Origin: Escherichia phage ECML-1
Sequence record: OL631478.1
DNA length: 64,000 nucleotides
Reading direction: 5' to 3' (one strand)
The position numbers were made by a program, and so were the translations under genes. Positions within the stretch are counted from its first letter, which is position 1. Each line of letters begins with the position of its first letter. The notes below the pieces were generated by a model, which ran no database searches, was not told where the DNA came from, and was given only the letters and a program-made list of their open reading frames with translations. Positions 1 through 64,000 of the stretch are shown here, one piece after another.

Positions 1-332
1 GCACCACCAATTACAAAGACATCTTCATCAATAGAGCTATCAAGATACTTCAAAAATGCTCCAAATGACTCTTTACTGGCTTTAGCATACATTACATCAT
101 CTTTGCCAAAGTCTATGCCTAAGTATGGTACAGAATTTGTTAAGATGAGGTTTGCACGTTCTGGTAAAGGCTTACTCCCCAGAGTCTTGAAAGTCTCATT
201 ACCCATCACTACTAAGTTATTTTTAGTGAGTCTCTTAAACTCTTGCATGTCCTGTTTATGTCGAGGCCACGGCATACCAGTTGGAGTACCAAACTCACCA
301 TTTTCACCACTTGCAAAGATTAATTTAATCAT
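1..332 (-). CDS. frd: dihydrofolate reductase, partial (C-terminus runs off window start)
   Basis: Reverse-strand translation from ATG at 332..330 gives MIKLIFASGENGEFGTPTGMPWPRHKQDMQEFKRL..., matching the DHFR N-terminal pattern (T4 Frd-like MIKL..GLPW); no stop before position 1. Confidence 0.7.
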   Translation of the reverse strand, partial: MIKLIFASGENGEFGTPTGMPWPRHKQDMQEFKRLTKNNLVVMGNETFKTLGSKPLPERANLILTNSVPYLGIDFGKDDVMYAKASKESFGAFLKYLDSSIDEDVFVIGG

Positions 333-589
333 TTTGTAAACCCTTTCTTAATGAACCAGTTGATGACACTCTTCACAACTTTACTACGATGGTAGATAAA
401 ATGTGGAGAGGGTTGGTATGAACCATAAGCCCAGAAAGCGATAATTTCATTACACCCTGTGCATCGGGTACTTTCTTCAGCAATATGACCGTTGACTATT
501 TCACTTACCTCACCTTGTAAGTCTGTACACCCACAATGTGGACAACGGATAGGTGTTCCATCAGACTCATAGCAGTGTTCAATTTTCAT
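329..589 (-). CDS. small Cys-rich (zinc-ribbon-like) protein
   Basis: 86 aa ORF with CPHCGC and CTGCN motifs; tightly packed with neighbours. Confidence 0.45.
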   Translation of the reverse strand: MKIEHCYESDGTPIRCPHCGCTDLQGEVSEIVNGHIAEESTRCTGCNEIIAFWAYGSYQPSPHFIYHRSKVVKSVINWFIKKGFTK

Positions 590-1105
590 CTATTTAACCT
601 CAAAAACTGGTTCAAGAACCAATATAAAGTCTACACAGTCATCTTCTTCATCCAGAATACCATCAAAGTTCTTAGGAATGAAGTCGAAGAGGCTCATAAC
701 AAAACAGTCAGAGGTAACCTTTATAGTTCCTCCCATGTTCTCTACAGTTAACACTGTGCGACTTTCTTTTACCTCCCTCAGAAGATTACCCACAAAGTCA
801 TCTAAGAAGTACTTCATCAATGACTTAAAACCTTTAGGATAATCTGTACCAGAGTATGTTTCAATCTGAGGTACAAGCTTAACATTTATACTGGTCTTTG
901 TTAAGAATGCACTAGAGAACATACTATCAGGTAGCTTACAAACAGTCTTTCCAGTACCTTCATGTTCAATCTCAACAAAACCAGCTTCATCGCCACATGT
1001 AACTATTTTAAAAGATGCTTCATTCTCATACTGTGAAGCCATAAACTTTTTAAGCATTTCTTTAAGGAAATCTGCATGAGCATCTTGTAAGTAGATATCA
1101 ATCAT
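590..1105 (-). CDS. hypothetical protein
   Basis: 171 aa ORF, co-oriented and contiguous with flanking genes. Confidence 0.5.
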   Translation of the reverse strand: MIDIYLQDAHADFLKEMLKKFMASQYENEASFKIVTCGDEAGFVEIEHEGTGKTVCKLPDSMFSSAFLTKTSINVKLVPQIETYSGTDYPKGFKSLMKYFLDDFVGNLLREVKESRTVLTVENMGGTIKVTSDCFVMSLFDFIPKNFDGILDEEDDCVDFILVLEPVFEVK

Positions 1106-1118
1106 AGTTAATCACCTA

Positions 1119-1478
1119 TTATGGGAACAGACACTTAATGTCATCATTTTTGAAAACGAAACTTGTGTAGTTGTGACCGTCAACATCCAGCCAAACAGCC
1201 TGAACATCTACACCATCAAGATTCTGGTAAAGCTCTTTGATGAAGTGGTCTTTCACAACCTGACTGCTAGTTGTTTCCAGCTTAATGTTTGAGATTGCTG
1301 AGCCTACAGCCATATAGCCCATGACACGTTTCTTCTCAGTGTGCTTAATCTTACCATCTTTGTAAGCCATAATGAGATTGGAGAGAATCTTCACACCATA
1401 ATACTTTTCAAGGTGAGTTGGTACGCCATAAAAGCCTAATGCGAAGTTTTCAGAGTGGATAATGTTTTCACGTTTCAT
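1119..1478 (-). CDS. hypothetical protein
   Basis: 119 aa ORF in the leftward operon. Confidence 0.5.
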   Translation of the reverse strand: MKRENIIHSENFALGFYGVPTHLEKYYGVKILSNLIMAYKDGKIKHTEKKRVMGYMAVGSAISNIKLETTSSQVVKDHFIKELYQNLDGVDVQAVWLDVDGHNYTSFVFKNDDIKCLFP

Positions 1479-1479
1479 A

Positions 1480-1809
1480 TTAATCTGCCAACCTTAAATT
1501 GAAATTAACACCAAATTTTTCACATACTTCCAACATATACTCAAGGGAGACGTTACCAGTGAGATGGATTATGTTGGATACACGAGCCTGAGAGATACCA
1601 CAAATTTTAGCAACTTGCTCTTGAGAAAGACCTCTGGATTTAATCTCTCTCTTAAAACGATGTGCAACGAAGTCTCTCATTTCGTCTACATCCATTGGAC
1701 AAATATAACTCTCCATTTCAGCCTCTCTGTCAGCCTCCCAATCATCTTGTGGAGCATAAGGGTCAAAAACCTCATTCATCTTTCTTCTTCCGTTTTCGTG
1801 AAGTGTCAA
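1480..1809 (-). CDS. helix-turn-helix DNA-binding protein
   Basis: 109 aa; segment LSQEQVAKICGISQARVSNIIH resembles an XRE-type HTH. Confidence 0.45.
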   Translation of the reverse strand: MTLHENGRRKMNEVFDPYAPQDDWEADREAEMESYICPMDVDEMRDFVAHRFKREIKSRGLSQEQVAKICGISQARVSNIIHLTGNVSLEYMLEVCEKFGVNFNLRLAD

Positions 1810-1984
1810 TCAATGAATCTATGTTTGTAGCCCTAACCTTTTCACGTTCATCATTAAGATAATCATCAAGAGCCTTTTCAATCTGTGAATCATCTTGACA
1901 GATAACTGTAAAGACTGTAAAGCCGTCTGTATCATCAATTACCTTACCATAACCGCTTCTGGGATGTAACTTTTTAAGAGCCAT
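1772..1984 (-). CDS. hypothetical protein
   Basis: 70 aa ORF with a basic C-terminus; overlaps the downstream gene start by 38 nt. Confidence 0.35.
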   Translation of the reverse strand: MALKKLHPRSGYGKVIDDTDGFTVFTVICQDDSQIEKALDDYLNDEREKVRATNIDSLIDTSRKRKKKDE

Positions 1985-1985
1985 A

Positions 1986-2369
1986 TCAAATACCTGTGCA
2001 GCTTCTGTTTTCTAAGAAATACTCAACGCCATACATAGCTTTTTGCATCAAATCTTCTTTAAACTGGATACGGTGGTTGAGCATCGCCTGTACATCAATA
2101 TCATCATGGTGTTTCTCTTTAATGTTTGCAGATTGCAGGAAATACTCTGCAAGAACACGATATTGATAGTCAGTCACCTTATCAGTCATCTCTGTTAAAG
2201 ACTCTTCAGAGATTGGTTTAAGTAGTTCACCTTTAGATAGAGCAACACCTTTTACAATCTGACAAGTATCCTCTGGGACACCTGATAAGTTCACATTTGG
2301 CAGTTCTGTTGCATTGACTGGTAAATTCATTGCCATAACCATTGCAGCAGCTAATAAAATCTTTTTCAT
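1986..2369 (-). CDS. secreted or periplasmic protein (signal peptide)
   Basis: N-terminus MKKILLAAAMVMAMNLPVNA is signal-peptide-like. Confidence 0.5.
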   Translation of the reverse strand: MKKILLAAAMVMAMNLPVNATELPNVNLSGVPEDTCQIVKGVALSKGELLKPISEESLTEMTDKVTDYQYRVLAEYFLQSANIKEKHHDDIDVQAMLNHRIQFKEDLMQKAMYGVEYFLENRSCTGI

Positions 2370-2469
2370 AATGACCTCAAAGTTATATTAAATTTTGTAT
2401 TACATTGAGTATAAAAATAAGCTATAACACCTGACTTGTCAACAGATTTTATAGCTTATTTGGCAGATT

Positions 2470-2850
2470 TTTTTATAAGGCTACTGCCATCCTTCCATAC
2501 CTTACCTAACCAAACCGAACCTCACACAACCAGACCGAGCCGCACCCCGCCTTATTAAAAGACCCTCTTAAAGACCTTTTAAAAAGGTAAGTCTCATTTT
2601 AATGTAGCTGAGACTAACTACCCGCACCGAACCTCACCTGACCTGACCGCGCCATACCTAACCGTGCCTTACCACACCTCACTTAAAAACCCTTTTAAAA
2701 GACTCTTAAGTGATGTAATCGAATTTTTATGTAGCTCCGATTAACTACCCATACCTCACTTTACCTAACCTGACCTTACAAGACCGTACCTGACCCGACC
2801 CCACCTCGCAGTACCTTGTTAAAAGACCCTCTTAAAGACCTTTTAAAAAG
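2470..2850. repeat. three tandem ~120 bp intergenic repeat units with G-depleted C/A-rich tracts
   Basis: Units each hold a 60-70 nt tract almost free of G on the + strand (e.g. tacccgcaccgaacctcacctgacctgacc) followed by cttaaaagaccctcttaaagaccttttaaaaag (2563-2588 and 2818-2850) or a close variant. Confidence 0.6.
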
Positions 2851-2866
2851 GAGCCTCCGAAGAGGC
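2841..2866 (-). terminator. intrinsic terminator (minus strand)
   Basis: Reverse complement reads agcctc-ttcg-gaggct followed by ccttttt; lies just downstream of the gene ending at 2879. Confidence 0.6.
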
Positions 2867-2878
2867 TACCTAGTCAAC

Positions 2879-3319
2879 TTAGAAAGGTTTTCTACGTTGC
2901 TTGTTAATGTTAGCTTTCATAGCAGCTAAATGGTTTTGCTGTTCAATCAGTCGTGAACGTTCTTGATGACTAAGTGCCATAGTGTTCACATTCTCAATCG
3001 CTTGAGTGGCTTGCTTTAAAGCACGACCAATCTTACCAGACATTTTACGTTTTGCAATAGTTGCTTGATGTTTAGGTTCAACCACACGATAACCAACACC
3101 CATTGAAGCAACCAGATAAATCTTCTCTTCTTTAAGAAGCTTCTCAATAAACTTCTCAAGTCGGTTTAGACGTGTAAGCGCATAAGCCTTCATTTCATCT
3201 TCGTACTTAACAATGTCACCTTGATAAGTTGGCTTCACAATACCTAAGAAGGTGTCCATCTCAGAATGTGATACAGTGTCACCGTAACTAAACTTTGCTG
3301 CTAATGCTTTTGTATTCAT
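2879..3319 (-). CDS. hypothetical protein
   Basis: 146 aa ORF. Confidence 0.5.
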   Translation of the reverse strand: MNTKALAAKFSYGDTVSHSEMDTFLGIVKPTYQGDIVKYEDEMKAYALTRLNRLEKFIEKLLKEEKIYLVASMGVGYRVVEPKHQATIAKRKMSGKIGRALKQATQAIENVNTMALSHQERSRLIEQQNHLAAMKANINKQRRKPF

Positions 3320-3321
3320 AA

Positions 3322-3927
<606 letters not shown>

Positions 3928-3989
3928 TTAGTTGATTGTTAAGTTGTTTGTAAAGAACCCTCAACAGAAGACTCTTTAGAAACTTGGTA

Positions 3990-4150
3990 GATTTTTAACG
4001 TGGCTACTACCATCCACCCATACCTCACCTAACAACACCTAACAACACAAAACTACACCCCACACCACCGCACCACACCAAACATCACTTAAAAACCCTC
4101 TTAGAAGACCCTTAAGTGATGCTGGTGAGTACCCGTTGGTTTATGCTGCT
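3990..4150. repeat. fourth copy of the G-depleted C/A-rich repeat unit
   Basis: ggctactaccatccacccatacctcacctaacaacacctaacaacac...cttaaaaaccctcttagaagaccc; same architecture as the 2470-2850 units, followed by the 8-bp-stem hairpin ggtgagta/tactcacc. Confidence 0.55.
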
Positions 4151-4186
4151 CAGTATACTCACCAAATTTTCTATGTCAACAACTTT

Positions 4187-5290
4187 TTATTCGTAGTCTC
4201 GAATAACTAACCCAACAGGGAACTGTAAAGAACCTTTACGAGTCATCTTCTGGAACTGAACCGTCAAAGGTTTCCCGATAAACTCTTCAGGATGTTCAGC
4301 AAGATACTGTTTCTTCTCATGAGTAGTCTTCCATGAGACATCTACAAAGACGTTAGGAAGAGTCTCTACAACGAACTTGCCATGACCACGTTTATCAGTC
4401 TTTACACCAGTCACTTTAAACTCTTCAGTGTGCATCTTCTTGTGCTTAATCAAGAAGTATGAACGGTGACAACACTCATAGAAGGAGTCTTCAGAGATTG
4501 AACGGTACATTGCGCCTTCAAACTTAGCTTCAACCCACTTATCATGAGCTTCATCAAACTCTTCCCAAGAGTTAACACGACGAGATTTAACAGGGACAAC
4601 TTTACAGCCATCTCTAAAGTCATTCAATGGTGAAGTCTCAATAATATCTCTACGCTCAGGCCACGTCTTAGTACTATCACAGATATCATACCAGTAGAAC
4701 TTAAGTAAGTGTCTGTCAGGATTGTCTTCATTTTTAATCATGGAGACAATATCTTCTAAGTCCCACCCATGAGCATAAATCTCTCCATCAAATTCATCAA
4801 CATCTTTGTGGAGCCTTAACATTGCCATAATGTCGGGTATTAGTTCAGTAGGGATTTTATAAACAGTATTCTCACGAGAGTATGCTGTGAATACACTACC
4901 AATGCTTAAGTGTCTTGAAATTCTACAACGGACACCATCAAGTTTTGGTTGAGCATCAGCAGGGAACTTCAAATACTTTGCATGGCTAACCTTTGCAGCA
5001 TCATGAGCAAGCTGTACACCCACCTTCTCAGTATTCTGTGCAGACTCTTTTGTGTAAGCATAACCTTTACGGTCAACTTGCTTTTTATACTTAGCAGCAA
5101 CTTCAAAGAGAGCTTGCTGTTCAGCGTTACGCTCATTCTTTTTACCGATGTTTTTAGGTTCTGCTGTATACTCTTCAAACATCATCTTGCCATTTTCTTT
5201 ACCATAGGTTGTAATAACTTTGTCACCTACAGCAACACATGACCAGACGTTGAAGGAACCGTCTTTATTTTGTTTGTACAGAATTGTCAT
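4187..5290 (-). CDS. ATP-dependent DNA ligase
   Basis: KLDGVRC (ligase motif I, KxDGxR) in the translation; start placed at the internal ATG (MTILYKQ) that has an upstream GGAG-like Shine-Dalgarno rather than the ORF-track start at 5323. Confidence 0.65.
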   Translation of the reverse strand: MTILYKQNKDGSFNVWSCVAVGDKVITTYGKENGKMMFEEYTAEPKNIGKKNERNAEQQALFEVAAKYKKQVDRKGYAYTKESAQNTEKVGVQLAHDAAKVSHAKYLKFPADAQPKLDGVRCRISRHLSIGSVFTAYSRENTVYKIPTELIPDIMAMLRLHKDVDEFDGEIYAHGWDLEDIVSMIKNEDNPDRHLLKFYWYDICDSTKTWPERRDIIETSPLNDFRDGCKVVPVKSRRVNSWEEFDEAHDKWVEAKFEGAMYRSISEDSFYECCHRSYFLIKHKKMHTEEFKVTGVKTDKRGHGKFVVETLPNVFVDVSWKTTHEKKQYLAEHPEEFIGKPLTVQFQKMTRKGSLQFPVGLVIRDYE

Positions 5291-5292
5291 TT

Positions 5293-5484
5293 TTATTCCT
5301 CTGAGTGATACCAAGTATTGCAAGCATTACATGCGTAAAGCTCTAAGTCATTTTTATCCGGTTTATGAAAGCAGTTTGCTCCGCAGTGGCAACGGAATGG
5401 CTTTCCATCAACTGTCAGGATGAATGATTGAATCTTCCCATCAGGAGTTCGTACAGCATTTTTATGCTTGTCTTCTTTGTTCAT
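5293..5484 (-). CDS. small zinc-ribbon protein
   Basis: 63 aa with CHCGANC and CNACN motifs. Confidence 0.4.
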   Translation of the reverse strand: MNKEDKHKNAVRTPDGKIQSFILTVDGKPFRCHCGANCFHKPDKNDLELYACNACNTWYHSEE

Positions 5485-5783
5485 TTTCTCTTACCACCAA
5501 TCTCTACGTCGATAACTTGAACATCGCCAGCAACATCAAACTTATGAATGATGCTTTCAGCAGTGTAAGTCCAACCATCAATGCGAACCAACTCACCTTC
5601 TCGTGGGACGATTGGATTACGTTGAGCTATGGTTGCAGTGGAGTGAACAACGTCATAACGATAGATATAGTTTACTAGGACTTCCATCGTGAAAACCTCA
5701 CTCAATAACCGTAGTATGTGATTGACCATTTTTGCCGTAGCTATAAGATGTTGTTGTTTGAGAGTTTGGACATCTGACAACAA
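5481..5783 (-). CDS. hypothetical protein
   Basis: 100 aa ORF; overlaps the next ORF in another frame, so one of the two may be spurious. Confidence 0.4.
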   Translation of the reverse strand: MLSDVQTLKQQHLIATAKMVNHILRLLSEVFTMEVLVNYIYRYDVVHSTATIAQRNPIVPREGELVRIDGWTYTAESIIHKFDVAGDVQVIDVEIGGKRK

Positions 5784-5934
5784 TAATATCCCTACTTATA
5801 GCATCACCATGTAACTTGTATACTCTGCAATCTTGCATCTCTGGTGGGAGACTGTAAGAAGCATTTTTATCTTCATAAGAAGGGTTGCAGCCAGATAGAA
5901 AAATAACACCAAGTGCAATTACTGCTTTCCACAT
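5698..5934 (-). CDS. putative lipoprotein
   Basis: MWKAVIALGVIFLSGC N-terminus (signal peptide with lipobox-like LSGC); start taken at the internal Met. Confidence 0.4.
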   Translation of the reverse strand: MWKAVIALGVIFLSGCNPSYEDKNASYSLPPEMQDCRVYKLHGDAISRDIIVVRCPNSQTTTSYSYGKNGQSHTTVIE

Positions 5935-6121
5935 AATACTCACCCTATTACTGTTCACGATGTTCTACTTCTCTGTATGTGCGTCGGTAGTTTATGATAA
6001 GAGGTGCTAATTCATTGCTTTTAACATTTGAACGTAACAGTTGCCAGTCAAAACCTTTAGCGACTCTTCCATATAAATTAAATAACTTTACTTTGCGTTT
6101 CATTTTTGGTATCTCCAATAC

Positions 6122-6334
6122 TCAGATGTCAATATTAATACGCTCACCCTTAAGGACTCCTGTACGGTCTCTTGCAATCTTACCGTCAACAATAAGAATG
6201 TGTGCAGACCTTAAAGAATCATGATTAAAACCTTTTACGAACTTACTAGGCATCACTACAATAAGCATCTCCTGAATTAACTCTGGAGTGTAGCAATTGC
6301 CATGAAGTTGCTGAATAACGTCTGCAAGTGTCAT
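6122..6334 (-). CDS. hypothetical protein
   Basis: 70 aa ORF between the polymerase gene and the lipoprotein gene. Confidence 0.35.
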   Translation of the reverse strand: MTLADVIQQLHGNCYTPELIQEMLIVVMPSKFVKGFNHDSLRSAHILIVDGKIARDRTGVLKGERINIDI

Positions 6335-6395
6335 ATAACCTCCTATACAAGATACAGTATAAGGTACTCTTCCATGAGCACCTTGTCAACACTAA

Positions 6396-9095
6396 TTAGT
6401 GAACCTCAAGCCAGCTTTTACCAACCTTACCAGTACCTGTAACAAGCGTTTCTTTCTTAAGACCTAAGTTCTTAGAAGCTTGTCCATAATACCAGTCAGT
6501 AACTGCTTTCACTTCTGCCGTCATACTTTCTGGACATTCCCAACTCGTCTCGTCGTGATATGCGCAGAGTAAACGAGCACCAATAGCTGGTTTACGCCCA
6601 TTTAACTTCATTAAGCCTTCGTCAATCATACGACGGCAAGCAAGGTTAATTGCCTCATTTTGAATCTGAGCCTCTGAACCCATGAGCAAATAATTCAACA
6701 GCTTATGCGGAGATTTACACCACAACCAAGCTCCAGCAACCTTTACAAAACCCCCTTTAGAGATTGCAGCAGTCTTACCAAACACCTCTTCAAGTGCCTT
6801 TTTAGTTGCTTTGTAGTCAGCTTCCAAGTCATCTAACAGCTTCTTAATTTTAGGCAAACGTATAAAGTAAGTCTGTTTAGTCAGCGCACCTTCCTTAGTA
6901 GTCGCAGCTTTAATCGTCTTAGCAAACTTCTCATCACCTGCACCGAACAGCAGTGCATAGATACCATTCTTAGCTTTCTTACGACCTTTGCTAATCTCAT
7001 GAAGAAGATTCTCATCCTGAGTAGCTCGACAAGTCAAGATGTCCTGCTCATCATTCAAGCTAAAGTAAATACTGTTCAGTGTATGTGCATCAGTTCCTGA
7101 ATAGACAACGTACAGGTCATTCTCAGAGTCATAGCGAAGGTACTTATCAATCTCTGGGTTGAGGTACTCATCAAAGTGTTTGCAGTAATAGCGTCCATCT
7201 TCTTGACGAATGAACTCAATTTCTTCTTTACCTTGCGTTACCGCTTTGGTGAAGTCTTTATCACCCATAAAGTTACAAAGTAGAACTAGCTGGGCTGAGT
7301 TCATATCTACAGAGACAACGTTAGTACCTTCCTCACAAATCCACACTGCCCTCATTGGTTCCCCATAGACAGCAGCACCAGACGGTACGTTTACAATACC
7401 ATATTGTGTCATACGTCCAGTTGAAGTACCAAACACCATTGCACCAGCACTAAGGCGACCATCAGGACGAATCTGGTTCAACCAACCTTTTTCATCATCC
7501 TTTGAGTTCTCAATAGTTCTGCGTCGGTGCATCAAAGTATAGTACTTAGCAATCTTCTGTCCAAGCTCACCTTCAATCGTATCATAAGATGATTCAGTAA
7601 GTTTTGGTGAAGTACGGATTAAGCAAGGCTCAAGCAAATCTGTGTACTTCTTCACAGACCAGTTATGCTCAATGTACTGTACACCTTCATGTTCAACATA
7701 GCTCAAACCACACCGCTCAACCATTTCCTGCCACTTAGGATGTTTTGTAATCATCTTTTTATTGTCTTTGAAACGACAAACTTTGACAGGGCGACCGTCT
7801 GAGTCTTTCTTGTAGTTCCAGTCATCTGGAATCCAACCAACTGATTTCAAGTAGTCTTTAACAACTGCTACCTGAGTCATACGAGAAACTTCAAAATCAA
7901 TTGGTGTATATGGTGCATCAATCAAACCTGTGTAGCGACTTGACTCAAGCTCAAAGTGGTTAACAACGTGACTGTTATAGTACTTCACAGTTTTGACTGT
8001 TTTCACTGGCTTCCAGTCTTTGCATTTCTTACCAATCTTTGCATTCAACTCATTGCAAATTGCACGAGCATCCTTCATTGCTACAAAGCCTTCCTTGTAC
8101 TCTTCACCAGTTACAGAGTTGGTTGGTGTATAGCAATTCCTCTTTTCAATGTTAAAAATCTTTGTAGTTGGCTTACCAAATGGTTTGATTTCGTATGTCT
8201 GCATCTCACCGTTACGCACCTGTTGACGGTACTTCGTCTTAGGATACTTGGTGATTCTCTTCAACCCATCTGCATGACCAAATGTTTCAACATACTCATT
8301 CCAAGCCTTTGCAAACTCTTCACCAGTTACTTTACCTTTGGTCTTAATAGTTGGAGGTAGATGTGGTTCAACCTCTGAAGCAAGCTCATTAGTCAACTTG
8401 TCAAGTTCCTTTACATGGAACTCCATAAGCTCTTTATCAGCTTTCCAACCATTGATAGCTTGCTGGCTCATCCAGAAAGATGTTTCTTTAGCTCGCATGT
8501 AGGTTTCATAAGTATCTATGCCACACTTCTTAAGCTTGAGATACTCATTATCAAGTGCCCGTTTAGTTTTGGCGTTAATACGGATATCTTCTACAACACG
8601 AGTGAAGATTTCTGCATTCCACACACCCCAATGTTCAATCTCTGGTTTACGAACACCAACACGAGCACCCCATGCAGCCAAACCATGAGCACCTTTATAA
8701 CCCTTTGGAGTTGGTCTATCCATCCACTGAACACGAGACTGGATAAGAGAATCCTGAAAGAAATTACTCCACGGTTTACACTTTGGGTTATCAAAGTTCC
8801 ATAAATCAGGTGCAATGTGATTGAAAACCCACCAGTCATAACCGAGACCGTTATGGATGCAAAGACGTTTTGCCTTTAACGCAAACTCAATACCTTCACG
8901 TAAGCCACCCTTGATGTACTTGGTGTACTTGTGACCGAGAATAGGTTCATCTGTAAAGACCCATACAGGTGGCTCTTCATCGTCAGATTTATAGTCTGCG
9001 AAAGCCATTACGTGCACTTTAGTGAACTCAAGGAGTAAACCATCAGTTTCTGTATCACCAACTAAATGTAAGTTTTTAAAATCTACGTTTTCCAT
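6396..9095 (-). CDS. DNA polymerase, family A (T7-type) with N-terminal 3'-5' exonuclease domain
   Basis: N-terminal GDTETDG, HNGLGYDWWVF and HGLAAWGARVG motifs parallel T7 DNA polymerase exo motifs; about 900 aa; start placed at MENVDF (ATG at 9095) which follows an AGAGGGAG Shine-Dalgarno. Confidence 0.8.
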   Translation of the reverse strand: MENVDFKNLHLVGDTETDGLLLEFTKVHVMAFADYKSDDEEPPVWVFTDEPILGHKYTKYIKGGLREGIEFALKAKRLCIHNGLGYDWWVFNHIAPDLWNFDNPKCKPWSNFFQDSLIQSRVQWMDRPTPKGYKGAHGLAAWGARVGVRKPEIEHWGVWNAEIFTRVVEDIRINAKTKRALDNEYLKLKKCGIDTYETYMRAKETSFWMSQQAINGWKADKELMEFHVKELDKLTNELASEVEPHLPPTIKTKGKVTGEEFAKAWNEYVETFGHADGLKRITKYPKTKYRQQVRNGEMQTYEIKPFGKPTTKIFNIEKRNCYTPTNSVTGEEYKEGFVAMKDARAICNELNAKIGKKCKDWKPVKTVKTVKYYNSHVVNHFELESSRYTGLIDAPYTPIDFEVSRMTQVAVVKDYLKSVGWIPDDWNYKKDSDGRPVKVCRFKDNKKMITKHPKWQEMVERCGLSYVEHEGVQYIEHNWSVKKYTDLLEPCLIRTSPKLTESSYDTIEGELGQKIAKYYTLMHRRRTIENSKDDEKGWLNQIRPDGRLSAGAMVFGTSTGRMTQYGIVNVPSGAAVYGEPMRAVWICEEGTNVVSVDMNSAQLVLLCNFMGDKDFTKAVTQGKEEIEFIRQEDGRYYCKHFDEYLNPEIDKYLRYDSENDLYVVYSGTDAHTLNSIYFSLNDEQDILTCRATQDENLLHEISKGRKKAKNGIYALLFGAGDEKFAKTIKAATTKEGALTKQTYFIRLPKIKKLLDDLEADYKATKKALEEVFGKTAAISKGGFVKVAGAWLWCKSPHKLLNYLLMGSEAQIQNEAINLACRRMIDEGLMKLNGRKPAIGARLLCAYHDETSWECPESMTAEVKAVTDWYYGQASKNLGLKKETLVTGTGKVGKSWLEVH

Positions 9096-9154
9096 TTTTA
9101 CTCCCTCTAAAATCATTAACCTCATACATTACTGCAAAAAATTATAAAAAGCAA

Positions 9155-9178
9155 GTTGACAATGCACTTGACAAGGTG
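9155..9178. promoter_or_regulatory. conserved divergent-junction motif gttgacaatgcacttgacaaggtg (two tandem TTGACA boxes)
   Basis: Near-identical copy at 55625..55648, the other divergent junction; a perfect TATAAT on the minus strand lies at 9141..9146. Confidence 0.45.
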
Positions 9179-9352
9179 TTAATCTTTGCGAAGTGGGTTT
9201 TTACTTAAAAGGTTACTTAACAGTTTAACTATACAGATACTTTAAAACTCTTAAAAGATTATTTAATAGCTTTTAAAAAGCTTTAAAGTATAACGTATAG
9301 AATACGTTAAGATAAAAGATTAAAACTTAATAGTTACTTAAAAGAGGCTTAC

Positions 9353-9775
9353 ATGCAGAAAATGTTTGTTCACCCAGACATAGCTGACTTTGTTAGAGCT
9401 TTGCAGAAGTTGGAAGAACTTGACATTGCTGCTCAACGGGAATATGCTCACCATCACAGGAGAATGGTTGATATACAACATGAAATAGAGTTGTCTGAAA
9501 ACTATGAAGATGACTTAAAATGCTCTGTATTTGAGCATATGAAAGATGTTGCTACAGCTAGACGTAAAGCCAAAGACACAGTTGCTTTACTAGATTCTCT
9601 TAAAAAGAGGTTGCAAAGTGGTACAGACCTGTGTAATCTAGCATCACTGATTAACGATGTCGAAACTTCTTGGGATAGACACTACTATCCACGTTCTGAA
9701 AAGACACTTGACTTTTCTTCATCAGAAAACTTAAAATGTTCTAGAAAGAAACTTAACCAACTGAGAGAGAAATAA
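9353..9775 (+). CDS. hypothetical protein
   Basis: 140 aa ORF, first gene of the rightward block. Confidence 0.5.
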   Translation: MQKMFVHPDIADFVRALQKLEELDIAAQREYAHHHRRMVDIQHEIELSENYEDDLKCSVFEHMKDVATARRKAKDTVALLDSLKKRLQSGTDLCNLASLINDVETSWDRHYYPRSEKTLDFSSSENLKCSRKKLNQLREK

Positions 9776-9776
9776 T

Positions 9777-10577
9777 ATGAATATCGATGTAGAAAAGATG
9801 CTTGAAGAGAAAGGTGTTGATGAAGCATTCTTAATCAATGCCGTAGAAAGCATGGCTATGATTCTTCGTGGTAACAACTACACAGAACAGTTTATGCCTG
9901 CAAGCTATAACTTGCCTGAAGACAAGTCTGATAACGGTGCTTTTGCAGAACAGGTCAACATGATGTTAACAGACACTACACTTGCTCTGGCATCTATTGC
10001 GGTTGGTGTTGATGCACTTGCTGAGTTCATTTTTTATGAAATGCAAAAGAATGACTATATCAGGATGTCAGACGAAGATAAGGAACTGTTGCTGACTAAG
10101 GACACTGATTCCATTATTGATACGCTTATCTCATCAACGAGTGCTGTTATGGCTGTTCTTGAGAAGCGTATGGAAGAGAAACTTTCACGATATGAAAAAC
10201 TTGATTGGGGCGTAGAAGAATTAAACCCACGAATCAAAGAGATTATCCAGCAAACTAAAGAGTCTTTGGAAGAAGCTGTTGAAAATGACTCTGTAGCTGA
10301 CATTGAACCACTTCAGGTGAAAGTTGCACTGATGATTCCAGCTATCTCTACGATGATGAATATCGTTGCACTAATCCAACTGTCACAGATGATGGGTGTG
10401 AGTATTGAGTTCATTGAGGAAATGACTGGTGGCGTTAGTATGCAAGCAATCAATGATGTTTTGGTGAATATTGGTGCTTCAATCATTGAAGAGAAGCTAC
10501 GCATTAACTTCGGTGATGATTTTGTGAAGCAAATCTCAGCTATGGCTGAAAAAGAGTCTGCTGACCAACTGCACTAA
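9777..10577 (+). CDS. hypothetical protein
   Basis: 266 aa ORF. Confidence 0.55.
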   Translation: MNIDVEKMLEEKGVDEAFLINAVESMAMILRGNNYTEQFMPASYNLPEDKSDNGAFAEQVNMMLTDTTLALASIAVGVDALAEFIFYEMQKNDYIRMSDEDKELLLTKDTDSIIDTLISSTSAVMAVLEKRMEEKLSRYEKLDWGVEELNPRIKEIIQQTKESLEEAVENDSVADIEPLQVKVALMIPAISTMMNIVALIQLSQMMGVSIEFIEEMTGGVSMQAINDVLVNIGASIIEEKLRINFGDDFVKQISAMAEKESADQLH

Positions 10578-10594
10578 GTCTTTATAAATCTTAC

Positions 10595-10620
10595 AAGCCT
10601 CCTTAGTTGGGGGCTTTTTA
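10595..10620 (+). terminator. intrinsic terminator
   Basis: aagcctcc-ttagtt-gggggctt followed by ttttt. Confidence 0.55.
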
Positions 10621-10638
10621 GTAATTAAGGGAGATAAA

Positions 10639-11382
10639 ATGAGTAATATTATCGCATTTACTGGAAAGGCACGTTCTGGAAAAGACACCTCATGTTCTAT
10701 TGTGAAGAACATCTTAGAGGATGAGTATGGCTACAATGTTGCTGTAATGGCCTTTGCAGACAACCTTAAACTGTCTGCATCAAAGATATTTGACCTGACT
10801 TGGAATGACCTGTATGGTGAAACTAAAGAGACTCCACAGGTATTTGACTTATCATATCCTGAACTGATGTTTAAAGTTACGGAAGCTATGGAGTTCACCT
10901 TCAGAGATGAACGTTACCATATGGACTTCAAGCTTATGTCAGAGTTAACCGGACGATTAATCATGGAGCTTAAGAAGGTTGCTAAACCTACCCTATTAAC
11001 ACGTCTGGGATTTAGTAAAAAGTATAAATTCTCATCAAGACAAATTCAACAGATTTGGGGTACTGAAGTTGTCCGTAAAGTAATGGGCGACAAGTTCTGG
11101 TCTAAAGACCTTGAAAAAAGAATGGTTAGATTCCATGAAATGTGCTCACTTAGAAATCAATATGGTTTTGTCTTAATCAGTGATTTAAGATTTGACTCTG
11201 AAGCTGAATGGCTGAGTAGATTTGCACACCAAACTATTGAAGTAAAAAGAGACAATGTGGACAAAGTTTCATCACATGTTTCAGAAAATGGGATTTCTAC
11301 AAAATATGAGCGTGACATTATTCATAATAATGGTACTCTTGCAGACCTTGAGAACAAGCTAAGAGCCATCATTAAAGTTTAA
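10639..11382 (+). CDS. deoxynucleoside monophosphate kinase
   Basis: N-terminal P-loop IIAFTGKARSGKDT closely parallels the T4 gp1 dNMP kinase N-terminus; size (247 aa) fits. Confidence 0.6.
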   Translation: MSNIIAFTGKARSGKDTSCSIVKNILEDEYGYNVAVMAFADNLKLSASKIFDLTWNDLYGETKETPQVFDLSYPELMFKVTEAMEFTFRDERYHMDFKLMSELTGRLIMELKKVAKPTLLTRLGFSKKYKFSSRQIQQIWGTEVVRKVMGDKFWSKDLEKRMVRFHEMCSLRNQYGFVLISDLRFDSEAEWLSRFAHQTIEVKRDNVDKVSSHVSENGISTKYERDIIHNNGTLADLENKLRAIIKV

Positions 11383-11390
11383 AAGAGAGA

Positions 11391-11591
11391 ATGAAGATGA
11401 GAGTAAAAGACAATTTTAAAGTTATTGACCACCGTTTAGTGGAACTCTCATCTCTTTCCAATGAGGTAATGATTGAACGTCTTAAGAGAGTTGAATCACG
11501 AAGGAAAGAGATTGCAGATGAAATTCATGAACTGGACAAGATTGAAAATGGATTGAAGGCAGAACTACAACGAAGAGGTGCTAATGTCTAA
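11391..11591 (+). CDS. small coiled-coil protein
   Basis: 66 aa; overlaps the primase-helicase start by a few codons. Confidence 0.4.
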   Translation: MKMRVKDNFKVIDHRLVELSSLSNEVMIERLKRVESRRKEIADEIHELDKIENGLKAELQRRGANV

Positions 11592-13569
11592 AGGTCGTAA
11601 ATTGAAAGAGGCTGGTCAGTTTATTGGTCATTGTGCATGTCCACGTTGTGGTTCATCAGATGCTGGTTCAATCTATCATCATGACGATGATTCTTATTCG
11701 ATGACTTGCTTTAGTTGTAACAAAGGTTTCCCAGAGTGGGATTTTGATAAAGGACAAATCGTGAGCACTTATTCTACTGGTTCAGACAATAAAAACCGTA
11801 CTTTCCGTGGAATGGATTTAGACGATGTAAAAGAAAACCTTGAAGCAATGGACTTGAAAGACAGGAAGATTCCTGCAAAAGTTCTTGAGCGTTTGGGTAT
11901 TAAGGTTGACATTGACAGTGATGGTGAAATTGACGCGCATTTCTACCCAACTTACAAACGCAATGAAGATGGCAAGCTAGAGCATGTTGGCTACCGTGTT
12001 CGTCACCGTTACCCAGAAGACCATCCAAAAGAACACCTACGTGGTAAGCTAAAAGACTTTTCAGGTGGTGTTGGAGACATTAAAGGTGAACTGGCAATGT
12101 TCGGTTCATGGATTGCTCCAGAAGGTGGCAACCGTCTATTCATCTGGGAAGGTGAGATGGAATGCGCTACAGCAATCTACATGACTTCTCTGGCGATTAA
12201 AGATAAGTCTCGTCGTAAGAATTACTGTCACGTATCTGTTCCATCAGGTGCAAACATTAAGTCTATCAAAGACAACTATCAGTACATCACATCGTTTGAT
12301 GAGATTTACTTGTGCTTTGATAACGATGAAGCAGGTGCTAAAGCTACCAAAGAGGCTGCTGGTATCCTACCTATTGAGAAGGTTCGTTTATTCCAGTATC
12401 CAGAAGGTGTAAAAGACCTTAACGAATGGTGGACAAAGTTCTATAAAGAGAAAGATACAGTTCTGGAAGGATTTAAGCAGCGTATCTACAACGCACCTCG
12501 TTACTGCCCTGCTGGTATCAAGAACTTTGCAGATGGTTTTGAGGCAATGAGGAATCGTGGTCAGATTCCATTGATTCCTTTCCCAGAGTCTTTCGGAGAT
12601 TTGAACAGGCTGACTTATGGTGGTTATGGTTTAGGTGAGATTACAACTATTGCAGCACCATCTTCAGTAGGTAAGTCAGCTTACACTCGTGAGATGATTT
12701 ATTCAGCTTGGAAAGAAACTGATTATAATATCGGTGTAATTCCTGTAGAAGATACCTATGAAGAGTTGATGGAGATGCTCTGTGCAATTCACCTGAGCAA
12801 ACAGATTTCTGAGATTCCTTATGATGAACGGGATTGGGATGAATTAAAAGGAGCACACGCAGAACTATCTAAAGGTCGTCGTATCCATATCGTTGACCAT
12901 CAAGGGGCAATTGACCAAGATAACCTGCTAGAGTTTGTTGACTATCTTGTTAACAGTTTAGATTGCAAGATTATCATTCTTGACCCTATCACGTTAGCCC
13001 TGTCACGTTCAGATACGGATGAAGAGGAAGTTTTGTCTGAGCTATTGCGTCGTTGCAAACGCTACCAGTATGCGCAGGTAAACGTATGTCACGTTCGTAA
13101 GAGTGCAGGTGGTCAGAAAGCTAACTCTGAAGGTGGGGATATCTCTGAAGAGGATATCAAGGGTTCTGGTGCGTATTTCCAGATTTCCATGAATAATATT
13201 TTGTTAATGCGTAACAAGGTTGACCCAGACCCTGTTAAGAAAAACTTGACAAAAATCAAGTTAACTAAATGTCGTCGTCACGGTAAGTCAACGGGTATTG
13301 CTGGTCATACTTGGTACAATCCAGATACAGGGCGTCTCATTAAAGCATCTGGTTGTGGAGTTGACATTGATGGTGCAGCAGAAAATATCCGTCAACAGTT
13401 TGGTATTGGTGAGGCTGAAGACCATTACGATGACTCTTTGCCACATTATGAGGATGAAGTGTTTGACCGTGAGACTGGTGAAGTCTATACTGATGAGCAG
13501 CGTCAAAGCTCAACGATTCCACCTGTATTAAGTGAGGATGCAGATGACTGCCCGTTCGAAACTGAGTGA
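11578..13569 (+). CDS. bifunctional DNA primase/helicase (T7 gp4-like)
   Basis: N-terminal zinc ribbon CACPRCGSSD...CFSCNKGF, then a DnaB-family helicase with Walker A (GLGEITTIAAPSSVGKS) and Walker B-like IIILDP. Confidence 0.8.
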   Translation: MLMSKGRKLKEAGQFIGHCACPRCGSSDAGSIYHHDDDSYSMTCFSCNKGFPEWDFDKGQIVSTYSTGSDNKNRTFRGMDLDDVKENLEAMDLKDRKIPAKVLERLGIKVDIDSDGEIDAHFYPTYKRNEDGKLEHVGYRVRHRYPEDHPKEHLRGKLKDFSGGVGDIKGELAMFGSWIAPEGGNRLFIWEGEMECATAIYMTSLAIKDKSRRKNYCHVSVPSGANIKSIKDNYQYITSFDEIYLCFDNDEAGAKATKEAAGILPIEKVRLFQYPEGVKDLNEWWTKFYKEKDTVLEGFKQRIYNAPRYCPAGIKNFADGFEAMRNRGQIPLIPFPESFGDLNRLTYGGYGLGEITTIAAPSSVGKSAYTREMIYSAWKETDYNIGVIPVEDTYEELMEMLCAIHLSKQISEIPYDERDWDELKGAHAELSKGRRIHIVDHQGAIDQDNLLEFVDYLVNSLDCKIIILDPITLALSRSDTDEEEVLSELLRRCKRYQYAQVNVCHVRKSAGGQKANSEGGDISEEDIKGSGAYFQISMNNILLMRNKVDPDPVKKNLTKIKLTKCRRHGKSTGIAGHTWYNPDTGRLIKASGCGVDIDGAAENIRQQFGIGEAEDHYDDSLPHYEDEVFDRETGEVYTDEQRQSSTIPPVLSEDADDCPFETE

Positions 13570-13821
13570 TAGCTATAAAAGAGAGGGGTTCATACCCTTC
13601 TTTGAAGAAAAAAGTTTAAATAAATTTCAGGAAGAGTGTTTGACAAAGGTTGATAGGTTCTATAGAATGCTCTACATGAAATGTGATGGTGGTGTCGAAG
13701 TAGAGAAAAAGTCCTATCACAATACTGTCACAGTCATCATCACTATACCTGAACATAATATTGGTTGGCTGTTTGTAATAAAAGAAAATGTGTTTGAATA
13801 TCAAGTATATCGGAGAATATC

Positions 13822-13971
13822 ATGAAACACTCTAAAGCATTTGAAAAAGTTTTTGGGGATTCCTTAAAAGTCACTGCTGGAAAACCAGCAAAATACTATG
13901 AAGAGAAGCGTGTAAGAACTGGAAAAACTGCACGTAAAGCAGCTTCTAAAGATAAGCACAACTTCCAGTAA
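13822..13971 (+). CDS. small basic protein (49 aa, not in ORF track)
   Basis: ATG at 13822 to TAA at 13969-13971; MKHSKAFEKVFGDSLKVTAGKPAKYYEEKRVRTGKTARKAASKDKHNFQ. Confidence 0.25.
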   Translation: MKHSKAFEKVFGDSLKVTAGKPAKYYEEKRVRTGKTARKAASKDKHNFQ

Positions 13972-13978
13972 TTAATGT

Positions 13979-14007
13979 TTGACAATAGAGTATCAACAAA
14001 TTAGAAT
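13979..14007 (+). promoter_or_regulatory. sigma70-like promoter
   Basis: TTGACA, 17 nt spacer, TAGAAT, upstream of the gene starting at 14044. Confidence 0.55.
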
Positions 14008-14043
14008 TGGTACTCTTCATAAATTGAGATAGAGGTTTAAATA

Positions 14044-14901
14044 ATGTCTAAAGTTGTTAAAATGAAAGCTCCGGTAGAGAAGTACAACGGTACTGAACGT
14101 CAAACTCTGCGTTACCTTCTGAAAGATGTCTGGTTTTATTACCTGAACACTTCACCACGTCCGGGAAAAGGCAAGTCCATTGATAAGAAATTCCCAGGCA
14201 AAGACTGTAACTACAGCGTTTCAATTCTGGCAGAAGATGGTAACAAGCTGTTTAAAGAGTTTACTAAGTCTAAGAAAAACCCAGAAGGTTGGGATAAAGT
14301 TACCACTGAAGCAGTTGATGCAGATGACTTCGAAGAGAAGTTTGGTTGCAAACCACCATTTGAAGCAGACACTTACTACATCTTGAAAGTAAGTCGTGCA
14401 GCAGCTTATAAAGATGGTGCTGTATGGACAGCTAAACAGTCATTCCCTGTAATGCTGATTGAAGAAGTAAATGGTAAGCGTGTAGCTGTTAAGCAGCCGA
14501 TGAAGAAAATCAAAGCTCAAGCATCTGACAAACATGAAGATGATAAGAACTATGATGTAATTCATCCAGATATTGCAGTTGGTAACGGTTCTTTTGGTAG
14601 TGTGATTCTTTCTACTCACTTCTACACTTTTGAGAACAATGTCTTGACAAAGCCTATTCAGGAACAGTTTATCATTGATACTCTTGTACCTTACACTGGT
14701 GGTAACGGTGCTAACGGTGAACCTGAACTGGATGAAGATGAACTGGCTATGCTTGGTCTTGATGGTGTCGAAGATAACGGTGAAATCACTGAAGAAGACG
14801 CAACAGACCATAAATCTTCGAATGATTCTGATGATGGTGACGATGAAGACTTGCCAGACCCAGATGACGAAGAAGATGAAGACTTCGATACAGAAGACTA
14901 A
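14044..14901 (+). CDS. putative ssDNA-binding protein with acidic C-terminal tail
   Basis: Acidic C-terminus (DDEEDEDFDTED) as in T7 gp2.5 and T4 gp32; sits in the replication module. Confidence 0.4.
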   Translation: MSKVVKMKAPVEKYNGTERQTLRYLLKDVWFYYLNTSPRPGKGKSIDKKFPGKDCNYSVSILAEDGNKLFKEFTKSKKNPEGWDKVTTEAVDADDFEEKFGCKPPFEADTYYILKVSRAAAYKDGAVWTAKQSFPVMLIEEVNGKRVAVKQPMKKIKAQASDKHEDDKNYDVIHPDIAVGNGSFGSVILSTHFYTFENNVLTKPIQEQFIIDTLVPYTGGNGANGEPELDEDELAMLGLDGVEDNGEITEEDATDHKSSNDSDDGDDEDLPDPDDEEDEDFDTED

Positions 14902-14918
14902 TCTCTAAAAGTTACTTT

Positions 14919-14948
14919 AAAGCCCTGTACTTAGTATGGGGCTTTTTC
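14919..14948 (+). terminator. intrinsic terminator
   Basis: aaagccc...gggcttt hairpin followed by a T-run. Confidence 0.5.
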
Positions 14949-14963
14949 ATATGGAGAGCCATA

Positions 14964-16010
14964 ATGGAGAAGTACACATTAACAAAGCTTCCCGATTCAG
15001 TTACACATATCTTTATTGACTCTGACAGCATTGCCTATAAAGGTGCTTGTGTAGTTGAGAAAGCAAAGTATAAATACGTTAATAAACTCACAGCAGAAGA
15101 ATCTGAACCATTTGATAATGCGAAAGATGCTGCAAGATGGTTAGCAGACCAGAGAATCCTTGTGGAAGAGCTTGGCCTGACATTTGATGAAGATGAATGG
15201 GAAAGACAGACTTGGAAAGAAGCTAAGAGTGAAAAAGAAGCTATCATGGCTACTCAACAGGTGCTTCAGGAATGGCTTAAGGTTGTTGGGAAAGAAAGAA
15301 CTTGGGTAGGCTATTTAACAGAGAAAGGTGTGCATAAACATAAAGACATTAAAGGTCTTGAGCACCAATATCAAGGTAACCGTAAAGATGCTGTCACACC
15401 AACACACTTAGTCGCTTGTCGTGAATATCTTTTATCCAGACCAGAGTTCAAACTGATTCTTGATGGATTTGAAGCTGACTCTATCGTTATTGCTAAAGCT
15501 GAAAAGATGGGAAAAAAAGCTGCCTTAATGAGTATTGATAAAGACCTTCGCCAAGCTGAAGGTACTTACTGCATTGATATGACCTATGAAAAATCACCTT
15601 TAATTTTCATTGCTGATAACAACGTTGGTGAAATTTGGGATTGTCCAATAAAATCGACACCAAAAGCTAAGAAGACAGTTGGTGTAGGTTTTAAGTTTCT
15701 TTGTTATCAAGCTGTTGCTGGTGATAATGCGGATAATTATTTTGGTTTAAAGGGTGTTGGTAAGGCTGCTGTGATGAAGGCTCTTGAAGGGAAAACAACT
15801 TACAAAGAGTGTCTTGATGCAATTTACGAGTTATATGCTAAGAAAGACTCCTATACTTATGTATCATGGGATGGTCAGACAATCACCAGAACACCTTTAG
15901 AATTAATGCAGCAACACTTTTTCTTAGCTTATCAGGAAAGAAACAAGAAAGACGATTTTACTTTTGATAAGTATGGGTGGACACCAAATGTTAACTCAAC
16001 AAACTCTTAA
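14964..16010 (+). CDS. 5'-3' exonuclease (T7 gp6-like, FEN family)
   Basis: Motifs IFIDSDSIAY, GNRK, DGFEADS, SIDKDLRQ and VAGDNADNYFGLKGVG follow the T7 gene 6 exonuclease pattern. Confidence 0.6.
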   Translation: MEKYTLTKLPDSVTHIFIDSDSIAYKGACVVEKAKYKYVNKLTAEESEPFDNAKDAARWLADQRILVEELGLTFDEDEWERQTWKEAKSEKEAIMATQQVLQEWLKVVGKERTWVGYLTEKGVHKHKDIKGLEHQYQGNRKDAVTPTHLVACREYLLSRPEFKLILDGFEADSIVIAKAEKMGKKAALMSIDKDLRQAEGTYCIDMTYEKSPLIFIADNNVGEIWDCPIKSTPKAKKTVGVGFKFLCYQAVAGDNADNYFGLKGVGKAAVMKALEGKTTYKECLDAIYELYAKKDSYTYVSWDGQTITRTPLELMQQHFFLAYQERNKKDDFTFDKYGWTPNVNSTNS

Positions 16011-16479
16011 AGAATACCTGCACTATGACCCCGAAACAGGGGTCTTTACTTGGATTAAGAAGTCTGCTAAGCACACAAAAATTGGTTCTGTTGCAGGTAC
16101 AAACTTAAGGGGATACATCAGAATCTATTTGTTTGGTAAGGGTTATTATGCACATACACTGGCTGTTCTGTATATGGACGGTTACCTTCCTGAGTGTGTT
16201 GACCATAAAAACCATGTAACCCTAGATAATCGCTGGATAAATCTTAGGGCATGTACGTTATCAGAGAACCAATGTAATAGGTTACTCAATAAGAATAATA
16301 AATCAGGTGTTAAAGGTGTGTACTACAAAAAACAGTATGGTAAGTGGGCTACACAGATAACTTTTAAGAAGAGAGTTTACTTCTTCGGCAACTATGACAC
16401 GATTGCTGAAGCAGCAGAGGTTGTAAATAGGGAACGCCAACGTTTACACAGAGAGTTTGCTAATAAAGGTGATGAATGA
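15964..16479 (+). CDS. HNH homing endonuclease with AP2-like DNA-binding domain
   Basis: YYAHTLAVLYMDGYLPECVDHKNHVTLDN then SGVKGVYYKKQYGKWATQITF; true start may be an internal Met. Confidence 0.55.
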   Translation: MISMGGHQMLTQQTLKEYLHYDPETGVFTWIKKSAKHTKIGSVAGTNLRGYIRIYLFGKGYYAHTLAVLYMDGYLPECVDHKNHVTLDNRWINLRACTLSENQCNRLLNKNNKSGVKGVYYKKQYGKWATQITFKKRVYFFGNYDTIAEAAEVVNRERQRLHREFANKGDE

Positions 16480-16976
16480 GAAAAATAAAAGGTTTTGGCA
16501 ATTGCCCTGAATATGGTCACTGGATTTCACTATGTGGTGAAGTTGACCCAGCAAAGCACTTTGGTTTTGTCTACCTAGTGTACTGTAAAAAGACTGGACA
16601 GTACTATTTGGGTAAGAAACAGCTTAATAGTGTGACCAAAAGAAAAGTTGCTGGGAAGACTCGGAAGAAGGTAGTCACTAAGGAGAGTGATTGGATGACT
16701 TACGAAACCTCTTCTGAGTATATTAAAAAAGATATTGAGAGCTTTGGAAAAGAATTTTTTGACTTTTACATTATTCAGACCTACTACACAAAAGGTGGCC
16801 TAGTCTATGGTGAAGCAAACCTTCAACATAAATTCGATGTAATGACAAAAAGGATTGACTCGAAGCTCAGACTCTTCTACAATGCCAATATTGCAGCAAT
16901 TAAGTTTATTACTAAAGAAACTTATGAAGATGCTGAAAAAAGAATCCATAAGGTAATGAAAGCAAATTGTGCTTGA
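16476..16976 (+). CDS. putative GIY-YIG homing endonuclease
   Basis: N-terminal GFVYLVYCKKTGQYYLGKK resembles the GIY-YIG motif. Confidence 0.45.
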   Translation: MRKIKGFGNCPEYGHWISLCGEVDPAKHFGFVYLVYCKKTGQYYLGKKQLNSVTKRKVAGKTRKKVVTKESDWMTYETSSEYIKKDIESFGKEFFDFYIIQTYYTKGGLVYGEANLQHKFDVMTKRIDSKLRLFYNANIAAIKFITKETYEDAEKRIHKVMKANCA

Positions 16977-16982
16977 TAACTA

Positions 16983-17246
16983 TTGAGAGAGAATAAAATG
17001 TTTAACAAAAGCAAAGCTGTGAGTCATGTAGCAAAAGTTGACAGCAAGATTGAAGAACTTGAGCGCATCCTTGCAAATGCTAGAGAGTCAATAATCAAAG
17101 AAGTTGAAGCTGTTGAATCTCAAATGCAGCACCTAATGCTTAAACGTCAAGAGCTACGTGAGCATCTAGAATATATTGAAACACGAGAGCTAAAAGTTAA
17201 CAGATATTTTAAGGAGTCCGAATGTTTAACTCAAGAGAATCAGTAA
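16983..17246 (+). CDS. hypothetical coiled-coil protein
   Basis: 87 aa ORF. Confidence 0.4.
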   Translation: MRENKMFNKSKAVSHVAKVDSKIEELERILANARESIIKEVEAVESQMQHLMLKRQELREHLEYIETRELKVNRYFKESECLTQENQ

Positions 17247-17977
17247 AAAACTGGAACCTTCGTTGTGGAAACACTCAAAAGCAACCTTACAGTAATGAGT
17301 ATTGGGAATCTTTAAAATCTCAATCTCTGTGTATGCTTGAAGAAGCAAAAGAGCTTGTAAAAGCAATTGAAGAGAAAGACCCCATTGAGACACTGGATGC
17401 TCAGGCAGATTTACAATATGTTCTTGACGGTTTGATTTACCTGTCACAACATGACCATAACGGTGCTATGGAAGCTGTTTGCCATAATAATGACCTGAAG
17501 TACACAGATGACTATGAAGAAGCTTTAAAACGTCTTGCAGACATTGAAAAGCGTACTGGTCAAGAGTGTATTATTCGAATGTCAGTGGTTGATGGTAAAG
17601 AGTGGTATGCGATTGTCCGTGCAGCCGATGGGAAGATTATGAAGCAATCAAATCTCCCTAAAGTACAGCTTGGTGAATACATTGTAGAGCTTGAAAGCCA
17701 AGAACTTTTTGTGGTAGTATCTGAGACATGCGTTATCTGCAAAGGTATTGTAGGTAGCTTAAAGGATTTGGGTGTAGATGGTTTTGTAGAAGTTAATCCA
17801 ATTACCTCTAAAGCAGATAAAGACTTCTGTAAAGAGAATGGACTATGGATTGCAGATATTGTCTACTATGATGGTGAGCAGTTCCATGTAACCTCATACC
17901 CGAAACTGAATTATGATGCTAATAACCTGAAGTGCTGGTTAAAAGGGGTTGGTTATAATGGATTCACAGAACATTAA
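17222..17977 (+). CDS. putative MazG-like nucleotide pyrophosphohydrolase
   Basis: N-terminal EEAKELVKAIEEKDPIETLDAQADLQYVLDGL has a MazG-like acidic pattern; low certainty. Confidence 0.35.
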   Translation: MFNSRESVKNWNLRCGNTQKQPYSNEYWESLKSQSLCMLEEAKELVKAIEEKDPIETLDAQADLQYVLDGLIYLSQHDHNGAMEAVCHNNDLKYTDDYEEALKRLADIEKRTGQECIIRMSVVDGKEWYAIVRAADGKIMKQSNLPKVQLGEYIVELESQELFVVVSETCVICKGIVGSLKDLGVDGFVEVNPITSKADKDFCKENGLWIADIVYYDGEQFHVTSYPKLNYDANNLKCWLKGVGYNGFTEH

Positions 17978-18281
17978 TAAAGAAGGTGTGGCTCAGAAGA
18001 GCCACTTCTCAAACTACAATATCTCTATGACGGTGTTTATGAATGACCCGTTACTTGAGAAGTATGGTGAGACTCCAGATACACTTCTGGATAATGAACA
18101 AGTTTTAAAAGCAGTCCTGTACAAATACGGGATTGATATTGAGAAAGAGTATTCTTTTGAAATCTGTCAACACAGGAATACTTTTGGTAAAGTTGTAATG
18201 GCTCCACTCTTCATGGGTGTAGAAAGAACTGACTATGGTTGGTTATATCTAAAAAGAAACTTGGAGAAATACCGTGTCTAA
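17949..18281 (+). CDS. hypothetical protein
   Basis: 110 aa ORF. Confidence 0.4.
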   Translation: MVIMDSQNINKEGVAQKSHFSNYNISMTVFMNDPLLEKYGETPDTLLDNEQVLKAVLYKYGIDIEKEYSFEICQHRNTFGKVVMAPLFMGVERTDYGWLYLKRNLEKYRV

Positions 18282-18609
18282 AGCAAAAAAGCTATCTTAT
18301 GATGACATTATCTCAGGTGCTAAATTAGGTGTTGATAGTATCGGACAAGATGTTAAGCACGGAGACACAGTTATGTACTGTGACGACAGAAGAGGCAGAA
18401 GTGCAATCTTGTTTGGAAGAATTGTTTGCAAGATGCGAGGCAATTACGTTGTTGCAGACATGGATGTGAATGTCACACAAAAACTTGAAACAATTATGGA
18501 TGCTAGTACACCGTCATGGTTCCTAAATTGTATGCACGCCTCTTCAGTCACAAAAGTAAGTGATAAGTTTTACGATATGTGGCAGAATGAGCAAATTTTC
18601 AAGATTTAA
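18274..18609 (+). CDS. hypothetical protein
   Basis: 111 aa ORF. Confidence 0.45.
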   Translation: MSKAKKLSYDDIISGAKLGVDSIGQDVKHGDTVMYCDDRRGRSAILFGRIVCKMRGNYVVADMDVNVTQKLETIMDASTPSWFLNCMHASSVTKVSDKFYDMWQNEQIFKI

Positions 18610-18615
18610 ACTAGG

Positions 18616-18637
18616 GAGCCTCTTCGGAGGCTCTTTT
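18616..18637 (+). terminator. intrinsic terminator
   Basis: gagcctc-ttcg-gaggctc followed by tttt. Confidence 0.7.
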
Positions 18638-18655
18638 CATCTGTAGGATTCAAAA

Positions 18656-20890
18656 ATGATTAAGACAATTAAAAAATCAAACGGTACAGTAGTAAGCTTT
18701 GACCCAGAAAGACTGAATAAGTGGGCATCATGGGCAGATAAGCGCGGAATCATCTGGTCAGAAGTCACTATGGAAGCCATGAAACGTGTCTATGAAGGTT
18801 GCACTACAAAAGAGATGCACCAAGCCATGATTGATGTTTGTGTTGATAAACAAACTCAAGAGTACTCAGATATGGCTGGACGACTGCTTTTGGGTATTAT
18901 CTACAAAGAAGCCTTTGGAGGCTTTACTAAGGTTCCTACGCTGATTACCTTCGTTAAAAATATGGAGAGAGCAGGACTTTGGGAGAAGATGGATTATTCA
19001 CAGGAAGAGCTTGAATACCTGCAAGGTTACATCGTGCACTCAAAAGATATCTCTTACGGTTATGCAGTCTTGAAACAGTTCAGAGACAAGTATGGTATCC
19101 GTGATATTAAAACGGGAAGACTGTTTGAGTCACCACAATTTATGTTTATGGGTATGGCTATGAAAGCCTTTGAGAAGCAACCAAAGCACCGTAGACTGCA
19201 AGATGTTATCAAGCTGTACACTTACCTATCTGACCTGAAGATTAACGCTCCTACTCCTTACCTGAATGGTTTAAGAGCCACTAAATCAGGTTATGCGTCA
19301 TGCTGTTTGATTAAGGCGAATGATACCGCTGAATCTCTCGGTATTGCTGCAAAGGTTGCTTATGATATGACTACAAAGCAAGCTGGTATCGGGATGCTGA
19401 TGGAGACTCGCACTATTGGTGATGGTATCCGTCAAAATACTATTGAACACATGGGTAAGCTACCTTATTACAAGCTTGTACGTTCATCTGTAGAGGCAAA
19501 CAAACAGAAGAGTCGTGGTGGTTCAGCTAACAACTTCTATACTGCTCTAGACCCGCAGATTGAAGATTTACTGCGTTTGAAGCACCCTACAACGGTTCCT
19601 TCGAAACGTATTAACGAGATGGACTACTCATTTGGTACAAATGATTATTTCTGGCAGTGTGTTCAATATGATACGGATTGGTTGCTATTCTCTTACAAAG
19701 ATGCACCAAAACTCTATGACATGTTCTACACAGCATCTGCTGATGAGTTTGCTATGGCAGTTGGTCACGCAGTACATTCAGGAGTTAAGCACAGACGAGT
19801 AAAGGCTCGTGAAATTGCCAAGCTGTTTATTCAACAGCGTTATGCTACAGGTCGTGTGTATCCATTCTTCACTAACAATGCGAACACACATACACCATTT
19901 AAAGAACCATTGAAGATGTCAAATCTTTGTATGGAAATTGTGTTGCCAGTGTATGGTTTTGAGAAAGAGACAGACCTTTACAGAGACGATGCTGTGAAAG
20001 AGGATGGTGAGGTGGCTCTTTGCTTCCTAGCTAGTTTGGTTGCAGGGAGAATTTCAGAAGATGAATACGCTGACGTTGCTTATTATGCTCTTGCAATGGT
20101 TGACTCCGTTATTGACCTTATGGATTATCCGTATCCGTCGATGCGTAACCATGTTCAGAAGCGTCGTTCTGTTGGGATTGGCCTTACAAATGTGGCTCAT
20201 TACCTTGCGAAGAACTACGTGAACTACTCTTCACGAGCAGGTAAAACGAAACTTCATGAACTTGCAGAGATGCACTCTTACTATCTGCATGAAGCCTCGC
20301 TGAGACTTGCTAAAGAGCGTGGCGTTCCAGAATACATGAAGTTCACTAAGTATCCTGAAGGCTGGGTTCCTCCAAAGACAGCTAACAAGAAGATTGATGA
20401 AAAGCATGATGCGAAACTACGATATGATTGGGATGACTTAGCACAACGTATCAAAGAGAATGGTGGAATCCGAAACTCTGTATTAGAAGCTTACATGCCT
20501 AATGAGAGTTCTTCACTAGCAACTAATACGACAAATGGCTTGTATCCAATTCGTGACTTTATTTTAACTAAAAAGTCTGCAACTGGTAACGTGCTGTTTA
20601 TTGTTCCAGATTATGAAGAGTTGAAGTATGTCTATGAAATTGCTTGGGATATCGACACCTTTGATATGATTGACTGTTATGCAATTGTTCAAAAGTTCAC
20701 TGGTCAAGCTATCTCTTCAGACTTCTATGTTGACTACGCAAAAGCTAAGAAGGTATCATTGGCTCAAGCTTTGAAGTACATGATTTATGCCAACTCGGTA
20801 GGTATGAAAACCATGTACTACCTTAACAGCCGCATTGGTGTAGGTAAATCTGCACTGCAAGATGCTTATTGCGAGGGTTGTGGTGTTTAG
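18656..20890 (+). CDS. nrdA: ribonucleotide reductase class Ia large subunit
   Basis: 744 aa; N-terminal ATP-cone-like region and active-site SNLCMEIVLP; followed by nrdB. Confidence 0.85.
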   Translation: MIKTIKKSNGTVVSFDPERLNKWASWADKRGIIWSEVTMEAMKRVYEGCTTKEMHQAMIDVCVDKQTQEYSDMAGRLLLGIIYKEAFGGFTKVPTLITFVKNMERAGLWEKMDYSQEELEYLQGYIVHSKDISYGYAVLKQFRDKYGIRDIKTGRLFESPQFMFMGMAMKAFEKQPKHRRLQDVIKLYTYLSDLKINAPTPYLNGLRATKSGYASCCLIKANDTAESLGIAAKVAYDMTTKQAGIGMLMETRTIGDGIRQNTIEHMGKLPYYKLVRSSVEANKQKSRGGSANNFYTALDPQIEDLLRLKHPTTVPSKRINEMDYSFGTNDYFWQCVQYDTDWLLFSYKDAPKLYDMFYTASADEFAMAVGHAVHSGVKHRRVKAREIAKLFIQQRYATGRVYPFFTNNANTHTPFKEPLKMSNLCMEIVLPVYGFEKETDLYRDDAVKEDGEVALCFLASLVAGRISEDEYADVAYYALAMVDSVIDLMDYPYPSMRNHVQKRRSVGIGLTNVAHYLAKNYVNYSSRAGKTKLHELAEMHSYYLHEASLRLAKERGVPEYMKFTKYPEGWVPPKTANKKIDEKHDAKLRYDWDDLAQRIKENGGIRNSVLEAYMPNESSSLATNTTNGLYPIRDFILTKKSATGNVLFIVPDYEELKYVYEIAWDIDTFDMIDCYAIVQKFTGQAISSDFYVDYAKAKKVSLAQALKYMIYANSVGMKTMYYLNSRIGVGKSALQDAYCEGCGV

Positions 20891-20945
20891 TTTTAACAAC
20901 TATGAGGGTCGTAAAAGACCCTCTAAAAATAACTTTGGAGAGACC

Positions 20946-21203
20946 ATGAAAGATTTAATAGAAAAACATGAGCGACCAATATACTTGCTCTACAAACCCC
21001 GCAAAGCATTGTACTATGTGAGCAGCACAGGTATCATGATAAAGCAGAATAATGACTTATGGGTCACTGGAGCCTCTTACATCTCTACAGTAGATGGTAA
21101 AATCTACGCAAGACCTTATGAGATGTTTAACAAAGAAAATTGGGAAGTTTTAGACAGAAAACAAGCCTTAGAAATGATAAAGAAAGGAGAAATCACGCTA
21201 TGA
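20946..21203 (+). CDS. hypothetical protein
   Basis: Start taken at the internal Met (MKDLIEKHERP) after nrdA stop; overlaps nrdB start by 4 nt. Confidence 0.35.
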   Translation: MKDLIEKHERPIYLLYKPRKALYYVSSTGIMIKQNNDLWVTGASYISTVDGKIYARPYEMFNKENWEVLDRKQALEMIKKGEITL

Positions 21204-22273
21204 TTAACCAGCACCCAATCTTTTTAGGTGGCGAGAGAAAAACTTTTGACTCACTTAACAAGCACTACCCAAAAATCTTTGAACTTTATAAACAACAAAA
21301 AGCACAAGATTGGTCAGAAGATGAGTTCCCTTTTGAACAATCACGTCTTGATTTTGAGAGTGTCCCAGCATCAATGTCAGGTGTAATGCTTGAGATTCTT
21401 AAGTGGCAATGGGAAGCGGATACTCAAGTTGCTAAGAGCTTGGCATTTGCCTTTGCACCATTTATCTCTGATGACATCTATGCAACTGCAATTATGAAGC
21501 AGTCTGAGATTGAAAACCTACATGCTCTTACTTACTCAGAGATTGTAAGGCAATGTATTAAAAACCCTGAAACAATCTTAGATGAGATTAACCAGAATGT
21601 TGCTGTGCAAGACCGATTAAAAACTGTGAATCGTGTTCTTGAAGAATTACTGGATGAAGGCATAAACTATCGTCTCAGTTATGTGCGTGACTCACTTCTG
21701 GACAAAGACCCATTACACTTCCATAAAGTGATTCTAAAAGGTCTATTTGCAGTGACTGCACTTGAAGGCATTTCCTTCATGGCATCCTTTGCATGTACCT
21801 TTGCACTTGATGCTCAGGATAAATTTCAGGGTATTGCTCAAGCTGTCCAGAAAATTATGCTTGATGAAATCCTTCACACCAAGATTGATATTGAAGTTTT
21901 AAAAGAAACTTTAAGAGATGATGAGTGGCAGAAAGCTTTTCAACAAATTCTTCCAGAGATTAAAGTAATCTTAGATGAAGTAGTTGAAAGTGAAGAGAAA
22001 TGGTCGTATTATATCTTCTCCGAAGGACGTGCTGTAGTTGGCTTAAATACAAAACTTCTTCATGAGTGGGTTTACTATAATGCTGCCCCACTGTATGATA
22101 TGTTTGGCATTCCCAGAGATTTTGTAGCTCCTAAAGAACCACCTTTGAAGTATATGATTAAGAAGATGGAAATTGATAAAGAGCAGAATGCTAATCAGGA
22201 GCAACAGAACGGTGCGTACCTGTTGAATACTGTTGTAGATGATTTGAATAGTGGATTTTTAGAGGTTCCTTAA
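21200..22273 (+). CDS. nrdB: ribonucleotide reductase class Ia small subunit
   Basis: Start at MINQHPIF with AAAGGAGAA Shine-Dalgarno (ORF-track start at 21140 is probably too far upstream); position after nrdA. Confidence 0.8.
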   Translation: MINQHPIFLGGERKTFDSLNKHYPKIFELYKQQKAQDWSEDEFPFEQSRLDFESVPASMSGVMLEILKWQWEADTQVAKSLAFAFAPFISDDIYATAIMKQSEIENLHALTYSEIVRQCIKNPETILDEINQNVAVQDRLKTVNRVLEELLDEGINYRLSYVRDSLLDKDPLHFHKVILKGLFAVTALEGISFMASFACTFALDAQDKFQGIAQAVQKIMLDEILHTKIDIEVLKETLRDDEWQKAFQQILPEIKVILDEVVESEEKWSYYIFSEGRAVVGLNTKLLHEWVYYNAAPLYDMFGIPRDFVAPKEPPLKYMIKKMEIDKEQNANQEQQNGAYLLNTVVDDLNSGFLEVP

Positions 22274-22515
22274 TGACTTATGTGATTTACTCCAAAACTG
22301 GATGCCCTCAGTGTGAGACTGCAAAGAATTTTGCAAAAGCTCGTGGTATTGACCATGTTGTGAGAATGTTAGGGCAGGACTATGAACTGTCAGACCTGAT
22401 GGATATTGCACAGATGCCAGTTCGTCAGATGCCATTCATCATGAAAACTGATGGACAAAACCTAAAACCTGTTGGGACGCTACAGAATTTTATGGCAGAG
22501 GTGAATAATGCTTAA
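22273..22515 (+). CDS. glutaredoxin-like protein (NrdH/Grx family)
   Basis: CPQC redox motif in an 80 aa protein directly after nrdB. Confidence 0.6.
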   Translation: MTYVIYSKTGCPQCETAKNFAKARGIDHVVRMLGQDYELSDLMDIAQMPVRQMPFIMKTDGQNLKPVGTLQNFMAEVNNA

Positions 22516-22714
22516 ACGCATTTGGGAAGGTTTGGTTGTCGATGCACCAGCTATTGTGATTGGTATGCTGATTGTTAACCTATTTACTGATTTTGAACAA
22601 GGTTCATTGTTTGGGGCCATGTTACTATGGGTTATCTTTGAAATATTAGAGATACAGTTAGGTATCACTGAAAAACTGAGAAAACTCTTTGCGAAGTTTT
22701 CTAAAAAGATTTAA
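22508..22714 (+). CDS. small membrane protein
   Basis: 68 aa with two hydrophobic segments. Confidence 0.4.
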   Translation: MLKRIWEGLVVDAPAIVIGMLIVNLFTDFEQGSLFGAMLLWVIFEILEIQLGITEKLRKLFAKFSKKI

Positions 22715-22722
22715 AATGAAAG

Positions 22723-22744
22723 GGTCTCTTCGGAGACCTTTTTA
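22723..22744 (+). terminator. intrinsic terminator
   Basis: ggtctc-ttcg-gagacc followed by tttttt. Confidence 0.7.
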
Positions 22745-22762
22745 GCATGTAAAGGGGCAATA

Positions 22763-24907
22763 ATGAACAAAGTACAGATTATTAAAAAGAATGGCTCACT
22801 TGAAGAACCTGATATCAAAAAAGTTTTAGCAGCAGTCACAAAGTCAGCTAACAGAGTTGGTTATAAAGAGCTTCCACCAGATGTTACTCAAGCTCTTGAG
22901 TCAGCATTTATGAGGATTCTGGTAAAGTCCACTAAGCAGAATAATTTGCTAATTTCTGTAAATGATATTCACAGTATTGTTGAAGGTGCTTTGGCAGAGG
23001 TCAATCACGAGATTTATGAGTCTTACTCAACATACAGAAATTACCGTAAAGAGGTTGCTCAAAATTGGGACGAACTCTACCAGAAGACTAAAGATACACT
23101 CTTCTTAGGTGACCGTGAAAATGCTAACTTTGACAGCAGTTTAATTTCTACGAAAGGTTCAATTATCCGTGGTTACCTGACTAAAGAAATATTTAAACAG
23201 TATCATCTAACACCAGAGGAACTTGAAGCCATTGAGAAAGGCTTTATCTATATCCACGATTTGAGAGACCTGATTTTTGGTGGTATTAACTGTTGCCTGT
23301 TTGACATTGGTAAAGTACTAAAAGGTGGCTTTGAAATGTCCGGCATTGAGTACTGTGAACCTAAATCTGTACTGTCAGCGTTGCAGGTTATTGGTGACGT
23401 AGTACTTTCAGCAACTGCACAGCAATTTGGTGGTTTTACTTTAGCAGAGATTGATAAGGTACTTGTACCGTATGCTAAGAAGTCTCTACGCTATCATGCT
23501 GAGAAAGCATCATCTTATGGTATTCCTAAAGAGCATTACCACAATTATGTAATGGAGCAGCTACAGATTGAACTAACTCAAGGTTTCCAGTCACTTGAAA
23601 TGAAACTAAATACCGTACCTTGTAGCCGTGGGGATTTTGCATTTACAACTTTGACATTCGGGTTACTTGACTCAGATATGTCTAATGAAGATAACCGACT
23701 GCAATATATGATTGCAAGTACTCTCCTAGATGTTCGTATGAATGGACAAGGTAAGAGCAAGAAACCTGTTGTATTCCCTAAACTGGTTTATATTTATGAC
23801 CAGAAGAGACATAATGAGAATATCTGTCAAGGCCACCTGTACAGTAAAGCTATAGAGTGTTGCTCTAAAGCGATGTATCCAGATTTCTTAAGTGTATCTG
23901 GTCATGGTGCTGTAGCAGAAGCTTTTGAGCGTTCTGGCAAGGTAATCTCGCCGATGGGTTGTAGAGCCTTCTTATCTCCATATCTTAACGAGGATGGGGA
24001 AGAGTTTTACGTTGGTCGTGCTAACATTGGTGCTGTATCTTTGAACTTGCCAATGATTTACCAGTACTCTAAAGAGAATGGTTTAGATTTCTGGAAAGAG
24101 CTTGATAAGTACCTAGAGATGATTCGCAACTTCCACAAGAAACGCTACGAAATGATTGCTAATATGCCAGCAAGTTCTAACCCTCTTGCGTTCACACAAG
24201 GTGGTCTGTACAAAGGAACTAAGAAACCTACTGACAAGGTTGGTTGGGATATTGTGAAGTCCTTCACAGCTTCTTTTGGTGTTACTGCGCTTGATGAGTT
24301 GTCTGTTCTTGCTGAAGGTAAACGACTTCATGAAGTTGGAAGCTATAGTTTTGCATATGATGTTCTGGCATACATTAACATGAAAACCGAAGAGTTTAAA
24401 AATGAAGATGGCTTCTTATATGCCGTCTATGGTACTCCAGCAGAATCACTTTGTGGAACTCAGTTAAAACAGTTCAGAGATATGTTTGGCGTCATTAAAG
24501 GTGTCTCTGACAAGGAATACTTTACAAACAGTTTCCATATGAATGTTGCAGCAGACATCTCACCATTTGAGAAGCAGGACTTAGAAGAGCCATTCTTCCA
24601 TATCTGTAGAGGCGGCAGAATCCAGTATGTAAGGGTAGCTAACCCAGAAAACTTGCCAGCACTTAAAAGTTGTATTACCAGAGGGATGTTGAAGGGTTTT
24701 TATCAGGGACTTAACTTTGACTTAGCAATCTGTGAACATTGTGGTAACAGACCAAAGGCTGATGTTGAAGAATGTGAGGTTTGCCATTCACACGACATCT
24801 CTGTGATTAACAGGGTGTGCGGATATCTTGGGTGGACTAAGATTAAAGGTGAATCTCGAATGAATGATGCAAAAATCGCTGAGATTCGTGACAGAATTTC
24901 TATGTAA
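22763..24907 (+). CDS. nrdD: anaerobic ribonucleoside-triphosphate reductase
   Basis: 714 aa; C-terminal zinc ribbon CEHCG...CEVCH and glycyl-radical motif RVCGYLG. Confidence 0.85.
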   Translation: MNKVQIIKKNGSLEEPDIKKVLAAVTKSANRVGYKELPPDVTQALESAFMRILVKSTKQNNLLISVNDIHSIVEGALAEVNHEIYESYSTYRNYRKEVAQNWDELYQKTKDTLFLGDRENANFDSSLISTKGSIIRGYLTKEIFKQYHLTPEELEAIEKGFIYIHDLRDLIFGGINCCLFDIGKVLKGGFEMSGIEYCEPKSVLSALQVIGDVVLSATAQQFGGFTLAEIDKVLVPYAKKSLRYHAEKASSYGIPKEHYHNYVMEQLQIELTQGFQSLEMKLNTVPCSRGDFAFTTLTFGLLDSDMSNEDNRLQYMIASTLLDVRMNGQGKSKKPVVFPKLVYIYDQKRHNENICQGHLYSKAIECCSKAMYPDFLSVSGHGAVAEAFERSGKVISPMGCRAFLSPYLNEDGEEFYVGRANIGAVSLNLPMIYQYSKENGLDFWKELDKYLEMIRNFHKKRYEMIANMPASSNPLAFTQGGLYKGTKKPTDKVGWDIVKSFTASFGVTALDELSVLAEGKRLHEVGSYSFAYDVLAYINMKTEEFKNEDGFLYAVYGTPAESLCGTQLKQFRDMFGVIKGVSDKEYFTNSFHMNVAADISPFEKQDLEEPFFHICRGGRIQYVRVANPENLPALKSCITRGMLKGFYQGLNFDLAICEHCGNRPKADVEECEVCHSHDISVINRVCGYLGWTKIKGESRMNDAKIAEIRDRISM

Positions 24908-24916
24908 AACTTGACA

Positions 24917-24956
24917 AGGTGATGTGGGTCTTGATAGGCTTGCATCACCTTTTTTA
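24917..24956 (+). terminator. intrinsic terminator
   Basis: aaggtgatg...catcacctt hairpin followed by ttttt. Confidence 0.6.
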
Positions 24957-25061
24957 TTGGATGTTAGATATGGCAGAGAACATCATTGGCCTATTCATAG
25001 GTTCTGTCTTACTAGGGTTCTTTTTAGGACTCTCTTATTGTGAATTGAGAGATAAGTTAAA

Positions 25062-25262
25062 ATGTTTAAGATATCAAAAACGATGATATACATACTCCAC
25101 ATTCTAATCTTCTTCTTTGGGGTTAGTGTTATGTTATGGGGTTTTTCAGACCCACAATGGAGTTTATCATATCATGGTCAGATGGATTTATGGTCATGCT
25201 TCAAACCATTTTTAGGGTTAGCTATAGCATTCAGTGCATTACCAACTAAGGTGAAATTATGA
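25062..25262 (+). CDS. small membrane protein
   Basis: 66 aa with two predicted transmembrane segments. Confidence 0.35.
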   Translation: MFKISKTMIYILHILIFFFGVSVMLWGFSDPQWSLSYHGQMDLWSCFKPFLGLAIAFSALPTKVKL

Positions 25263-25654
25263 TTAAGTTAAACCAAAAACAGTTAGAGTGGATTAAAGAT
25301 TACGCCTCAGAGTGTGGCTCTTGCGAAAAGAATCACGTAAAATACTCAACATTCCATACGGCCTTCACATTGTATATCAGCGACAACGTTCTAAGCGATT
25401 CCGTAGAAGATGGTGTAGCATTGCCTAATGAATTGCTTGATAAATTAGCTGTAGTCACTGGAACGTGGAGTGAAGAAGATGGTCACGAGCTATCTGACGA
25501 TGTTGTCTTCTACAGTCTTGAAAATATTATGAATCCAGAGTACATTATGCTAATGACTTGTGCACAAGACTGTGTGCCACTACAAAACTTCATTAAAGAG
25601 CACTGTGAAGAATTTATTACTAAACAGGTTCCTTGTCAGGTGGTGTTTGAATGA
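25259..25654 (+). CDS. hypothetical protein
   Basis: 131 aa ORF. Confidence 0.45.
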   Translation: MIKLNQKQLEWIKDYASECGSCEKNHVKYSTFHTAFTLYISDNVLSDSVEDGVALPNELLDKLAVVTGTWSEEDGHELSDDVVFYSLENIMNPEYIMLMTCAQDCVPLQNFIKEHCEEFITKQVPCQVVFE

Positions 25655-25950
25655 GTAAAACAATTCGAAGAAAAGGTTTAAAGAACGTTCATGGACTCTA
25701 TGAGTGGAGAAATGAGGTACGTAACAGAGAAAATGCTTCAGATGTCTACTTCCATTCTGATATGATGTCCAGAAAAGGTGGCTCTTACGACTTCACAAGC
25801 CAGCCTTGTAGAGAGATTAAGAAGGCCACTAAACGTCTTACAAGAACACAAATAAGGCAGCTTTCTAAGACATCCTTCTTAGATGAAGATTTTGATATTG
25901 ATAGCAAGTCTCCAAAGAAAGCCGCTAAGAACACTTATATGTATTGGTGA
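25651..25950 (+). CDS. hypothetical protein
   Basis: 99 aa ORF. Confidence 0.45.
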   Translation: MSKTIRRKGLKNVHGLYEWRNEVRNRENASDVYFHSDMMSRKGGSYDFTSQPCREIKKATKRLTRTQIRQLSKTSFLDEDFDIDSKSPKKAAKNTYMYW

Positions 25951-25959
25951 GGTAACTAG

Positions 25960-26445
25960 ATGAATTACATGGAGATTCGACCATTTGACACAGCTAATGG
26001 TGAAGGGGTTCGTGTAAGCCTCTTCGTAGCTGGTTGTAAGCATCACTGTGAAGGTTGCTTTAATAAGGAATCTTGGAAGTTTAATGCTGGTAAAGAGTTC
26101 ACTTATGCAAACCTCTATGGCATCATTAAATTAATGGATGATAATGCCGTCAGTGGGTTGTCAATACTTGGTGGAGAACCTCTGGATGATAGAAATATTC
26201 AAGAGGTTACCAACATATGCAAACGTATTAAAACCGTTTACCCAGAAAAATCTATCTGGCTATGGACAGGTTTTCAGTTACACGAAAAAATTCACCTAGA
26301 TGTGATGAAATATGTTGACGTGGTGATTGATGGTAAGTATGATTCATCTAAACCAACAGTTAAACCATATCGTGGTTCTGATAACCAAAACCTCTGGAGA
26401 AAAGAGTACGGATGGCAAGGTGATTGTCAGTGGAGAGCAGAGTGA
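25960..26445 (+). CDS. nrdG: anaerobic ribonucleotide reductase activating enzyme (radical SAM)
   Basis: CKHHCEGC radical-SAM cysteine cluster; 161 aa; close to nrdD. Confidence 0.75.
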   Translation: MNYMEIRPFDTANGEGVRVSLFVAGCKHHCEGCFNKESWKFNAGKEFTYANLYGIIKLMDDNAVSGLSILGGEPLDDRNIQEVTNICKRIKTVYPEKSIWLWTGFQLHEKIHLDVMKYVDVVIDGKYDSSKPTVKPYRGSDNQNLWRKEYGWQGDCQWRAE

Positions 26446-26541
26446 TTATTCTGGCAAATGGACTAAGGTATAACTCCAATTGGTATCACTGAAGAAGAAC
26501 TTCATAAGTTCTGTATTAAACTTTAATGAGAGAGACTAAAA

Positions 26542-26808
26542 ATGGGAATTTTAGGTAATATGAAAGCTGGATTCTTGAAGGCACTGGAAAAAGCAGCAGC
26601 AATTGTTTCTATGACTGGAAAGCAGGTCGGTGTAGATGCTTCAGCGGTTGCACAGGTTCTTGCAAGCCAAATTGAACAGCAGCCTTACATCTACGTAGGA
26701 CGTGGTAAAGGTGGTAAGAAACAAGCCCACCGCCAATCTGGTGCAGCAGCTATTAAACGAGCAGCTAAGAAAGCTCGTAACCGTAAACGTAACAAGAAGG
26801 TTAAATAA
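26542..26808 (+). CDS. small basic protein
   Basis: 88 aa with Lys/Arg-rich C-terminus. Confidence 0.4.
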   Translation: MGILGNMKAGFLKALEKAAAIVSMTGKQVGVDASAVAQVLASQIEQQPYIYVGRGKGGKKQAHRQSGAAAIKRAAKKARNRKRNKKVK

Positions 26809-26810
26809 CC

Positions 26811-27131
26811 ATGAGCAAAGTTTATAACACTCGTAAATTACAGATTTTCGTACTGTGCCAGTTTATGGCTAAAGAATACAACTTCTACTATTGTGGTACA
26901 GGTTTTATTAGCGATGATGATGGCTCATACCTCCCATTCAAAGAAGCTGTAAAACTCTTTAATGAAGAGAAAAGCTCTAAGAAAGATATTGAAAAGGTTA
27001 AGCTAACCTACAGCAAGAAAGATAAGAAGATTATCTGCCTAGATAACTTTGTGAAAGTTACTGGAGAAGCAAAAGAGTTTATGGATGAGAGTGATATTTC
27101 ATTCACAAGCATCTTGAAAGTAGCTCAGTAA
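26811..27131 (+). CDS. hypothetical protein
   Basis: 106 aa ORF. Confidence 0.45.
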   Translation: MSKVYNTRKLQIFVLCQFMAKEYNFYYCGTGFISDDDGSYLPFKEAVKLFNEEKSSKKDIEKVKLTYSKKDKKIICLDNFVKVTGEAKEFMDESDISFTSILKVAQ

Positions 27132-27143
27132 ACAGATACTATA

Positions 27144-27169
27144 AGGGGACTGTAAAGGTTCCCTTTTTA
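27144..27169 (+). terminator. intrinsic terminator
   Basis: ggggac...gttccc hairpin followed by tttttatttt. Confidence 0.5.
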
Positions 27170-27182
27170 TTTTGGAGGTAAA

Positions 27183-27698
27183 ATGTATCTGTCAAACCTG
27201 AAACGTTCGGTTGCAATGTCAGTTCTAAGACTCAGCTTTGATGAGCGTCAAGAGTTTATAGACTCCCACAAATATGACCCTTCAAATTCTAATCACATGG
27301 TTCTTTGGAATCGTGATAACTTCCGTGAAAGAGCACTTGTCCGTTATTACCCACACTACACAATAGATAACCTGTATGAATGGTGTGTTGTGAAGAACAC
27401 CATTGCAACACTGAACAATCTTTGCAGGTATACGGGTAAGCAAACATTTACATTAGGTCATCACAAACCTGTTACAAAAGGTGGTGAACATCACTGTGCA
27501 AACTGGTTTATCCAAACTAAAACTGATAACCAGAAGCAAGGAGATAGCCTCCTAAGTATCCCTAAGATGACCTATGAAGAGCAAGAGAAATATATCAAAA
27601 ATAATATGCCAGATGTGCTTGACAACAACTATACAGATTTGGCAATATCTCTCCTGTTGAAGTTCGAGACAGTTTATAGGGCAACTTATAATGGCTAA
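27183..27698 (+). CDS. putative HNH-family nuclease
   Basis: LGHHKPVTKGGEHHCANW resembles an HNH core; weak. Confidence 0.35.
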   Translation: MYLSNLKRSVAMSVLRLSFDERQEFIDSHKYDPSNSNHMVLWNRDNFRERALVRYYPHYTIDNLYEWCVVKNTIATLNNLCRYTGKQTFTLGHHKPVTKGGEHHCANWFIQTKTDNQKQGDSLLSIPKMTYEEQEKYIKNNMPDVLDNNYTDLAISLLLKFETVYRATYNG

Positions 27699-27969
27699 AG
27701 AAAAGTGGGAGATTTTACCATTAGTCAGTGAAGGTGGTAATGGTTGTGAGATGTACATGATACGTGGTCATGTTCCAGAACCAATTGCACTTGAGATGGT
27801 AAACAACTTTACAGATGGTTCTTACAAAGACTTAGGAGAGCCAACTATAAAGCATCAATGGGTAAAGCCTGTACCAGACAGCACAGGTAACTGTAGTGTA
27901 CTTTACCACGTTGTAGACCCTGTAAAATGCAAATCTGCAATGGCAGTAACAAACGTAACCTTTGATTGA
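27691..27969 (+). CDS. hypothetical protein
   Basis: 92 aa ORF. Confidence 0.4.
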   Translation: MAKEKWEILPLVSEGGNGCEMYMIRGHVPEPIALEMVNNFTDGSYKDLGEPTIKHQWVKPVPDSTGNCSVLYHVVDPVKCKSAMAVTNVTFD

Positions 27970-27984
27970 GATAGAGAGAAAACT

Positions 27985-28866
27985 ATGAAAACTGTTATTG
28001 AAGCCGTCATCACCGCACAAGAGAAATTCTTCCACACAGAAAAATTTAATATCATCCAATTCCCATCTGGAGAAATTGGTGGAAACTTCTCTGAAGATTT
28101 TGTTAAGTTTGCTGAGCGTAATGCTGGTAAGATTGATAATGTTATATTTACTGTACAGGGGTATGACAAAGATACACTGTTTGCATTAGCTTTGGCTAAG
28201 GATGCCGTTGACAGTCTTGTTCCCCAGAAATCAGCGATGAAAACCGTTGTTTTCGGGTTCTTACCAAATGCTCGATATGACCGCCACATGTTCAAAGGTG
28301 ATGCAGCAGCACTGAAAGTCTTTGCCAACCTTGTTAATGCAATGGGTTTTGATGCAGTATGTGCTCTTGACCCTCACAGTAATGTTGCAGAAAACTTATT
28401 TAAGTGTTTTCAGAGCATGAAGCAAAAAGATGTGGCAGTACACTTTGCAAGTGACCCACGCATTGATTTCTTAGTAGCCCCAGATGCAGGTGCAGCTAAG
28501 AAGACTGAAGATGCCGCTAAAGAGGTAGATAAACCATATATCACAATGTCTAAGGTGCGCAATCTTAAGACTGGAGAAATCACTGGTATGCGAATCCTTG
28601 ATGATGTTGATTTGACAGATAAAACTGTCATGATTCTTGATGATATTTGTGATGGTGGTCGAACCTTCGTAGAAGCAGCGAAACATCTTCGTGAAGCAGG
28701 TGCAAAACGTGTGGAACTCTATGTAACACATGGTATCTTCTCTAAAGGTGTTGAAAACCTTCTTGACAATGGTATTGACCATATTTACACTACAAACTCT
28801 TTAGGCGAAGCTAAAGACCGTGGCTTAACACACTATGGTCAAGTTACTGTAGCAACCATTGATTAG
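27985..28866 (+). CDS. ribose-phosphate pyrophosphokinase-like protein (Prs-like; candidate ADPR-PP synthetase of a NARP1-type pathway)
   Basis: PRTase-fold signature VMILDDICDGGRTF plus N-terminal Prs-like domain; 293 aa; two genes upstream of the NAMPT-like gene. Confidence 0.65.
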   Translation: MKTVIEAVITAQEKFFHTEKFNIIQFPSGEIGGNFSEDFVKFAERNAGKIDNVIFTVQGYDKDTLFALALAKDAVDSLVPQKSAMKTVVFGFLPNARYDRHMFKGDAAALKVFANLVNAMGFDAVCALDPHSNVAENLFKCFQSMKQKDVAVHFASDPRIDFLVAPDAGAAKKTEDAAKEVDKPYITMSKVRNLKTGEITGMRILDDVDLTDKTVMILDDICDGGRTFVEAAKHLREAGAKRVELYVTHGIFSKGVENLLDNGIDHIYTTNSLGEAKDRGLTHYGQVTVATID

Positions 28867-28874
28867 GTAACAGT

Positions 28875-29366
28875 ATGAATAAGGGTTATTTTGAAAAATA
28901 CCTAATATATGAACCAGATACAGGTTTATTAATTTGGAGAGTAACCCTTTGCAGTACCGCTATTGCTGGTAATGTGGCTGGCACAAGGTCTAAGAAGGGT
29001 TATATCCAAGTCCAGATAAATAAGAATAGGTACTATGCACATAATATTGCATGGATTATGTCTGGAGGTGAGATACCAAGTGGATATGAGATAGACCACA
29101 TAGACCTTGATAAAGCTAATAATAAGTTGGAGAACTTAAGACTTAGCACAAAGTCACAAAATCAGAGGAATAGAGGTATATACAAGAATAATAAAACTGG
29201 TGTGAAGGGTGTAAGTTTTTGTAAACAAACAGGTCTTTACAAAGCAAGAGTCACGCTTTACCATAAAGAATACTTTTGTGGAAGATTTAAAACGGTAGAA
29301 GAAGCAAAAGAAGCTGTAATTAAAAAGCGAATAGAACTTCATGGTGAGTTTGCAAGACATAACTAA
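28875..29366 (+). CDS. HNH homing endonuclease with AP2-like domain
   Basis: Paralogous to 15964..16479 (YYAHNIAWIMSGGEIPSGYEIDHIDLDKANN; TGVKGVSFCKQTGLYKARVT). Confidence 0.55.
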   Translation: MNKGYFEKYLIYEPDTGLLIWRVTLCSTAIAGNVAGTRSKKGYIQVQINKNRYYAHNIAWIMSGGEIPSGYEIDHIDLDKANNKLENLRLSTKSQNQRNRGIYKNNKTGVKGVSFCKQTGLYKARVTLYHKEYFCGRFKTVEEAKEAVIKKRIELHGEFARHN

Positions 29367-29380
29367 GAGAGAGATAAAAT

Positions 29381-31162
29381 ATGAGTAAGTCACTTTACGC
29401 AGTACCAGCAGGTCTTAATGCAGATGCTTACAAGGCATCACATATATATCAGTATCCAGATGCTACGCAATATCTTATGTTGAACCTGACACCACGTAGT
29501 GACAAATGGTTTAACAGTCCATTAGCAATTGATGGTGTAGTCGCTTTTGGTATTCAACGTTTTGTTAAAGATTACTTGATAGACCACTGGAATGCCACCT
29601 TCTTTGAACGTGACAAAAAAGAAGCAATTGACGAAATCTTAGAAGTCATGAACGGTGTTCTGGGCAAAGATGCTATTGGTCGAGAGCATTGGGAAGCACT
29701 TCACGACTTAGGTTATCTGCCAGTCGAAGTATACGCTGTAGAAGAAGGCACAGTTGTTCCTATGCGTGTCCCAATGATTGTCTTCCAGAACACTGTTTCA
29801 GGTTTCCATTGGGTAGCAGGTTATCTGGAAGATGCTTTCTCTGCTGAGATTTGGAAGGCTTGCACTATTGCAACTATTGCATTGCATTACAAACGCATCT
29901 GTAAGAAGTGGGCTGACCTTACTTGTGACAACGACTTGCATCTGCCCTATCAGTGTCATGACTTTGCTATGCGTGGTATGTCAGGCTTTACTGATGACGC
30001 ATTTAATGCTGTAGGTCACTTAACCAGCTTTAAAGGGACTGATAGCTTCCCTGCTGTATACACGGCTAAACGAATCTATGGACAGTCCTACCCAATCTCT
30101 GATATTGGTAGTTCTGTACCAGCCACTGAGCACTCTGTAATGTGTGCAAACATTGCTTGGGAAGGTGGTAATGAGTTGATTGAAGAAGAAAGACGCTTTA
30201 AAGGTGAGTTACAAACCTTCCGTCGTTTCTTAACAGAAACTTACCCAACAGGTATTGCAAGCATTGTTTCAGATACTTATAACTTCTGGAGAACTGTGTC
30301 AGAAATCTTACCAGCACTTCGTAAAGAAATTATGGAACGTGATGGCAAACTGGTAATTCGCCCTGACTCTGGAGACCCTGTACATATTGTCACAGGTTAT
30401 AAAGCAATCCACTTAGAATGTGCTAAGAAGGCTTATTACGAGCACCTAAGCAAGCTGGAAGCCAGTGACACAATGTTGAATGCTGTTCTGAACATGAAGC
30501 TTGAGAACATCAACTATGGTATTGCTGGATGGCTACTGTCAGAAGGCTACGAGATGGTTGTTGACAGAGAAGACTTTGAAGTTGCTGATACAGTGATGTT
30601 GAAAAATGCTTATATGGTTGGTTCTGCAAACGTTGTAACACGTCCTGTAGCTGAGATTGATGGAGCTATTAAGACACTGTACAACATCTTTGGGGGAACT
30701 ATTAACTCTAAAGGCTTTAAAGTACTGGATGAGCATATTGGACTTATTTATGGCGACTCTATCACGTTGGAACGTGCAAATGAAATACTGAAGCGTTTGT
30801 ATGAAATGGGTTTTGCAAGCTCTAACGTAGTGTTTGGTGTAGGTTCTTACACTTACCAGTACATGACTCGTGACACCTTTGCATTTGCTGTCAAAGCAAC
30901 CCTTGCAAGCATTGGTGGTAAAGAGATTATGCTTGCAAAAGACCCTAAAACAGATAGTGGTGTTAAGAAGTCTGCTTTTGGTGGTGTAGCACCTATGTGG
31001 GATGGTGAAAATCTGAAAGCTGTAGATGGCTATGGGTTCCAGAGCTTTGCAGATGCACTTGAACATCCAGCTTGTGCTTTACGTCTAGTCTTTAGCGACT
31101 CTGAGCAGTTCGGCTACACAACTCTTGGTGATATTCGAAATAATATTGACAAGCAGCTTTAA
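29381..31162 (+). CDS. nicotinamide phosphoribosyltransferase-like protein (NadV/NAMPT family; candidate Namat)
   Basis: 593 aa with NAMPT-family architecture (YKASHIYQYP N-terminus, conserved central and C-terminal blocks). Confidence 0.7.
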   Translation: MSKSLYAVPAGLNADAYKASHIYQYPDATQYLMLNLTPRSDKWFNSPLAIDGVVAFGIQRFVKDYLIDHWNATFFERDKKEAIDEILEVMNGVLGKDAIGREHWEALHDLGYLPVEVYAVEEGTVVPMRVPMIVFQNTVSGFHWVAGYLEDAFSAEIWKACTIATIALHYKRICKKWADLTCDNDLHLPYQCHDFAMRGMSGFTDDAFNAVGHLTSFKGTDSFPAVYTAKRIYGQSYPISDIGSSVPATEHSVMCANIAWEGGNELIEEERRFKGELQTFRRFLTETYPTGIASIVSDTYNFWRTVSEILPALRKEIMERDGKLVIRPDSGDPVHIVTGYKAIHLECAKKAYYEHLSKLEASDTMLNAVLNMKLENINYGIAGWLLSEGYEMVVDREDFEVADTVMLKNAYMVGSANVVTRPVAEIDGAIKTLYNIFGGTINSKGFKVLDEHIGLIYGDSITLERANEILKRLYEMGFASSNVVFGVGSYTYQYMTRDTFAFAVKATLASIGGKEIMLAKDPKTDSGVKKSAFGGVAPMWDGENLKAVDGYGFQSFADALEHPACALRLVFSDSEQFGYTTLGDIRNNIDKQL

Positions 31163-31176
31163 AAGTATATGATAAG

Positions 31177-31197
31177 AGGCTCCTACGGGAGCCTTTT
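31177..31197 (+). terminator. intrinsic terminator
   Basis: ggctcc-tacg-ggagcc followed by ttttt. Confidence 0.7.
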
Positions 31198-31215
31198 TAA
31201 TTTCTGGAGAAGATT

Positions 31216-31551
31216 ATGAAAATCAAAGAGATGAACATCAACATCGTCTTAGAGGAACGTTGGGAGAACATCAAGAAACCTGAAAATGGTCATAAGTTCC
31301 TTAACAAAATTTTAGTAGCAGCTAAAGAAGAACTGACTGGTAAGATTGCAGCAGCAATCACAATAAAGGTCTGTGTAAAAGGTCTTCCAGACAATCACCA
31401 ATTTGCACTTGACGAGTTTAAAGAAAGCTTCTACAATCCAAATAAACAGATGCTTGAAAGTAACTTTGCAGTATCTACAAGTATCGTCCATGACAGAAGC
31501 TTTATCCTTTACAAGAATATGAGAGGTGAGTCATGCAAGCATATTGGATAG
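31216..31551 (+). CDS. hypothetical protein
   Basis: 111 aa ORF. Confidence 0.45.
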   Translation: MKIKEMNINIVLEERWENIKKPENGHKFLNKILVAAKEELTGKIAAAITIKVCVKGLPDNHQFALDEFKESFYNPNKQMLESNFAVSTSIVHDRSFILYKNMRGESCKHIG

Positions 31552-31709
31552 AAATTTTACTGTCACTTGGTGGCGTAGCAGTGTTTGTTTACCTTCTTTG
31601 TAAGTACTATGCAGAGCACAAAAAATGTGACTACTGTAATGGGGAAGGTTATACAAGAGCAGGTTGTTGCCCTATGTGTGGTGGTTCTGGTAAAATGTTT
31701 AACAAGTAA
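31533..31709 (+). CDS. small membrane zinc-ribbon protein (58 aa, not in ORF track)
   Basis: MQAYWIEILLSLGGVAVFVYLLCKYYAEHKKCDYCNGEGYTRAGCCPMCGGSGKMFNK; one transmembrane segment plus CxxC..CxxC. Confidence 0.3.
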   Translation: MQAYWIEILLSLGGVAVFVYLLCKYYAEHKKCDYCNGEGYTRAGCCPMCGGSGKMFNK

Positions 31710-31737
31710 TTTAACAGTAAACTAAGAGGAAAGTATT

Positions 31738-34104
31738 ATGCGCATGGTAAACGACCACGCAGAAGTGATTAAGAGTTCAACTTCTTTAGAGACGTCTCAA
31801 GCACAGATTACAATGACACCTGAGATGTTCAGCCTTTTGAGTTCTGGTGTATATACCTTTAAAGAAAGGGCAGTGATTCGTGAACTGTCATGTAACGCAG
31901 TAGATGCTCAGAAAGAAGCTGGAAAAGAGAACATCCCATTCCATGTGCATTTACCTACTCGTTTTGAGCCTTACTTCGAAGTTCGTGATTTTGGAACTGG
32001 ATTGACTCATGATAAAGTTATGAGTTTGTACCTAAACTATGGAGCTTCTACGAAGAATGACTCTAATGACTACATTGGTGCAATGGGTATCGGCTCAAAG
32101 TCACCATTTGCAATTGCTCAGTCATTCACAGTATCTAGCTATGTTGATGGTGTTGTTAATAAGTACTCTGTTTATCTTGAGAATGGTATCCCTCAAGTAA
32201 CTAAGCTGACAACTAACCCAACAAAAGAACCTAATGGTTTAGCTGTACGTGTGGCGGTTGCTGACCACCGTATCTCAAAGTTCTTTGAAGAAGCTGGGAA
32301 TGTGTACTCATACTTCACTGTAAAACCAGAAAGTAATATTGAGTACGACGATGTATTAGCAGATATGAACGTCATTGCCCGTGAAGAAGGTGTTTATGAT
32401 GCCATGATTCATAAGCACAGCTGGCGTTCTAGTGATAACAGGACAGAGTTTAATGTGGTGATGGGTAACATTGCCTACCCTGTTAACATGGAAGCATTAC
32501 TTGGTGATGATTTCTTCAAAGTATTGCCAGAATTTTTCCGTAGGAGCGTAGACCTTGTAAACATCTACATGCCTATTGGTTCAGTCGCTATTGCAGCTTC
32601 TCGTGAAGCATTGCAGATGAATGACACGACAAAAAATGTTATCATTGAGGCTACTAAAAAGATAACTGAAGCAATTACAAAGGATGTTATCAAGAAAGTT
32701 AACAGTCAACCTACACTCATGGATGCTGCACAGGCTTATGCTGAGTTACGTTTGAACTCACGAGAGATGTTTAATGCTGTGTGTCCAAAGTTAGAGTGGG
32801 GAGGCGTTAAGCTTGATTCTCTGGAAGAAGAATTACTAAACATTCGTCGTGGAATTATCTACGCAGAAGACGGCTCAGTCATTTATGAACGTGACGGTAA
32901 AGGTAATATTAAGGTTGATAGGAACGGAAACAACATCCCTAAAGTAGATTATCTTTATGACCCAGTTGCTTATGTCAAGTTCAACTCTTTAGAGAGTAAG
33001 ATTCGTGCAACAGCACTTTCCTACACTCAAGAGGCAAGTATGTTCAATATCTTTGGCGCAATGCGTAAAAGCCAAATTGAACAGTTTTTGTTTGTTATAA
33101 ATGACCGTCGCAATAAAAATGGTACTGAGAAGACTGTAGGACGCAACCAAATCTTGCGTGGTGCATGTCGAGACTATGCCAGTGAGTCAAGTCTGTTTCA
33201 CAGATACAATGGTATTGTCTTTGTATTCTCGACTGAAAAAGAGTTAGATGACTTAATCAATCTGCACAAACTTGATAAAAGCTTGTTAAAGATTGTGAAA
33301 ATGTCTGATAAGGAACACCATTACCAGCGTAAAGAAGCTGTAAGAGGTGTTGTAAAACTCTGGAAAGCTGTTCCAGCAGAAGGTGTAGCTTCCTATAAAG
33401 AGGTTTCAGAGGACTTTGATACAATTGAAGAGCCTCAGCTTTACATTAAGGCAGTTGGTGATACAGTTGATGGTAGATGTTTTTGCTCATCTCCAGAAGA
33501 TGTAGCTAAGTCAGTTGCTAATGTTACAGGTAAGACAGTCTATGTTTTCCGAAAAGCAAATTGGAAAAAGATACCAGAAGATTGGATTGAAGTAGATGAG
33601 AAACTCTTGAACGACAGCTTAACTGATGTTCACTGGATTAACCATAACAGATATATGACGCGTATCTATATGAATGGTGTCCTTGACCTTACAAGCAGTT
33701 GGATTATTGCCAGAAACTTTACGTTTAATAACAGGAAGATTTCTCGCGGGTATTGTTATTCAAGGGATACTATTAAGACAATCTTCTTAGAAGGGAATGA
33801 AGATGCTGTTGAGGCAATGTTTGGTAAGATTCAGTATGTGGCTGCACCGTTTGCATACACTTACACTATCAGTGTTCTTCAGGATTTGAAGTCATGCCTT
33901 GATAATGACACAAAACTGTACAAAAAGATTAAGAAAGCAGGTGACCGCATGGTTATCAAGCTGACAAACTATCTTTCAAAAAGAAAACAAGAAAACTTCT
34001 TGCTTTCACACTTAGATTGGAATAAAGTATCACCTATCGAAGTGAGTAAGTTTTTAGGCTTTGATGTGAAGTGTGTTCCAGAAGGGACTACAATTTACGA
34101 TTAA
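31738..34104 (+). CDS. rIIA: rIIA-like protein with N-terminal GHKL-type ATPase motifs
   Basis: N box ELSCNAVDA, G1 box VRDFGTGL and G2 box GAMGIGSKSPF near the N-terminus; 788 aa, comparable to T4 rIIA (725 aa). Confidence 0.5.
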   Translation: MRMVNDHAEVIKSSTSLETSQAQITMTPEMFSLLSSGVYTFKERAVIRELSCNAVDAQKEAGKENIPFHVHLPTRFEPYFEVRDFGTGLTHDKVMSLYLNYGASTKNDSNDYIGAMGIGSKSPFAIAQSFTVSSYVDGVVNKYSVYLENGIPQVTKLTTNPTKEPNGLAVRVAVADHRISKFFEEAGNVYSYFTVKPESNIEYDDVLADMNVIAREEGVYDAMIHKHSWRSSDNRTEFNVVMGNIAYPVNMEALLGDDFFKVLPEFFRRSVDLVNIYMPIGSVAIAASREALQMNDTTKNVIIEATKKITEAITKDVIKKVNSQPTLMDAAQAYAELRLNSREMFNAVCPKLEWGGVKLDSLEEELLNIRRGIIYAEDGSVIYERDGKGNIKVDRNGNNIPKVDYLYDPVAYVKFNSLESKIRATALSYTQEASMFNIFGAMRKSQIEQFLFVINDRRNKNGTEKTVGRNQILRGACRDYASESSLFHRYNGIVFVFSTEKELDDLINLHKLDKSLLKIVKMSDKEHHYQRKEAVRGVVKLWKAVPAEGVASYKEVSEDFDTIEEPQLYIKAVGDTVDGRCFCSSPEDVAKSVANVTGKTVYVFRKANWKKIPEDWIEVDEKLLNDSLTDVHWINHNRYMTRIYMNGVLDLTSSWIIARNFTFNNRKISRGYCYSRDTIKTIFLEGNEDAVEAMFGKIQYVAAPFAYTYTISVLQDLKSCLDNDTKLYKKIKKAGDRMVIKLTNYLSKRKQENFLLSHLDWNKVSPIEVSKFLGFDVKCVPEGTTIYD

Positions 34105-34183
34105 AGTGTTTGACAAGGGGCTTCAAAGCCCCTTAGAATAGCCTCACAAATTGATTGATTAACTAACAAGAGAGAGTAATAAG

Positions 34184-35293
34184 ATGACTACTAAAACTAA
34201 AGCACAGATTGACGCAGAAATTTACAAACTGGTTAAAGAAGGTAAGCTGACCAAAACAGCTATTGCACAGAAATTTAACACTTCAACCCGTTCAGTTGGT
34301 CGTGCTGTAGAGCGTCATGAAGCAACCTTAAAAGGGAAGAAGAAGGTGACTTCTACACCAGCTACGAAGACTTTGAAGCAAGTTGCTAAGACTTTTAAAA
34401 AGAAAGCTGGCAAACCAGTTGAAAAGGTCGTTAAAGACGCTGTACAGAAAGCTCCAGTAAATAAACTGCACGAAGCTATGCAGAAAGATGACAAGATTGA
34501 GTACATGATTACTGGTGATTCTGTAATTATGACTTATGGTTCAGAATCTGAAATTGTTGAGTCTACTCATCCGAACTATCAAGAGATTGTAGTTCATGTT
34601 GTGAAAGGTGAGTTCAAGAAAGCATTTGAACTGATGAACATTCGTAAGTCTATCGAAAACTTCACTCAGGGTGCTATCACAATCAAAGGCGACAAGCTAT
34701 TCTACGGTGCTGTTGAGATGCGTTCTACTCTGGTTGACCGTATTCTTCACATGATGAAAACTGGCGATAAAGGTTTTGAACGACTTGTAATGTTCTTCGA
34801 AAAACTGATGGAAAACCCATCTAAAGATTCTGTAGAACAACTTTGGGGATTTGTATCTCACCTTGATGTTGAAATTGATGAAGAAGGCTACATCATTGGT
34901 TGGAAGAAAGTCTCTACTCGTGAAGGCAAGCTGGTTGACTCTCACACCTACAAAGTGCCTAATGATTTGGGTAACATTGTAGAAATGCCACGTTGGATGG
35001 TTGATAATAACCGTAACGTAACTTGCTCTCAAGGTCTTCATGTTGGTGCTTGGGATTATGTTCGTTGCTTCTCAGGTGATACAATCCTGAAGGTTCGCGT
35101 ACATCCACGAGATGTTGTATCTGTTCCAACTGATTACAACGATATGAAGATGCGTTCCTCTCGTTATGAAGTTGCAGCAATCGTTGATAATCAACGTAAA
35201 GTGCTGGAAGCATGGGACGGTAAGACTGAAGCTTTGCATGTCATCGTTGGCACTGCTGGTGAACTCATCTCTCAACGTAAACGTGAAATCTAA
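34184..35293 (+). CDS. hypothetical protein (rIIB-like by position)
   Basis: 369 aa ORF directly after the rIIA-like gene; assignment is positional only. Confidence 0.3.
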   Translation: MTTKTKAQIDAEIYKLVKEGKLTKTAIAQKFNTSTRSVGRAVERHEATLKGKKKVTSTPATKTLKQVAKTFKKKAGKPVEKVVKDAVQKAPVNKLHEAMQKDDKIEYMITGDSVIMTYGSESEIVESTHPNYQEIVVHVVKGEFKKAFELMNIRKSIENFTQGAITIKGDKLFYGAVEMRSTLVDRILHMMKTGDKGFERLVMFFEKLMENPSKDSVEQLWGFVSHLDVEIDEEGYIIGWKKVSTREGKLVDSHTYKVPNDLGNIVEMPRWMVDNNRNVTCSQGLHVGAWDYVRCFSGDTILKVRVHPRDVVSVPTDYNDMKMRSSRYEVAAIVDNQRKVLEAWDGKTEALHVIVGTAGELISQRKREI

Positions 35294-35308
35294 TAAGTAA
35301 TTTCTTAA

Positions 35309-35333
35309 AAGGCTGCTTCGGCGGCCTTTTTTA
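35309..35333 (+). terminator. intrinsic terminator
   Basis: aaggctgc-ttcg-gcggcctt followed by ttttt. Confidence 0.6.
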
Positions 35334-35393
35334 TTTGTATTTTGTGCAGAGTGCTGTATAATTGTTGTCACGATAAACTAAACAGGAGAACCA

Positions 35394-35942
35394 ATGAAGA
35401 AATTGATTCTAGGTTTGTGCTTAATGTTTACAGCACACTTATCTTATGCAGTTGACTGCCCAGAGCTATCAATTAGCCAAAAAGTGAACATGTTAAAAGC
35501 TTACCAGTATGGTGAGAATAACATGGGGAAAGGTTGGGGTATCACTCTAGCAGCTATAGCCTTACAAGAGTCAGAGTTAGGTCTGAAGGTAGAAAATAAA
35601 AAGACCCATGACTATGGTATCTTCCAGAATCACTTGAAGACTGTTGTAAAGCGTAACAAAATTAGTCCTAATGTTGCTAAAAAGAAACTCTTAAAAGATT
35701 TTGACTATGCCGCAAAAGAAACACATAAAGAGCTTGAGTTTTGGACGAAGGTACATGGTCACCCAAAGTCAAAGAAGACTTTACAAAAAGTTTTAGCATC
35801 ATATAATGCTGGGTATTCGTACAGAATCCCTAAAGCTAAGAAATACTCTCAAGATGTCTATAACAATATGAAAGTTATCGCTCAATGTGAATTTGCAACA
35901 AACATTTCTAAGGTAAATCATGAAAAAATTAAGAAAGTCTGA
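35394..35942 (+). CDS. secreted protein, possible lytic transglycosylase (SLT-like)
   Basis: Signal peptide MKKLILGLCLMFTAHLSYA; AIALQESELGL...DYGIFQ resembles the SLT catalytic motif. Confidence 0.4.
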   Translation: MKKLILGLCLMFTAHLSYAVDCPELSISQKVNMLKAYQYGENNMGKGWGITLAAIALQESELGLKVENKKTHDYGIFQNHLKTVVKRNKISPNVAKKKLLKDFDYAAKETHKELEFWTKVHGHPKSKKTLQKVLASYNAGYSYRIPKAKKYSQDVYNNMKVIAQCEFATNISKVNHEKIKKV

Positions 35943-36615
35943 TGAAGTCCTGTGCCACGCTTATGACTTGCATCCTCATGAGTTAGGTCTTGATTCCTGT
36001 GTATGGACTCCAGAACAGTGCAGAGATTTTGAAGACACTGCAAGAGAGGTTGTATGTTCACTTGAAGAGTTCCACACATCAGAACCCATTGTGAACGTTG
36101 TGGACAAAGAGACTGGACAAACTATAGGTGTAAGGCGTGATAGTTTAGTGATAGTCAATAAAGACCTTGTAGAAAAAGGTAACCTCATCTTAGCAGATAT
36201 TGATGGTGTTCTTACAAATTTTAATCACGAAGATTGCTCAACGGAATTGACTGATGGGTCATTCTCACAGTACACTAATCTTCTTGATTCTGTAAGAGCA
36301 AAACCAACATATGTTTTCAACATTATTGATGCAATTGCAAATCATGCAGCAGTTGGACTCTTGACAGCAAGAGGTGAATCTCAGAGAATACCTACTGAGA
36401 TGTTTTTAAGGCACAATATAGAGCATGATTACTTGCTTTTTATGCGTGGTTTTGGAACTAACTCTATAAGTGCAGAAAGTTTGAAAGTGAGGATGATTCA
36501 GTCTTGCATTCTTCCTTACTTTAATATAGTATGCTTTATAGAAGATACAGAGAAGAATGTTCAGAAGGTAAACAGAATCCTTCCACACATTAAAACTATG
36601 TTAGTTAAACATTGA
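35920..36615 (+). CDS. hypothetical protein
   Basis: 231 aa ORF. Confidence 0.45.
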   Translation: MKKLRKSDEVLCHAYDLHPHELGLDSCVWTPEQCRDFEDTAREVVCSLEEFHTSEPIVNVVDKETGQTIGVRRDSLVIVNKDLVEKGNLILADIDGVLTNFNHEDCSTELTDGSFSQYTNLLDSVRAKPTYVFNIIDAIANHAAVGLLTARGESQRIPTEMFLRHNIEHDYLLFMRGFGTNSISAESLKVRMIQSCILPYFNIVCFIEDTEKNVQKVNRILPHIKTMLVKH

Positions 36616-37091
36616 GAGAAGAACTTATGAACAATATCATTACGGTAGCACTGGACGATACGGCAAACAAATCTGAAGTAGTTCGTAAAATGATTCAAGG
36701 TAACTTTGAAGGTAAAATTTTCCGTGCTGTTAATGTAAAAGCTGATGGTAGCATTCGCGAATATCGTGCATTGTTGAACGTTAAGAAGCACGTAAAAGGT
36801 GTTGGTTCAACGACTGCACACAAAGAAAACCTGATGACTATCTATGATATGGGTAAGGCTTCAGAGTTAGGTGCTGAAGGTATCGTTAAAGAAGGTGCTC
36901 CGTATCGCTCTTTCAATCTGGAAACTACTCTTATGCTTTCCTTTACAAGTGGTTCCAAAACAATCACTTATCTCTTTACTGATGCTGCAACGGTATCTGC
37001 TATTAAGGATAGCACTGTCAAAGCTGGCGTAGTTGCTGCTGCAAAAGCTTCTTCGATGGCTGCGAATATCCTTGCTAAAGTCCTCGGTTAA
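36612..37091 (+). CDS. hypothetical protein
   Basis: 159 aa ORF. Confidence 0.45.
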   Translation: MREELMNNIITVALDDTANKSEVVRKMIQGNFEGKIFRAVNVKADGSIREYRALLNVKKHVKGVGSTTAHKENLMTIYDMGKASELGAEGIVKEGAPYRSFNLETTLMLSFTSGSKTITYLFTDAATVSAIKDSTVKAGVVAAAKASSMAANILAKVLG

Positions 37092-37103
37092 GGTTAAGAT
37101 ACA

Positions 37104-37125
37104 GGCTCCTTCGGGAGCCTTTTTC
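37104..37125 (+). terminator. intrinsic terminator
   Basis: aggctcc-ttcg-ggagcct followed by ttttt. Confidence 0.7.
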
Positions 37126-37143
37126 ATTTTAGGAGATTGTTAA

Positions 37144-37491
37144 ATGACATTTAAAGAGTTCTGTCAAGCTACTTTCATAATTGTTTTCTTAGTTGGGGCA
37201 GGTGTCTGGGGAGGATACTCTTACAGAGACTACCAAGTTGCTGAAACTGAGCTAAATAATGAGAAGCTGATAAGTGTTGCTAAAGATGCTTATCAGGAAG
37301 GTTTAGCCACACTCAGCACCAATTACAAAAATGATTTGAAAGACGTGCTTGCTAAGAATAAGCATACAAAAGAGGTACTAACGTATGAAAAGACTAAGCC
37401 AGAGTTTTATAATGTTTGTGTTACTGATAATTATGTCAGGGTGTTCAACGAACAAAGTGAACAGTACATTCAAAAACTCCCAAGTAAGTGA
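37144..37491 (+). CDS. membrane protein, i-spanin-like
   Basis: N-terminal transmembrane segment FIIVFLVGAGVWGGYSY followed by a charged helical region. Confidence 0.35.
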   Translation: MTFKEFCQATFIIVFLVGAGVWGGYSYRDYQVAETELNNEKLISVAKDAYQEGLATLSTNYKNDLKDVLAKNKHTKEVLTYEKTKPEFYNVCVTDNYVRVFNEQSEQYIQKLPSK

Positions 37492-37654
37492 GAGTGACAA
37501 GTACACTCAAGAAGAATCAAGATTCACTGTCAAAGGTAATACTGGTAGTGATGTGGCAGCAGCCCTTGAGTTTTATCGTGATGGTTTTTACCAGTGCACA
37601 ATCAAAGCTAATAACCTTATTGATATGATTTTATTAGGAAACAAACAGCAATGA
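37385..37654 (+). CDS. lipoprotein, o-spanin-like, overlapping previous gene in another frame
   Basis: MKRLSQSFIMFVLLIIMSGC has a lipobox-like cysteine; starts inside 37144..37491 in a different frame. Confidence 0.35.
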   Translation: MKRLSQSFIMFVLLIIMSGCSTNKVNSTFKNSQVSESDKYTQEESRFTVKGNTGSDVAAALEFYRDGFYQCTIKANNLIDMILLGNKQQ

Positions 37655-37920
37655 CAGAGAATGAAGACACTTTCTATGTAGAAGGGTACTTACTGCTACC
37701 ACGACCAAAAGAAACTTATATGCGGGTTGATTTCTCACCAACCATTATGGATAACGTGATGTGTCATATCTTTATGCAAGGTGTCACAGCACAGCTTAAG
37801 CATGTTGGTAAAGAGTGCAAAATAAAGGTTGACACTCATCCAGAAATCAAAGAGAATCACTACACATGGTTCTTACCAGACTCTAAAGAAATCTTAGCAG
37901 TTCTCAAAACGAGGAAGTAA
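37651..37920 (+). CDS. hypothetical protein
   Basis: 89 aa ORF. Confidence 0.45.
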   Translation: MTENEDTFYVEGYLLLPRPKETYMRVDFSPTIMDNVMCHIFMQGVTAQLKHVGKECKIKVDTHPEIKENHYTWFLPDSKEILAVLKTRK

Positions 37921-37922
37921 CT

Positions 37923-38246
37923 ATGCAGATTAATGGAAGAGACTTTGTAGCCGTTTACTACGAGAAAGATAAAGAAGTTGGCGTAGCACAAGTATCTTAT
38001 GGCAATGGTAAGTGGTTGTATGGGACAATCGCAGTAGTTGGAACAAGAAGTGATACAAAAACTTTTAAAGATTGTGTTGACCTTCTTGAAGAATCCATCC
38101 AGAATCATTGGTGTCTGATATGGATGACTGACAACGAAGTGATAGAACGTTTCAAAAAGATTGATATCAACATTGACAGTATTGAGCATGTTGATTTATA
38201 TGAGCTAACTGAGAAGGTAAACTATGAAAGCTCTAGAGGTAATTGA
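37923..38246 (+). CDS. hypothetical protein
   Basis: 107 aa ORF. Confidence 0.45.
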   Translation: MQINGRDFVAVYYEKDKEVGVAQVSYGNGKWLYGTIAVVGTRSDTKTFKDCVDLLEESIQNHWCLIWMTDNEVIERFKKIDINIDSIEHVDLYELTEKVNYESSRGN

Positions 38247-38451
38247 TAAAGACACTGGAGAAGTTACATCAGCATGTGTTTTCGTTAGTGACGACACAGT
38301 GATACCGTTTTACAATCTCGATAACTTTAGTTTCACAGGGATAACTCCAGAAGAATACTTTGAAGACCTCACCTTTGCCAGAATTTCTATAGATACATTT
38401 TATAAATGCTTCTATGATGAAGGCAAAGAATTACGAGAAACTGAACTATAA
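38224..38451 (+). CDS. hypothetical protein
   Basis: 75 aa ORF. Confidence 0.4.
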   Translation: MKALEVIDKDTGEVTSACVFVSDDTVIPFYNLDNFSFTGITPEEYFEDLTFARISIDTFYKCFYDEGKELRETEL

Positions 38452-38463
38452 GGTGTATATTAT

Positions 38464-38664
38464 ATGGCTGACTTCTGCAAAGACTGTTCTATCGAAATGT
38501 TCGGACGTGATACAGGTGACTTAAAAGGTCTTATCACTGAAGATGACTTTAAAGCTGGCTATGCAATGCCAGTAATCTGTGAAGGTTGCGGGTGTATCTG
38601 GGTAGACCACGAAGGACAACGTGTAAAACCTTCAGAAGATAAAGAATCTTGGGAGAGATGTTAA
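38464..38664 (+). CDS. small zinc-ribbon protein
   Basis: CKDC...CEGCGC motifs in 66 aa. Confidence 0.4.
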   Translation: MADFCKDCSIEMFGRDTGDLKGLITEDDFKAGYAMPVICEGCGCIWVDHEGQRVKPSEDKESWERC

Positions 38665-39444
38665 ATGGGTATTGTAAAAGTTGTAAAAGGTAACTTACTG
38701 GCTGCCTTCAAAAACACAGATATTGAGTTAATTGCTCATGGTTGCAACTGTCGTAACCTCATGGGTGCTGGAATCGCTCAAAAAATTGCTAAGATTTTCC
38801 CAAAAGCTGAAGAAGCTGACCGGAAATTCCATAAAAAGTTTGGCTACAGTGCTCATGATATCGGATACCAGATGGTTGGTGAGGTGTCACATGCTCGAAC
38901 GGAGTATGGTTACATTTTTAACCTATATACACAGTTGGATGTTGGGAAGTGTGCATCATACCGATACTTAGTGGAGTCACTAGAAAAACTCCGTAAATTT
39001 TGCTGGCTGCACAACATTCGTAAGATTGGTTTACCCATGATTGGGGCAGGTATAGGCGGTTTAGATGCACAAGCTGTGAAAAGCCTCATTAATAGTGTTA
39101 TGTATAACGTTGATGTGTACCTCTACGTCTATGATGAAGCAATGGCAAGTGTAGTTACCCCTAAGTATGCTACCTCAGCACCACAATTCTATGATGGTGT
39201 CGTGCTAAGTGACGGGAAGACTAATCAAGTTACCCTCTATCAGCTTGTTGATGGCAAGGTTGAGGTTAGTTACCCTCTGGTTAGTGAGATGGGTATGTGT
39301 AACAGTGAAATGTTCCCAGTTGACCCGTTTGGAAGATATGAAGGGGTGTTCTTTGATAACTACCCAGCAGCATACATCTACACAACAAATCAGGATGAAG
39401 TTCACTACTTGCTGTATTCTAAAAAGTTCAAATTCATAAGCTGA
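38665..39444 (+). CDS. macro-domain (ADP-ribose binding/processing) protein
   Basis: IELIAHGCNCRNLMGAGIAQKI and GLPMIGAGIGGLD resemble the two glycine-rich macro-domain motifs. Confidence 0.45.
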   Translation: MGIVKVVKGNLLAAFKNTDIELIAHGCNCRNLMGAGIAQKIAKIFPKAEEADRKFHKKFGYSAHDIGYQMVGEVSHARTEYGYIFNLYTQLDVGKCASYRYLVESLEKLRKFCWLHNIRKIGLPMIGAGIGGLDAQAVKSLINSVMYNVDVYLYVYDEAMASVVTPKYATSAPQFYDGVVLSDGKTNQVTLYQLVDGKVEVSYPLVSEMGMCNSEMFPVDPFGRYEGVFFDNYPAAYIYTTNQDEVHYLLYSKKFKFIS

Positions 39445-39477
39445 TTAGCACTTCATAGTATCTACAAATCATCTAAG

Positions 39478-39524
39478 AAGGCTGCCTAACCCATTGAAAA
39501 ATTTAAGGTAAGGCGGCCTTTTTC
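39478..39524 (+). terminator. intrinsic terminator (long-loop hairpin)
   Basis: aaggctgcct...aggcggcctt followed by tttt. Confidence 0.45.
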
Positions 39525-39527
39525 ATT

Positions 39528-39680
39528 TTCAATTTGTGCAGGTATCTGTAGGGGTCTGTACAGATATCCCAAAAAATCTCATCGCCGGATAGAAAAATCA
39601 TTTTCAAAACGTGCAGACCCCGCTCAGGTCGGGCAAGAAAAATCATTTTAGAATTGTGCAGGTAGGTTTTTATAGAGAGC
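39528..39680. repeat. three direct repeats of aaaatcatttt-N-gtgcag motif
   Basis: tcattttcaatttgtgcaggt, aaaaatcattttcaaaacgtgcagaccc and aaaaatcattttagaattgtgcaggtagg; followed by a CT-only tract ccctctccccctcttactccccctctccc (39701-39729). Confidence 0.5.
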
Positions 39681-39840
39681 CAGACCAACCCCTCTCCCCC
39701 TCTTACTCCCCCTCTCCCTAAAAGTCAAGAGAAAAATTTGTAGCGGATTGAAAAATAATTCTTGATTTGTGTTCTGTTTTGTGGTAGTCGTGTGCGCCCG
39801 TTTCATTACAGTTTTGCCAAAAATATTTTTAAAATTTTTC

Positions 39841-39869
39841 TTGACTCTTTGAGTGTGGTTATCTAATAT
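39841..39869 (+). promoter_or_regulatory. sigma70-like promoter driving the small-gene array
   Basis: TTGACT, 17 nt spacer, TAATAT. Confidence 0.55.
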
Positions 39870-39875
39870 TTGCAT

Positions 39876-39932
39876 CAACGGGGAGGGAATGACCTTCCCC
39901 ACTAAATAAAGTCCTAAACTGGAGATTCAAAA
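39876..39932 (+). promoter_or_regulatory. type-1 cassette: 5' stem-loop plus conserved leader with RBS
   Basis: ggggagg-gaatgac-cttcccc hairpin then actaaataaagtcctaaactggagattcaaaa immediately before the ATG. Confidence 0.6.
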
Positions 39933-40316
39933 ATGGCTTATCGTGCACCTAAATTCATCAACAAAGACAACTTTCGCAACGCACTGGAGAAGTCACTTGA
40001 TGAAAATTTTAAAGGTAACATTATCATTGTTCACGCATTCAATTTTAAGTATGATGTAAACGGGAATAGAATCAACCATTACACGGCAACCATGTTAGAT
40101 GGTACTCTTTCAAGTGAAAAAGCCATTTTACATGCACTTGCTGGACGTGGTAAAAACCTGATAAAATGTGATAAGAGACGTTATCAGGGTGGCGCATATG
40201 GTTATGATGATGCTGTTTATCATCTTGAAAATATGGGCTATAAAGTAGAAAAAGCTGGAGTGTCTCAAATAATCGGTAGTGATGGTTATGTAACTATCTT
40301 CAAAATTAACAAATAA
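39933..40316 (+). CDS. hypothetical small protein
   Basis: 127 aa ORF preceded by a type-1 cassette; ends in KINK, which lies inside the next cassette. Confidence 0.55.
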   Translation: MAYRAPKFINKDNFRNALEKSLDENFKGNIIIVHAFNFKYDVNGNRINHYTATMLDGTLSSEKAILHALAGRGKNLIKCDKRRYQGGAYGYDDAVYHLENMGYKVEKAGVSQIIGSDGYVTIFKINK

Positions 40317-40328
40317 AGTACTTTACAA

Positions 40329-40402
40329 GGGGCTTATAGTTCGATAAAGTAAGCCCCAGATAAAGAGCTTTACCACTAAATCCTAAATTGGAGAACTTAA
40401 AA
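40329..40402 (+). promoter_or_regulatory. type-2 cassette: ggggctta/taagcccc hairpin plus conserved leader
   Basis: ggggcttatagttcgataaagtaagcccc then agataaagagctttaccactaaatcctaaattggagaacttaaaa before the ATG. Confidence 0.6.
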
Positions 40403-40696
40403 ATGGCTATTATCAAAAACGTTGTAATTACCGCAAAGACTCGTGATGACGCTCGTATCATGGCTAAAAAGTTATGCGGGAAAGTGGTTGACAACGGAAA
40501 ACAATCTGCTGTAAGGTGGGGCGTGAAGGTTGATAAGCAGTTGAAGTTAAAAAATTCACCGATAAACCTTTTTACATGTGTAAACACTATCGGGAAGACA
40601 AGTGTATACACGAAAAAGGCATATATTAGACGCGTAGCATTAACATCCCCCATTCGTACAATGAGAAGTTATGCAAAGCTGAAAATTAACAAATAA
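40403..40696 (+). CDS. hypothetical small protein
   Basis: Start at ATG 40403 in the conserved leader context (ORF-track start 40388 is a TTG); ends in KINK. Confidence 0.5.
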   Translation: MAIIKNVVITAKTRDDARIMAKKLCGKVVDNGKQSAVRWGVKVDKQLKLKNSPINLFTCVNTIGKTSVYTKKAYIRRVALTSPIRTMRSYAKLKINK

Positions 40697-40707
40697 AGTA
40701 CTTTACA

Positions 40708-40781
40708 GGGGGCTTAAAAGTTGATATCTTAAGCCCCAGATAAAGAGCTTTACCACTCAATCCTAAACTGGAGATTCAAAA
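40708..40781 (+). promoter_or_regulatory. type-2 cassette
   Basis: gggggcttaaaagttgatatcttaagcccc plus conserved leader; loop differs from other copies while the stem is kept. Confidence 0.6.
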
Positions 40782-41294
40782 ATGAAAACTGTAGACGCTA
40801 CCTTTGAAGTTGTAAAAGAAAAATTCACTATTATCTACGAAGCGGTAAATTGCTTTGAAGCAAGCCATAATCTTGATAATTGGAAGTTTACAGATGACCA
40901 TCAAGGCGGTGTGACGATTAAAAATCCTAACTGTCAGCGTAATGAATTTAAATATGCAATCCCTTTACATTACAGCCTTAAACAGCTTTCAAGTGACTAT
41001 GCAAAACAAGGCCGTGAGAATCCATCGAAAGAGGCTTACACGAGCTTACAGAAAGAACTAGAAAGAGATTTAGAGGCTTCAGAGTATAACCTTGCCGCGA
41101 AAGTTGTGGATGCAAACGGTAGCACGGTTTTAGAAAGTTTTTATCTTGGTTATGCTTTCGATTGGTGCTATCGTGACGGCGATGATTTAGAGGATAGACT
41201 AAAAGAAGAGGTGAACAACGCAGACGCAGAATCTGAAGTATTAGAACGTTTGGAATCGTTGAAAGACTCAGTGATGAATATCTTTAAGAACTAA
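40782..41294 (+). CDS. hypothetical protein
   Basis: 170 aa ORF. Confidence 0.55.
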   Translation: MKTVDATFEVVKEKFTIIYEAVNCFEASHNLDNWKFTDDHQGGVTIKNPNCQRNEFKYAIPLHYSLKQLSSDYAKQGRENPSKEAYTSLQKELERDLEASEYNLAAKVVDANGSTVLESFYLGYAFDWCYRDGDDLEDRLKEEVNNADAESEVLERLESLKDSVMNIFKN

Positions 41295-41310
41295 ATAGAT
41301 TTCTTTACAC

Positions 41311-41386
41311 GGGGTTATCAGACTGATAAGATAGCCCCAGATAAAGAGCTTTATTCAAATCAACCCTTAAACTAGGAGATTCTAAA
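41311..41386 (+). promoter_or_regulatory. type-2 cassette (variant stem)
   Basis: ggggttatcagactgataagatagcccc; stem changes are compensatory relative to other copies. Confidence 0.55.
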
Positions 41387-41683
41387 ATGAAATTATCAAA
41401 TAAAGTCCGTGAAAATTTAAGCAAGTTACTTAATAAAATTGATTTCATTGAAACATCAAGGAATAGTCATGATGTTATGGAATGGTTACACGGAAAAATC
41501 AAAGGCCGTCGTGTAGTGATTTGCTTATGGAACAGTTGCAGGGAGTATAAAAAACCTGTATTGCAAGTCAATATTTATGATGATACTTTTAAAAGTCCTG
41601 TAAAGTCTAAAAGCGATTTATTAGAATCCTATGAGATAACTGTAAATGGCAAAGTATCACGTAAAGAGGAAACACCATGTTAA
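41387..41683 (+). CDS. hypothetical protein
   Basis: 98 aa ORF. Confidence 0.5.
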   Translation: MKLSNKVRENLSKLLNKIDFIETSRNSHDVMEWLHGKIKGRRVVICLWNSCREYKKPVLQVNIYDDTFKSPVKSKSDLLESYEITVNGKVSRKEETPC

Positions 41684-42009
41684 TGACTGGTATCACTGCA
41701 ATCATTGCCATTTTCGCGCTATATAAGGCATATAAAGCCTATAATCTGGCAAGTAAGGCAATCACACAACAGGTTAATAATAACCTTGTAATGAGCTTTC
41801 TAGAGCGTTTAAGTGATGAACAATTAAAACGGCTAGAAATGAGCTTTAGATTCAGGGCGAGAACTTATCAAATCAGTGACATTTTCAAAGATAATTTTCA
41901 ATTAGTCGATGATTATAATTCTCTGATAAATGCTTTAAATATTAGTGACTTAAAAGATTATCACGCTGTAATTGTTCAAGAATTGAGCAAACGAAAACAA
42001 AACTGTTGA
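41677..42009 (+). CDS. hypothetical membrane protein
   Basis: 110 aa; N-terminal hydrophobic segment MLMTGITAIIAIFALY; overlaps the upstream gene by 7 nt; no cassette. Confidence 0.45.
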   Translation: MLMTGITAIIAIFALYKAYKAYNLASKAITQQVNNNLVMSFLERLSDEQLKRLEMSFRFRARTYQISDIFKDNFQLVDDYNSLINALNISDLKDYHAVIVQELSKRKQNC

Positions 42010-42098
42010 CACTGATTTTTAGATAGATTAAATTACACATCAACGGGGAGGCAATAACCTCCCTACTAAATAAAGTCCTTAAACTAGGAGATTCAAAA
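42006..42098 (+). promoter_or_regulatory. type-1 cassette with promoter (TTGACA-17-TAAATT), stem-loop and leader
   Basis: TTGACA at 42006, TAAATT at 42029, hairpin gggagg-caataa-cctccc, then the conserved leader. Confidence 0.6.
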
Positions 42099-42371
42099 AT
42101 GTATACTACTAACAACGGTCGTACTTTAAATGTCACTCTACGTCACTATGTTGATGGTGTAATGTGCTTTGATGATTTACAAGCTGAGCAACACATCTTA
42201 GATTGGCAAGTAGCAGGACTCCAAAAAACTGCTACCGGATACGGGAAAAAGATTCCAACTAGCTGGAAAGTACACTATGAAGGCCGTTTGCGCAGAATTT
42301 ATCAAGATGTGCAAAGCAATAGCGCATCGAGTTACATTATAGTAAAAGGCAAAAAACTGCATTTAATGTAA
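42099..42371 (+). CDS. hypothetical protein
   Basis: 90 aa ORF. Confidence 0.5.
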   Translation: MYTTNNGRTLNVTLRHYVDGVMCFDDLQAEQHILDWQVAGLQKTATGYGKKIPTSWKVHYEGRLRRIYQDVQSNSASSYIIVKGKKLHLM

Positions 42372-42383
42372 AGTACTTTACAA

Positions 42384-42457
42384 GGGGCTTATAGTTCGAT
42401 AAAGTAAGCCCCAGATAAAGAGCTTTACCACTAAATCCTAAATTGGAGAACTTAAAA
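42384..42457 (+). promoter_or_regulatory. type-2 cassette
   Basis: ggggcttatagttcgataaagtaagcccc plus conserved leader. Confidence 0.6.
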
Positions 42458-42862
42458 ATGGCTATTAATAACCGTGAATTATCAATTTTAAAAGCACGTT
42501 TGACCGTTAACCGGATTAATGTTATCACGTCATCAGCACCAGATGAAACACTGCAAAACATTATTGGGAAGATTCAAAGTGTTATCTTAGACGTTGAAAG
42601 CGTAAAAAATTCATTGGCTGACGTTGCAGCAGGTATCACACTAGACGGTGCGCAATATGAAATGTCCGACATGTTAGGCAAATCTAAGGTAATGAATAAA
42701 GAGTTAGATTTGAAAATGTTCCGATTTGCTGTTAAAGTGTGGCTATCTGTCGAGTATGATGCTAACTTTGCAATCGCTGACTTTTTCGCCACTTGGTTGC
42801 AGCGTAATTTGACTAATCATGACTTCCGCGATATCTGTGATGCAATTTATGCAGAACTCTAA
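42458..42862 (+). CDS. hypothetical protein
   Basis: Start at ATG 42458 (MAINNREL) in the conserved leader context. Confidence 0.5.
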   Translation: MAINNRELSILKARLTVNRINVITSSAPDETLQNIIGKIQSVILDVESVKNSLADVAAGITLDGAQYEMSDMLGKSKVMNKELDLKMFRFAVKVWLSVEYDANFAIADFFATWLQRNLTNHDFRDICDAIYAEL

Positions 42863-42871
42863 AAAATTTTG

Positions 42872-42966
42872 TTGACACTGGTTTTTAGATAGATTAAATT
42901 ACACATCAACGGGGAGGGAATGACCTTCCCCACTAAGTAAAGTCCTTAAACTAGGAGATTCAAAAA
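42872..42966 (+). promoter_or_regulatory. type-1 cassette with promoter (TTGACA-17-TAAATT)
   Basis: TTGACA at 42872, TAAATT at 42895, hairpin 42911-42931, then the conserved leader. Confidence 0.6.
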
Positions 42967-43170
42967 ATGGCTATTATTAATGATTTAACCATTGAAACTA
43001 CACACATCAAAGATATCAAAGTTGGCGATATAGTCCTTTCCCACGGCGTAGAAAAAACTGTCACTGCAAAGGATATCAAAGAGGATTCTTTCATGGGTAG
43101 GACTCTCTTCGGTGATTCTTATTGCTTAGGCTATCTTGCAGTTTTAAAAGTTGTCAAAAATAACAAATAA
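42967..43170 (+). CDS. hypothetical small protein
   Basis: 67 aa; ends NNK followed by the cassette sequence. Confidence 0.5.
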   Translation: MAIINDLTIETTHIKDIKVGDIVLSHGVEKTVTAKDIKEDSFMGRTLFGDSYCLGYLAVLKVVKNNK

Positions 43171-43182
43171 AGTACTTTACAA

Positions 43183-43256
43183 GGGGCTTAAAAGTTGATA
43201 ACTTAAGCCCCAGATAAAGAGCTTTACCACTAAATCCTAAACTGGAGATTCTAAAA
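43183..43256 (+). promoter_or_regulatory. type-2 cassette
   Basis: ggggcttaaaagttgataacttaagcccc plus conserved leader. Confidence 0.6.
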
Positions 43257-43505
43257 ATGATGAACTACTTTAACATTCCCGATACCTGTAGATTATTGAC
43301 ACAAGAAGAAAATTTGGGTAAACCTTTCATTTACCACATGCCAGATAACACGGCAAAAACTTATAGTTACAATGTTAACCGTTTCACCGCATACGCTGCA
43401 AAGAACGGCTATAGGTTGGTTACTCAAAAAGTAATGCTGGTTACAACTGCTGGCGAGATTCCTACAGTTGCAGTCAAACTAGTTTTCTCAAAGAAAGTTA
43501 AATAA
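43257..43505 (+). CDS. hypothetical small protein
   Basis: 82 aa ORF. Confidence 0.5.
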   Translation: MMNYFNIPDTCRLLTQEENLGKPFIYHMPDNTAKTYSYNVNRFTAYAAKNGYRLVTQKVMLVTTAGEIPTVAVKLVFSKKVK

Positions 43506-43517
43506 AGCACTTTACAA

Positions 43518-43590
43518 GGGGCTTATAGTTCGATAAAGTAAGCCCCAGATAAAGAGCTTTACCACTAAATCCTAAACTGGAGATTCAAAA
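43518..43590 (+). promoter_or_regulatory. type-2 cassette
   Basis: ggggcttatagttcgataaagtaagcccc plus conserved leader. Confidence 0.6.
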
Positions 43591-44133
43591 ATGAAATGCT
43601 ATCACGGAACTACTCAAGAAAATTTCCTCAACCTGATTAATAACGGTGATAAACCATCAGGCGCATGGAATTGTTCGGATATGGACGGCAATTTTTACGT
43701 GTATCCAGAAAATAAAATCTATGGCGACGATGATGAAGAGATAACATCGGAAGGTATTCAGCAAGCTCTAGGCAATGCCACTATCACCGCAGCTTTTCAG
43801 ATGAAGACTCAAAATATTGTTATCTTAGAACTCGATATTCCAGAGGATGAGCTAAACGATGATTATTCTTGTGATAATATGTCGAGTGTAGCAAGTTTTA
43901 CAGAGTACTTTGATGTAAATTGGATTAAAAAGGTCTATACAACAGAGTTTAACGCTATGTATTCACCTTTTTGTCTTCCTTCATTGGATAACCCAAATTT
44001 AAACTATCTTGATGAGTCTCTGGAGCTTCTTGCTAAAAGTGTTCAACAGTCGGACAGTATTCAGGTTTTTTGTGACATCATGGATACACTGACAGGAAAC
44101 ATTGCAGAAGAGGATTTAAAGAGCTTTTTCTAA
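43591..44133 (+). CDS. hypothetical protein
   Basis: 180 aa ORF. Confidence 0.55.
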   Translation: MKCYHGTTQENFLNLINNGDKPSGAWNCSDMDGNFYVYPENKIYGDDDEEITSEGIQQALGNATITAAFQMKTQNIVILELDIPEDELNDDYSCDNMSSVASFTEYFDVNWIKKVYTTEFNAMYSPFCLPSLDNPNLNYLDESLELLAKSVQQSDSIQVFCDIMDTLTGNIAEEDLKSFF

Positions 44134-44165
44134 AAACCTATGCAATCACCTTATAAACACTAATC

Positions 44166-44186
44166 AGCCCCTTGTAGGGGCTTTTA
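44166..44186 (+). terminator. intrinsic terminator
   Basis: cagcccc-ttgt-aggggct followed by ttt. Confidence 0.5.
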
Positions 44187-44199
44187 GAGGGCTTAAATC

Positions 44200-44433
44200 A
44201 TGCTTACAACCATTTACCTCATCCTTTCCATCTGTAATGGCCATTCATGTGACTTTAAAGGGCTTGAAGAGTTTACAGGAAGTAAAGAAAATGCTATTCA
44301 AGTTTGCCAGATAGCAAGGAAAGACTATCCCGCTAGTGATGATATACAATGTTACTTTAAGACAGAAGATGACGACGGAATCTATTTCGACAGTGTTGAC
44401 GGTCAATATGAAATTGTCATTGAAAAAGACTAG
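44200..44433 (+). CDS. hypothetical small protein (possible signal peptide)
   Basis: 77 aa; hydrophobic N-terminus MLTTIYLILSICNG; own GAGGG Shine-Dalgarno, no cassette. Confidence 0.45.
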   Translation: MLTTIYLILSICNGHSCDFKGLEEFTGSKENAIQVCQIARKDYPASDDIQCYFKTEDDDGIYFDSVDGQYEIVIEKD

Positions 44434-44524
44434 ACAAGCCCGATAAAAGTCTGTAAATTGTCAATCAACGGGGAGGGAATGACCTTCCCCACTAAGTAAA
44501 GTCCTTAAACTAGGAGATTCAAAA
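44431..44524 (+). promoter_or_regulatory. type-1 cassette with promoter (TAGACA-17-TAAATT)
   Basis: Hairpin ggggagggaatgaccttcccc at 44470-44490, then the conserved leader. Confidence 0.55.
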
Positions 44525-44866
44525 ATGGCTTATGTAACCGTAATTACCGATAAAGCTGGCGCATCTTGGTCAACTCAGGTTAGTGATAAGATGTCACCTA
44601 TGCAGTGCCTAAAATACTTTGAACAGTGGAACAAAGGCGAGGACACAAGCCCCTTTCAAGTGATGCAGATTATCCATGTAGACAACGAAGGAAATAAAAC
44701 GACGCTGAATAGTGAGTACTATGCAAGCCGTTTTGAAACGAGAAGTAAAACAATGAAACTTTTACGTGAATCCGGTTATGCCCATATCGCCGCGTTAATC
44801 TGGGATGACCTGCTAAAAAGTCAGCGTATCAGCTATGTAAAACCTGAAAAAATATTCATCAGTTAA
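44525..44866 (+). CDS. hypothetical protein
   Basis: 113 aa ORF. Confidence 0.5.
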   Translation: MAYVTVITDKAGASWSTQVSDKMSPMQCLKYFEQWNKGEDTSPFQVMQIIHVDNEGNKTTLNSEYYASRFETRSKTMKLLRESGYAHIAALIWDDLLKSQRISYVKPEKIFIS

Positions 44867-44996
44867 TCAATAACTTACAAAAAACTTTTAAAAAAAATGT
44901 TGACAATCCCTCTTGACATTGGTAACTTTGTTCGAGGGGGTTTATCTAAAAGGGATTTACTTAAAAGATTCTTTATAGATAAGCTTAAAAAATTGC

Positions 44997-45087
44997 TTGC
45001 AATCAGCTATCAAAACAAGTAAATTACTAATCAACGGGAGGGATGACCTCCCCACTAAATAAAAATCCTTAAACTAGGAGAGTCAAA
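44997..45087 (+). promoter_or_regulatory. type-1 cassette with promoter (TTGCAA-17-TAAATT)
   Basis: Variant hairpin gggagg-gatga-cctcccc and conserved leader. Confidence 0.5.
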
Positions 45088-45618
45088 ATGAACAAATTTC
45101 AAGCTATCAACTTCATTCGTTCAAATGCTGTAATGTCTAAGCCTGTAAAAGATACATACGAATTCCGTTGTAATGGGGTACATTTCGCAACAATCACCAA
45201 ATCAGAAAACGGGGCTTATTACGTTCATCGTCGTAATGTTTCAACCGTTGTAGTCTCTCACTTTATGCAAGCTGTAGCGGAATTATTACCGTTATTCTTA
45301 GAGATTTACTTAGATGAGTGTAAAAACGTTCACAACCACGTTAAAAGCCTTTTAAACGGTTATAAAATGGCTTATGAACGCTCTATCAAGTCCTTAAACA
45401 AGTTTTACAATGCACCTGCAAATACTGTTTCAATGGCTTATGATGTAAACGGTGAGTTAGTTAGTCTCTTTAAAGTGGAAGAAATTAAACTGTATAATTT
45501 ACGTCCTAGTGGTTACTCTAAGACTCTTGGTGAAGGTTTATCCTTTAATATCAAGAACTTAGAAAAAACTTTAAAAGACATTGAAAAAGATATTGACGAG
45601 ACAATTAAAAGTCTGTAA
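45088..45618 (+). CDS. hypothetical protein
   Basis: 176 aa ORF. Confidence 0.55.
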   Translation: MNKFQAINFIRSNAVMSKPVKDTYEFRCNGVHFATITKSENGAYYVHRRNVSTVVVSHFMQAVAELLPLFLEIYLDECKNVHNHVKSLLNGYKMAYERSIKSLNKFYNAPANTVSMAYDVNGELVSLFKVEEIKLYNLRPSGYSKTLGEGLSFNIKNLEKTLKDIEKDIDETIKSL

Positions 45619-45680
45619 ATTGTCAATCAACGGGGAATGACCTTCCCCACTAAATAAAATCCTAAACTGGAGTTATCAAG
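45606..45680 (+). promoter_or_regulatory. type-1 cassette overlapping the upstream stop codon
   Basis: aaaagtctgtaaattgtcaatcaacgggg is shared with the 44441-44473 copy; hairpin ggggaatgaccttcccc. Confidence 0.5.
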
Positions 45681-45944
45681 ATGGAAAACGTAGAATTAAC
45701 CACACTTTTACAAATTGCAACCGACAAAGAAGATGTAGCATTATTTCACCGTATCGAAAGCGATTTATTCAATGGTGAAATCATCAAAGAATCTTACGAA
45801 GTTGTCGGATTCAAAGATGGTAAAGCATTTGGATTCTTTGACCTCGACAAAGGCAACGCTGTTACAAAGTACGATGTTTTGTCTTGTGAGATTCTTACAA
45901 AATACAACGAAAAAAGGCTTGCAACATACGCCAATATGCAGTAA
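45681..45944 (+). CDS. hypothetical small protein
   Basis: 87 aa ORF. Confidence 0.5.
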   Translation: MENVELTTLLQIATDKEDVALFHRIESDLFNGEIIKESYEVVGFKDGKAFGFFDLDKGNAVTKYDVLSCEILTKYNEKRLATYANMQ

Positions 45945-46008
45945 ATTACTAATTAACGGGGGATGACCTCCCCCACTAAGTAAAGTCCTAAACTGGAGAA
46001 TCTAAATT
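45939..46008 (+). promoter_or_regulatory. type-1 cassette overlapping the upstream stop codon
   Basis: cagtaaattactaattaacgggggatgacctcccccactaagtaaagtcctaaactggagaatctaaatt. Confidence 0.5.
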
Positions 46009-46257
46009 ATGTCAACTATCCGCGTAACTGTTAATGCTTATGGCTGCCACGAACTTGATGCAAAATTCGATATCGGTGGAACAAATAACACCTTTGACCT
46101 TATCAAAATGCTGATTCAGCAGGTGCTACCAGATTATAACCCTACCGATGACTTTTGGAAGGACGCTGTAAAAGAAGCCATAAACGAGGAATATCACTAC
46201 CACTACTGGGGAGAAAAAATTGTCTCCCTGTACTACAACAAGCAAGATTATAACTAA
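46009..46257 (+). CDS. hypothetical small protein
   Basis: 82 aa ORF; last gene of the rightward array. Confidence 0.5.
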   Translation: MSTIRVTVNAYGCHELDAKFDIGGTNNTFDLIKMLIQQVLPDYNPTDDFWKDAVKEAINEEYHYHYWGEKIVSLYYNKQDYN

Positions 46258-46319
46258 TCGACGCAGCGGGGCTAAATAGCCCCAGATACCTGAAAAGCTC
46301 CTTCTCATAGGGGCTTTTT

Positions 46320-47860
46320 TACGTCTATGTAATAGCCTCTATACAACCCTTTCCCTTTCCTTTCCAGAATCTATCCCAGACCTTAAAAGCAATAACTCTA
46401 TAGTCTACTCTATAACCTCTTATCAAATCAACTTAAATAAAAGCCAATAACCCCAGAAAGGGGATGGCCCATTTAAACGCTCTATAAAGCTCTATAACAG
46501 CCTTATCAACCTAACTTAAGGGATTGCATTACCTCACCCTTAAAAGCCCTTTATAAAGCTTCCCAGAGACTTAAAAGAATCTTATAAGGGTGTAAGCTTT
46601 ATCATCTCGTTAGTATTCTTGTGAATATCTAAAAAGGGCTTGTTAGTGTCTTAAAAGTATGTTATAGGGGCTATAAAGTTACTTTGAAGTTACGTAAAAG
46701 TTACGTAAATGCTAGCCCCCTTAACATTTTCTTAACAATTTCTTAACAAACCCTACATAGTTATGCTTTTAAGGCACTTGTTAGCAACTTGTTAGCCCCT
46801 TGTTAAATCTCTGTTAAGACCACGTAAAAACCTTGTAAGAGTCTTTGACATAGCCTTTAAAGCCCCTGTAAAGCCTTATAAAGAGGTATCTGTACAGTTG
46901 GGGTGTAATTACTAGGAAGAGGCTTAAAAGAGCTTACAAGGAGCTATAGAGAGCTTTTAAAAGGTATGTTTAGAGAATCACTAAGAGGGAAAGGGAACGA
47001 TAAGAAAAGAGTAGTGACCATGTTAATAGCTTGTTAAAAAGATTAAACACTTGTTAGGAACTTGTTAATTATCTTAACAAAATAACTCTTAAAAATTAAC
47101 TTGTTAGCTCTTGTTAGTCATCTGTTAAGACTCTGTAAAGACCATGTATTGACTGTTAAGAACTTGTTACAGCCTTGTTAGTTATGTTAAGAATCTGTTA
47201 AGACCTCTGAAGAGATGTTAAGAGCTTGAGAGAGTTGTTAAGAGATTGTTAAGGATATTTTAAAATTTTGCAAAGTACTTGTAAGGGAGTTGTTAAGGGC
47301 TACCAAGTAGATATACATCTCCTACAGATATTTTTCAGTTCCTTCAAAGACCCTAAAAAATGACTTGATAGTCCTATTTTATAAAAATTTTAAAAATCTG
47401 AATAATTACCTATACAGTCTTTCTAAAATACAGGTAATAACAGGCTTATAAGATACCTTGTTAGTACCGTGTTAGACCTTGTGAGATAAGGTCTGTGAAG
47501 ACATTCCTGTTAAGTTTGTTAAAACAGTCTATATAGAGGCTTAGTAATACCTAGTGAACACCTATAGAGAGTATCATAGCTGACATAGAGATTAAGAGGT
47601 GTATAGGAGCTTCTAAGAGGATGTAGAAAGATGGTTAAGGTGATTGTATAGGTTGTTAAGAAGGCTTGTTAGAAGAGTGTTTAGATGGCTATTTAGAAGG
47701 GCTATACAGAGGGCTATTAAGACCACTAGATAGTTACTAAGATACTATATAGTACTATATAACTATATAGAGAGTAAGATTAAGAAGGTTGTTAAGAAGG
47801 ATAGATATTTTATTCACATATGATGGTGACCCAGAGGTTGGGACAACCGATAAAATTTTA
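46320..47860. repeat. ORF-free 1.5 kb region with a dense array of short TGTTA(A/G)G-type iterons
   Basis: No ORF of 60 aa or more on any frame; more than 30 occurrences of cttgttag/ctgttaag/ttgttaag-like motifs between about 46700 and 47700; plus actatatag direct repeats at 47740-47770. Confidence 0.6.
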
Positions 47861-47867
47861 TAAAAAT

Positions 47868-47893
47868 TAAAAAGCCCCCAATTAAGGAGGCTC
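47868..47893 (-). terminator. intrinsic terminator (minus strand)
   Basis: Reverse complement reads agcctcc-ttaatt-gggggct followed by ttttt; same hairpin family as the plus-strand terminator at 10595. Confidence 0.6.
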
Positions 47894-47903
47894 TTAAGAT
47901 ATT

Positions 47904-48497
47904 TTAAATCAGTGTTTCCAGAACTGTCTTCAGTGAAGACTTGGTTGTCTGATAAAAATGAGTAAATCCATTGTTGTTATCGAATATCTGCATCATGATA
48001 TCATCTCCCTTAATTGGGTACACTCGGATATCATAGTGAAACCCATTAAAGACACAAGAACCACTACAGAATGCTCTAAAGTCATCCACTGAGATGTACT
48101 CTTCATGACCTGTGATTTTTATACAAACACCTTTACTTGGTCTCTTAGGATTGATATCTTCCATCACAGACATATTCTGTCCACCAAGAGATACCATAGT
48201 GACCACTTTACGGTTCTTCTGTTTAAAGTACATCTTAACTTTCTGCAAAGTGTCTTCATAGAACGGATAAGACCTTTCTACAAAGATTCCTTCAAGTGGT
48301 TCTTTACCATTTTCAACTTCTCTGTTATGCCGTACTGCAAAGATGATTTGTTCGAACCAGTCAAAATTTTCTTCGGAGAGTGCTCCACGAATATCATTCC
48401 AGTCAAGGACTAGGTAGTTACCTTCAACTTCTTTTAAGTTATCTTTTTCCATAGCTATCACACCATTATCGTAAAACTTGGTAAGCTGGAACTGCAA
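47904..48497 (-). CDS. hypothetical protein
   Basis: 197 aa ORF; first gene of the leftward block. Confidence 0.5.
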   Translation of the reverse strand: MQFQLTKFYDNGVIAMEKDNLKEVEGNYLVLDWNDIRGALSEENFDWFEQIIFAVRHNREVENGKEPLEGIFVERSYPFYEDTLQKVKMYFKQKNRKVVTMVSLGGQNMSVMEDINPKRPSKGVCIKITGHEEYISVDDFRAFCSGSCVFNGFHYDIRVYPIKGDDIMMQIFDNNNGFTHFYQTTKSSLKTVLETLI

Positions 48498-48930
48498 ACT
48501 TGTTGCCGTTGTTCTTAATGAGGTCTTCTTCTGTTACTAAGAATGTAATCCCACATAAGTGTGTGTATTGGCTATCATACTCAAATATTTTAAGTAAGTA
48601 TTTACCATCGTGATAAACAGATTCTACTACACCTTTTGCAACAATCTTTCCAGTCTTGAAATCTTTAAGAGGGTATACATTACCAACTTTAGGGACTGTT
48701 TTCATCTCAGGTTCTTTTAGCTTCTCACCAGTTTCTACATCACCTAGTAAGTGAGAACTCTCAAACGCTACGTACTGCATATAAACTTCTGAGCATTCCC
48801 AGATAAAACAATGTACAAGAACCTTAGCAGCATGTCTTGAGCAATTCAACTTATCACAAATTTCTTTATACATTTCGTCTTTAGTTGAGTTGTCAAGCAT
48901 TGCTTTTCGAACTGTTTCTTTAACTTTCAT
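48466..48930 (-). CDS. hypothetical protein
   Basis: 154 aa ORF. Confidence 0.5.
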   Translation of the reverse strand: MKVKETVRKAMLDNSTKDEMYKEICDKLNCSRHAAKVLVHCFIWECSEVYMQYVAFESSHLLGDVETGEKLKEPEMKTVPKVGNVYPLKDFKTGKIVAKGVVESVYHDGKYLLKIFEYDSQYTHLCGITFLVTEEDLIKNNGNKFAVPAYQVLR

Positions 48931-49348
48931 AAGCTCTCCGAATAACCCTATTAAGCATCTCTAAAGTCAGCTTTCCAGATTCTAAATGTGGCATAACAAG
49001 CTTTAAAGCTTTTTCAACATCATGCACAACATCTATTATACCTTCTGCATAGGCTTCTACAAGGATATCTTTTACATTTTGTGATTTACCTTTTTGTGGT
49101 ATCACTAGACGCATATCAAACTCATTTGCTTGAGGATGGTTCTTACCACGCCAGAGACCGTCCTTATCAAAGCTTATAAAGTTATCCTCATTAAAATTAA
49201 TACCACAAACAACAAACTTATCTAGCACTATGCAGTTGAGAGGGTAATCATCATTTGCATCATTCATTCCGAGAAACTTAACAGTAGAGATATATCTCTG
49301 TGTCTTTGCATCTACAACGTCAAGCTCTTTACCTATAAGTTCTTCCAT
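48920..49348 (-). CDS. hypothetical protein
   Basis: 142 aa ORF. Confidence 0.5.
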   Translation of the reverse strand: MEELIGKELDVVDAKTQRYISTVKFLGMNDANDDYPLNCIVLDKFVVCGINFNEDNFISFDKDGLWRGKNHPQANEFDMRLVIPQKGKSQNVKDILVEAYAEGIIDVVHDVEKALKLVMPHLESGKLTLEMLNRVIRRAYES

Positions 49349-49400
49349 TTCGCTACCTTCTAAGTTTCTACAAAGGGGCTATCAAGTAACCCCTAAGTTA

Positions 49401-49625
49401 TTACTCAGACTTTTCAGTCTTCTTATCGGATTTCTTACTAGTCTTCTTCTCAGCTTTCTGTTCAGGCTCCTTCTCAGAAGTTGCCTTAATAACCATACCA
49501 AGAAGCTCTGATAAGTCACTCTTCAGCAAAGTAACAGGCTGCTCGTTGTAGAAGTTTTTGTCAAGATAAACTTTGAACTCTTCTATAGAAGGAAATCCAA
49601 AGATTGGTACAGGTGTCTTAATCAT
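49401..49625 (-). CDS. hypothetical small protein with Lys-rich C-terminus
   Basis: 74 aa ORF. Confidence 0.4.
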   Translation of the reverse strand: MIKTPVPIFGFPSIEEFKVYLDKNFYNEQPVTLLKSDLSELLGMVIKATSEKEPEQKAEKKTSKKSDKKTEKSE

Positions 49626-49701
49626 TACTTAGTCTCTCCATAGGCATCTTTCAAGATTGCCTTGTTAATCATTTCAGCGATTGCAAAACGAACACATACA
49701 G

Positions 49702-50235
49702 CTATAATTGTAGGTTGCATTCTTTACTTACCTCTTCAAGTTTAATCTCCGAGTCCTTAAGTCGTTTCTTATGAACTCTGAACCTCATTAGTGAGATGAT
49801 AATACCAGCTAAAGGAACAGCATACAAGTACCAGATATCATGCAACTTTGCAGTAATCTGTGTAATTGTCAAATCTTGAGCTATGTAGCCGATTGCTGAT
49901 ACTACCAGTAACATTGCTAAGAAGAACACTAGTATCATAGCAATATTTAGACAACCTCTGGCATGGTATTCATGCTTAATACACTTATTCTTTTCGTCAA
50001 CAACTCTGTTGTAGTCATTTGTAAAGTCTCTGTAGAAAGCTTTCAGGTATTCTTGAGTATAGCCTTCAAAGCAACCTGTACCGTACCAATAATCACCACC
50101 AAAATGTGCTACGATACCGGTATCTCCATTCGGTTTGGTTACTTTTAAAGAAGTATGATGGCGAGTATCCTGATAATCTATCTTGTATCTTTCTTCGTAA
50201 ATCATTTCCCAACCCCTCTCAATCGTTTGTTCCAC
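49702..50235 (-). CDS. hypothetical membrane protein
   Basis: 177 aa with two hydrophobic segments (IAMILVFFLAMLLVVSAIGYI; YAVPLAGIIISLM). Confidence 0.45.
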   Translation of the reverse strand: MEQTIERGWEMIYEERYKIDYQDTRHHTSLKVTKPNGDTGIVAHFGGDYWYGTGCFEGYTQEYLKAFYRDFTNDYNRVVDEKNKCIKHEYHARGCLNIAMILVFFLAMLLVVSAIGYIAQDLTITQITAKLHDIWYLYAVPLAGIIISLMRFRVHKKRLKDSEIKLEEVSKECNLQL

Positions 50236-50420
50236 TCAAGGTCAACAAGTCTTTGCAGGACTTTTCCTCTAGGTGTTACACCTTTTAAACCTGCATCATA
50301 GCAACGGTAAAAGTCACCTTCAGCATGTTTACCGTAGCATTTCCTGATATTCTGGCTCCTACGATACTGTTCTAACAGGGACAGCTTGTAGTAGTCTTCA
50401 ACTGTAGTTAGTTTTTTCAT
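50202..50420 (-). CDS. hypothetical protein
   Basis: 72 aa ORF. Confidence 0.35.
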   Translation of the reverse strand: MKKLTTVEDYYKLSLLEQYRRSQNIRKCYGKHAEGDFYRCYDAGLKGVTPRGKVLQRLVDLEWNKRLRGVGK

Positions 50421-50503
50421 TCTTTTACCATGTCTCTTGTCTAGAAACTAAAAAGGGAACTACCTCTCGATAGCTCCCATCATAATCAGTGTTGTATACT
50501 CGG

Positions 50504-51085
50504 TCAAGAGTATTTTTTAGGCAGTAATGCACTGCGCTTGTTACTCTCTTCACTCAACAGTGCAATGAAGTCATCACTTTTACCTTTCCACGGGCTGAAT
50601 GAAGGGATATGCTCACGAATGGCTTCAATCACCGTTTTCAGTGCTGTATTTTTCATCCACCAATCAGAATCTGCTGATGCTACCACGTAGTATCCACCGT
50701 CATCAGTTAAAATTGGCTCAGAAATACATGGTGAAATCAAAGTGGTGATGATTGAACCATTGTTCATGTAGTATGTTCGTTTCATAACCTTTTCAAGAAG
50801 CTTGTGAAGGTCACCAAACAATGTTACAAGTTCTTTGTGGTCAATATCTTTTTCGAGGCTTGCTCGATACTTCAATAGTGCAGCATCAACCTCTCTGTCA
50901 TTGAACTTGAAATATTGAACTTCTTCAACAAGGCAAACACTGATGTTGTTAACGTTCATAGTCAACTTACAAACTTTTACAGGAGAGTTGATATTCGGTT
51001 GAAAAAGTGCAATACACCCTTCAATATTTCCAAAGTGTTGTACCAGTGTTACTTGTGGAGTAATATTCTGTTGCTCTTCGGACAT
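50504..51085 (-). CDS. hypothetical protein
   Basis: 193 aa ORF. Confidence 0.5.
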   Translation of the reverse strand: MSEEQQNITPQVTLVQHFGNIEGCIALFQPNINSPVKVCKLTMNVNNISVCLVEEVQYFKFNDREVDAALLKYRASLEKDIDHKELVTLFGDLHKLLEKVMKRTYYMNNGSIITTLISPCISEPILTDDGGYYVVASADSDWWMKNTALKTVIEAIREHIPSFSPWKGKSDDFIALLSEESNKRSALLPKKYS

Positions 51086-51429
51086 TACAGTTTCCTCATT
51101 AAATACTTTTTAAGTTGTGTGTTAGGTTTCTCAAAAACTTCTATAGAAGATATCTTGACAGATTCACCACGCATACCTGTATGTTTGAATATATAGTACT
51201 CTAACATCCCTATATACTTTGCTGGTAAGTCATGTTTGACATACACCGTTACAGAATCTTCAAATTCAACAACCTTTGTACCATCTTTGTAGTTAAACTC
51301 TTTAGGATGGTTGTAGTTGTCGATGTCGTACATTAAAAAGAGTCTTTTCCGTTGCATATCAAGCTTATTGGTTAAAGACTCTTTGATGTCTGAGAAGTTT
51401 TTATACACTATGACGTGGAGCTTACTCAT
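51085..51429 (-). CDS. hypothetical protein
   Basis: 114 aa ORF. Confidence 0.45.
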   Translation of the reverse strand: MSKLHVIVYKNFSDIKESLTNKLDMQRKRLFLMYDIDNYNHPKEFNYKDGTKVVEFEDSVTVYVKHDLPAKYIGMLEYYIFKHTGMRGESVKISSIEVFEKPNTQLKKYLMRKL

Positions 51430-51715
51430 CGTTAAACTCTCTGACGAAGAAGTAGTTGACTTTATTATTACCTACCATAAGGTCAAAGCAGGTATTCTCA
51501 AAAGGTTTGTTGTAGGCATCATATGAAGTATACGTATCAGCTACTTGTTTAGTGTTGAGCTTTTTACTTGATGGATTTAAGAGGCCACCATACAGTTTCT
51601 TGATAGCCTCTTCTACAACAGACCAGATGATTTCGTCAGTAATTTCTTCGTACAGGTCAAGTTCACGCTCTAGTGAGAAGTCACAAATAGGGAAAATAAC
51701 CTGTACTTTACTCAT
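51422..51715 (-). CDS. hypothetical protein
   Basis: 97 aa ORF. Confidence 0.45.
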   Translation of the reverse strand: MSKVQVIFPICDFSLERELDLYEEITDEIIWSVVEEAIKKLYGGLLNPSSKKLNTKQVADTYTSYDAYNKPFENTCFDLMVGNNKVNYFFVREFNDE

Positions 51716-52110
51716 TAGCGAATGACCTGTGTTACCTGAATAGCTTCAGTTACTGACAAATCACCAACCGTTTCTTCTTTGACGAAGGTGAAGGTAAGTT
51801 CAACAGGCTCTTGTTCTTCCTGCTCAACCGGAATACCGTTAAGCTCATCAAAGATTGATTGAGTTGTCCAGTCTTCTCCACCATCTGGGTAGTGGATTGC
51901 GTAAAGTGGAAACTCTAAATTATACCAAGCAAAAACAGGGCAACCATCTGCATCATCTCGACATCTGTGGAGATATGTGTTTGTACCTTCAAAATGCAAA
52001 TGGAGATTACCATTCTTCTCAAATAGAAGAGCATCTTGCAGGTCTAGTTCCTCATTTTCGCTGTAACGACTGACATCAACCTTAACATGGATATGACTGT
52101 TATTATTCAT
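51715..52110 (-). CDS. hypothetical protein
   Basis: 131 aa ORF. Confidence 0.45.
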   Translation of the reverse strand: MNNNSHIHVKVDVSRYSENEELDLQDALLFEKNGNLHLHFEGTNTYLHRCRDDADGCPVFAWYNLEFPLYAIHYPDGGEDWTTQSIFDELNGIPVEQEEQEPVELTFTFVKEETVGDLSVTEAIQVTQVIR

Positions 52111-52501
52111 AAAAACCTCTCTCTGCTTGTTCGATTTTTGCTCTTAAAATTTCGCAATGTTGTAAATGGTAGTTAGCTTCTTGTTCATGTGTTGCTAACT
52201 GCCTTTCAAGAACAGTTTTATAATAACCTGCAAGTTGCTCTTTTGTCAACGGGTGTTCTGAAATAATATCAAGTCCACTTTCGCCAAGAGGGTTGAATTG
52301 TCCATGCTCATTGACATTGTAAGTCTCAAACTTGAACAGGCCATTGTTCACAGACTCAATAGGTGACAGTTCAACAAGCTCTACAGTAAACCGTGTATAC
52401 ACCTTGTCGCCTCTTGAAACCACATTGTTTCCGACAATGCGTACAAGCGAACCATTACGAGTGTACTTAAAAGTCCCAAAGTCACTAGCCCAAAGCTTCA
52501 T
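52103..52501 (-). CDS. hypothetical protein
   Basis: 132 aa ORF. Confidence 0.45.
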   Translation of the reverse strand: MKLWASDFGTFKYTRNGSLVRIVGNNVVSRGDKVYTRFTVELVELSPIESVNNGLFKFETYNVNEHGQFNPLGESGLDIISEHPLTKEQLAGYYKTVLERQLATHEQEANYHLQHCEILRAKIEQAERGFYE

Positions 52502-52520
52502 AGTTTTCTCCTTAGAAAAT

Positions 52521-52542
52521 AAAAAAGGCTCCCGAAGGAGCC
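52521..52542 (-). terminator. intrinsic terminator (minus strand)
   Basis: Reverse complement reads ggctcc-ttcg-ggagcc followed by tttttt; directly downstream of the endolysin gene. Confidence 0.65.
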
Positions 52543-52552
52543 TATGAAGATA

Positions 52553-53017
52553 TTACTTTGGATATACACTGTCAAGATAAATGTCAGCTTCCATTCTACG
52601 TCTGTTTTTCAGACCGTTTGAGGTGACCTTCTTACCTTTGACTGTAACCTTGTTCCACCACTGCATAGCTTCTGCGCAACCTACCTTATTACCAGCATTG
52701 TGGCGCTTGATAAATGTAGAATCCTGCATAGCTGTGATGCCGATGTTGTATGTTTCACTTACAAGTGCATCAAACTCGTTCTGAGAAGTTGGAACCTTGA
52801 TAGCTTTGTTCACTGCTGTAACAAACTTTTCAACATCTGCGAGAAGATAATGTTCAGCTTGTTCAGCAGTAATTATCATACCCATCTTAACAGGTTTTCC
52901 GTCAATACGGATTGTACCATACCCGATTGTAGGGATTCCGGCAGAGTCTTCGTAAGCCTCTAACTTCAGACCTTCAAAGAACTTAATAGCTTCTAAACCT
53001 TTTCTTGAGAGTTGCAT
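52553..53017 (-). CDS. endolysin, phage lysozyme (GH24-like)
   Basis: FEGLKLEAYEDSAGIPTIGYG matches the catalytic-Glu region of phage lysozymes; 154 aa. Confidence 0.75.
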   Translation of the reverse strand: MQLSRKGLEAIKFFEGLKLEAYEDSAGIPTIGYGTIRIDGKPVKMGMIITAEQAEHYLLADVEKFVTAVNKAIKVPTSQNEFDALVSETYNIGITAMQDSTFIKRHNAGNKVGCAEAMQWWNKVTVKGKKVTSNGLKNRRRMEADIYLDSVYPK

Positions 53018-54150
53018 TATGCCTCCCCTGCTGGGTTAACTGTAACTGTTGCCGCATTAGATGTTACAGAGCCACCTGCGCCAGTCACTACACAGGTGTA
53101 GCTTCCTGCATCAGCAGCGGTTGCACCTTCTTTGGTGTAAGTTGCAGCAGTTGCGTCTGGGATGACTTCCTCACCTTTCTTCCACTGATAACCTGTCGCA
53201 CCTGTTGCCACAACATTCAGTGTTAAGGTCTCACCTTCAGTGATTTCTTGATTGGTTGGTTGCTGAGTGATTACCGGAAGTGCATTCACAGTAACTGTTG
53301 CAGGGCTAGAAGTAACAGAACCACCTGCACCTGTTACAACGCAAGTGTATGAACCTGCATCTGCTGGCAGAGCACCAGACTTGCTATAGGTAGCATTTGT
53401 CGCTGAAGGAATGTCAGAGCCATCTTTCTTCCACTGGTAACCCGTTGCACCCGTTGCAGTCACTTCCAAGCTGATGTTTCCACCCTCATTGATGGTCTGG
53501 CTAGAAGGTTGTTGTGTAATCACAGGTAGTGCGTTCACAGTCACTGTTGCTGCATCTGAGGTAACACTTGTTCCACCCTCTCCAGATACAACACAAGTGT
53601 ATGAACCAGCGTCAGAAGGTGCTACTGACTGTTTTGTGTAAGTTGCAGAATTGGCACTAGGGATGTCCTCACCATCCTTTTTCCATTGATATCCAGTGGC
53701 ATTAGTTGCAATAACGCTTAGGGTAAGTGTACCCCCTTCATTTACTGTTTGATTGGTTGGTTGCTGAGTGATTGATGGTGGCTTGATAGCATCCTTCAAC
53801 TTAGCATTCAACATTGAGAAAGGTTTAACTCTTGCCAGCCATTCACAATAAACTGTATCAACGTCTTTACCATTGATAATTGCATATTGTAAGTCCATGA
53901 AGAAGTCAGACGTTCTCATTTGAGCACCAACGCTGTAAAGCAACTCATCACTAAATGGAACTTTGTAGTCTGGTTTGTAGTCAAACTTCTTAACTTCTGC
54001 AATATCAGCTTCAGGCCAATACGAACTATAGGTAAGTGGTAAAATAGCCTCTTGATATGTTCTAAAATCATATCTCTTACCAGCCTTTACGTTTGCAACG
54101 AAGCCCTTCACAAACTCTTTGAAGTCTGGGTAAGTCTTTGCTTTAATCAT
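53017..54150 (-). CDS. protein with three tandem Ig-like repeats (possible Hoc-like decoration or adhesin protein)
   Basis: Three ~85 aa repeats each with GATGYQWKKDG...AGSYTCVV...TVTVNALPVITQQP; N-terminal domain paralogous to the product of 54147..54518. Confidence 0.55.
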   Translation of the reverse strand: MIKAKTYPDFKEFVKGFVANVKAGKRYDFRTYQEAILPLTYSSYWPEADIAEVKKFDYKPDYKVPFSDELLYSVGAQMRTSDFFMDLQYAIINGKDVDTVYCEWLARVKPFSMLNAKLKDAIKPPSITQQPTNQTVNEGGTLTLSVIATNATGYQWKKDGEDIPSANSATYTKQSVAPSDAGSYTCVVSGEGGTSVTSDAATVTVNALPVITQQPSSQTINEGGNISLEVTATGATGYQWKKDGSDIPSATNATYSKSGALPADAGSYTCVVTGAGGSVTSSPATVTVNALPVITQQPTNQEITEGETLTLNVVATGATGYQWKKGEEVIPDATAATYTKEGATAADAGSYTCVVTGAGGSVTSNAATVTVNPAGEA

Positions 54151-54518
54151 TTCTTTTTAGCCTCTAAATGTGCGTTTAGTCTAAAATAACCTTTGTGATG
54201 CGGAGATACATCACCAACAACAATACCTTTAACCTTATAGCCTTTACCAATTACATACTGGATATCCATAAGGAATCTTCCAAGTCCAACAATATGGAAC
54301 ATTGGATATAATAGGTTCTCAGAATCTGGAATATTGATTTCAGGTTTGTAGGTACGCTGTTCGATTGTTGGTGTAATATCTTCTTCAGGCCATTTGCTGA
54401 GTCTCCATGTCAAAGGTGTTGGGATAACATCATTAAGGTTGTACCTTTCACCATTTTGCACGGAATTGATATAGGATTGTAGGAAGCAATAAAAGTCTTT
54501 TGCACTCTTAGCTTTCAT
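54147..54518 (-). CDS. hypothetical protein, paralogous to N-terminal domain of the Ig-repeat protein
   Basis: MKAKSAKDFYCFLQSYINSVQNGERYNL parallels MIKAKTYPDFKEFVKGFVANVKAGKRYDF. Confidence 0.5.
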   Translation of the reverse strand: MKAKSAKDFYCFLQSYINSVQNGERYNLNDVIPTPLTWRLSKWPEEDITPTIEQRTYKPEINIPDSENLLYPMFHIVGLGRFLMDIQYVIGKGYKVKGIVVGDVSPHHKGYFRLNAHLEAKKK

Positions 54519-54565
54519 TAAGTATCCTTATAAATAGTTAAAGGGGCATTAGCCCCTATTCACAC

Positions 54566-55156
54566 TTAAGCTTTGGTCTTAAGTAGGTTCTTAAGTTTTT
54601 TAAGATTCATACTCTCATCAAACTTAAAACCAAATCCATTGACATAATCAATGAACTCGGATTTCTTACTGAGTGACAATGCGTAACTCATATCAAAGTT
54701 CTTACTTGTTTCTGCGTCTGGACTAGAGTTCACATCAAATGAAATTTCCGTAGGCTCTTGCTTACTTTTTCTCATATTATCAACCAACAAACATGTATAG
54801 TTTGCTGGATAGAAATTTACACTACCATCAACGTAGCTGTACTTATTATTATGGATAAGGTTGGAAAATACCTTAAGGAATGTTTCTGAGTCGTGGCAAA
54901 CAAGTTTGAATTGGCTGCTCTCTCCAAGCGCAACTAATGAGTACGGACTTTCACTATCAAAGTCATAATTTTGATTCGATGCCGTTACTGTTACACGCAT
55001 CAAGTTATTAGCAATAGTCTTCTGTTTAAAAGAATTTTGAACATAGTGAAGACCTCTATCACACTGATTGACTAGCTCTTTAAGCAGGTCATTTGCATAT
55101 GGTGAATTAATTGATACAGAGCCATCACTATTGTAATTAAAACTTACTGTTAACAT
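54566..55156 (-). CDS. hypothetical protein
   Basis: 196 aa ORF. Confidence 0.5.
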   Translation of the reverse strand: MLTVSFNYNSDGSVSINSPYANDLLKELVNQCDRGLHYVQNSFKQKTIANNLMRVTVTASNQNYDFDSESPYSLVALGESSQFKLVCHDSETFLKVFSNLIHNNKYSYVDGSVNFYPANYTCLLVDNMRKSKQEPTEISFDVNSSPDAETSKNFDMSYALSLSKKSEFIDYVNGFGFKFDESMNLKKLKNLLKTKA

Positions 55157-55383
55157 TTTTCAGTTCTCCTGCGGTTTATAATTTTGCTGCAATAGAGAAA
55201 CGAAGTAAACTCACTGGAAGAAACCATTAAGTGTTGTTCACTAGATTGAGCCATTGCCCTGAAATACATTCCAGTCAAAGCATCATAGTGACTATTCTTT
55301 CCAATTGAGGTTATATAGCCATGACTCTTTGCAGTTTGATATAAATCTATAATATCTGCGATTTCTAATTGGGAACTACACAT
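55150..55383 (-). CDS. hypothetical protein
   Basis: 77 aa ORF. Confidence 0.4.
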   Translation of the reverse strand: MCSSQLEIADIIDLYQTAKSHGYITSIGKNSHYDALTGMYFRAMAQSSEQHLMVSSSEFTSFLYCSKIINRRRTEKC

Positions 55384-55547
55384 AGATAATCCTCTTGTCT
55401 TCTGTAATTTTGAAAGAACAGGTACAGACCAATTTCAGAGGATGAATAGTAGATTAACTCTACCCTTTTTGATTCCTTACGGTGATTGGTATTCTTACCT
55501 TTCTTCGGTTTATTTGATTTTCTCATTAAGTCTCCTTTGTATAACAA
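55365..55547 (-). CDS. small basic protein
   Basis: 60 aa with KPKKGKNTNHRKESKR. Confidence 0.35.
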   Translation of the reverse strand: MLYKGDLMRKSNKPKKGKNTNHRKESKRVELIYYSSSEIGLYLFFQNYRRQEDYLCVVPN

Positions 55548-55624
55548 GGCAGACCTACAGCTTTAAGTAAGATGGTACAGTAATCCATACAACAAGTCAA
55601 GAACTATTGCAAGTTAAAAAAGTT

Positions 55625-55648
55625 GTTGACAAAGTACTTGACAAGGTG
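55625..55648. promoter_or_regulatory. conserved divergent-junction motif gttgacaaagtacttgacaaggtg
   Basis: Second copy of the 24 nt element seen at 9155..9178; lies between divergently transcribed blocks. Confidence 0.45.
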
Positions 55649-55775
55649 TAGGCTTATAAATACTTAGAAGATAACTTAAAAGGTTCCTCTAAAAAGGCTA
55701 TTTAAACAGATATCTTTCTGGATATCTATCTTTTATCTTAAAAGCCTTTTAAGAGGTCTTATAAGAGGCATACCA

Positions 55776-56147
55776 ATGAAAAACAGAACAAACAAAGGCC
55801 AGTTTAAAAAAGGCCAGTCTGGAAACCCATCTGGAAGACCAAAAGGCTCTCGTAACAAAAGCTCACTTGTAAAAGCTCAACTGACCATTGATAATTCTGC
55901 TGAGTTTGCTGCAAAGTTGTTTGAGGCGGTTGTTACAAGGGATGCTGCTAAGCTTGCAGAGTTCGGTTTGACGACTGACGATGTAAACCTGAAGTCGATG
56001 ATGGAGGCTGGTAAAACCATCATGACTCACTCAGCAGGTGAGATGAAAGCGATTGCAGCAGACACTAAGAAGACCCCTGATAATGGTGGTCAGTCTCAGA
56101 CAGATAACAAACCAACGTTCTCTGCTGTAGCGACTCTCAAAAAATAA
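55776..56147 (+). CDS. hypothetical protein
   Basis: 123 aa; N-terminal KGQSGNPSGRPKGSRNK basic motif. Confidence 0.5.
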   Translation: MKNRTNKGQFKKGQSGNPSGRPKGSRNKSSLVKAQLTIDNSAEFAAKLFEAVVTRDAAKLAEFGLTTDDVNLKSMMEAGKTIMTHSAGEMKAIAADTKKTPDNGGQSQTDNKPTFSAVATLKK

Positions 56148-56228
56148 TTTTAAAAGGTGTTGACAGACTCTACAAAGTTGCTCTAAAGTCTGTCACATCA
56201 ACAAACAAATGAGAGAAGAGAGTAAAAT

Positions 56229-62647: not shown

Positions 62648-63382
62648 ATGAAAGAGATGACAGAACAAGGTAAGGAGATTTTTAATCTCTTAAAAACCGG
62701 TAAAGGGTTCTCTAACCCACTGATTACCGGTGCAGCAGTTCTCGGTGGAACCGTAGCTGCTTCTACATCACTTGTAAGCTCTATTAGTTCTGTAACAGAC
62801 CCTACAATGAAGGAGAAACTTGTTGCTGCTGGACTTACAACAGTCCTTCTAAACAGCTTTACAACAAGCCTTACAAGCACTACAGCAACTACTAAAACTC
62901 TGACAGACTACGGTCAAAAGTCTATTGATGAGTTTTCATCACGTATGCAGGTAGCAAAGGGGTATTCCAATGTTATGGGTGCAGCAGGAGAACAAGTTGG
63001 TTGTACACCATTCAGTGGTATCATGGGTGTTGCTACAGAGTATGGTCAAAAAGCTATTGACATGATGAACAGTACACTAGATAGTGTTAATGGTGTGTTA
63101 AGTGACTTACAAGATGCTATTGATAAGGGTCTTGATACTGTTTCTGATTTAGCTAACCAAGCTGTCAGTAAGATTAATGAAGGTATCTCAAAGATTACAG
63201 CTTATGCAGATGAAGTTGTGCAGATGATTGAAGAAGAAGCTGCCCTTATTGCAGAGTACCTTAAAACGAATATCAATGGGTTCTTAGCAGGTATCTTACC
63301 AGACTGGTTTGATGATGCTTGTAAAACTGGTGTGATTGACACTATTGCAACACCAGAAATGAAGAACGCATTACAGAAATAA
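62648..63382 (+). CDS. hypothetical protein (Ser/Thr/Ala-rich)
   Basis: Start moved to the internal Met (MKEMTEQ) because the ORF-track start lies inside tRNA-Phe; 244 aa. Confidence 0.45.
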   Translation: MKEMTEQGKEIFNLLKTGKGFSNPLITGAAVLGGTVAASTSLVSSISSVTDPTMKEKLVAAGLTTVLLNSFTTSLTSTTATTKTLTDYGQKSIDEFSSRMQVAKGYSNVMGAAGEQVGCTPFSGIMGVATEYGQKAIDMMNSTLDSVNGVLSDLQDAIDKGLDTVSDLANQAVSKINEGISKITAYADEVVQMIEEEAALIAEYLKTNINGFLAGILPDWFDDACKTGVIDTIATPEMKNALQK

Positions 63383-63384
63383 TG

Positions 63385-63476
63385 GAAGATTAACCCTAAA
63401 AGGTAAGGGAGCAGTTTGCTAAACTGCCAGTAGCTGAGAAATCGGTGTACCAGTTCAAGTCTGGTATCTTCCTCCA
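63385..63476 (+). tRNA. tRNA-Ser(GCT)
   Basis: Type II, acceptor ggaagat/atcttcc, anticodon arm gcagt-ttgctaa-actgc, long variable arm, CCA encoded. Confidence 0.6.
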
Positions 63477-63480
63477 ATTT

Positions 63481-63556
63481 GAATCCGTGACAGAAATGGC
63501 TATGTGCCTGTCTGCAAAACAGGTTTATAAGGGTTCGAGTCCCTTCGGATTCTCCA
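63481..63556 (+). tRNA. tRNA-Cys(GCA)
   Basis: Acceptor gaatccg/cggattc, anticodon arm cctgt-ctgcaaa-acagg, T-arm aaggg-ttcgagt-ccctt, CCA encoded. Confidence 0.65.
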
Positions 63557-63592
63557 AGTTATTTTACTCTCTCTCAATTAAAATAATAATAA

Positions 63593-63652
63593 TGCCCTGC
63601 TATAAGTATTCTTCCTTTCGCTACCGAAGAGTATTTTTAGACAGGGCTTTTT
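63593..63652 (+). terminator. intrinsic terminator (compound hairpin)
   Basis: gccctg...cagggc outer stem followed by tttttt. Confidence 0.45.
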
Positions 63653-63718
63653 TACAGAGTTATACTTTATAAGAAGACTTATACAGTATGTCTCTGACGT
63701 ACATTGTGGTTTCTCCTT

Positions 63719-63742
63719 GACGGTCTCTGTGCCGTCTTTTTT
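63719..63742 (+). terminator. intrinsic terminator
   Basis: gacgg-tctctgt-gccgtc followed by tttttt. Confidence 0.6.
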
Positions 63743-63778
63743 AAGGAGAAACAAAATTAATTATTTGGAGAAAACATA

Positions 63779-63979
63779 ATGAGCGAGACCGTTTATAAAG
63801 AACTTTATGAAGCTAATAAAAAGCTAGAATTTATGCAGAATACTATCATGGCAATTGCAGACAGATTGTCTGTAGCAACAGGTATTGATATTAAAGAAGC
63901 ATCTATGGATGCACTTCTTGATGCTGTTGATGCAAAGTTCGAAGTTAAGAAAGAAGAGACTGCTACAGACTCTGAATAA
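63779..63979 (+). CDS. hypothetical small acidic protein
   Basis: 66 aa ORF with AGGAGAAA Shine-Dalgarno region upstream. Confidence 0.45.
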   Translation: MSETVYKELYEANKKLEFMQNTIMAIADRLSVATGIDIKEASMDALLDAVDAKFEVKKEETATDSE

Positions 63980-64000
63980 TTCTATTTGCGGAGGTGCTTA

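What the first reader, a model, noticed from the sequence alone, without database searches (positions are those of the whole stretch)
38665..39444. Macro-domain protein at the end of the nucleotide-metabolism block
Two glycine-rich motifs (HGCNCRNLMGAGIAQKI; MIGAGIGGLD) resemble macro-domain ADP-ribose binding loops. With the NAD+ salvage genes nearby, this could process ADP-ribose derivatives or reverse ADP-ribosylation-based defence or signalling.
Basis: inference. Interest (0 to 1): 0.5.

Follow-up and report, generated by a model that had tools for sequence, protein, structure and literature searches.

The report
Phage macrodomain, likely anti-DarT2 enzyme
This Felix O1-like phage gene encodes a genuine macrodomain enzyme related to phage T4's anti-DarT2 factor, so it most likely strips defensive ADP-ribose marks off phage DNA; its unusual features are an extra domain of unknown fold and its wholesale swapping between closely related phages.

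Summary
The ORF 38665..39444 (+, 259 aa) and both glycine-rich motifs are real. Residues 1-157 are a macrodomain: Pfam Macro scores above its gathering threshold, and the AF2 model (pLDDT 91.8) matches DarG, TARG1 and Poa1p at TM 0.82-0.85. The window is a Felixounavirus. The macrodomain is homologous to T4 Tk.4 (33% identity, E 9e-23), which a 2025 preprint showed protects T4 from DarTG2 and named AdfM. All 125 family members examined, T4 Tk.4 included, keep N28 and carry Gln (Q90) where DarG, TARG1 and PhiKZ AdfM have the catalytic Lys. This Asn/Gln pair matches SCO6735, a proven thymine-ADP-ribose DNA hydrolase. The best reading is an orphan anti-DarT2 ADP-ribosylglycohydrolase of the Gln type. 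(i) Residues 165-259 form a confident beta-rich domain with no match in PDB or BFVD, found only fused to this macrodomain. (ii) The gene is a sharply bounded allelic cassette: about 50% nucleotide identity inside, 94-100% upstream. (iii) It ends its own transcription unit, 7.5 kb and about 13 genes from the NAD salvage genes, so a metabolic link is not supported. Interest is moderate: a new variant of a known kind.

The parts
38665..39444 (+). Complete CDS, 259 aa: macrodomain plus orphan C-terminal domain
   Evidence: ORF listing. PHROG 335 matches the full length at E 1.3e-85. AF2 model has pLDDT 91.8 and pTM 0.87.
38651..38657 (+). Shine-Dalgarno-like GGGAGAG, 7 nt before the ATG. The stop of the upstream Zn-ribbon ORF (38662-38664) abuts the start codon.
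   Evidence: Read directly from the sequence.
38665..39135 (+). Macrodomain, aa 1-157 (ALC1/TARG1/DarG-like class)
   Evidence: Pfam Macro 28.9 bits, above the 22-bit cut-off. Foldseek: TaqDarG 5m31 E 8e-10 with TM 0.82, TARG1 TM 0.85, Poa1p, MtbDarG. PADLOC DarG 57.8 bits and NCBIfam DarG 56.7 bits, both on the macro part only.
38737..38778 (+). Loop 1, aa 25-38 (HGCNCRNLMGAGIA), containing the invariant N28 (codon 38746-38748)
   Evidence: N28 is present in 125 of 125 family members. It aligns with PhiKZ AdfM N23 and the equivalent Asn of a bona fide DarG. The equivalent Asn27 is required in SCO6735 (PMC9411070).
38920..38934 (+). Invariant NLYTQ motif, aa 86-90. Q90 occupies the position of the catalytic Lys of TARG1 (K84), DarG (K80) and PhiKZ AdfM (K78).
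   Evidence: HMMER alignments to TARG1. Seven-sequence alignment with PhiKZ AdfM and a validated DarG. N86, Y88 and Q90 are each 125 of 125.
39034..39066 (+). Loop 2, aa 124-134 (PMIGAGIGGLD), the diphosphate/distal-ribose loop. G131 sits where TARG1 has D125.
   Evidence: Profile alignment to TARG1 PRIGCGLDRLQ. P124 and G129 are 124 of 125, G127 is 123 of 125.
39136..39156 (+). Inter-domain linker helix, aa 158-164
   Evidence: DSSP on the AF2 model gives helix H158-164. pLDDT falls to about 72 in the block for residues 161-170, just after the helix.
39157..39441 (+). Orphan C-terminal domain, aa 165-259: six beta-strands followed by a C-terminal helix. The only invariant residues are P173 and G178, within the xPxxFDG motif.
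38700..39500 (.). Allelic cassette. Nucleotide identity to phage EC6 is about 50% here, against 94-100% immediately upstream, with a gradual recovery downstream.
   Evidence: Sliding identity in 100-nt windows. Only 12 phage records carry this allele at 95% aa identity or more; all others are below 60%.
39475..39535 (+). Intrinsic terminator closing the transcription unit: hairpin 39475-39523 followed by a U-tract
   Evidence: RNA fold gives -23.3 kcal/mol, z -4.9, with 0 of 200 shuffles folding as well.

Best explanation
The gene encodes an orphan, phage-borne ADP-ribosylglycohydrolase of the AdfM kind (anti-DarT factor, macro). When a host DarT2 toxin ADP-ribosylates thymines in single-stranded phage DNA and blocks replication, the macrodomain (aa 1-157) binds the ADP-ribose through its two glycine-rich loops and hydrolyses the thymine-ribose bond. 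This restores the DNA. Catalysis would follow the SCO6735 route and not the DarG/TARG1 route. No lysine nucleophile is present. Instead Q90, held in place by N28, positions the distal ribose for attack by an activated water. The C-terminal domain (aa 165-259) is an accessory module of unknown fold. The most likely roles, by inference only, are targeting to ssDNA or the replisome, or binding the toxin. What is shown: macro fold, active-site residues, homology to T4 AdfM, domain architecture, cassette behaviour. What is inferred: the substrate, the anti-DarT2 role in this phage, and the role of the C-terminal domain.
For: The macro fold and ADP-ribose loops are confirmed. The only defence-system model hit is DarG (PADLOC 57.8 bits, NCBIfam 56.7 bits). 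The top structural hits are the DarG macrodomains and TARG1. The protein is homologous to T4 Tk.4 over the whole macrodomain (33% identity, E 9e-23). A transposon screen gave tk.4 as the single significant hit under DarTG2, and a clean knockout sensitised T4 to DarTG2; the authors named it AdfM (bioRxiv 10.1101/2025.11.20.689424). The query and Tk.4 share an invariant N28/D52/N86-x-Y88-T-Q90 signature, found in 125 of 125 family members. Q90 aligns with the catalytic Lys of TARG1, PhiKZ AdfM and a validated DarG. In SCO6735 the same Asn27/Gln85 pair is essential for removing DarT-made thymine ADP-ribose from DNA, and the protein protects against DarT (PMC9411070). A second phage macrodomain, PhiKZ AdfM, removes DarT2 marks from DNA (PMC13309987). 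The gene has no toxin partner and no conserved neighbour. Cassette-like allele exchange is what one expects of counter-defence genes.
Against: No Gln-type phage macrodomain has been assayed on ADP-ribosylated DNA. The T4 result is genetic and from a preprint. Identity to Tk.4 is only 33%. The N-terminal half also resembles Poa1p, an ADP-ribose-1''-phosphate phosphatase, and the H25 equivalent is conserved. The family is not specifically closer to SCO6735 than to TARG1 (E 5.8e-10 against 6.4e-16), so the Gln may be convergent. No report on Felixounavirus and DarTG2 was found. The gene lies in a unit that begins with the spanin genes, so early expression is not established. The C-terminal domain has no assigned role.
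Confidence: 0.6

Rival explanations
1. A small-molecule ADP-ribose-derivative hydrolase, such as an ADP-ribose-1''-phosphate phosphatase, an O-acetyl-ADP-ribose deacetylase, or a degrader of ADP-ribose-based immune signals or toxins. It would work with the phage's PRPP synthetase and Nampt to recycle NAD+ breakdown products.
For: Poa1p is among the sequence and structure hits (E 1.2e-08, TM 0.77). The HxCNC and PKAE..D stretches resemble Poa1p; the Poa1p sequence here is recalled from memory. Databases label the family 'phosphatase' or 'O-acetyl-ADP-ribose deacetylase'. A comparative-genomics survey argued that phage Macro domains mainly target low-molecular-weight ADP-ribose derivatives (PMC9503650). 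NAD salvage genes are in the same genome.
Against: The gene is 7.5 kb, about 13 genes and at least one terminator away from Nampt, in a different transcription unit. The T4 homologue has no NAD salvage neighbours, and its only demonstrated phenotype is anti-DarTG2. The database names are transferred annotations, not tests. Whole-gene allele swapping and an added fast-evolving domain are hard to explain for an enzyme acting on an invariant metabolite.
Confidence: 0.15
2. An eraser of ADP-ribose on protein or RNA rather than DNA. It would counter another host ADP-ribosyltransferase defence or toxin, or reset modifications made by a phage ADP-ribosyltransferase.
For: TARG1 is the best sequence match and removes protein-linked ADP-ribose. 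SCO6735 also acts on auto-modified PARP1, by a different mechanism (PMC9411070). The variable C-terminal domain could recognise a protein substrate.
Against: TARG1's Lys84/Asp125 dyad, needed for Glu/Asp-linked protein ADP-ribose, is replaced by Gln/Gly. No ADP-ribosyltransferase was seen among the neighbouring genes examined. The only tested clade member acts against a DNA-modifying toxin.
Confidence: 0.15
3. A non-catalytic ADP-ribose reader or sponge, or a stoichiometric toxin inhibitor. The macrodomain would only bind ADP-ribose or DarT, and the C-terminal domain would carry the effector function.
For: The classical catalytic Lys is absent. Catalytically dead SCO6735 Q85A still inhibits DarT by interaction (PMC9411070).
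Against: Absolute conservation of N28, D52, N86, Y88 and Q90 in 125 of 125 sequences, with omega of 0.03-0.06, points to an active site and not merely a binding pocket. Most clade members, including the functional T4 AdfM, have no C-terminal domain at all.
Confidence: 0.07

Closest known systems
T4 Tk.4 = AdfM (anti-DarT factor macro), bioRxiv 10.1101/2025.11.20.689424
   Same: Homologous across the whole macrodomain (33% identity, E 9e-23). Identical HGCNC / NLYTQ / GAGIG signature. A phage-encoded orphan with no toxin partner.
   Different: Tk.4 is 155 aa and macro-only. This protein carries an extra ~95-aa C-terminal domain. It sits in a different genomic slot, downstream of rIIB / HAD-PNKP / spanins rather than near tk/regB. 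This allele scores higher on the DarG model than Tk.4 does (56.7 against 30.3 bits).
PhiKZ gp104 = AdfM of chimalliviruses (PMC13309987)
   Same: A phage macrodomain of the DarG-like class. The Asn (N23 = N28) and both glycine loops are conserved. It has been shown to remove DarT2 ADP-ribose from DNA.
   Different: PhiKZ AdfM keeps the DarG catalytic Lys (K78) where this family has Gln. It scores 137.8 bits on the DarG model against 56.7 here. Identity is only 23%. It is targeted to the phage nucleus and has no C-terminal domain.
SCO6735 of Streptomyces coelicolor (PDB 5e3b; PMC9411070)
   Same: An ALC1-like macrodomain with Gln in place of the catalytic Lys and an essential Asn positioning it. 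An orphan with no cognate DarT. It hydrolyses thymine-linked ADP-ribose on DNA. It is a PDB sequence hit at E 5.8e-10.
   Different: It is bacterial and single-domain, and is no closer in sequence than TARG1 or DarG. The Q90 = Gln85 equivalence here is by transitivity through TARG1 and DarG, not by a direct alignment.
DarG2 antitoxin of DarTG2 (NCBIfam NF048014; PDB 5m31, 5m3i)
   Same: The best structural match to the macrodomain. A two-domain layout: macro followed by a C-terminal accessory domain.
   Different: The catalytic Lys is replaced by Gln. The DarG C-terminal domain, reported in the literature to bind DarT (~190 aa), is unrelated to the ~95-aa beta-rich domain here. There is no adjacent DarT. 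The score is 56.7 bits against a cut-off of 250.
TARG1/OARD1 (PDB 4j5r/4j5s) and yeast Poa1p (PDB 6lfq)
   Same: TARG1 is the top sequence hit (profile E 6.4e-16, TM 0.85). Poa1p shares the N-terminal HxCNC...GxGIA stretch.
   Different: The TARG1 K84/D125 dyad is Q90/G131 here. Both are eukaryotic single-domain enzymes acting on protein-linked ADP-ribose or on small molecules.

Membership tests
Macro domain superfamily (Pfam PF01661) | Profile score at or above the curated gathering threshold | tested here: met
   28.9 bits against a cut-off of 22, aa 25-140, profile positions 2-116 of 118.
Macro domain superfamily (Pfam PF01661) | Alpha/beta/alpha macro fold | tested here: met
   AF2 pLDDT 91.8. 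Foldseek TM normalised to target is 0.82-0.85 for DarG and TARG1, with 239 PDB hits at E <= 1e-3.
Macro domain superfamily (Pfam PF01661) | Two glycine-rich ADP-ribose-binding loops | tested here: met
   MGAGIA (aa 33-38) and PMIGAGIGG (aa 124-132) align with the TARG1 loops and are near-invariant across 125 sequences.
Macro domain superfamily (Pfam PF01661) | Binds ADP-ribose | not testable with these tools
   Requires ITC or co-crystallisation.
TARG1/DarG-type (Lys-dependent) ALC1-like hydrolases | Catalytic lysine (TARG1 K84, DarG K80, PhiKZ AdfM K78) | tested here: not met
   The position is Q90. It is Gln in 125 of 125 clade members.
TARG1/DarG-type (Lys-dependent) ALC1-like hydrolases | TARG1 Asp125 partner of the dyad | tested here: not met
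   It aligns with G131.
DarG antitoxin (NCBIfam NF048014 equivalog) | Full-length model score of 250 bits or more, including the C-terminal (DarT-binding) domain | tested here: not met
   56.7 bits, matching only positions 2-153 of 338. A genuine DarG scores 420.8 bits.
DarG antitoxin (NCBIfam NF048014 equivalog) | Encoded next to a DarT (DUF4433) toxin gene | tested here: not met
   The flanking ORFs have no Pfam hit and are phage-specific PHROGs. Compare the DarT-DarG operon in L010.
AdfM, T4 Tk.4 clade (phage anti-DarT2 macrodomain) | Significant homology to T4 Tk.4 across the macrodomain | tested here: met
   33% identity, E 9e-23, query aa 3-160 against Tk.4 aa 2-155.
AdfM, T4 Tk.4 clade (phage anti-DarT2 macrodomain) | Shared active-site signature (N28, D52, N86-x-Y-T-Q90) | tested here: met
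   Invariant in 125 of 125 sequences, including Tk.4 and the query.
AdfM, T4 Tk.4 clade (phage anti-DarT2 macrodomain) | Protects the phage from DarTG2 | not testable with these tools
   Needs plaque assays with a knockout. Shown so far only for T4 and PhiKZ.
AdfM, T4 Tk.4 clade (phage anti-DarT2 macrodomain) | Hydrolyses thymine-linked ADP-ribose on ssDNA | not testable with these tools
   Needs a biochemical assay. Not yet reported for any Gln-type phage member.
SCO6735-type Gln macrodomain hydrolases | Gln at the Lys position plus an Asn that positions it | tested here: met
   Q90 and N28. Equivalence to Gln85/Asn27 is by transitivity through TARG1 K84 and DarG.
SCO6735-type Gln macrodomain hydrolases | Specific sequence kinship with SCO6735/BT1257 over other ALC1-like members | tested here: not met
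   Profile E-values: TARG1 6.4e-16, DarG 2.5e-12, BT1257 4.7e-10, SCO6735 5.8e-10. It works like SCO6735 but is not shown to be a member.
Poa1p-like ADP-ribose-1''-phosphate phosphatases | Sequence and structure similarity, with the His23 equivalent | tested here: inconclusive
   E 1.2e-08 and TM 0.77. H25 is conserved in 120 of 125 sequences. Ser30 of Poa1p appears to correspond to L32, based on a Poa1p sequence recalled from memory. Phosphatase activity cannot be tested here.

The most novel reading that the evidence does not exclude
The orphan C-terminal domain is a specificity module, functionally analogous to DarG's DarT-binding domain but structurally unrelated to it. It would dock the enzyme onto a particular host DarT2 variant, or onto another ADP-ribosylating toxin or the replisome. 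Ounavirinae would then exchange whole macro-plus-C-terminal cassettes by recombination to match the toxin repertoire of their hosts. That would make this locus a modular, swappable counter-defence hotspot built around a new protein fold.
Probability: 0.2. Interest if true: 0.6.

Novelty: new variant of a known kind. Interest (0 to 1): 0.4.

Why it matters
Phage macrodomains are very common, reported in about 41% of myoviruses (PMC9503650), yet only two have a demonstrated role, both against DarTG2. This locus extends the T4-type AdfM clade to Felix O1-like phages, which are used for Salmonella and E. coli typing and biocontrol. It also makes one point explicit. The two proteins currently called AdfM use different active sites: Lys in PhiKZ, and Gln in T4 and Felix O1. 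The Gln type parallels SCO6735. The fused orphan domain and the gene-sized allele replacement give a concrete, testable handle on how counter-defence specificity is diversified. For routine annotation, the label 'phosphatase' on this gene family is probably misleading.

Tried and rejected
(1) NAD-salvage operon link: rejected on gene order, distance and terminators.

(4) C-terminal domain related to PQQ/BamB beta-propellers: the profile hits in long repeat proteins cover a single hairpin motif only, so this is local pattern similarity and not homology.

(5) Stand-alone copies of the C-terminal domain: P0034 and P0037 are truncated gene calls of the same fusion.

(6) A conserved partner gene: the upstream Zn-ribbon ORF is not adjacent to the macro gene in distant relatives.

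(7) Positive selection on the C-terminal domain: omega is below 1 everywhere, at 0.03-0.30 where dS is unsaturated. It is higher than in the macro domain, but this does not demonstrate diversifying selection. Comparisons between allele classes are saturated.

(8) Structured RNA in the downstream intergenic region: only a sub-threshold Rfam hit overlapping the terminator.

(9) The BLAST and MAFFT pairwise register with PhiKZ AdfM put K78 one residue away from Q90. The seven-sequence alignment and the TARG1 profile alignment resolve this as T89-Q90 = T77-K78.

(10) Literature searches for Felixounavirus plus macro domain or DarTG2 returned nothing. The search for 'AdfM' was swamped by unrelated strings.

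Full report
**Observation**

Both quoted motifs are present, at aa 25-41 and aa 125-134. A GGGAGAG ribosome-binding site precedes the ATG. The stop codon of a small upstream Zn-ribbon ORF (38464-38664, phrog_2210) abuts the start codon.

**Identity of the genome**

The window is a Felix O1-like myovirus (Felixounavirus). The 2.4 kb around the gene is 98% identical to Salmonella phage BPS17L1 and pSJ21. GenBank annotators call the gene 'phosphatase', 'macro domain protein', 'high-affinity ADP-ribose binding module' or 'O-acetyl-ADP-ribose deacetylase'. All of these are transferred labels.

**The N-terminal domain is a macrodomain**

- Pfam Macro scores 28.9 bits against a gathering threshold of 22.
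- By sequence, the closest solved proteins are TARG1/OARD1, the DarG macrodomains of Thermus aquaticus and M. tuberculosis, SCO6735, BT1257 and yeast Poa1p.
- An AlphaFold2 model built on 23 homologues is confident (pLDDT 91.8, pTM 0.87).
- Foldseek against the PDB puts TaqDarG, TARG1, Poa1p and MtbDarG on top, with TM 0.77-0.85 normalised to the target.
- The only defence-related profiles hit are DarG (PADLOC 57.8 bits, NCBIfam 56.7 bits). Both match the macro part only, and the NCBIfam score is far below its 250-bit equivalog cut-off.

**Active site**

In an alignment of 125 family members (query, T4 Tk.4 and metagenomic or phage homologues), N28, D52, N86, Y88 and Q90 are each invariant.

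- HMMER alignments to TARG1 place Q90 opposite the catalytic Lys84 and G131 opposite Asp125.
- A seven-sequence alignment includes PhiKZ AdfM and a bona fide DarG from a Burkholderia gladioli plasmid. That DarG scores 420.8 bits against a 250-bit cut-off and sits next to a DarT scoring 243.5 bits against a 150-bit cut-off.
- In that alignment Y88-T89-Q90 lines up with P-T-K, the Lys being PhiKZ K78 and the DarG catalytic Lys. N28 is invariant in all seven sequences.
- Pairwise BLAST and a large MAFFT run placed the PhiKZ Lys one residue off. The T-to-T register, supported by TARG1 and by the small alignment, is the consistent one.

So this clade lacks the lysine that defines TARG1/DarG catalysis. 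The literature provides an exact mechanistic precedent in SCO6735. It has Gln85 at that position, held by Asn27. Q85A abolishes activity and N27S almost abolishes it. The enzyme removes DarT-made thymine-linked ADP-ribose from DNA and protects cells from DarT (PMC9411070). The phage clade is not specifically closer to SCO6735 than to TARG1 or DarG. I therefore claim 'works like', not membership.

**Function**

Two phage macrodomains have been tested experimentally.

- PhiKZ gp104 (AdfM, Lys type) removes DarT2 marks from DNA (PMC13309987).
- T4 Tk.4 was the single significant hit in a transposon screen under DarTG2. Its clean deletion sensitises T4 to DarTG2, and it was also named AdfM (bioRxiv 10.1101/2025.11.20.689424).

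I retrieved T4 Tk.4. It is homologous to the query macrodomain over its whole length (33% identity, E 9e-23) and carries the same HGCNC / NLYTQ / GAGIG signature. The best-supported function is therefore an orphan anti-DarT2 ADP-ribosylglycohydrolase of the Gln type. No paper connecting Felixounaviruses with DarTG2 or macrodomains was found.

**The metabolic reading is not supported by gene arrangement**

- PRPP synthetase (27985-28866) and Nampt (29381-31162) are confirmed by Pfam.
- Between Nampt and the macro gene lie 7.5 kb containing rIIA, rIIB, an SLT-like gene, a HAD-PNKP-like gene, the spanins and four small ORFs.
- A terminator lies at 37103-37130.
- A strong terminator (-23.3 kcal/mol, z -4.9) closes the macro gene's own unit at 39475-39535.
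- T4 carries the homologue next to tk and regB, with no NAD genes in the 3.4 kb examined.

**The C-terminal domain**

Residues 165-259 are not part of the macro fold.

- Modelled alone, they give a confident structure (pLDDT 86.2) of six beta-strands and a terminal helix.
- Foldseek against BFVD finds only the homologous protein of phage SUSP2, at E 0.012. AFDB50 was unavailable.
- A profile of the domain was searched against 1.84 billion cluster representatives. The convincing matches were clusters in which the domain is fused to this same macrodomain, plus two truncated gene calls.
- The remaining weak hits are PQQ/BamB propeller repeat proteins that share one hairpin motif.
- About 34 of 126 sequences collected (lengths 240-290 aa) carry such an extension. 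All those examined occupy the same syntenic slot in Ounavirinae-like genomes, in the order rIIB, HAD-PNKP, small ORFs, macro.
- No neighbouring gene is conserved with it.
- Only P173 and G178, within an xPxxFDG motif, are invariant.

**Evolution**

- Only 12 of 256 phage records holding a full-length match (80% or more of the query) carry this allele at 95% aa identity or more. All other records are below 60%.
- Against phage EC6, nucleotide identity is 94-100% up to about 38690 and falls to about 50% from 38700 to 39500. It recovers gradually across the downstream intergenic region. This is a gene-sized cassette replacement whose left edge lies in the first ~30 nt of the ORF.
- The window allele is about equally distant (roughly 50% macro, 12-31% C-terminal) from every other two-domain lineage.
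- In every allele pair the C-terminal domain is more diverged than the macro domain.
- Where dS is unsaturated, omega is 0.025-0.057 for the macro domain.
- For the C-terminal domain, omega is 0.03 within the window allele and 0.20-0.30 in the common allele group.

The C-terminal domain is therefore constrained and functional, but less tightly than the macro domain. Positive selection is not demonstrated, and diversity at this locus is best explained by the exchange of old alleles.

**Verdict**

The finding is real, and the macrodomain call is correct but already present in database annotation. The most likely function is anti-DarT2 (AdfM-like), at about 0.6 confidence. What is new is threefold:

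- the Gln-type active site, shared with T4 AdfM but distinct from PhiKZ AdfM and DarG;
- a fused orphan domain restricted to Ounavirinae-like phages;
- cassette-like allelic replacement.

I rate it a new variant of a known kind, of moderate interest.

Noticed in passing
window 40388-40696 (indel about 40400-40780): A 102-aa ORF (phrog_5089, unknown function) is present in the window but entirely absent from phage EC6, whose flanks are 82-92% identical. This is a second presence/absence polymorphism 1 kb downstream of the macro cassette.
   Followed up: partly
window 28875-29366: An HNH_3/AP2 homing-type endonuclease (163 aa) is wedged between PRPP synthetase and Nampt. In the close relative BPS17L1 those two genes are 46 nt apart and an HNH gene lies upstream of prs. 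This looks like a mobile endonuclease insertion within the NAD salvage pair.
   Followed up: partly
window 39445-39932: A 488-nt intergenic region follows the macro gene. It holds the terminator and two exact-core copies of CATTTT..A.TTGTGCAGGT at 39524 and 39644 (0.12 expected by chance), found nowhere else in the window. A degenerate third copy lies near 39598. There is also a 30-nt C/T-rich tract at about 39690-39720, a promoter-like TTGACT-17-TAATAT at 39841-39869, and a minus-strand ORF (39648-39902) that BPS17L1 annotates as hypothetical.
   Followed up: partly
window 37103-37130 and 39475-39535: The two terminator hairpins bounding the unit that runs from the spanin genes to the macro gene share the same tail, TTTTTCATTTT.
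   Followed up: no
window 38665-39441 compared with L002:6665-7441 (VpaE1_ev035): Synonymous divergence within the same allele is uneven: dS is 0.43 in the macro part and 0.15 in the C-terminal part. This hints at a recombination breakpoint inside the gene, between the two domains.
   Followed up: no
window 38464-38664: A 66-aa ORF with two CxxC pairs (Zn-ribbon-like, phrog_2210) is translationally abutted to the macro gene. It is 98% conserved at the nucleotide level with EC6 and 68% identical to an ORF in a distant relative (L006), where it is not adjacent to the macro gene.
   Followed up: partly
window 57810-63556: A cluster of 25 tRNA genes, all on the + strand. A large tRNA gene cluster is, from my recollection, usual for Felix O1-like phages; I did not check this here.
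   Followed up: no
window 35920-36615: A 231-aa protein that PHROGs call 'polynucleotide kinase' (phrog_3970). It contains a DxDGV HAD-type motif, and its homologues in distant relatives give weak HAD_PNKP Pfam hits. It appears to be the phosphatase part only. It is conserved about 2.5 kb upstream of the macro gene in all Ounavirinae-like contexts examined.
   Followed up: partly
L011 (CP057073.1, E. coli 'plasmid' pRHB39-C03_2, 137.6 kb): The best plasmid hit to the macrodomain (35% identity) lies in a non-mobilizable 137-kb record in which every gene in view is 'hypothetical protein'.
   Followed up: no

Follow-up and report, generated by a model that had tools for sequence, protein, structure and literature searches.

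In a Felix O1-like phage, the early array of accessory genes is, with a probability that we put at about three in four, a set of promoter-hairpin modules exchanged by recombination between the cassettes that precede its genes. The window, a 64,000-nucleotide stretch of Escherichia phage ECML-1 (OL631478.1), is from a Felixounavirus, i.e. a Felix O1-like myovirus. Its region 39841-46260 holds 15 small plus-strand genes (ORFs between 39933 and 46257), 13 of which have a repeated cassette directly upstream, seven of Type 1 and six of Type 2 (Table 1). This division, drawn in an initial annotation of the DNA, was recovered by both repeat finding and motif scans. All 7 Type 1 and 6 Type 2 cores lie on the plus strand at 39.8-46.0 kb, and scans of the whole 64 kb found none elsewhere; the pattern GGGG..CCCCAS occurs 7 times against 0.43 expected. 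The two genes without a cassette start at 41677, where the start overlaps the upstream stop, and at 44200, after a separate hairpin.

All 15 array genes match PHROG families, every one of unknown function, and an additional ORF of 41 aa at 44897 belongs to no PHROG family. The suggestion that these genes serve host takeover or anti-defence found support in one gene only (43591-44133), for which a structure model of moderate confidence (pLDDT 73) predicts an ADP-ribosyltransferase-like fold. No sequence-level match of this gene to Pfam or PDB was found. Its predicted fold was likened to LT-A, pertussis S1, Tpt1/KptA, DarT and PARPs; the early ADP-ribosyltransferases Alt, ModA and ModB of T4 are candidates for a comparison of function. 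The AF2 model of gene 40782..41294 gave no consistent fold matches.

Table 1. Features of the array, with positions in the window; all lie on the + strand.
Position	Feature	Details
39841..39932	Type 1 cassette 1	TTGACT-N17-TAATAT; stem-loop GGGGAGGG/CCTTCCCC at 39880-39900; leader, SD
39933..40316	Gene	127 aa, phrog_4495, unknown function
40314..40402	Type 2 cassette 1	TTTACA (40322)-N17-TAAAGT within three-helix hairpin; outer stem holds stop codon
40403..40696	Gene	97 aa, phrog_5089
40694..40781	Type 2 cassette 2	TTTACA (40702)-N17-TATCTT
40782..41294	Gene	170 aa, phrog_4190; AF2 model pLDDT 82
41295..41386	Type 2 cassette 3	Divergent flanks; TTTACA (41304)-N17-TAAGAT; stem GGGGTTAT/ATAGCCCC
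41387..42009	Translationally coupled gene pair	98 aa + 110 aa; ATGTTAA overlap at 41677; single cassette
42006..42098	Type 1 cassette 2	TTGACA-N17-TAAATT; stem-loop 42045-42064
42099..42371	Gene	90 aa, phrog_3436
42369..42457	Type 2 cassette 4	99 nt identical to Type 2 cassette 1
42458..42862	Gene	134 aa, phrog_4327
42872..42966	Type 1 cassette 3	TTGACA-N17-TAAATT
42967..43170	Gene	67 aa, phrog_3623
43168..43256	Type 2 cassette 5	TTTACA (43176)-N17-TAACTT
43257..43505	Gene	82 aa, phrog_9030; in 7/17 genomes; gain or loss via Type 2 x Type 2 exchange
43503..43590	Type 2 cassette 6	
43591..44133	Gene	180 aa, phrog_3303; predicted ADP-ribosyltransferase-like fold
44166..44433	Hairpin and gene	AGCCCCTTGTAGGGGCT + TTTTAG, then gene 44200-44433 without cassette (77 aa, phrog_4640)
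44431..44524	Type 1 cassette 4	TAGACA-N17-TAAATT
44525..44866	Gene	113 aa, phrog_4318
44997..45087	Type 1 cassette 5	TTGCAA-N17-TAAATT; stem-loop shortened
45088..45618	Gene	176 aa, phrog_4725
45593..45680	Type 1 cassette 6	TTGACG-N17-TAAATT; -35 and spacer within upstream coding sequence, stop codon within -10
45681..45944	Gene	87 aa, phrog_7022; in 9/17 genomes; Type 1 x Type 1 exchange
45919..46008	Type 1 cassette 7	TTGCAA-N17-TAAATT
46009..46257	Gene	82 aa, phrog_4559; last gene of array
46268..46320	Remnant hairpin and terminator	Type 2-like GGGGCTAAATAGCCCC-AGATA, then canonical intrinsic terminator 46292-46320 closing array

Anatomy of the cassettes

All 13 cassettes of the window contain a -35 hexamer, a 17-nt spacer and a TAnnnT -10, and the DNA upstream of these promoters is AT-rich (0.78 versus 0.61 for the window). 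An identical 24-nt leader is common to both types, and the hairpins are all stable (-9 to -15 kcal/mol, z -2.4 to -5). The cassettes overlap the upstream stop codon, as the initial annotation had pointed out, and three genes thereby have common C-terminal codons (KINK, KINK and KNNK).

In Type 1, 68 of 69 scorable distinct copies have TAAATT, TAGTAT or TAATAT 17 nt from a TTGACA-like hexamer; the -10 first given for the window, TAAATT, fits every copy but the first, which reads TAATAT. Both hexamers persist even where they fall within the coding sequence of the upstream gene. The hairpin of Type 1 is 6-8 bp long, with a purine run facing a pyrimidine run of variable length, and its distinct variants all fold (32/32).

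Type 2, initially described as a hairpin plus leader, has both of these and also a putative sigma70-type promoter that had been missed, TTTACA-N17-TAnnnT (the window has 11 matches where 1.65 are expected, and six of the 11 are the cassettes). Among 79 distinct copies from five Ounavirinae lineages (Felixounavirus, ESCO45, Mooglevirus, Suspvirus and Erwinia Kolesnikvirus), every copy has TTTACA and the T, A and T of TAnnnT, and the -10 differs only in its three interior bases. A three-helix RNA hairpin of ~60 nt encloses this promoter; its 5' arm holds the -35 and its apical loop the -10. What had been taken for an 8-bp hairpin is part of a coaxial helix of ~20 bp (6+5+9), with a 3x3 internal loop and 1-nt bulges, covering the stop codon, the -35 and the almost invariant 3' arm AGATAAAGAGCTTTA. 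For three genera, the energy predicted for this fold is -23 to -26 kcal/mol. Pairing holds in 97.6% of 1485 cells, compared with 32-57% when the pairing is slid, and G.U pairs possible only in the sense strand are frequent. The compensatory stem variants noticed earlier are real but few, amounting to 25 cells against 4.7 in shuffles (25 reached in 0/500), in a test where the structure is derived from the same sequences and independent events are few. The middle helix is unable to vary because it is also the -35. Further, the cassette core is ~80% identical in Erwinia phages, where the array proteins are only 27-50% identical.

Gene turnover among relatives

Comparison with 16 relatives and three other genera revealed the cassette-flanked gene swaps that the initial annotation had proposed to look for. 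The array ranges from 9 to 17 genes in the 16 relatives, and exactly one intact, chimeric cassette occupies 14 of 18 novel gene adjacencies, while none of the 18 contains two. Three adjacencies have no cassette (x13-w42099, x21-w44525 and ESCO45 w40782-w41677), and w38665-x3 (ESCO45, Felix O1) was scored cassette-less by a pattern that may have missed it. The aligned junctions are seamless, each a single chimeric cassette; a Type 1 x Type 2 crossover among them falls in the common 24-nt leader.

Cassettes make up 19.6% of the region and contain 71 of 100 homology-block ends (p ~2e-11 on distinct bins), an enrichment partly expected from selection for intact genes because the cassettes are nearly coextensive with the intergenic space. 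For some cassettes the nearest copy is a paralogue in the same genome, which was read as gene conversion; for most it is the positional orthologue, and conversion is therefore occasional. Gene order is strictly collinear within the genus, so variation there consists of presence or absence only, and it is permuted in Erwinia phage SunLIRen. These comparisons support the view that relatives gain, lose and reorder genes through recombination inside the cassettes, and the earlier idea of cassette-mediated shuffling agrees with them.

Proposed mechanism and alternatives

Each module would consist of a sigma70 promoter, a G/C stem-loop, the standard leader and an SD, followed by one gene or occasionally two, with both promoter types read by the host RNA polymerase. 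The Type 1 stem-loop begins ~3-5 nt past the predicted start and would therefore form the 5' end of its own gene's mRNA, which it probably stabilizes; it may also attenuate transcription arriving from upstream. The Type 2 hairpin should form only in RNA derived from upstream, because the cassette's own start is past the 3' arm of the upper stem. Being absent from its own transcript, it would act on the upstream one, as an attenuator, 3' stabilizer or processing site, and would thus insulate neighbouring modules. Near-identical repeats of 60-100 nt recur in direct orientation every 300-600 bp, so that homologous recombination between them could delete, insert or swap whole gene modules, within one genome or between co-infecting relatives. 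Each exchange would always leave one functional cassette.

Felix O1 provides expression data for such arrays. The cassette-preceded ORFs 16, 20, 21 and 22 peak at 5 min in RT-PCR, and ORFs 17, 19 and 23 later (PMC3185647). In a search of the literature, no data on transcript starts, termination or processing turned up for any Ounavirinae phage.

It is possible, if rather unlikely, that RNase III processes RNA at the Type 2 three-helix hairpin, as it does between early genes of T7, a reading that complements module exchange and does not exclude it. The cut in read-through RNA would fall at or close to the internal loop, leaving the upstream mRNA a protective 3' hairpin and the downstream one a 5' end nearly at the cassette's own start. 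The interrupted ~20 bp helix, the covariation, the sense-strand G.U pairs conserved in five lineages and the near-constant 3' arm suit such a site. However, the helix is at the short end of the substrate range, the Type 1 hairpin is too short, and stem-loops of similar style in PeSL (promoter-early stem-loop) cassettes terminated transcription in a reporter assay (PMC2839356). That the hairpins are ordinary rho-independent terminators beside unrelated promoters, repeated through signal reuse with no role in recombination, is improbable. They are stable, the GenBank records of ASO1A, KhF and XTG1 annotate them so, WebGeSTer calls the Type 1 hairpins in ASO1A, and the PeSL papers give their stem-loops a terminator role. 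Against this, the KhF and XTG1 records place them on the non-coding strand, and a Type 1 hairpin, lying downstream of its own promoter, would as a terminator end its own mRNA. Neither type is followed by a U-tract at any internal hairpin, a point also in favour of RNase III; a terminator consensus scan flags none of them and the Felix O1 TransTerm listing omits them, so the attenuator role is argued by analogy with PeSL stem-loops. The published Felix O1 terminators t13 and t23 flank the array, and the internal hairpins are not among the entries (PMC3185647). Further, recombination of the repeats is evident from the chimeric junctions, from crossovers of Type 1 with Type 2 and from conversion among paralogues.

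We consider it very doubtful that the inverted repeats are DNA operators through which a phage-encoded dimeric repressor shuts off the early promoters, the RNA structure being a by-product of palindromic sites overlapping the -35, the -10 and the spacer between them. In Type 2 the inverted repeat does bracket the promoter core, a perfect 12-bp palindrome TAAAGTACTTTA lies over the -35, double arm changes from GGGG/CCCC to GGTG/CACC would also keep a symmetric site, and the later peak of some Felix O1 ORFs implies that some regulation exists. However, the many G.U pairs, complementary only in sense-strand RNA, break DNA symmetry (U.G in 72/79 copies at one pair; U.G in 29 and G.U in 11 at two others), and a purine/pyrimidine stem of variable length, as in Type 1, is usual for an RNA hairpin but not for an operator. 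No repressor candidate emerged, and none of the array proteins contains a DNA-binding domain of Pfam. Least probable is a single read-through operon from the 39841 promoter, in which the cassettes would serve only translation, as conserved leaders, and mRNA stability, and genes would turn over by illegitimate recombination under the filter of selection. In its favour, no cassette has DNA upstream as AT-rich as the first, the canonical terminators are confined to the two array ends, and the leader and SD are highly conserved. A leader role is nevertheless insufficient for TTTACA and TA...T held at exactly 17 nt in 79 copies within a variable loop, or for Type 1 hexamers preserved inside coding sequence, and the junctions are exact single cassettes, not ragged deletions.

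Relation to known systems

The Type 1 hairpin, by its predicted distance from a predicted transcript start, is comparable with the ompA leader, a 5'-terminal stem-loop that stabilizes mRNA, in a geometry protecting from 5'-end-dependent decay. RNase III sites of the T7 early region are intergenic, interrupted hairpins of ~20 bp, and cleavage can leave a stabilizing 3' hairpin. The Type 2 hairpin is similarly placed between early genes, with cleavage as a candidate role only; unlike it, the T7 sites have no promoters.

PeSL cassettes occur in the T4-type phages RB49/phi1, T4/PST and KVP40/nt-1. In these, AT-rich DNA precedes an early promoter of sigma70-like type, and a G-run/C-run stem-loop sits between the -35 and -10, on the -10 or immediately past it; an SD and the ATG follow. 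They cluster in hyperplastic regions adjoining indels, and promoter, terminator and mini-circle activities have been demonstrated experimentally (Arbiol et al., 2010, PMC2839356; Comeau et al., 2014, PMC4122927). The resemblance suggested initially is borne out, as these sequence-level features were all found in the window's cassettes: sigma70-like promoter, 17-nt spacer, AT-rich upstream DNA, Gn-loop-Cn stem-loop and an SD + ATG end, before small ORFans of a hyperplastic region with indels between close relatives. Type 2 comes close to the T4/PST consensus TTTACW-N17-TAYWAT, although the sequence resemblance, seen without formal alignment, is confined to generic promoter signals. The Felix O1-type cassettes differ in belonging to another subfamily, the Ounavirinae, with activities predicted from sequence, and in having only two sharply defined types with one common leader; Type 2 differs further in its extended structure, which includes the stop codon and -35 and covaries across genera.

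The Felix O1 genome paper lists a 57-bp direct repeat (CTTTACATGGGGCTTAAAAGTCTGTAAAGTAAGCCCCAGATAAAGAGCTTTACCACT), which is the Type 2 core, and a 39-bp one (TTGACACTGGTTTTTAGATAGATTAAATTACACATCAAC), the Type 1 promoter, as repeats only; they are not among its promoters or terminators and are not connected there with the turnover of genes (Whichard et al., 2010; PMC3185647). Our literature search turned up no publication that connects PeSLs with Felix O1-like phages. Shuffling of promoter-hairpin cassettes has so far been described only for T4-type phages, and the array considered here is of the Felix O1 type.

The array and its predicted promoters

The window phage is a Felixounavirus, a Felix O1-like myovirus. 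Matches to the region 39500-46600 were found in 258 phage records, with 97% identity in Escherichia phages LMP33 and LMP25. Like the genomes of Felix O1 relatives, the flanking 10 kb contain genes for rIIA, rIIB, NAMPT, PRPP synthetase and polynucleotide kinase. A Macro-domain gene precedes the array and a long non-coding stretch follows it (see table). Each of its 15 ORFs matches its own PHROG, all of unknown function, and no Pfam domain was found in any array protein.

Repeat finding recovered a 99-nt family corresponding to the Type 2 cassette and a family of about 72 nt corresponding to Type 1. Core-motif searches of the whole 64-kb window located six Type 2 and seven Type 1 copies, all on the + strand from 39.8 to 46.0 kb, whereas the other 58 kb have none; the 13 copies are thus packed into 6.2 kb, each preceding a small gene of unknown function. 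Two of the 15 genes are without a cassette: translation of gene 41677 is coupled to that of its upstream neighbour via ATGTTAA, and gene 44200 is preceded by a separate hairpin. The array with two cassette types proposed in the initial annotation is real, and the core of its interpretation is supported. ORF and repeat analysis also bore out the overlap of cassettes with upstream stop codons and the sharing of C-terminal codons, with (I/N)NK-TAA ends common to three genes.

Sigma70-like -35 and -10 hexamers about 17 nt apart are present in all 13 window cassettes, as is a Shine-Dalgarno (SD) sequence (CTGGAG or TAGGAG) 8-10 nt 5' of the ATG, and a 24-nt leader, TCCTAAACTGGAGATTCAAAAATG, is identical in the two types. 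The 20 nt upstream of the -35 have a mean AT content of 0.78 versus 0.61 in random 20-mers of the window, 4% of which reach 0.78. In Type 1, a -10 of TAAATT, TAGTAT or TAATAT stands 17 nt from the -35 in 68 of 69 scorable distinct copies, the -35 taking the forms TTGACA, TTGCAA, TAGACA, TTGACG, TTGACT and TTGATT.

For Type 2, the cassette itself had been recognized earlier and its promoter overlooked; we re-describe it as a predicted promoter lying inside a conserved RNA structure of three helices. A consensus scan returned TTTACA-N17 followed by TAAAGT, TATCTT or TAAGAT at the Type 2 copies, and the window has 11 exact matches to TTTACA-N17-TAnnnT versus 1.65 expected, six of the 11 being cassettes. 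Among 73 distinct copies from 17 genomes, TTTACA is present in all and TAnnnT at exactly 17 nt in 72, while the three interior bases of the -10 take nine forms. The T, A and T of this hexamer are invariant in 79 distinct copies from five Ounavirinae lineages; these invariant bases within the hairpin loop are the signature of a predicted sigma70 -10 element. The repeated motif AAAGAGCTTTACC was considered as the site of a second promoter and rejected, as no -10 is suitably spaced from it; a better explanation is that it supplies the 3' arm for both the outer and the middle helix of the Type 2 structure.

Features of the window in and around the array (positions in nt)
Feature	Position	Description
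NAD/ADP-ribose gene region	28000-39444	NAMPT and ribose-phosphate pyrophosphokinase upstream of array, per relatives' annotation
Macro-domain gene	38665-39444	Pfam E 1e-6
Direct repeats	39527-39665	three copies of ~25 nt, (A)AAAATCATTTTnnAAnnTGTGCAGG, between Macro-domain gene and first array promoter
Array ORFs	39933-46257	15, + strand
Array gene	40782-41294	good model, pLDDT 82; no consistent fold match
Putative ADP-ribosyltransferase gene	43591-44133	180 aa; PHROG of unknown function
Promoter-like site	44897-44940	TTGACA (44900)-N17-TAACTT, in 220-nt spacer before Type 1 cassette 5
Candidate half-cassette	46268-46288	GGGGCTAAATAGCCCC-AGATA, immediately 3' of last array gene
Canonical terminator, 3' end of array	46292-46320	
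Non-coding stretch	46320-47900	1.6 kb, 3' of array; dense in iteron-like YTGTTAR heptamers
Heptamer cluster	46640-47795	26 of 95 window matches to YTGTTAR; nearly all + strand; many spaced 10-11 nt

Hairpins and the Type 2 RNA structure

The cassette hairpins have G-run and C-run arms, lie within or adjoining the promoter and have folding energies between -9 and -15 kcal/mol. In Type 1, the hairpin reads GGGGAGGG-AATGA-CCTTCCCC or a shortened version of this and begins 10 nt 3' of the -10, which places it near +3 to +5 of the predicted transcript. Although its G- and C-runs show slippage, each of the 32 distinct variants folds, at -7 to -15 kcal/mol. The G-run of this hairpin varies in length, reading GGGGGGGGG in KhF1 and GGGGGGGGGG in pSJ21, which could be homopolymer slippage or sequencing error.

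In Type 2, the hairpin arms flank the spacer and the -10, and the whole core folds into three coaxial helices (6+5+9 bp, about 20 bp) with a 3x3 internal loop. The outer helix (UAAAGU/GCUUUA) holds the upstream stop codon in its 5' arm, the 5' arm of the middle helix (CUUUA/UAAAG) is the -35, and the 9-bp upper helix is capped by the 11-nt loop in which the -10 sits. The predicted energy is -23 to -26 kcal/mol (z -3.2 to -6.3), and a Mooglevirus and an Erwinia Kolesnikvirus are predicted to share the fold. Of the 1485 cells examined in the 79 distinct sequences, pairing holds in 97.6%, versus 32-57% when the pairing is slid; compensatory changes occupy 25 cells over four pairs versus 4.7 in shuffles, and none of 500 shuffles reaches 25. 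For example, the outer helix has nine replacements of G-C by U-A and the upper helix eleven, and G.U pairs possible on the sense strand only are common. These pairing data argue for a structure at the RNA level and not a symmetric DNA operator. The near-invariance of AGATAAAGAGCTTTA, 3' of the Type 2 hairpin, is likewise explained by its being part of the three-helix structure.

The function of these hairpins can be read in several ways. Some GenBank records label Type 1 hairpins as terminators, on the wrong (non-coding) strand in those of KhF1 and XTG1. A reading of the cassette hairpins as ordinary intrinsic terminators was rejected because no U-tract follows the internal hairpins, none of which is flagged as a terminator by the consensus scan, and because the Type 1 hairpin lies downstream of its own promoter. 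Canonical terminators stand at the two ends of the array only and correspond to t13 and t23 of Felix O1. A search of 39000-47000 with Rfam covariance models returned no family, with two sub-threshold chance hits only. Since the predicted start of the Type 2 cassette lies 3' of the 3' arm of the upper helix, both arms would be present only in RNA arriving from upstream, and attenuation, 3' stabilization and RNase III processing are candidate roles in its effect on upstream transcripts. With regard to the last of these, the coaxial helix of about 20 bp and its internal loop have the geometry looked for in RNase III substrates of the T7 early-site type, and Type 2 RNA would be a candidate substrate.

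A more elaborate reading, which we regard as improbable, is that Type 2 is dual-coded, the same stretch of about 60 nt serving as a promoter in DNA and forming, in upstream RNA, a three-helix structure that would be cleaved (for example by RNase III) beside the cassette's own start. If this were true, the mRNA of each gene would carry the same 5' leader whether locally initiated or processed from read-through, and a protective hairpin would be left at the 3' end of each upstream mRNA. To our knowledge, such a promoter-inside-processing-site design, subfamily-wide and doubling as a recombination site, is undescribed so far.

Gene turnover at the cassettes

The homologous region of 16 relatives was compared with the window (17 genomes). 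Gene order is collinear within the genus, with single modules present or absent, and array size ranges from 9 genes in Felix O1 to 17 in KhF1, XTG1 and ASO1A. Junction alignments cover four events: gene 43257 (Type 2 with Type 2), gene 45681 (Type 1 with Type 1), genes 42099 and 42458 in LF82P1 (Type 1 with Type 1), and x7 plus x3 (Type 1 with Type 2, crossing over in the leader); x-numbers denote genes of relatives lacking a window counterpart and w-numbers window genes. Each 'empty' site holds one intact cassette, whose 5' side corresponds to the left and 3' side to the right cassette of the 'filled' state. Among 18 adjacencies absent from the window, exactly one cassette is found in 14 and two in none. 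Three lack a cassette (x13-w42099, x21-w44525 and, in ESCO45, w40782-w41677), and for the fourth such call, w38665-x3 (ESCO45 and Felix O1), a pattern miss is possible.

Further, 71 of 100 internal ends of homology blocks fall in cassettes, which cover 19.6% of the region (28 of 41 in distinct bins, p about 2e-11), an enrichment that alone is not proof of mechanism because cassettes and intergenic space nearly coincide. The exact single-cassette junctions are the stronger argument. Taken with the one-cassette adjacencies and the block ends, these chimeric junctions support the cassette-mediated gene shuffling suggested in the initial annotation. The nearest match of most cassettes is the positional orthologue. 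A minority are nearest to a cassette from another slot, including paralogues of the same genome (XTG1, ESCO45, LF82P1, ASO1A and finno), and all four Type 2 copies of ESCO45 carry a GGTG/CACC double change; both indicate occasional conversion between cassettes.

Two small genes, x13 (52 aa) and x21 (48 aa), lie behind a Type 1 cassette and before the resident gene in ASO1A, finno and Seyj1-1, with no cassette of their own. These insertions or replacements do not fit a simple cassette-to-cassette exchange.

Among more distant relatives, the Mooglevirus Maleficent has a Type 1 cassette immediately 5' of its homologue of gene 43257, and Erwinia phage SunLIRen has nine array-gene homologues in permuted order, with Type 2-like cassettes whose core has about 80% identity, versus 27-50% for the array proteins. 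SunLIRen also carries further cassette types (its positions 2793-2861, 5281-5357, 7282-7345 and 7586-7649), one of them TTGACA...GAGGGG-TTAAAAT-CCCCTC, whose hairpin loop contains the -10, and another TTGCAA/TTTACA-GGGGTTA...TAACCCC; the SunLIRen leader differs, reading CAACCCTTAyAAAGGAAT. Type 2 was found at 1338 places in 287 phage records and Type 1 at 1228 places in 243 records, the carriers being Ounavirinae or Felix O1-like among the matches listed. A few records named for Staphylococcus or Campylobacter hold Felix O1-like sequence including the cassettes, and we suspect that these are mislabelled or contaminated entries.

Neighbouring features and comparison with T4-type cassettes

Several other features accompany the array. 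For the non-coding stretch 3' of it, an origin, a packaging site and a genome terminus are candidate roles, and the GenBank records of several relatives begin near this region and carry a 'repeat_region' annotation. Two of the direct repeats before the first array promoter are repeat family D8, and the third was read directly off the sequence. At the promoter-like site before Type 1 cassette 5, an inverted repeat, CCCTC...GAGGG, flanks spacer and -10 in the manner of Type 2, with no gene behind it; the surrounding spacer has a length of 176-224 nt in all 15 genomes having that adjacency, and its sole ORF (41 aa) has no PHROG match. The short motif after the last array gene looks like a decayed Type 2 half-cassette and is comparable to the 'half PeSLs' of T4-type phages, PeSL denoting the promoter-early stem-loop cassette.

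The product of gene 43591 has a predicted ADP-ribosyltransferase fold. H5 (at least 90%) and G6-T7-T8 are conserved, and Y36, Y38 (Y-x-Y) and E80 are invariant; with H-Y-E and R-S-E considered, these residues would fit a catalytic H-Y-E triad of the NAD pocket. No match to it was found in Pfam, nor in the PDB by sequence-profile search. The Macro-domain protein, the NAMPT and ribose-phosphate pyrophosphokinase genes and this putative ADP-ribosyltransferase may form a functional grouping, and the modelled fold, so near to Macro-domain and NAD-salvage genes, points to a possible role of NAD/ADP-ribose biology in early infection.

Felix O1-like phages are widely used in typing, biocontrol and therapy of Salmonella and E. 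coli. The cassettes mark sites of natural genome variation in these phages and, with promoter, leader and SD, offer ready-made insulated insertion sites for engineered payload genes. In addition, a new family of cis-regulatory RNAs has a well-defined candidate in the conserved Type 2 structure.

The Felix O1 genome paper reported direct repeats of 57 bp and 39 bp, uninterpreted and outside its promoter and terminator lists, and its RT-PCR showed cassette-preceded ORFs 16, 20, 21 and 22 to peak at 5 min (PMC3185647), which is indirect evidence of promoter activity. The 57-bp repeat is the Type 2 core and the 39-bp repeat the Type 1 promoter. No literature linking PeSLs, promoters or stem-loops to Felix O1-like phages was found, nor a transcriptome, and no escape-mutant link to the array is contained in a 2025 study of how a Gifsy prophage protein restricts Felix O1.

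The definition of PeSLs comprises an early promoter of sigma70-like type with an AT-rich region upstream, a Gn-loop-Cn stem-loop between the -35 and -10, over the -10 or just 3' of it, and a 3' end formed by an SD and ATG; PeSLs occupy hyperplastic regions adjoining indels, and their promoter activity, terminator activity and mini-circles have been shown by experiment (PMC2839356, PMC4122927). The Felix O1-like cassettes, known here from sequence alone, share every sequence-level feature of these elements, from promoter, AT-rich upstream region, stem-loop and SD/ATG to clustering and indel junctions, so that the resemblance noted at the outset holds; attenuation or termination of upstream transcription by their stem-loops may be proposed by analogy only. 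The cassettes are thus a lineage-specific instance of the PeSL type, in a subfamily where it is apparently undescribed. This extends PeSL-type modular shuffling from T4-type phages to the unrelated myovirus subfamily Ounavirinae, and suggests that repeated regulatory cassettes are a general route of accessory-gene turnover in virulent phages.

Follow-up and report, generated by a model that had tools for sequence, protein, structure and literature searches.

Helically phased TGTTAAG iterons at the predicted direct terminal repeat of a Felix O1-like phage genome

An ORF-free region holding the predicted genome ends

The 64,000-nucleotide stretch of Escherichia phage ECML-1 (record OL631478.1) analyzed here, hereafter the window, belongs to a Felixounavirus, a Felix O1-like myophage. 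Between two convergent genes, which end at 46257 (+) and 47904 (-), lies a span (46258-47903) in which the ORF listing of both strands contains nothing longer than 37 aa. The initial annotation had singled out positions 46320-47860 as devoid of ORFs of 60 aa or more and as the meeting point of rightward and leftward gene blocks. Both observations hold, since the ORFs there measure only 31-37 aa and Rho-independent terminators stand on both sides. The terminator of the rightward block (46296-46320, +) matches one annotated in phage AYO145A at the homologous site and shows a hairpin and a T-run in the sequence; that of the leftward block (47870-47895, -) is predicted and also annotated in AYO145A. 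A second perfect hairpin, GGGGCTaaatAGCCCC, is seen at about 46268-46283. In a nucleotide search, the region matched 255 phage records, nearly all of them from Felixounavirus and relatives.

The genus is already known to possess a direct terminal repeat (DTR), and the ORF-free region very probably represents this terminus of the Felix O1-like chromosome. The DTR would extend over 590 bp (46715-47304), with its left physical end at 46715 (GCCCCCTTAACA...) and its right physical end at 47304 (...GTTAAGGGCTACC), both placed by homology alone to the ends of relatives at 90-96% identity. Exact 581-bp repeats found at both termini of Pr103Blw and D4, two independent PhageTerm-based records, map to these coordinates. 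Moreover, the first base of the Pr103Blw, D4, and SeKF_63 records is the one homologous to 46715, and the GE_vB_7A and ECOH1 records begin at most 6 nt from it, an agreement that comes from several laboratories. In UAB_Phi87, Bal31 digestion and run-off sequencing defined a 608-bp DTR with Bal31-sensitive ends, and the TerL tree of the same study contains a "Felixounalikevirus DTR group" (PMC4837284). A homologous DTR of 444 bp can be read directly at the ends of a Kolesnikvirus-like IMG/VR genome, and among 12 relatives from Felixounavirus, Mooglevirus, and Suspvirus, the DTR measures 559-613 bp. The packaging or terminal-repeat boundary that the initial annotation listed among its candidates is thus very probably right, the DTR of this phage group mapping inside the region.

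By homology, the virion ends would be fixed and non-permuted, as in T7-type phages, and the several-hundred-bp sequence expected at both virion ends is likewise suggested by the relatives. The DTR occurs once in the window because the latter shows the concatemer or circular-assembly form, in which the two copies are collapsed. Judging from the D4 map, TerL starts just past the end of the window. The 64-bp and 127-bp "DTRs" of KMM2 and PC79-13 were rejected as assembly overlaps rather than true terminal repeats.

Both boundaries of the DTR are marked by conserved sequence. To the left lies non-coding DNA unique to the right end (46321-46714), delimited by conservation and periodicity, which in the virion would sit just inside the right DTR copy. 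Within it, a tandem array of 3.2 copies of AAAGTTACGTA (46675-46709, +; TRF) stops 5 bp short of the left cut site, where ...GTTACGTAAAtGCTA| is kept in 12/12 relatives. Directly outside the right boundary, the alignment reveals the conserved word AAGYAGATATAC (47305-47316, +), which reads AAGCAGATATAC in all 11 other aligned phages and AAGTAGATATAC in the window, a single C-to-T change. In the Kolesnikvirus-like genome, this word comes right after the 444-bp DTR, and it is also present at the matching site of Erwinia phage Ea21-4. The boundaries GCTA|GCCCCCTTAACA and GGGCTACC|AAGYAGATATAC are kept across three genera and, to judge from these alignments, both boundaries and the TGTTAAG array described below are conserved across the Ounavirinae, Ea21-4 included. 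A cut-site word common to both boundaries can be drawn either as a direct GCTA(G)CC or as an inverted TAGCCC..TTAACA; we make no choice between them because the registers differ between Felixounavirus and Kolesnikvirus.

A phased and conserved array of TGTTAAG units

The region is densely populated by short repeats. Relative to 1000 shuffles of the region's own sequence with dinucleotides preserved, TGTTA occurs 35 times on both strands (5.6 +/- 2.3 expected), TGTTARG 17 times (0.84 expected), CTTGTTAG 9 times (0.11 expected), CTATATAG 3 times (0.1 expected), and the CTWWWAAG class 13 times (1.9 expected). The more than 30 TGTTA(A/G)G-like motifs counted initially therefore understate the array, and the comparison with local base composition, proposed at that time as a check, places the motifs far above the shuffles. 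In the rest of the window, the motifs occur at background rate only, so that TGTTAAG is not a general promoter element. A self-trained PWM recovers about 70 units with the consensus gcYTGTTAAGa, and TRF reports many 10-12-bp arrays in the region.

A periodicity of 10-11 bp also runs through the whole ~1.6 kb and, within the window, is confined to it: base autocorrelation in the region reaches z=10 at lag 11, and when 400-bp tiles of the window are ranked by periodicity, the top five all come from this region. This region-wide periodicity was missing from the initial annotation. To the left of the DTR (46321-46714), near-palindromic CTTWWAAG/CTATAAAG units are spaced by 10-11 bp (z=3.4-4.1 at lags 10-11). 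The DTR itself opens, 5 nt inside its left end, with three TGTTAAG units in inverted orientation (TTAACA on the + strand) placed 11 bp apart (46720-46748, -; motif scan). They make up the left arm of an inverted repeat of 29 nt, whose right arm (TTGTTAAGAGATTGTTAAGGATATTTTAA) was located by alignment inside the DTR at 47235-47263 (+); the left arm and the reverse complement of the right arm agree at 24/29 positions (score 38; shuffled sequences reach at most 24).

The main array (46776-47298, +; motif scan) consists of cYTGTTAAGa units with 25 TGTWA cores, all on the + strand, with nearest-neighbor spacings that are mostly 11 bp but also 9, 10, and 20 bp. In a Rayleigh phase test, the best period is 10.40 bp (R=0.74; null 99th percentile, 0.59), and the spectral peak lies at 10.35 bp with a power of 9.4 (control-tile maximum, 5.4). 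Since about 25 same-strand cores stay in register at 10.4 bp per turn, they fall on one face of the helix. Helical phasing at 10.35-10.45 bp (R=0.68-0.86) is retained in 12/12 relatives from Felixounavirus, Mooglevirus, and Suspvirus despite their varied DTR lengths.

Beyond the right boundary, an AT-rich stretch (47330-47450), 83-92% conserved, contains no exact + strand TGTTA-core units, only weak PWM matches, and includes the point (~47353) where local bending is predicted to be strongest in the region. It is followed, in the left-end unique DNA outside the DTR, by a further forward TGTTAG/TGTTAAG cluster (47456-47530, +; motif scan, TRF, and PWM) and by units of 12-13 bp, from GGYTGTTAAGAA to GGGCTATTAAGA (47650-47725, +; TRF periods 12 and 24, lag-12 z=5.0). 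Last come three copies of TACTATATAG (47743-47771, +), 95-96% conserved, in which TRF recovers the "actatatag" repeats noted initially near 47740.

Sequence comparison suggests that this non-coding DNA is better conserved than the neighboring genes. In an alignment of 12 phages, mean column identity over the region is 83%, and most 20-bp blocks of 46321-46714 are 74-97% conserved across the three genera; the adjacent 197-aa protein shares only about 50-56% identity with its homologs in Mooglevirus and Suspvirus. Conservation reaches 0.91-0.94 at TGTTA core positions and 0.77-0.85 in the flanks, figures that carry some ascertainment bias, the window sequence having served to choose the units. 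Indels fall mainly at 10-13 and 22-25 bp. The same TGTTAAG core, with an 11-bp periodicity (z=8.4), is present in Ea21-4, a phage that nucleotide searches with the region did not match; its phasing at 10.4 bp is not significant, the best period being 11.45 bp with an R of 0.68, below the null 99th percentile. Searches for published accounts of these iterons found none: motif strings led to no phage literature, the repeats listed in the Felix O1 genome paper are all different ones, and the Bas63 papers are silent on them. The phased array thus appears to be undescribed so far.

A proposed packaging platform, its candidate reader, and competing explanations

A binding array for a phage or host protein was among the initial suggestions. 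The phased, conserved iterons make such an array plausible, and it is the reading we prefer, the binding itself being what we infer. Specifically, we lean slightly toward an explanation in which the DTR lies at a concatemer junction and its iterons form a packaging platform read by a candidate small terminase. The junction would run from right-end-unique non-coding DNA through one ~590-bp DTR to left-end-unique non-coding DNA. By homology, this would be a short, exact DTR of the T7 type, duplicated during packaging so that virion DNA ends at 46715 and 47304. The iterons would act in cis as sites along which a protein assembles cooperatively on one helix face, the platform comprising the ~25 DTR cores, the three inverted left-end units, and the further clusters outside. 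This assembly may then mark the concatemer junction for the terminase, which would cut at the two conserved boundary sequences. We consider that the array has an even chance of being such a protein-binding packaging platform. Two points count against it: the array greatly exceeds known pac or cosB sites in size, and in T7 most genome-end insertions are non-essential (bioRxiv 10.1101/2024.10.10.617714).

The most likely candidate reader is a 123-aa DUF5681 protein (55776-56147, +; Pfam DUF5681, E=7e-14), which might be a cryptic small terminase. It has an invariant arm, FKKGQSGNPsGRPKGSrN, that is also conserved in Ea21-4 gp42. Searching PDB with a sequence profile of DUF5681 returned an AT-hook peptide as the only match: PsGRPKGSrNk in the arm resembles PRGRPKGSKNK of HMGA1 (PDB 2EZD/2EZE), a short alignment that is not significant (E=0.19) and in which S/N/A replaces the canonical R-G-R-P Arg at the first position of the arm core. 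Short A/T runs, of which TTAA is one, are bound by AT-hooks in the minor groove. The AT-hook-like GRPKGS arm could fit the minor groove of a TTAA core once per turn, with the DNA wrapping the oligomer.

To our knowledge, Felix O1-like phages have long been described as lacking a small terminase, and in neither Ea21-4 nor the window do the genes immediately preceding TerL carry a TerS annotation. As judged from gene order, distant DUF5681 homologs occupy the small-terminase gene position immediately upstream of TerL: the P0041 gene overlaps one assigned to Terminase_6N/Terminase_3, P0053 is followed by a 470-aa ORF, and 2-2.5 kb separate P0040 from the downstream TerL. Here, the DUF5681 gene heads the same rightward block as TerL, about 8 kb upstream, with a Ro-like gene, a tRNA island, and HNH genes in between. 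The AlphaFold2 model, of moderate confidence (pLDDT 67), predicts a disordered basic arm and a helical core; Foldseek comparison of this model with PDB gave no match at E<=0.001, and the predicted structure corresponds to no solved small-terminase fold. Within the flanks fetched from unrelated IMG/VR contigs, DUF5681 and TGTTAAG arrays were not seen together. Our assignment of the DUF5681 protein as the array reader is tentative. We would equally regard as speculative the broader idea that Felix O1-like phages use a new TerS class, in which DUF5681, through its AT-hook-like arm, reads tens of one-face TTAA-core iterons as a wrapped multi-ring complex over the whole DTR and the array sets DTR cutting and duplication. 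DUF5681 appears not to have been described as a TerS candidate so far.

The same phased, conserved sites would also serve an end-specific protein with no role in terminase action, such as a histone-like or end-protecting coat on the first or last DNA like that of p6 at the phi29 genome ends, an ejection factor, or a conserved host nucleoid protein, the last being conceivable because the hosts, Escherichia/Salmonella and Erwinia, are all Enterobacterales. The array indeed runs ~500 bp past the DTR on the left-end side, beyond the needs of cutting. However, the sites bracket both cut sites exactly, the region contains no IHF or Fis consensus, and the ten adjacent genes include no candidate protein (Pfam and PHROGs), so that we consider this possibility unlikely. 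An iteron-type replication origin, as suggested by the initial annotation, would have its repeats bound by an initiator and would unwind at the 40-bp AT-rich stretch at 47370-47410; tandem iterons, one DnaA-box match at 47810 (0.15 expected), and a cumulative GC-skew maximum near 48 kb would agree with it. Yet the non-coding gap is already accounted for by the DTR and the physical ends, which map to this region. The neighbors include no Rep-like or initiator gene, the ten flanking genes having no significant Pfam match and only function-less PHROG families, and scans of the region for DnaA, IHF, Fis, and Chi sites gave nothing meaningful. The skew turn that was to be looked for is present, but it coincides with a gene-orientation switch and a strand-asymmetric repeat unit; skew turns track gene orientation alike at 9 kb, 47 kb, and 55 kb and are therefore uninformative on an origin. 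Lambda and plasmid origins, moreover, have a handful of iterons, far fewer than the ~70 units spread here over 1.6 kb. An origin is, in our view, improbable.

Repeats could also accumulate without any sequence-specific reader, either as a structural feature providing curvature or flexibility for the first or last packaged segment or as a by-product of slippage or recombination in non-coding DNA. The occurrence of indels in whole units fits this idea, and perfect helical phasing could sum small bends. In the Bolshoy-Trifonov wedge model, a weak test here, mean curvature is 10.6 degrees, compared with 9.9 across the window, and the most curved tiles lie outside the region; the region being no outlier, intrinsic curvature was rejected. 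Furthermore, the conservation of the core above its spacers and its persistence in Ea21-4, despite the lack of a nucleotide match, are not predicted by neutral slippage, which makes a readerless array a little less probable still than an origin. That the region encodes a non-coding RNA seems highly improbable. It is long, conserved, and ORF free, with a fold z-score of -2.2, but the opposite strand gives the same value, which we put down to inverted repeats at the DNA level; in single-strand folds of the DTR, its two ends pair on either strand. Sigma-70 promoters are not in excess (9 found, 7.4 expected), the Rfam search yielded no match beyond a sub-threshold Phe-leader over the terminator, the terminators on both sides point inward, and variation proceeds by 11-bp units, not compensatory changes.

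These results have practical bearing. Felix O1 and its relatives are widely used in typing, diagnostics, and biocontrol of Salmonella and E. coli, and many genomes in the databases start at an arbitrary point, leave out the DTR, or carry spurious "hypothetical proteins" annotated across the region. A DTR at 46715-47304 would provide the correct genome ends for annotation, synthetic rebooting, and engineering. The phased, subfamily-wide TGTTAAG array and its candidate reader lend themselves to experiments on packaging recognition in phages without a recognized small terminase and on the purpose of the long-known short-repeat arrays beside terminal repeats, as in T7.

Comparison with known systems

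Repeat arrays read by cooperative proteins are familiar from other settings. In R1 parC, a type II plasmid centromere, tandem 11-bp iterons are bound cooperatively by ParR, generating a helical or ring-shaped complex; there, ten iterons flank a promoter and serve plasmid segregation, and no ParM/ParR genes were seen here. In phi29, periodic signals near both ends of the linear genome nucleate a multimeric, DNA-wrapping complex of p6. However, p6 reads a 24-bp bendability pattern instead of a conserved 7-bp word, and phi29 replicates by protein priming and has no DTR.

Closer in function to the proposed platform, the R-sites of lambda cosB, the pacL/pacR boxes of SPP1, and the pac hexamers of P1 are short repeats located by the terminase cut site at whole-helical-turn spacing, and they are recognized by an oligomeric subunit that binds DNA and bends or wraps it. 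These sites comprise 3-7 repeats within 100-300 bp and have a known TerS, whereas the present array would offer tens of units over 1.6 kb to a candidate TerS.

The concatemer junction of T7 provides the nearest parallel in layout. T7 is a 40-kb podovirus with its own RNA polymerase, and here we deal with a myovirus with an 88-kb genome; the two junctions have no sequence homology, so that the likeness is one of arrangement. The short-repeat arrays that flank the 160-bp terminal repeat of T7 were reportedly named SRL and SRR by Dunn and Studier. In the T7 genome (NC_001604), CCTAAAG occurs 8 times in 161-400 and another 3 times inside the terminal repeat, with a period of 13 (z=9.4), and this unit resembles CCTTTAAAG, CTGTAAAG, and CTATAAAG of the present region. 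The T7 period of 12-13 bp is unlocked from the helical repeat, whereas a 10.4-bp register is held here over ~550 bp, and the array fills the ~590-bp DTR itself and is 3-5 times larger than that of T7. Both junctions nevertheless combine a short, exact DTR with non-coding DNA on both sides that carries a 7-bp core at about one-turn spacing and, by analogy, an array abutting the terminal repeat in this manner may be regarded as T7-like in layout.

Genome ends and the direct terminal repeat

Between the end of the rightward gene at 46257 and that of the leftward gene at 47904, the longest ORF on either strand is 37 aa, in agreement with the ORF-free convergent gap of the initial annotation. By megablast, this region was matched in 255 phage records, essentially all from Felixounavirus and relatives, with KhF2 as the best match (96%). 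Homology to these relatives supports the presence of the physical genome ends and of the direct terminal repeat (DTR) in the region, favoring the terminal-repeat boundary among the candidates initially listed. Pr103Blw (MW481326), analyzed with PhageTerm by its authors (PMC8303462), is deposited with identical 581-bp copies, annotated as a "short direct terminal repeat," at its two ends; D4, likewise PhageTerm-analyzed in a different laboratory (PMC11737134), shows an exact repeat of the same length and boundaries. Both repeats map onto 46715-47304. The SeKF_63 record begins at the same base as the repeat, and those of GE_vB_7A and ECOH1 begin at most 6 nt away. In UAB_Phi87, fixed ends and a 608-bp DTR were established by Bal31 digestion and run-off sequencing (PMC4837284); the homologous segment is 614 bp long, with 90% identity. 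The terminal repeats of relatives, the record starts, and the UAB_Phi87 experiment therefore indicate that the window is in the concatemer-junction form. Since the DTR of the genus is already known (PMC8303462 and PMC4837284), such a gap is ordinary for a DTR phage.

From left to right, the region comprises a terminator, the right-end unique noncoding DNA (46321-46714), the DTR (46715-47304), the left-end unique noncoding DNA (47305-47869), and a second terminator. Both gene blocks are transcribed toward the genome ends and each is halted by a terminator, which explains why promoters are not found above expectation in the region.

Several deposited records deserve comment. The terminal repeats of OP902295 (KMM2; 64 bp) and OR687644 (PC79-13; 127 bp) lie inside the array of short units described below; we rejected them as true DTRs and consider them assembly overlaps falling inside the array, although KMM2 is labeled "complete" on the basis of its 64-bp overlap. 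GU169904 ("Staphylococcus phage SA1") contains a Felix O1-type DTR region at 135884-136463 (89% identity), which probably marks the assembly as chimeric or contaminated. "Hypothetical proteins" are annotated across the terminal region in LMP25, LMP33, LMP34, JH2, ULIM9, UAB_Phi87, H12, and others; given the 37-aa maximum in the window, these are probably spurious calls.

Elsewhere in the window (1-64000), GATC is absent (187 ± 10 in shuffles, 225 by Markov expectation), as are CTGCAG (expected, 20.6), ATGCAT (14.5), CCATGG (9.9), and GGTACC (8.2), reflecting strong restriction or Dam-site avoidance. A 377-aa protein encoded at 53017-54150 (-), called "tail protein" in relatives, is made up of three immunoglobulin-like domains (Ig_3, Ig_2, and I-set).

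A phased array of TGTTAAG-like units

The initial impression that the gap is packed with iterons withstood the strictest control applied, 1,000 dinucleotide-preserving shuffles of the region itself: TGTTA occurs 35 times on both strands (expected, 5.6 ± 2.3), TGTTARG 17 times (0.84), and CTTGTTAG 9 times (0.11), so that motif frequency is far above expectation. In the other 62 kb of the window, TGTTA-type words are found at background rate only. The "actatatag" repeats also noticed are three copies of TACTATATAG at 47743-47770.

Beyond what that first reading could see, the entire 1.6 kb is periodic, with a base autocorrelation maximum at lag 11 (z = 10), followed by harmonics at 21-22 and 32. 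When 400-bp tiles of the window are ranked by periodicity, the top five all fall in this region; TRF detects a dozen arrays of 10 to 12 bp, and a self-trained PWM finds about 70 units (consensus, gcYTGTTAAGa). Unit-to-unit spacing is mostly 11 bp, and occasional steps of 9, 10, and 20 bp hold the cores in a 10.40-bp register across 550 bp (Rayleigh R = 0.74, versus a null 99th percentile of 0.59 after the period scan; spectral peak, 10.35 bp). A register of 10.35 to 10.45 bp recurs in 12/12 relatives (R = 0.68 to 0.86; DTR lengths, 559 to 613 bp); the Rayleigh phase test was not significant in Ea21-4. Since this register is the helical repeat of B-DNA, the cores lie on one face of the helix. 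This phase is the most telling feature of the array.

Three inverted TGTTAAG units (46720-46748) begin 5 nt inside the left end of the DTR, followed within it by 25 TGTWA cores, all on the + strand (46776-47298). Further + strand clusters lie outside, at 47456-47530 and 47650-47800, and near-palindromic units (CTTWWAAG) are found left of the DTR. The inverted triplet pairs with 47235-47263 as a 29-nt inverted repeat (24/29; score of 38 versus a shuffle maximum of 24). The left cut site is flanked by the arms of another inverted repeat, an imperfect one (46666-46700 with 46766-46800).

TGTTAAG arrays at 11-bp spacing also occur in about 30 viral IMG/VR contigs unrelated to the phage (loci L026, L027, L035-L037, L039, L044, L048-L050, L056-L063, L065, L066, L071, and L072). 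Perfect tandems of ACTTGTTAAGA make up some of them, four separate arrays occur in one 81-kb contig, and one family, located in a 1-kb intergenic gap, keeps the core but varies the spacers (CCAATGTTAAGCCAATGTTAAGAAATTGTTAAGTAATTGTTAAG). Either chance, given the many 11-bp tandem repeats, or a common binding site could account for these arrays; the flanks retrieved showed no DUF5681 motif. Another contig, L064 (IMGVR_UViG_3300025011_001073), combines a 4-unit array with genes for homologues of two window proteins, NAMPT (38% identity) and the 293-aa protein encoded upstream of NAMPT (29%), with no similarity to the window beyond these two.

Conservation across the subfamily

In an alignment of 12 phages of Felixounavirus, Mooglevirus, and Suspvirus, both DTR boundaries are near-identical islands (...GTTACGTAAAtGCTA|GCCCCCTTAACATTTTCTTAACAA... 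and ...TGTTAAGGGCTACC|AAGCAGATATACATCC...). Mean column identity over the whole region is 83%, whereas the adjoining 197-aa protein shares only about 50 to 56% identity with its homologues in Mooglevirus and Suspvirus; the noncoding DNA is therefore more constrained than its neighbors. TGTTA core columns are conserved at 0.91 to 0.94 versus 0.77 to 0.85 around them, with some ascertainment bias because units were picked in the window sequence. Indel lengths cluster at 10 to 13 bp (15 events) and 22 to 25 bp (13 events), indicating that whole units are gained or lost.

The DNA of Erwinia phage phiEa21-4 (Kolesnikvirus) gave no match to the region in nucleotide searches. It has the same ORF-free convergent gap, in which 11 TGTTAAG, 8 TTAACA, and an exact copy of the word AAGCAGATATAC are found and the periodicity is 11 bp (z = 8.4); the left half carries another unit, CTTCTAAR. 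A Kolesnikvirus-like IMG/VR genome has an exact 444-bp terminal repeat (TTAGCCACTTTTACA...GCGGCCACT|AAGTAGATATAC), corresponding to Ea21-4 17025-17468, and its right-boundary word is the same as in Felixounavirus. The alignment, the phiEa21-4 gap, and this repeat together show the architecture to be a trait of the whole subfamily.

A candidate reader and comparison with known systems

We propose that the array is a cis-acting scaffold along which a protein, its reader, would bind cooperatively on one helical face. Through this binding, the protein would flag the concatemer junction, where cutting would take place at the two conserved boundaries; duplication of the DTR would follow, as in packaging of the T7 type, where such duplication is established. 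Other explanations fare less well. Intrinsic curvature alone is unsupported by a wedge-model calculation, a weak test; a consensus scan of the region found no host-factor sites, nor does the region resemble an RNA gene.

No reader was found among the ten genes adjoining the region. A Pfam scan of 88 window ORFs picked out an HTH_3 regulator (1480-1809) and a DUF5681 protein (123 aa; 55776-56147, +), distant homologues of which occupy the small terminase (TerS) gene position. In two contigs, the gene of one homologue (P0041) immediately precedes a Terminase_6N/Terminase_3 gene and overlaps it; another (P0040; marine contig, 38% identity) heads the same operon, 2 to 2.5 kb upstream of the large terminase (TerL) gene; a third (P0053) is flanked by a ParB-methylase and a 470-aa ORF. 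In the window, the DUF5681 gene heads a rightward block of a Ro-like gene, a tRNA island, and HNH genes, then TerL just beyond the window end. Homing-endonuclease-like genes (HNH, AP2, and GIY-YIG; 59438-59836, 60429-60881, and others) in and around the tRNA island fall between the DUF5681 gene and TerL and may explain the separation of the candidate TerS from TerL. For Felix O1, TerL is the sole terminase subunit reported in the genome paper (PMC3185647), and Felix O1-like phages in general are described as carrying a large terminase only.

The N-terminal arm of DUF5681 is invariant (FKKGQSGNPsGRPKGSrN) and is the only part of the profile matching a solved structure, the HMGA1 AT-hook PRGRPKGSKNK, at a nonsignificant E value of 0.19. 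Ea21-4 gp42 carries an almost identical arm, paralleling the conserved TTAA-containing core. An AlphaFold model of the protein (moderate confidence) gave no TerS-like match. We hypothesize that the DUF5681 protein is both TerS and the reader: in an oligomer, AT-hook-like arms could enter successive minor grooves one turn apart, which would fit the phasing.

As far as open-access text shows, several features appear to be undescribed: the TGTTAAG array, in its size, its helical phasing, and its conservation across the subfamily; the inverted units located at the ends of the DTR; the boundary words that are conserved; and the DUF5681 protein as a small-terminase candidate. Lambda cosB, SPP1 pac sites, phi29 p6, and R1 parC offer functional resemblances rather than memberships. 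In layout, the nearest known counterpart is the concatemer junction of T7 (NC_001604), which has eight copies of CCTAAAG in 161-400 and three within the 160-bp repeat, with a 13-bp period (z = 9.4). To our knowledge, the T7 short-repeat arrays have no known function; most insertions at T7 ends are tolerated, according to the literature. The Felix-type array shares no homology with the T7 repeats and is several times larger; unlike them, it fills the DTR itself and is locked to the helical repeat.

Follow-up and report, generated by a model that had tools for sequence, protein, structure and literature searches.

A predicted capsid-decorating Hex-Dec gene in Escherichia phage ECML-1 and the conserved CapBD paralogue directly upstream of it

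The window analysed here, 64,000 nucleotides of Escherichia phage ECML-1 (OL631478.1), carries on its minus strand a cassette of three genes: a stand-alone CapBD paralogue of 123 aa (54147..54518), identified by ORF, BLASTP and PHROG comparison as a member of phrog_4463 with no annotated function; the Hex-Dec gene, encoding 377 aa (53017..54150); and, third, an endolysin gene (52553..53017) for a GH24 phage lysozyme (Pfam Phage_lysozyme, 4.8e-40). An earlier reading of this DNA made without database searches (the sequence-only reading) had drawn attention to the first two ORFs, and both are present on the minus strand where it had put them. The stop codon of the paralogue overlaps the Hex-Dec start (ATGA), and the endolysin ATG overlaps the Hex-Dec stop (TAATG). 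The cassette is closed by an intrinsic terminator (52526..52543, minus strand; AGGCTCC-TTCG-GGAGCCT, then TTTTTATTTT) that is annotated in wV8. At its other end, a conserved intrinsic-terminator-like hairpin (54530..54556, minus strand; GGGGC-NNNN-GCCCC with a T-rich tail) lies just upstream of the conserved ribosome-binding site of the paralogue (AAGGA, 54525-54529); this hairpin is kept, with loop changes, in wV8, Felix O1, Bas63 and Sf14, bears a terminator annotation in wV8 and has an entry in Table 2 for Felix O1. Between the upstream terminator and the ribosome-binding site of the paralogue no convincing sigma-70 promoter was found, candidate sites there being fewer than in shuffled sequence. 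The Hex-Dec gene stands outside the structural module and directly 5' of the endolysin gene, an order common to wV8, Felix O1, Sf14 and Bas63. Over the full cassette length, nucleotide identity to Felixounavirus genomes is 95-97.5%, and by this measure the window is a Felixounavirus genome resembling those of Felix O1 and wV8.

The 377-aa product matches phrog_3995 (E=2.6e-208, covering positions 1-290 of 294) and, in a phmmer search of the PDB, Hex-Dec chains 9NCF_S (E=6e-297) and 9C2D_S (E=1e-167); its counterparts in phages heid and wV8 are ~94-98% identical as proteins. Its N-terminal CapBD (aa 1-123; 53782..54150, minus strand) aligns gap-free to 9NCF_S and 9C2D_S wherever these are modelled, with 87-97% identity to the N-terminal domains of orthologues, and finds Hex-Dec chains as its only PDB matches; Pfam holds no model for it. 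Three Ig-like domains follow on the same strand: domain 1 (aa 124-207; 53530..53781; Pfam Ig_3 at 124-189), domain 2 (aa 208-290; 53281..53529; Pfam I-set at 209-282) and domain 3 (aa 291-373; 53032..53280; Pfam Ig_2 at 292-371), the last of which is the equivalent of Ig4 in Bas63, whose protein has four such domains, as residues 196-375 pair with Bas63 residues 279-458 in the alignment to 9NCF_S. A CapBD-only alignment searched against IMG/VR yielded 28 confirmed loci: the contigs of 26 are 73-94 kb long, the other two loci sit on fragments (23 and 51 kb), and the matches of all 28 resemble those of known Ounavirinae phages. A search of 1.84 billion representatives with a profile from another alignment was dropped as a measure of CapBD distribution: through sequence weighting, the profile had come to include positions from the first Ig domain, and the 57,696 matches were swamped by giant bacterial proteins with Ig repeats.

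In two cryo-EM studies published in 2025, the orthologues of this protein, Bas63 Hex-Dec (PMC12609058) and Sf14 gp20 (PMC11821841), sit centrally in hexamers of a T=9 capsid, as one monomer per asymmetric unit and only in those hexamers that adjoin pentamers; the CapBD was defined there as the N-terminal 118 aa. Arg79 and Arg107 of Sf14 gp20 are bound to the major capsid protein by salt bridges with its Asp221 (PMC11821841). Both arginines are present in the ECML-1 protein (QMR79T and LAR107VKP) and are invariant among the Hex-Dec sequences examined. We infer the capsid location and anchoring of the ECML-1 Hex-Dec from these conserved residues and from the 87-97% identity to its orthologues. 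On a T=9 capsid with 60 hexamers adjacent to pentamers, the CapBD, ~120 aa, would accordingly fill the depression in the middle of each such hexamer, where Arg79 and Arg107 would anchor it to Asp221 of three major-capsid-protein subunits. The orthologous Felix O1 gp36 is a virion protein by mass spectrometry, with 44% coverage (PMC3185647), and both Felix O1 ORF36 and ORF37 reach maximal expression at 60 min in published data, for which the ORF numbering was checked. The suggestion in the sequence-only reading of a capsid-decoration or adhesin protein is therefore borne out as to the capsid by the cryo-EM position of the orthologues and the presence of gp36 in virions.

Most GenBank records tell a different story, labelling the 377-aa protein 'tail protein', 'major tail protein' or 'HK97 major tail subunit', that is, a tail protein or major tail subunit whose Ig domains would be displayed on the tail tube in the manner of HK97 or lambda gpV. 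The tail label of phrog_3995 and matches of the Ig region to the major-tail PHROGs 158, 853 and 3575 agree with this, but these three matches are confined to the Ig repeats, and Hex-Dec lacks the N-terminal tail-tube fold of the major tail and tail tube proteins that carry C-terminal Ig domains. In two independent cryo-EM studies the N-terminal domain of the orthologues lies at the centres of capsid hexamers, and the authors of the Bas63 study call the tail annotation incorrect (PMC12609058). We therefore regard capsid decoration as the right description and the database label as an error, a tail role being most improbable; the label, widespread for this locus, is corrected here.

The three I-set domains would project outward from the capsid as a flexible acidic fibre with a net charge of -12. 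By analogy with T4 Hoc, the most likely role of the Ig array is adhesive: the fibre would let the virion cling weakly to surfaces, to mucus or to cell envelopes, a non-essential aid that would better the odds of meeting a host. On the dispensability of Hex-Dec, a conditional-fitness screen scored Bas63 g124 as more essential on E. coli S17-1 than on three further strains in the comparison (PMC11482910).

The repeats themselves are in register, with ITQQP at aa 127/211/294, GYQWKK at 153/237/320 and AGSYTCVV at 181/265/348, giving a period of 83-84 aa, and Pfam recognizes three Ig domains in the product (Ig_3, 6e-34; Ig_2, 1e-28; I-set, 3e-26), so that the three tandem Ig-like repeats proposed from the sequence alone are upheld; the family carries one to four such C-terminal tandem domains, and the window has three. 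The sequence-only reading had also proposed that a recent local duplication made the gene pair and a recent expansion the three repeats. The adjacency of the two genes and the similarity of repeats in tandem invite such a view, but neither part of it is supported. Pairwise, the repeats share 70-72% identity as protein but only 65-69% as DNA; their pS of 0.66-0.85 is saturated, and Tandem Repeats Finder detected no array at the Ig period. The paralogue and the N-terminal domain are 35% identical, with a pS of 0.75, also saturated at synonymous sites, and the pair occurs in the same arrangement already in Mooglevirus (Sf14 and Moogle) and Suspvirus. A recent origin is thus very improbable for pair and repeats alike. 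Nor was horizontal acquisition of the Ig array retained, as its GC content of 48% against 37% had suggested: GC3 is 0.31, a value typical of the phage and matched elsewhere in its genome, and only codon positions 1 and 2 are enriched, so that the excess reflects the amino-acid composition of the array.

In the alleles examined, the direction of change seen in the repeats is the opposite of expansion. Hex-Dec alleles of ~630, 880, 1130 and 1380 nt occur among 252 matching records, and the two-Ig and one-Ig alleles examined (Felix O1, REP9, vB_CECAV_041) are in-register chimeras of Ig1, Ig2 and Ig3, that is, recombinant derivatives of the three-repeat form, and hence contractions. One homologous-protein search that returned almost only one-Ig forms, a bias of candidate collection, was left out of this distribution. 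Differences in Ig number arise through in-register recombination, with GYQWKK and SYTCVV as the motifs involved and loss as the change mainly observed here; by such unequal recombination between repeats, Ig number drifts within the genus.

The paralogue directly upstream was correctly recognized by the sequence-only reading as related to the N-terminal domain of Hex-Dec. The resemblance is far beyond chance: BLASTP aligns the two with 35% identity across 101 aa (E=1e-16), their PHROG families cross-match (phrog_4463 at 2e-15, phrog_3995 at 4e-15), and in the whole PDB the 123-aa protein matches only the two Hex-Dec chains, over residues 2-117 (E=6e-12 and 2e-11); to phrog_4463 itself it aligns along 1-123 of 123 (E=5.9e-80). 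An AlphaFold2 model is of low confidence (pLDDT 57.6), and its top Foldseek matches are 9C2D_S and 9NCF_S at TM ~0.55, no other structure coming close. Between them, the paralogue and Hex-Dec CapBD families share 26 invariant alignment columns. In all paralogues, Arg79 is replaced by Gly and Arg107 by His or Gln; since both capsid-anchoring arginines are replaced throughout, we do not class the paralogue as a capsid binder of the Hex-Dec type. Identity among paralogues is 73-100% within Felixounavirus, Mooglevirus and Suspvirus, and omega of 0.04-0.2 at dS up to 0.9 denotes purifying selection. These comparisons identify the paralogue as an old, conserved duplicate of the CapBD that lacks Ig domains.

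Neither structural paper mentions the paralogue (PMC11821841, PMC12609058). Its orthologue is not in the published Felix O1 virion proteome, which consists of older shotgun data (PMC3185647), and by inference the paralogue is absent as well from the 22 virion proteins of VpaE1, likewise from an older shotgun proteome; at 14 kDa, a protein's absence from two such proteomes and from maps averaged icosahedrally counts only weakly against its presence. Phage STGO-35-1 is a siphovirus and hence of no help on the virion proteomics of the paralogue.

The paralogue, an ancient CapBD duplicate without Ig domains, is translationally coupled to Hex-Dec and may act while the head matures, with Hex-Dec or the hexamer centres as its target, in a role that would be useful yet dispensable. 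Because both anchoring arginines are lost and the protein is unseen in virions, our tentative preference, held at somewhat under even odds and by inference only, is for a non-virion, or at most sub-stoichiometric, accessory factor. For the account as a whole, in which the 377-aa ORF at 53017..54150 is Hex-Dec with the capsid site and Ig fibre described above, we estimate a probability of roughly 0.85.

Other roles for the paralogue were weighed against this one. It could be a second hexamer-centre decoration that fills the 20 three-fold-axis hexamers closed to Hex-Dec. Hex-Dec is excluded from those hexamers because the geometry of Asp221 differs there (PMC11821841), and the paralogue has replaced exactly the two arginines that depend on that geometry. 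It shares the CapBD fold, its most conserved segment (aa 68-118) corresponds to the capsid-contacting half of the CapBD, and in Felix O1 its orthologue is expressed late along with Hex-Dec. A monomer on the three-fold hexamers would have been missed, on this proposal, because of its small size and because icosahedral averaging smears it. However, both structural papers found the remaining hexamers free of such density, and for Sf14 this extends to an asymmetric map at 4.5 A (PMC11821841, PMC12609058); the virion proteins of Felix O1 and (by inference) VpaE1 do not include the paralogue, though 12-copy proteins were detected; and the REP9 lineage has lost it. We judge a second decoration of this kind unlikely. 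That same loss might instead mark a redundant, functionless relic of an ancestral Ig-less decoration gene on its way to disappearance: an internal deletion of ~180 bp makes the paralogue a pseudogene in REP9, REP5, Z31 and vB_CECAV_041 (Hex-Dec remaining intact in REP9 and vB_CECAV_041), ~19 of 252 records are without an intact copy, and the product is undetected in virions. Against decay stand the selective constraint noted above, a stretch of 50 aa invariant between genera and an intact gene, always of 122-124 aa, in more than 90% of records and in several genera, and we consider a relic distinctly improbable.

A programmed -1 frameshift at 'U AAA AAG' just before the stop codon of the paralogue would join the two ORFs in a CapBD-CapBD-Ig3 fusion. 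Relative to the paralogue, Hex-Dec is indeed read in the -1 frame, and there is a likeness between this motif and the slippery site of dnaX. With such a first base, however, the heptamer does not permit P-site re-pairing, and Hex-Dec is equipped with a ribosome-binding site and an ATG of its own; both are conserved, and both are retained in the lineage without the paralogue. In Bas63 this ribosome-binding site lies in the last ~20 nt of the paralogue gene (bas63_0125). The motif is not conserved either, reading GAAAAG in wV8 and GCTAAGAAATGA in Sf14 and giving way to other C-termini in Mooglevirus; the programmed fusion is therefore rejected, its probability being close to nil.

The structure, capsid site and variable Ig count of Hex-Dec were already published in 2025. 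Not found in either structural paper are the CapBD paralogue directly upstream, the loss there of the anchoring arginines, and the change of Ig number by in-register recombination. Taken more broadly, the paralogue (Felix O1 gp37, Sf14 gp21, bas63_0125) might be an unrecognized part of the decoration system, either as a third decoration on the 20 three-fold hexamers or as a maturation placeholder or chaperone that chooses the hexamers for Hex-Dec. This is possible, if on balance doubtful; it would explain why Hex-Dec is found on only one of two hexamer classes. Should the paralogue control or complement hexamer-specific decoration, the pair would offer a simple system for how a decoration protein distinguishes quasi-equivalent hexamers, and its role would also matter for the use of Hex-Dec as a scaffold for display on therapeutic phages of the Felix O1 type.

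Among the closest known systems is the Hex-Dec of Bas63 (Escherichia phage JohannRWettstein; 9NCF chain S), which comes from the same genus and has the same gene order of paralogue, Hex-Dec and endolysin. Its CapBD is near-identical, with Arg79 and Arg107; its Ig1 and Ig2 are the counterparts of domains 1 and 2, and the last Ig domains of the two proteins share ~97% identity. It differs in having four Ig domains and 460 aa rather than three and 377 aa, its divergent third domain being absent from the window. Shigella phage Sf14 gp20 (9C2D / 9C3A chain S), from the genus Mooglevirus, has three Ig domains and a CapBD that is 87% identical without gaps; the paralogue gp21 lies directly 5' of gp20, which was detected in virions by mass spectrometry (PMC11821841). 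Sf14 belongs to another genus and is only 62% identical in the Ig region, and a short spacer in place of the overlap separates its Hex-Dec gene from that for the endolysin. Felix O1 gp36 and gp37 are the orthologous pair, both late transcripts; gp37 is 99% identical to the window paralogue, whereas gp36 has two Ig domains, the second an Ig2/Ig3 recombinant. T5 pb10 (PDB 5LXK, 8ZVI) matches the Ig part of Hex-Dec only (E=1.8e-12). It has a single Ig domain, and we know of no CapBD-only paralogue adjacent to it.

T4 Hoc is a functional parallel. Like Hex-Dec, it is a hexamer-centre monomer that joins a string of Ig-like domains to a small capsid-binding domain, and it is acidic, dispensable and presumed to serve adhesion or environment sensing (PMC12609058). 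The matches of Hex-Dec to the 'Hoc-like' PHROGs 2973, 4069 and 3945 are restricted to aa 121-290. Hoc binds via its C-terminus, so that the domain order is reversed in Hex-Dec, whose CapBD is larger, pseudo-C2-symmetric and unrelated in sequence to that of Hoc; the Bas63 paper describes the CapBD as topologically distinct (PMC12609058). On a prolate T=13 head, moreover, every hexamer carries Hoc; on a T=9 head, Hex-Dec is confined to the pentamer-adjacent hexamers. Hex-Dec therefore works like Hoc while standing outside the T4 Hoc family.

Judged by its sequence, the 377-aa product of the minus-strand ORF at 53017..54150 falls squarely within the Ounavirinae Hex-Dec family of Hoc-like capsid decorations and possesses every one of its defining sequence features, all of which were tested. 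Across the locus, DNA identity to Felixounavirus genomes (heid, KhF3 and wV8 among them) is 95-97.5%. The protein matches phrog_3995 (2.6e-208) and, more decisively, chain S of PDB entry 9NCF from phage Bas63 (E=6e-297; 'Immunoglobulin-like domain protein') and chain S of 9C2D and 9C3A from Shigella phage Sf14 (E=1e-167; 'tail protein'). The widespread labels 'tail protein' and 'major tail protein', which stem from Ig-domain similarity alone, are rejected here, and the Bas63 authors call them wrong (PMC12609058). The sequence-only reading had guessed at capsid decoration, and rightly: the orthologous Hex-Dec of Bas63 and gp20 of Sf14 are located on the T=9 capsid as monomeric Hoc-like decorations, with the N-terminal 118 aa (the capsid-binding domain, CapBD) seated in the hexamer centre, the Ig domains flexible and unresolved in the structures, and one copy per asymmetric unit, present on pentamer-adjacent hexamers only and never on true three-fold axes (PMC12609058, PMC11821841). 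In Sf14 gp20, Arg79 and Arg107 are salt-bridged to Asp221 of three capsid subunits (PMC11821841); both are kept in the window protein and are invariant among the Hex-Dec sequences examined. Felix O1 gp36, an assignment for which the ORF numbering was verified, was detected in CsCl-purified virions with 44% coverage (PMC3185647). In a genome-wide knock-out screen, Bas63 g124 (Hex-Dec) was scored as more strongly required on E. coli S17-1 than on three comparison strains (PMC11482910), a strain dependence that fits an accessory adhesin.

The three tandem Ig-like repeats recognized earlier are borne out by repeat register and by Pfam: they occupy aa 124-207, 208-290 and 291-373 (83-84 aa each, in register), ITQQP, GYQWKK and AGSYTCVV each occur three times, and Pfam places three Ig domains (Ig_3 6e-34, Ig_2 1e-28, I-set 3e-26). 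The N-terminal domain (~120 aa) is, as had been proposed, paralogous to the 123-aa product of the adjacent upstream ORF (54147..54518, minus strand), the whole of which is covered; the coordinates of both ORFs proved exact. Evidence for this relationship includes 35% identity across 101 aa (BLASTP, E=1e-16), reciprocal PHROG matches (2e-15 and 4e-15), 26 alignment columns invariant over both families, and a search of the whole PDB in which two Hex-Dec chains are the paralog's sole matches (E ~1e-11, residues 2-117). At the level of sequence, chance resemblance is excluded. The paralog spans the entire CapBD, both lobes, and its low-confidence AlphaFold model (pLDDT 57.6) has 9C2D_S and 9NCF_S as sole meaningful Foldseek matches. 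Pfam has no model for it, PHROGs label it function unknown, and the words 'paralog' and 'duplication', like its gene name, occur in neither structural paper (PMC12609058, PMC11821841).

The paralog, Hex-Dec and an endolysin (52553-53017, minus strand) form a compact cassette in that order, as also in wV8, Felix O1, Bas63 and Sf14; stop and start codons overlap at both junctions, in ATGA between paralog and Hex-Dec and in TAATG between Hex-Dec and endolysin. Just upstream of the paralog lies a conserved terminator-like hairpin (GGGGC-N4-GCCCC, 54530-54556), of which the GGGGC/GCCCC stem is kept and the 4-nt loop varies (TAAT, TTAT, TGAT, TAAC, GAAA) in the window and at homologous sites in four relatives (L001, L002, L003, L008). 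There is no space for a sigma-70 promoter between this hairpin and the paralog's ribosome-binding site, and a strong terminator (52526-52543) stands just downstream of the cassette. By RT-PCR, Felix O1 ORF36 and ORF37 belong to the class with maximal expression at 60 min, together with morphogenesis genes. Presumably the paralog is produced late, at a fixed ratio to Hex-Dec. A candidate -1 slippery site at the paralog's end (GCU AAA AAG AAA UGA, 54147-54161), which would extend the paralog into Hex-Dec as one fusion protein, is not conserved in wV8 or Sf14 and is therefore probably a coincidence of the Lys-rich C-terminus. The endolysin is the ortholog of Bas63 g123, which the PhageMaP preprint (PMC11482910) reports as less needed in several defence backgrounds and tests as a possible retron Ec67 trigger. 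Elsewhere in the window, 25 tRNA genes are clustered at 57810-63556 (plus strand) directly downstream of the gene for a DUF2828/DUF7788 protein (56229-57644; phrog_850, labelled 'RNA-binding protein', 2e-183), the usual Felixounavirus arrangement.

The sequence-only reading also held that the gene pair arose by recent duplication and the Ig array by repeat expansion; both proposals are contradicted. The pair is common to several genera: the stand-alone paralog immediately precedes Hex-Dec in Felixounavirus (84-100% identity) as well as in phages of Mooglevirus and Suspvirus type (73-77%). Synonymous sites are saturated both between paralog and CapBD (pS 0.75) and among the Ig repeats (0.66-0.85). 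The repeats are less identical in DNA (65-69%) than in protein (70-72%), and Tandem Repeats Finder detects no DNA array at the repeat period. The GC excess of the Ig region (48% vs 37%) sits in codon positions 1-2; GC3 (0.31) is phage-typical, hence recent import is not indicated. A locus of Felix O1 type with both paralog and Hex-Dec (~86% protein identity) also occurs at 142309-143190 of GU169904.1, 'Staphylococcus phage SA1', a record that probably contains foreign or chimeric sequence.

Among 252 matching phage records, Hex-Dec alleles measure ~630, 880, 1130 or 1380 nt, which corresponds to one to four Ig domains, a variation already noted in the 2025 structural papers (PMC12609058, PMC11821841). 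Block-wise nucleotide comparison identifies chimeric Ig domains: the second of Felix O1 follows wV8 Ig2 for codons 1-28 (100% identity) and then wV8 Ig3 (93-100%); the first of REP9 passes from Ig1 to Ig2; and the only one of vB_CECAV_041 passes from Ig1 to Ig2 and to the end of Ig3. Crossovers in these chimeras lie at two conserved motifs, GYQWKK and SYTCVVTGAGGSVTS; the shorter alleles, also evidence against recent expansion, therefore derive by in-register deletion from a form carrying at least three Ig domains. The window allele corresponds to that of Bas63 minus the latter's divergent third Ig domain. In Shigella phage Z31, Hex-Dec (L004 2998-3570) is in two pieces, a 134-aa ORF that holds the CapBD and 10 further residues, and a 55-aa Ig-domain fragment; this could be a naturally Ig-less form or the product of a sequencing frameshift.

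An intact paralog is lacking in ~19 of the 252 records. In the sub-lineage of REP9, REP5, Z31 and vB_CECAV_041 it is a pseudogene with an internal deletion of ~180 bp and recognisable 5' and 3' remnants, the latter retaining the Hex-Dec ribosome-binding site. The remnants (5' '...AAAGACTTTTATTGC...' and 3' '...ATTGTTGGTGATGTGTCCC...TTAGAGGATAAAAAGAA') occupy a gap of ~190 bp upstream of Hex-Dec in REP9 (L005 2806-2997), Z31 (L004 2806-2997) and vB_CECAV_041 (L006 2813-2997) and represent natural loss through internal deletion; Hex-Dec is intact in REP9 and vB_CECAV_041 despite the pseudogene. We infer that the paralog is functional yet dispensable. Its conservation profile parallels that of CapBD, peaking at aa 68-118, and its 'LLYPMFHIVGLG.FLMDIQYV' segment is nearly unchanged across genera. 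In every paralog, Gly stands in place of Arg79 and His or Gln in place of Arg107, and docking like that of Hex-Dec has probably been lost.

The paralog is missing from the list of 17 Felix O1 virion proteins (PMC3185647) and, by inference from the paper's text, from the 22 virion proteins of VpaE1. Our tentative reading (probability about 0.45) is that it serves Hex-Dec or hexamer centres in head maturation as an accessory factor that is either sub-stoichiometric or absent from the virion. The main rival, a role as third decoration of the 20 three-fold hexamers, would account for the empty centres of these hexamers in both cryo-EM studies (PMC11821841, PMC12609058) by symmetry averaging, and appears unlikely. 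Less likely again is a redundant relic in decay, such as the pseudogenes might suggest, since the paralog is under purifying selection (omega 0.04-0.2; dS 0.9 vs Sf14).

Hex-Dec itself is already known in structure; of interest beyond it are the undescribed CapBD-only paralog, for which we tentatively favour the accessory role, and the recombination process behind changes in Ig number. At E<=1e-3, a profile including the Ig unit (window array 53032-53781) picked up 57,696 cluster representatives, with giant proteins of 2,000-7,400 aa and up to 70 copies at the top; among non-phage proteins in the PDB, the best match is GhpA of Aureispira, a grappling-hook protein (E=7e-75, 15 stretches). T5 pb10 has the N-to-C order and Ig fold in common with Hex-Dec, the sequence match being limited to the Ig part. 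Hoc is a functional analogue: Hex-Dec is likewise a hexamer-centre monomer bearing a string of Ig domains, acidic and dispensable.
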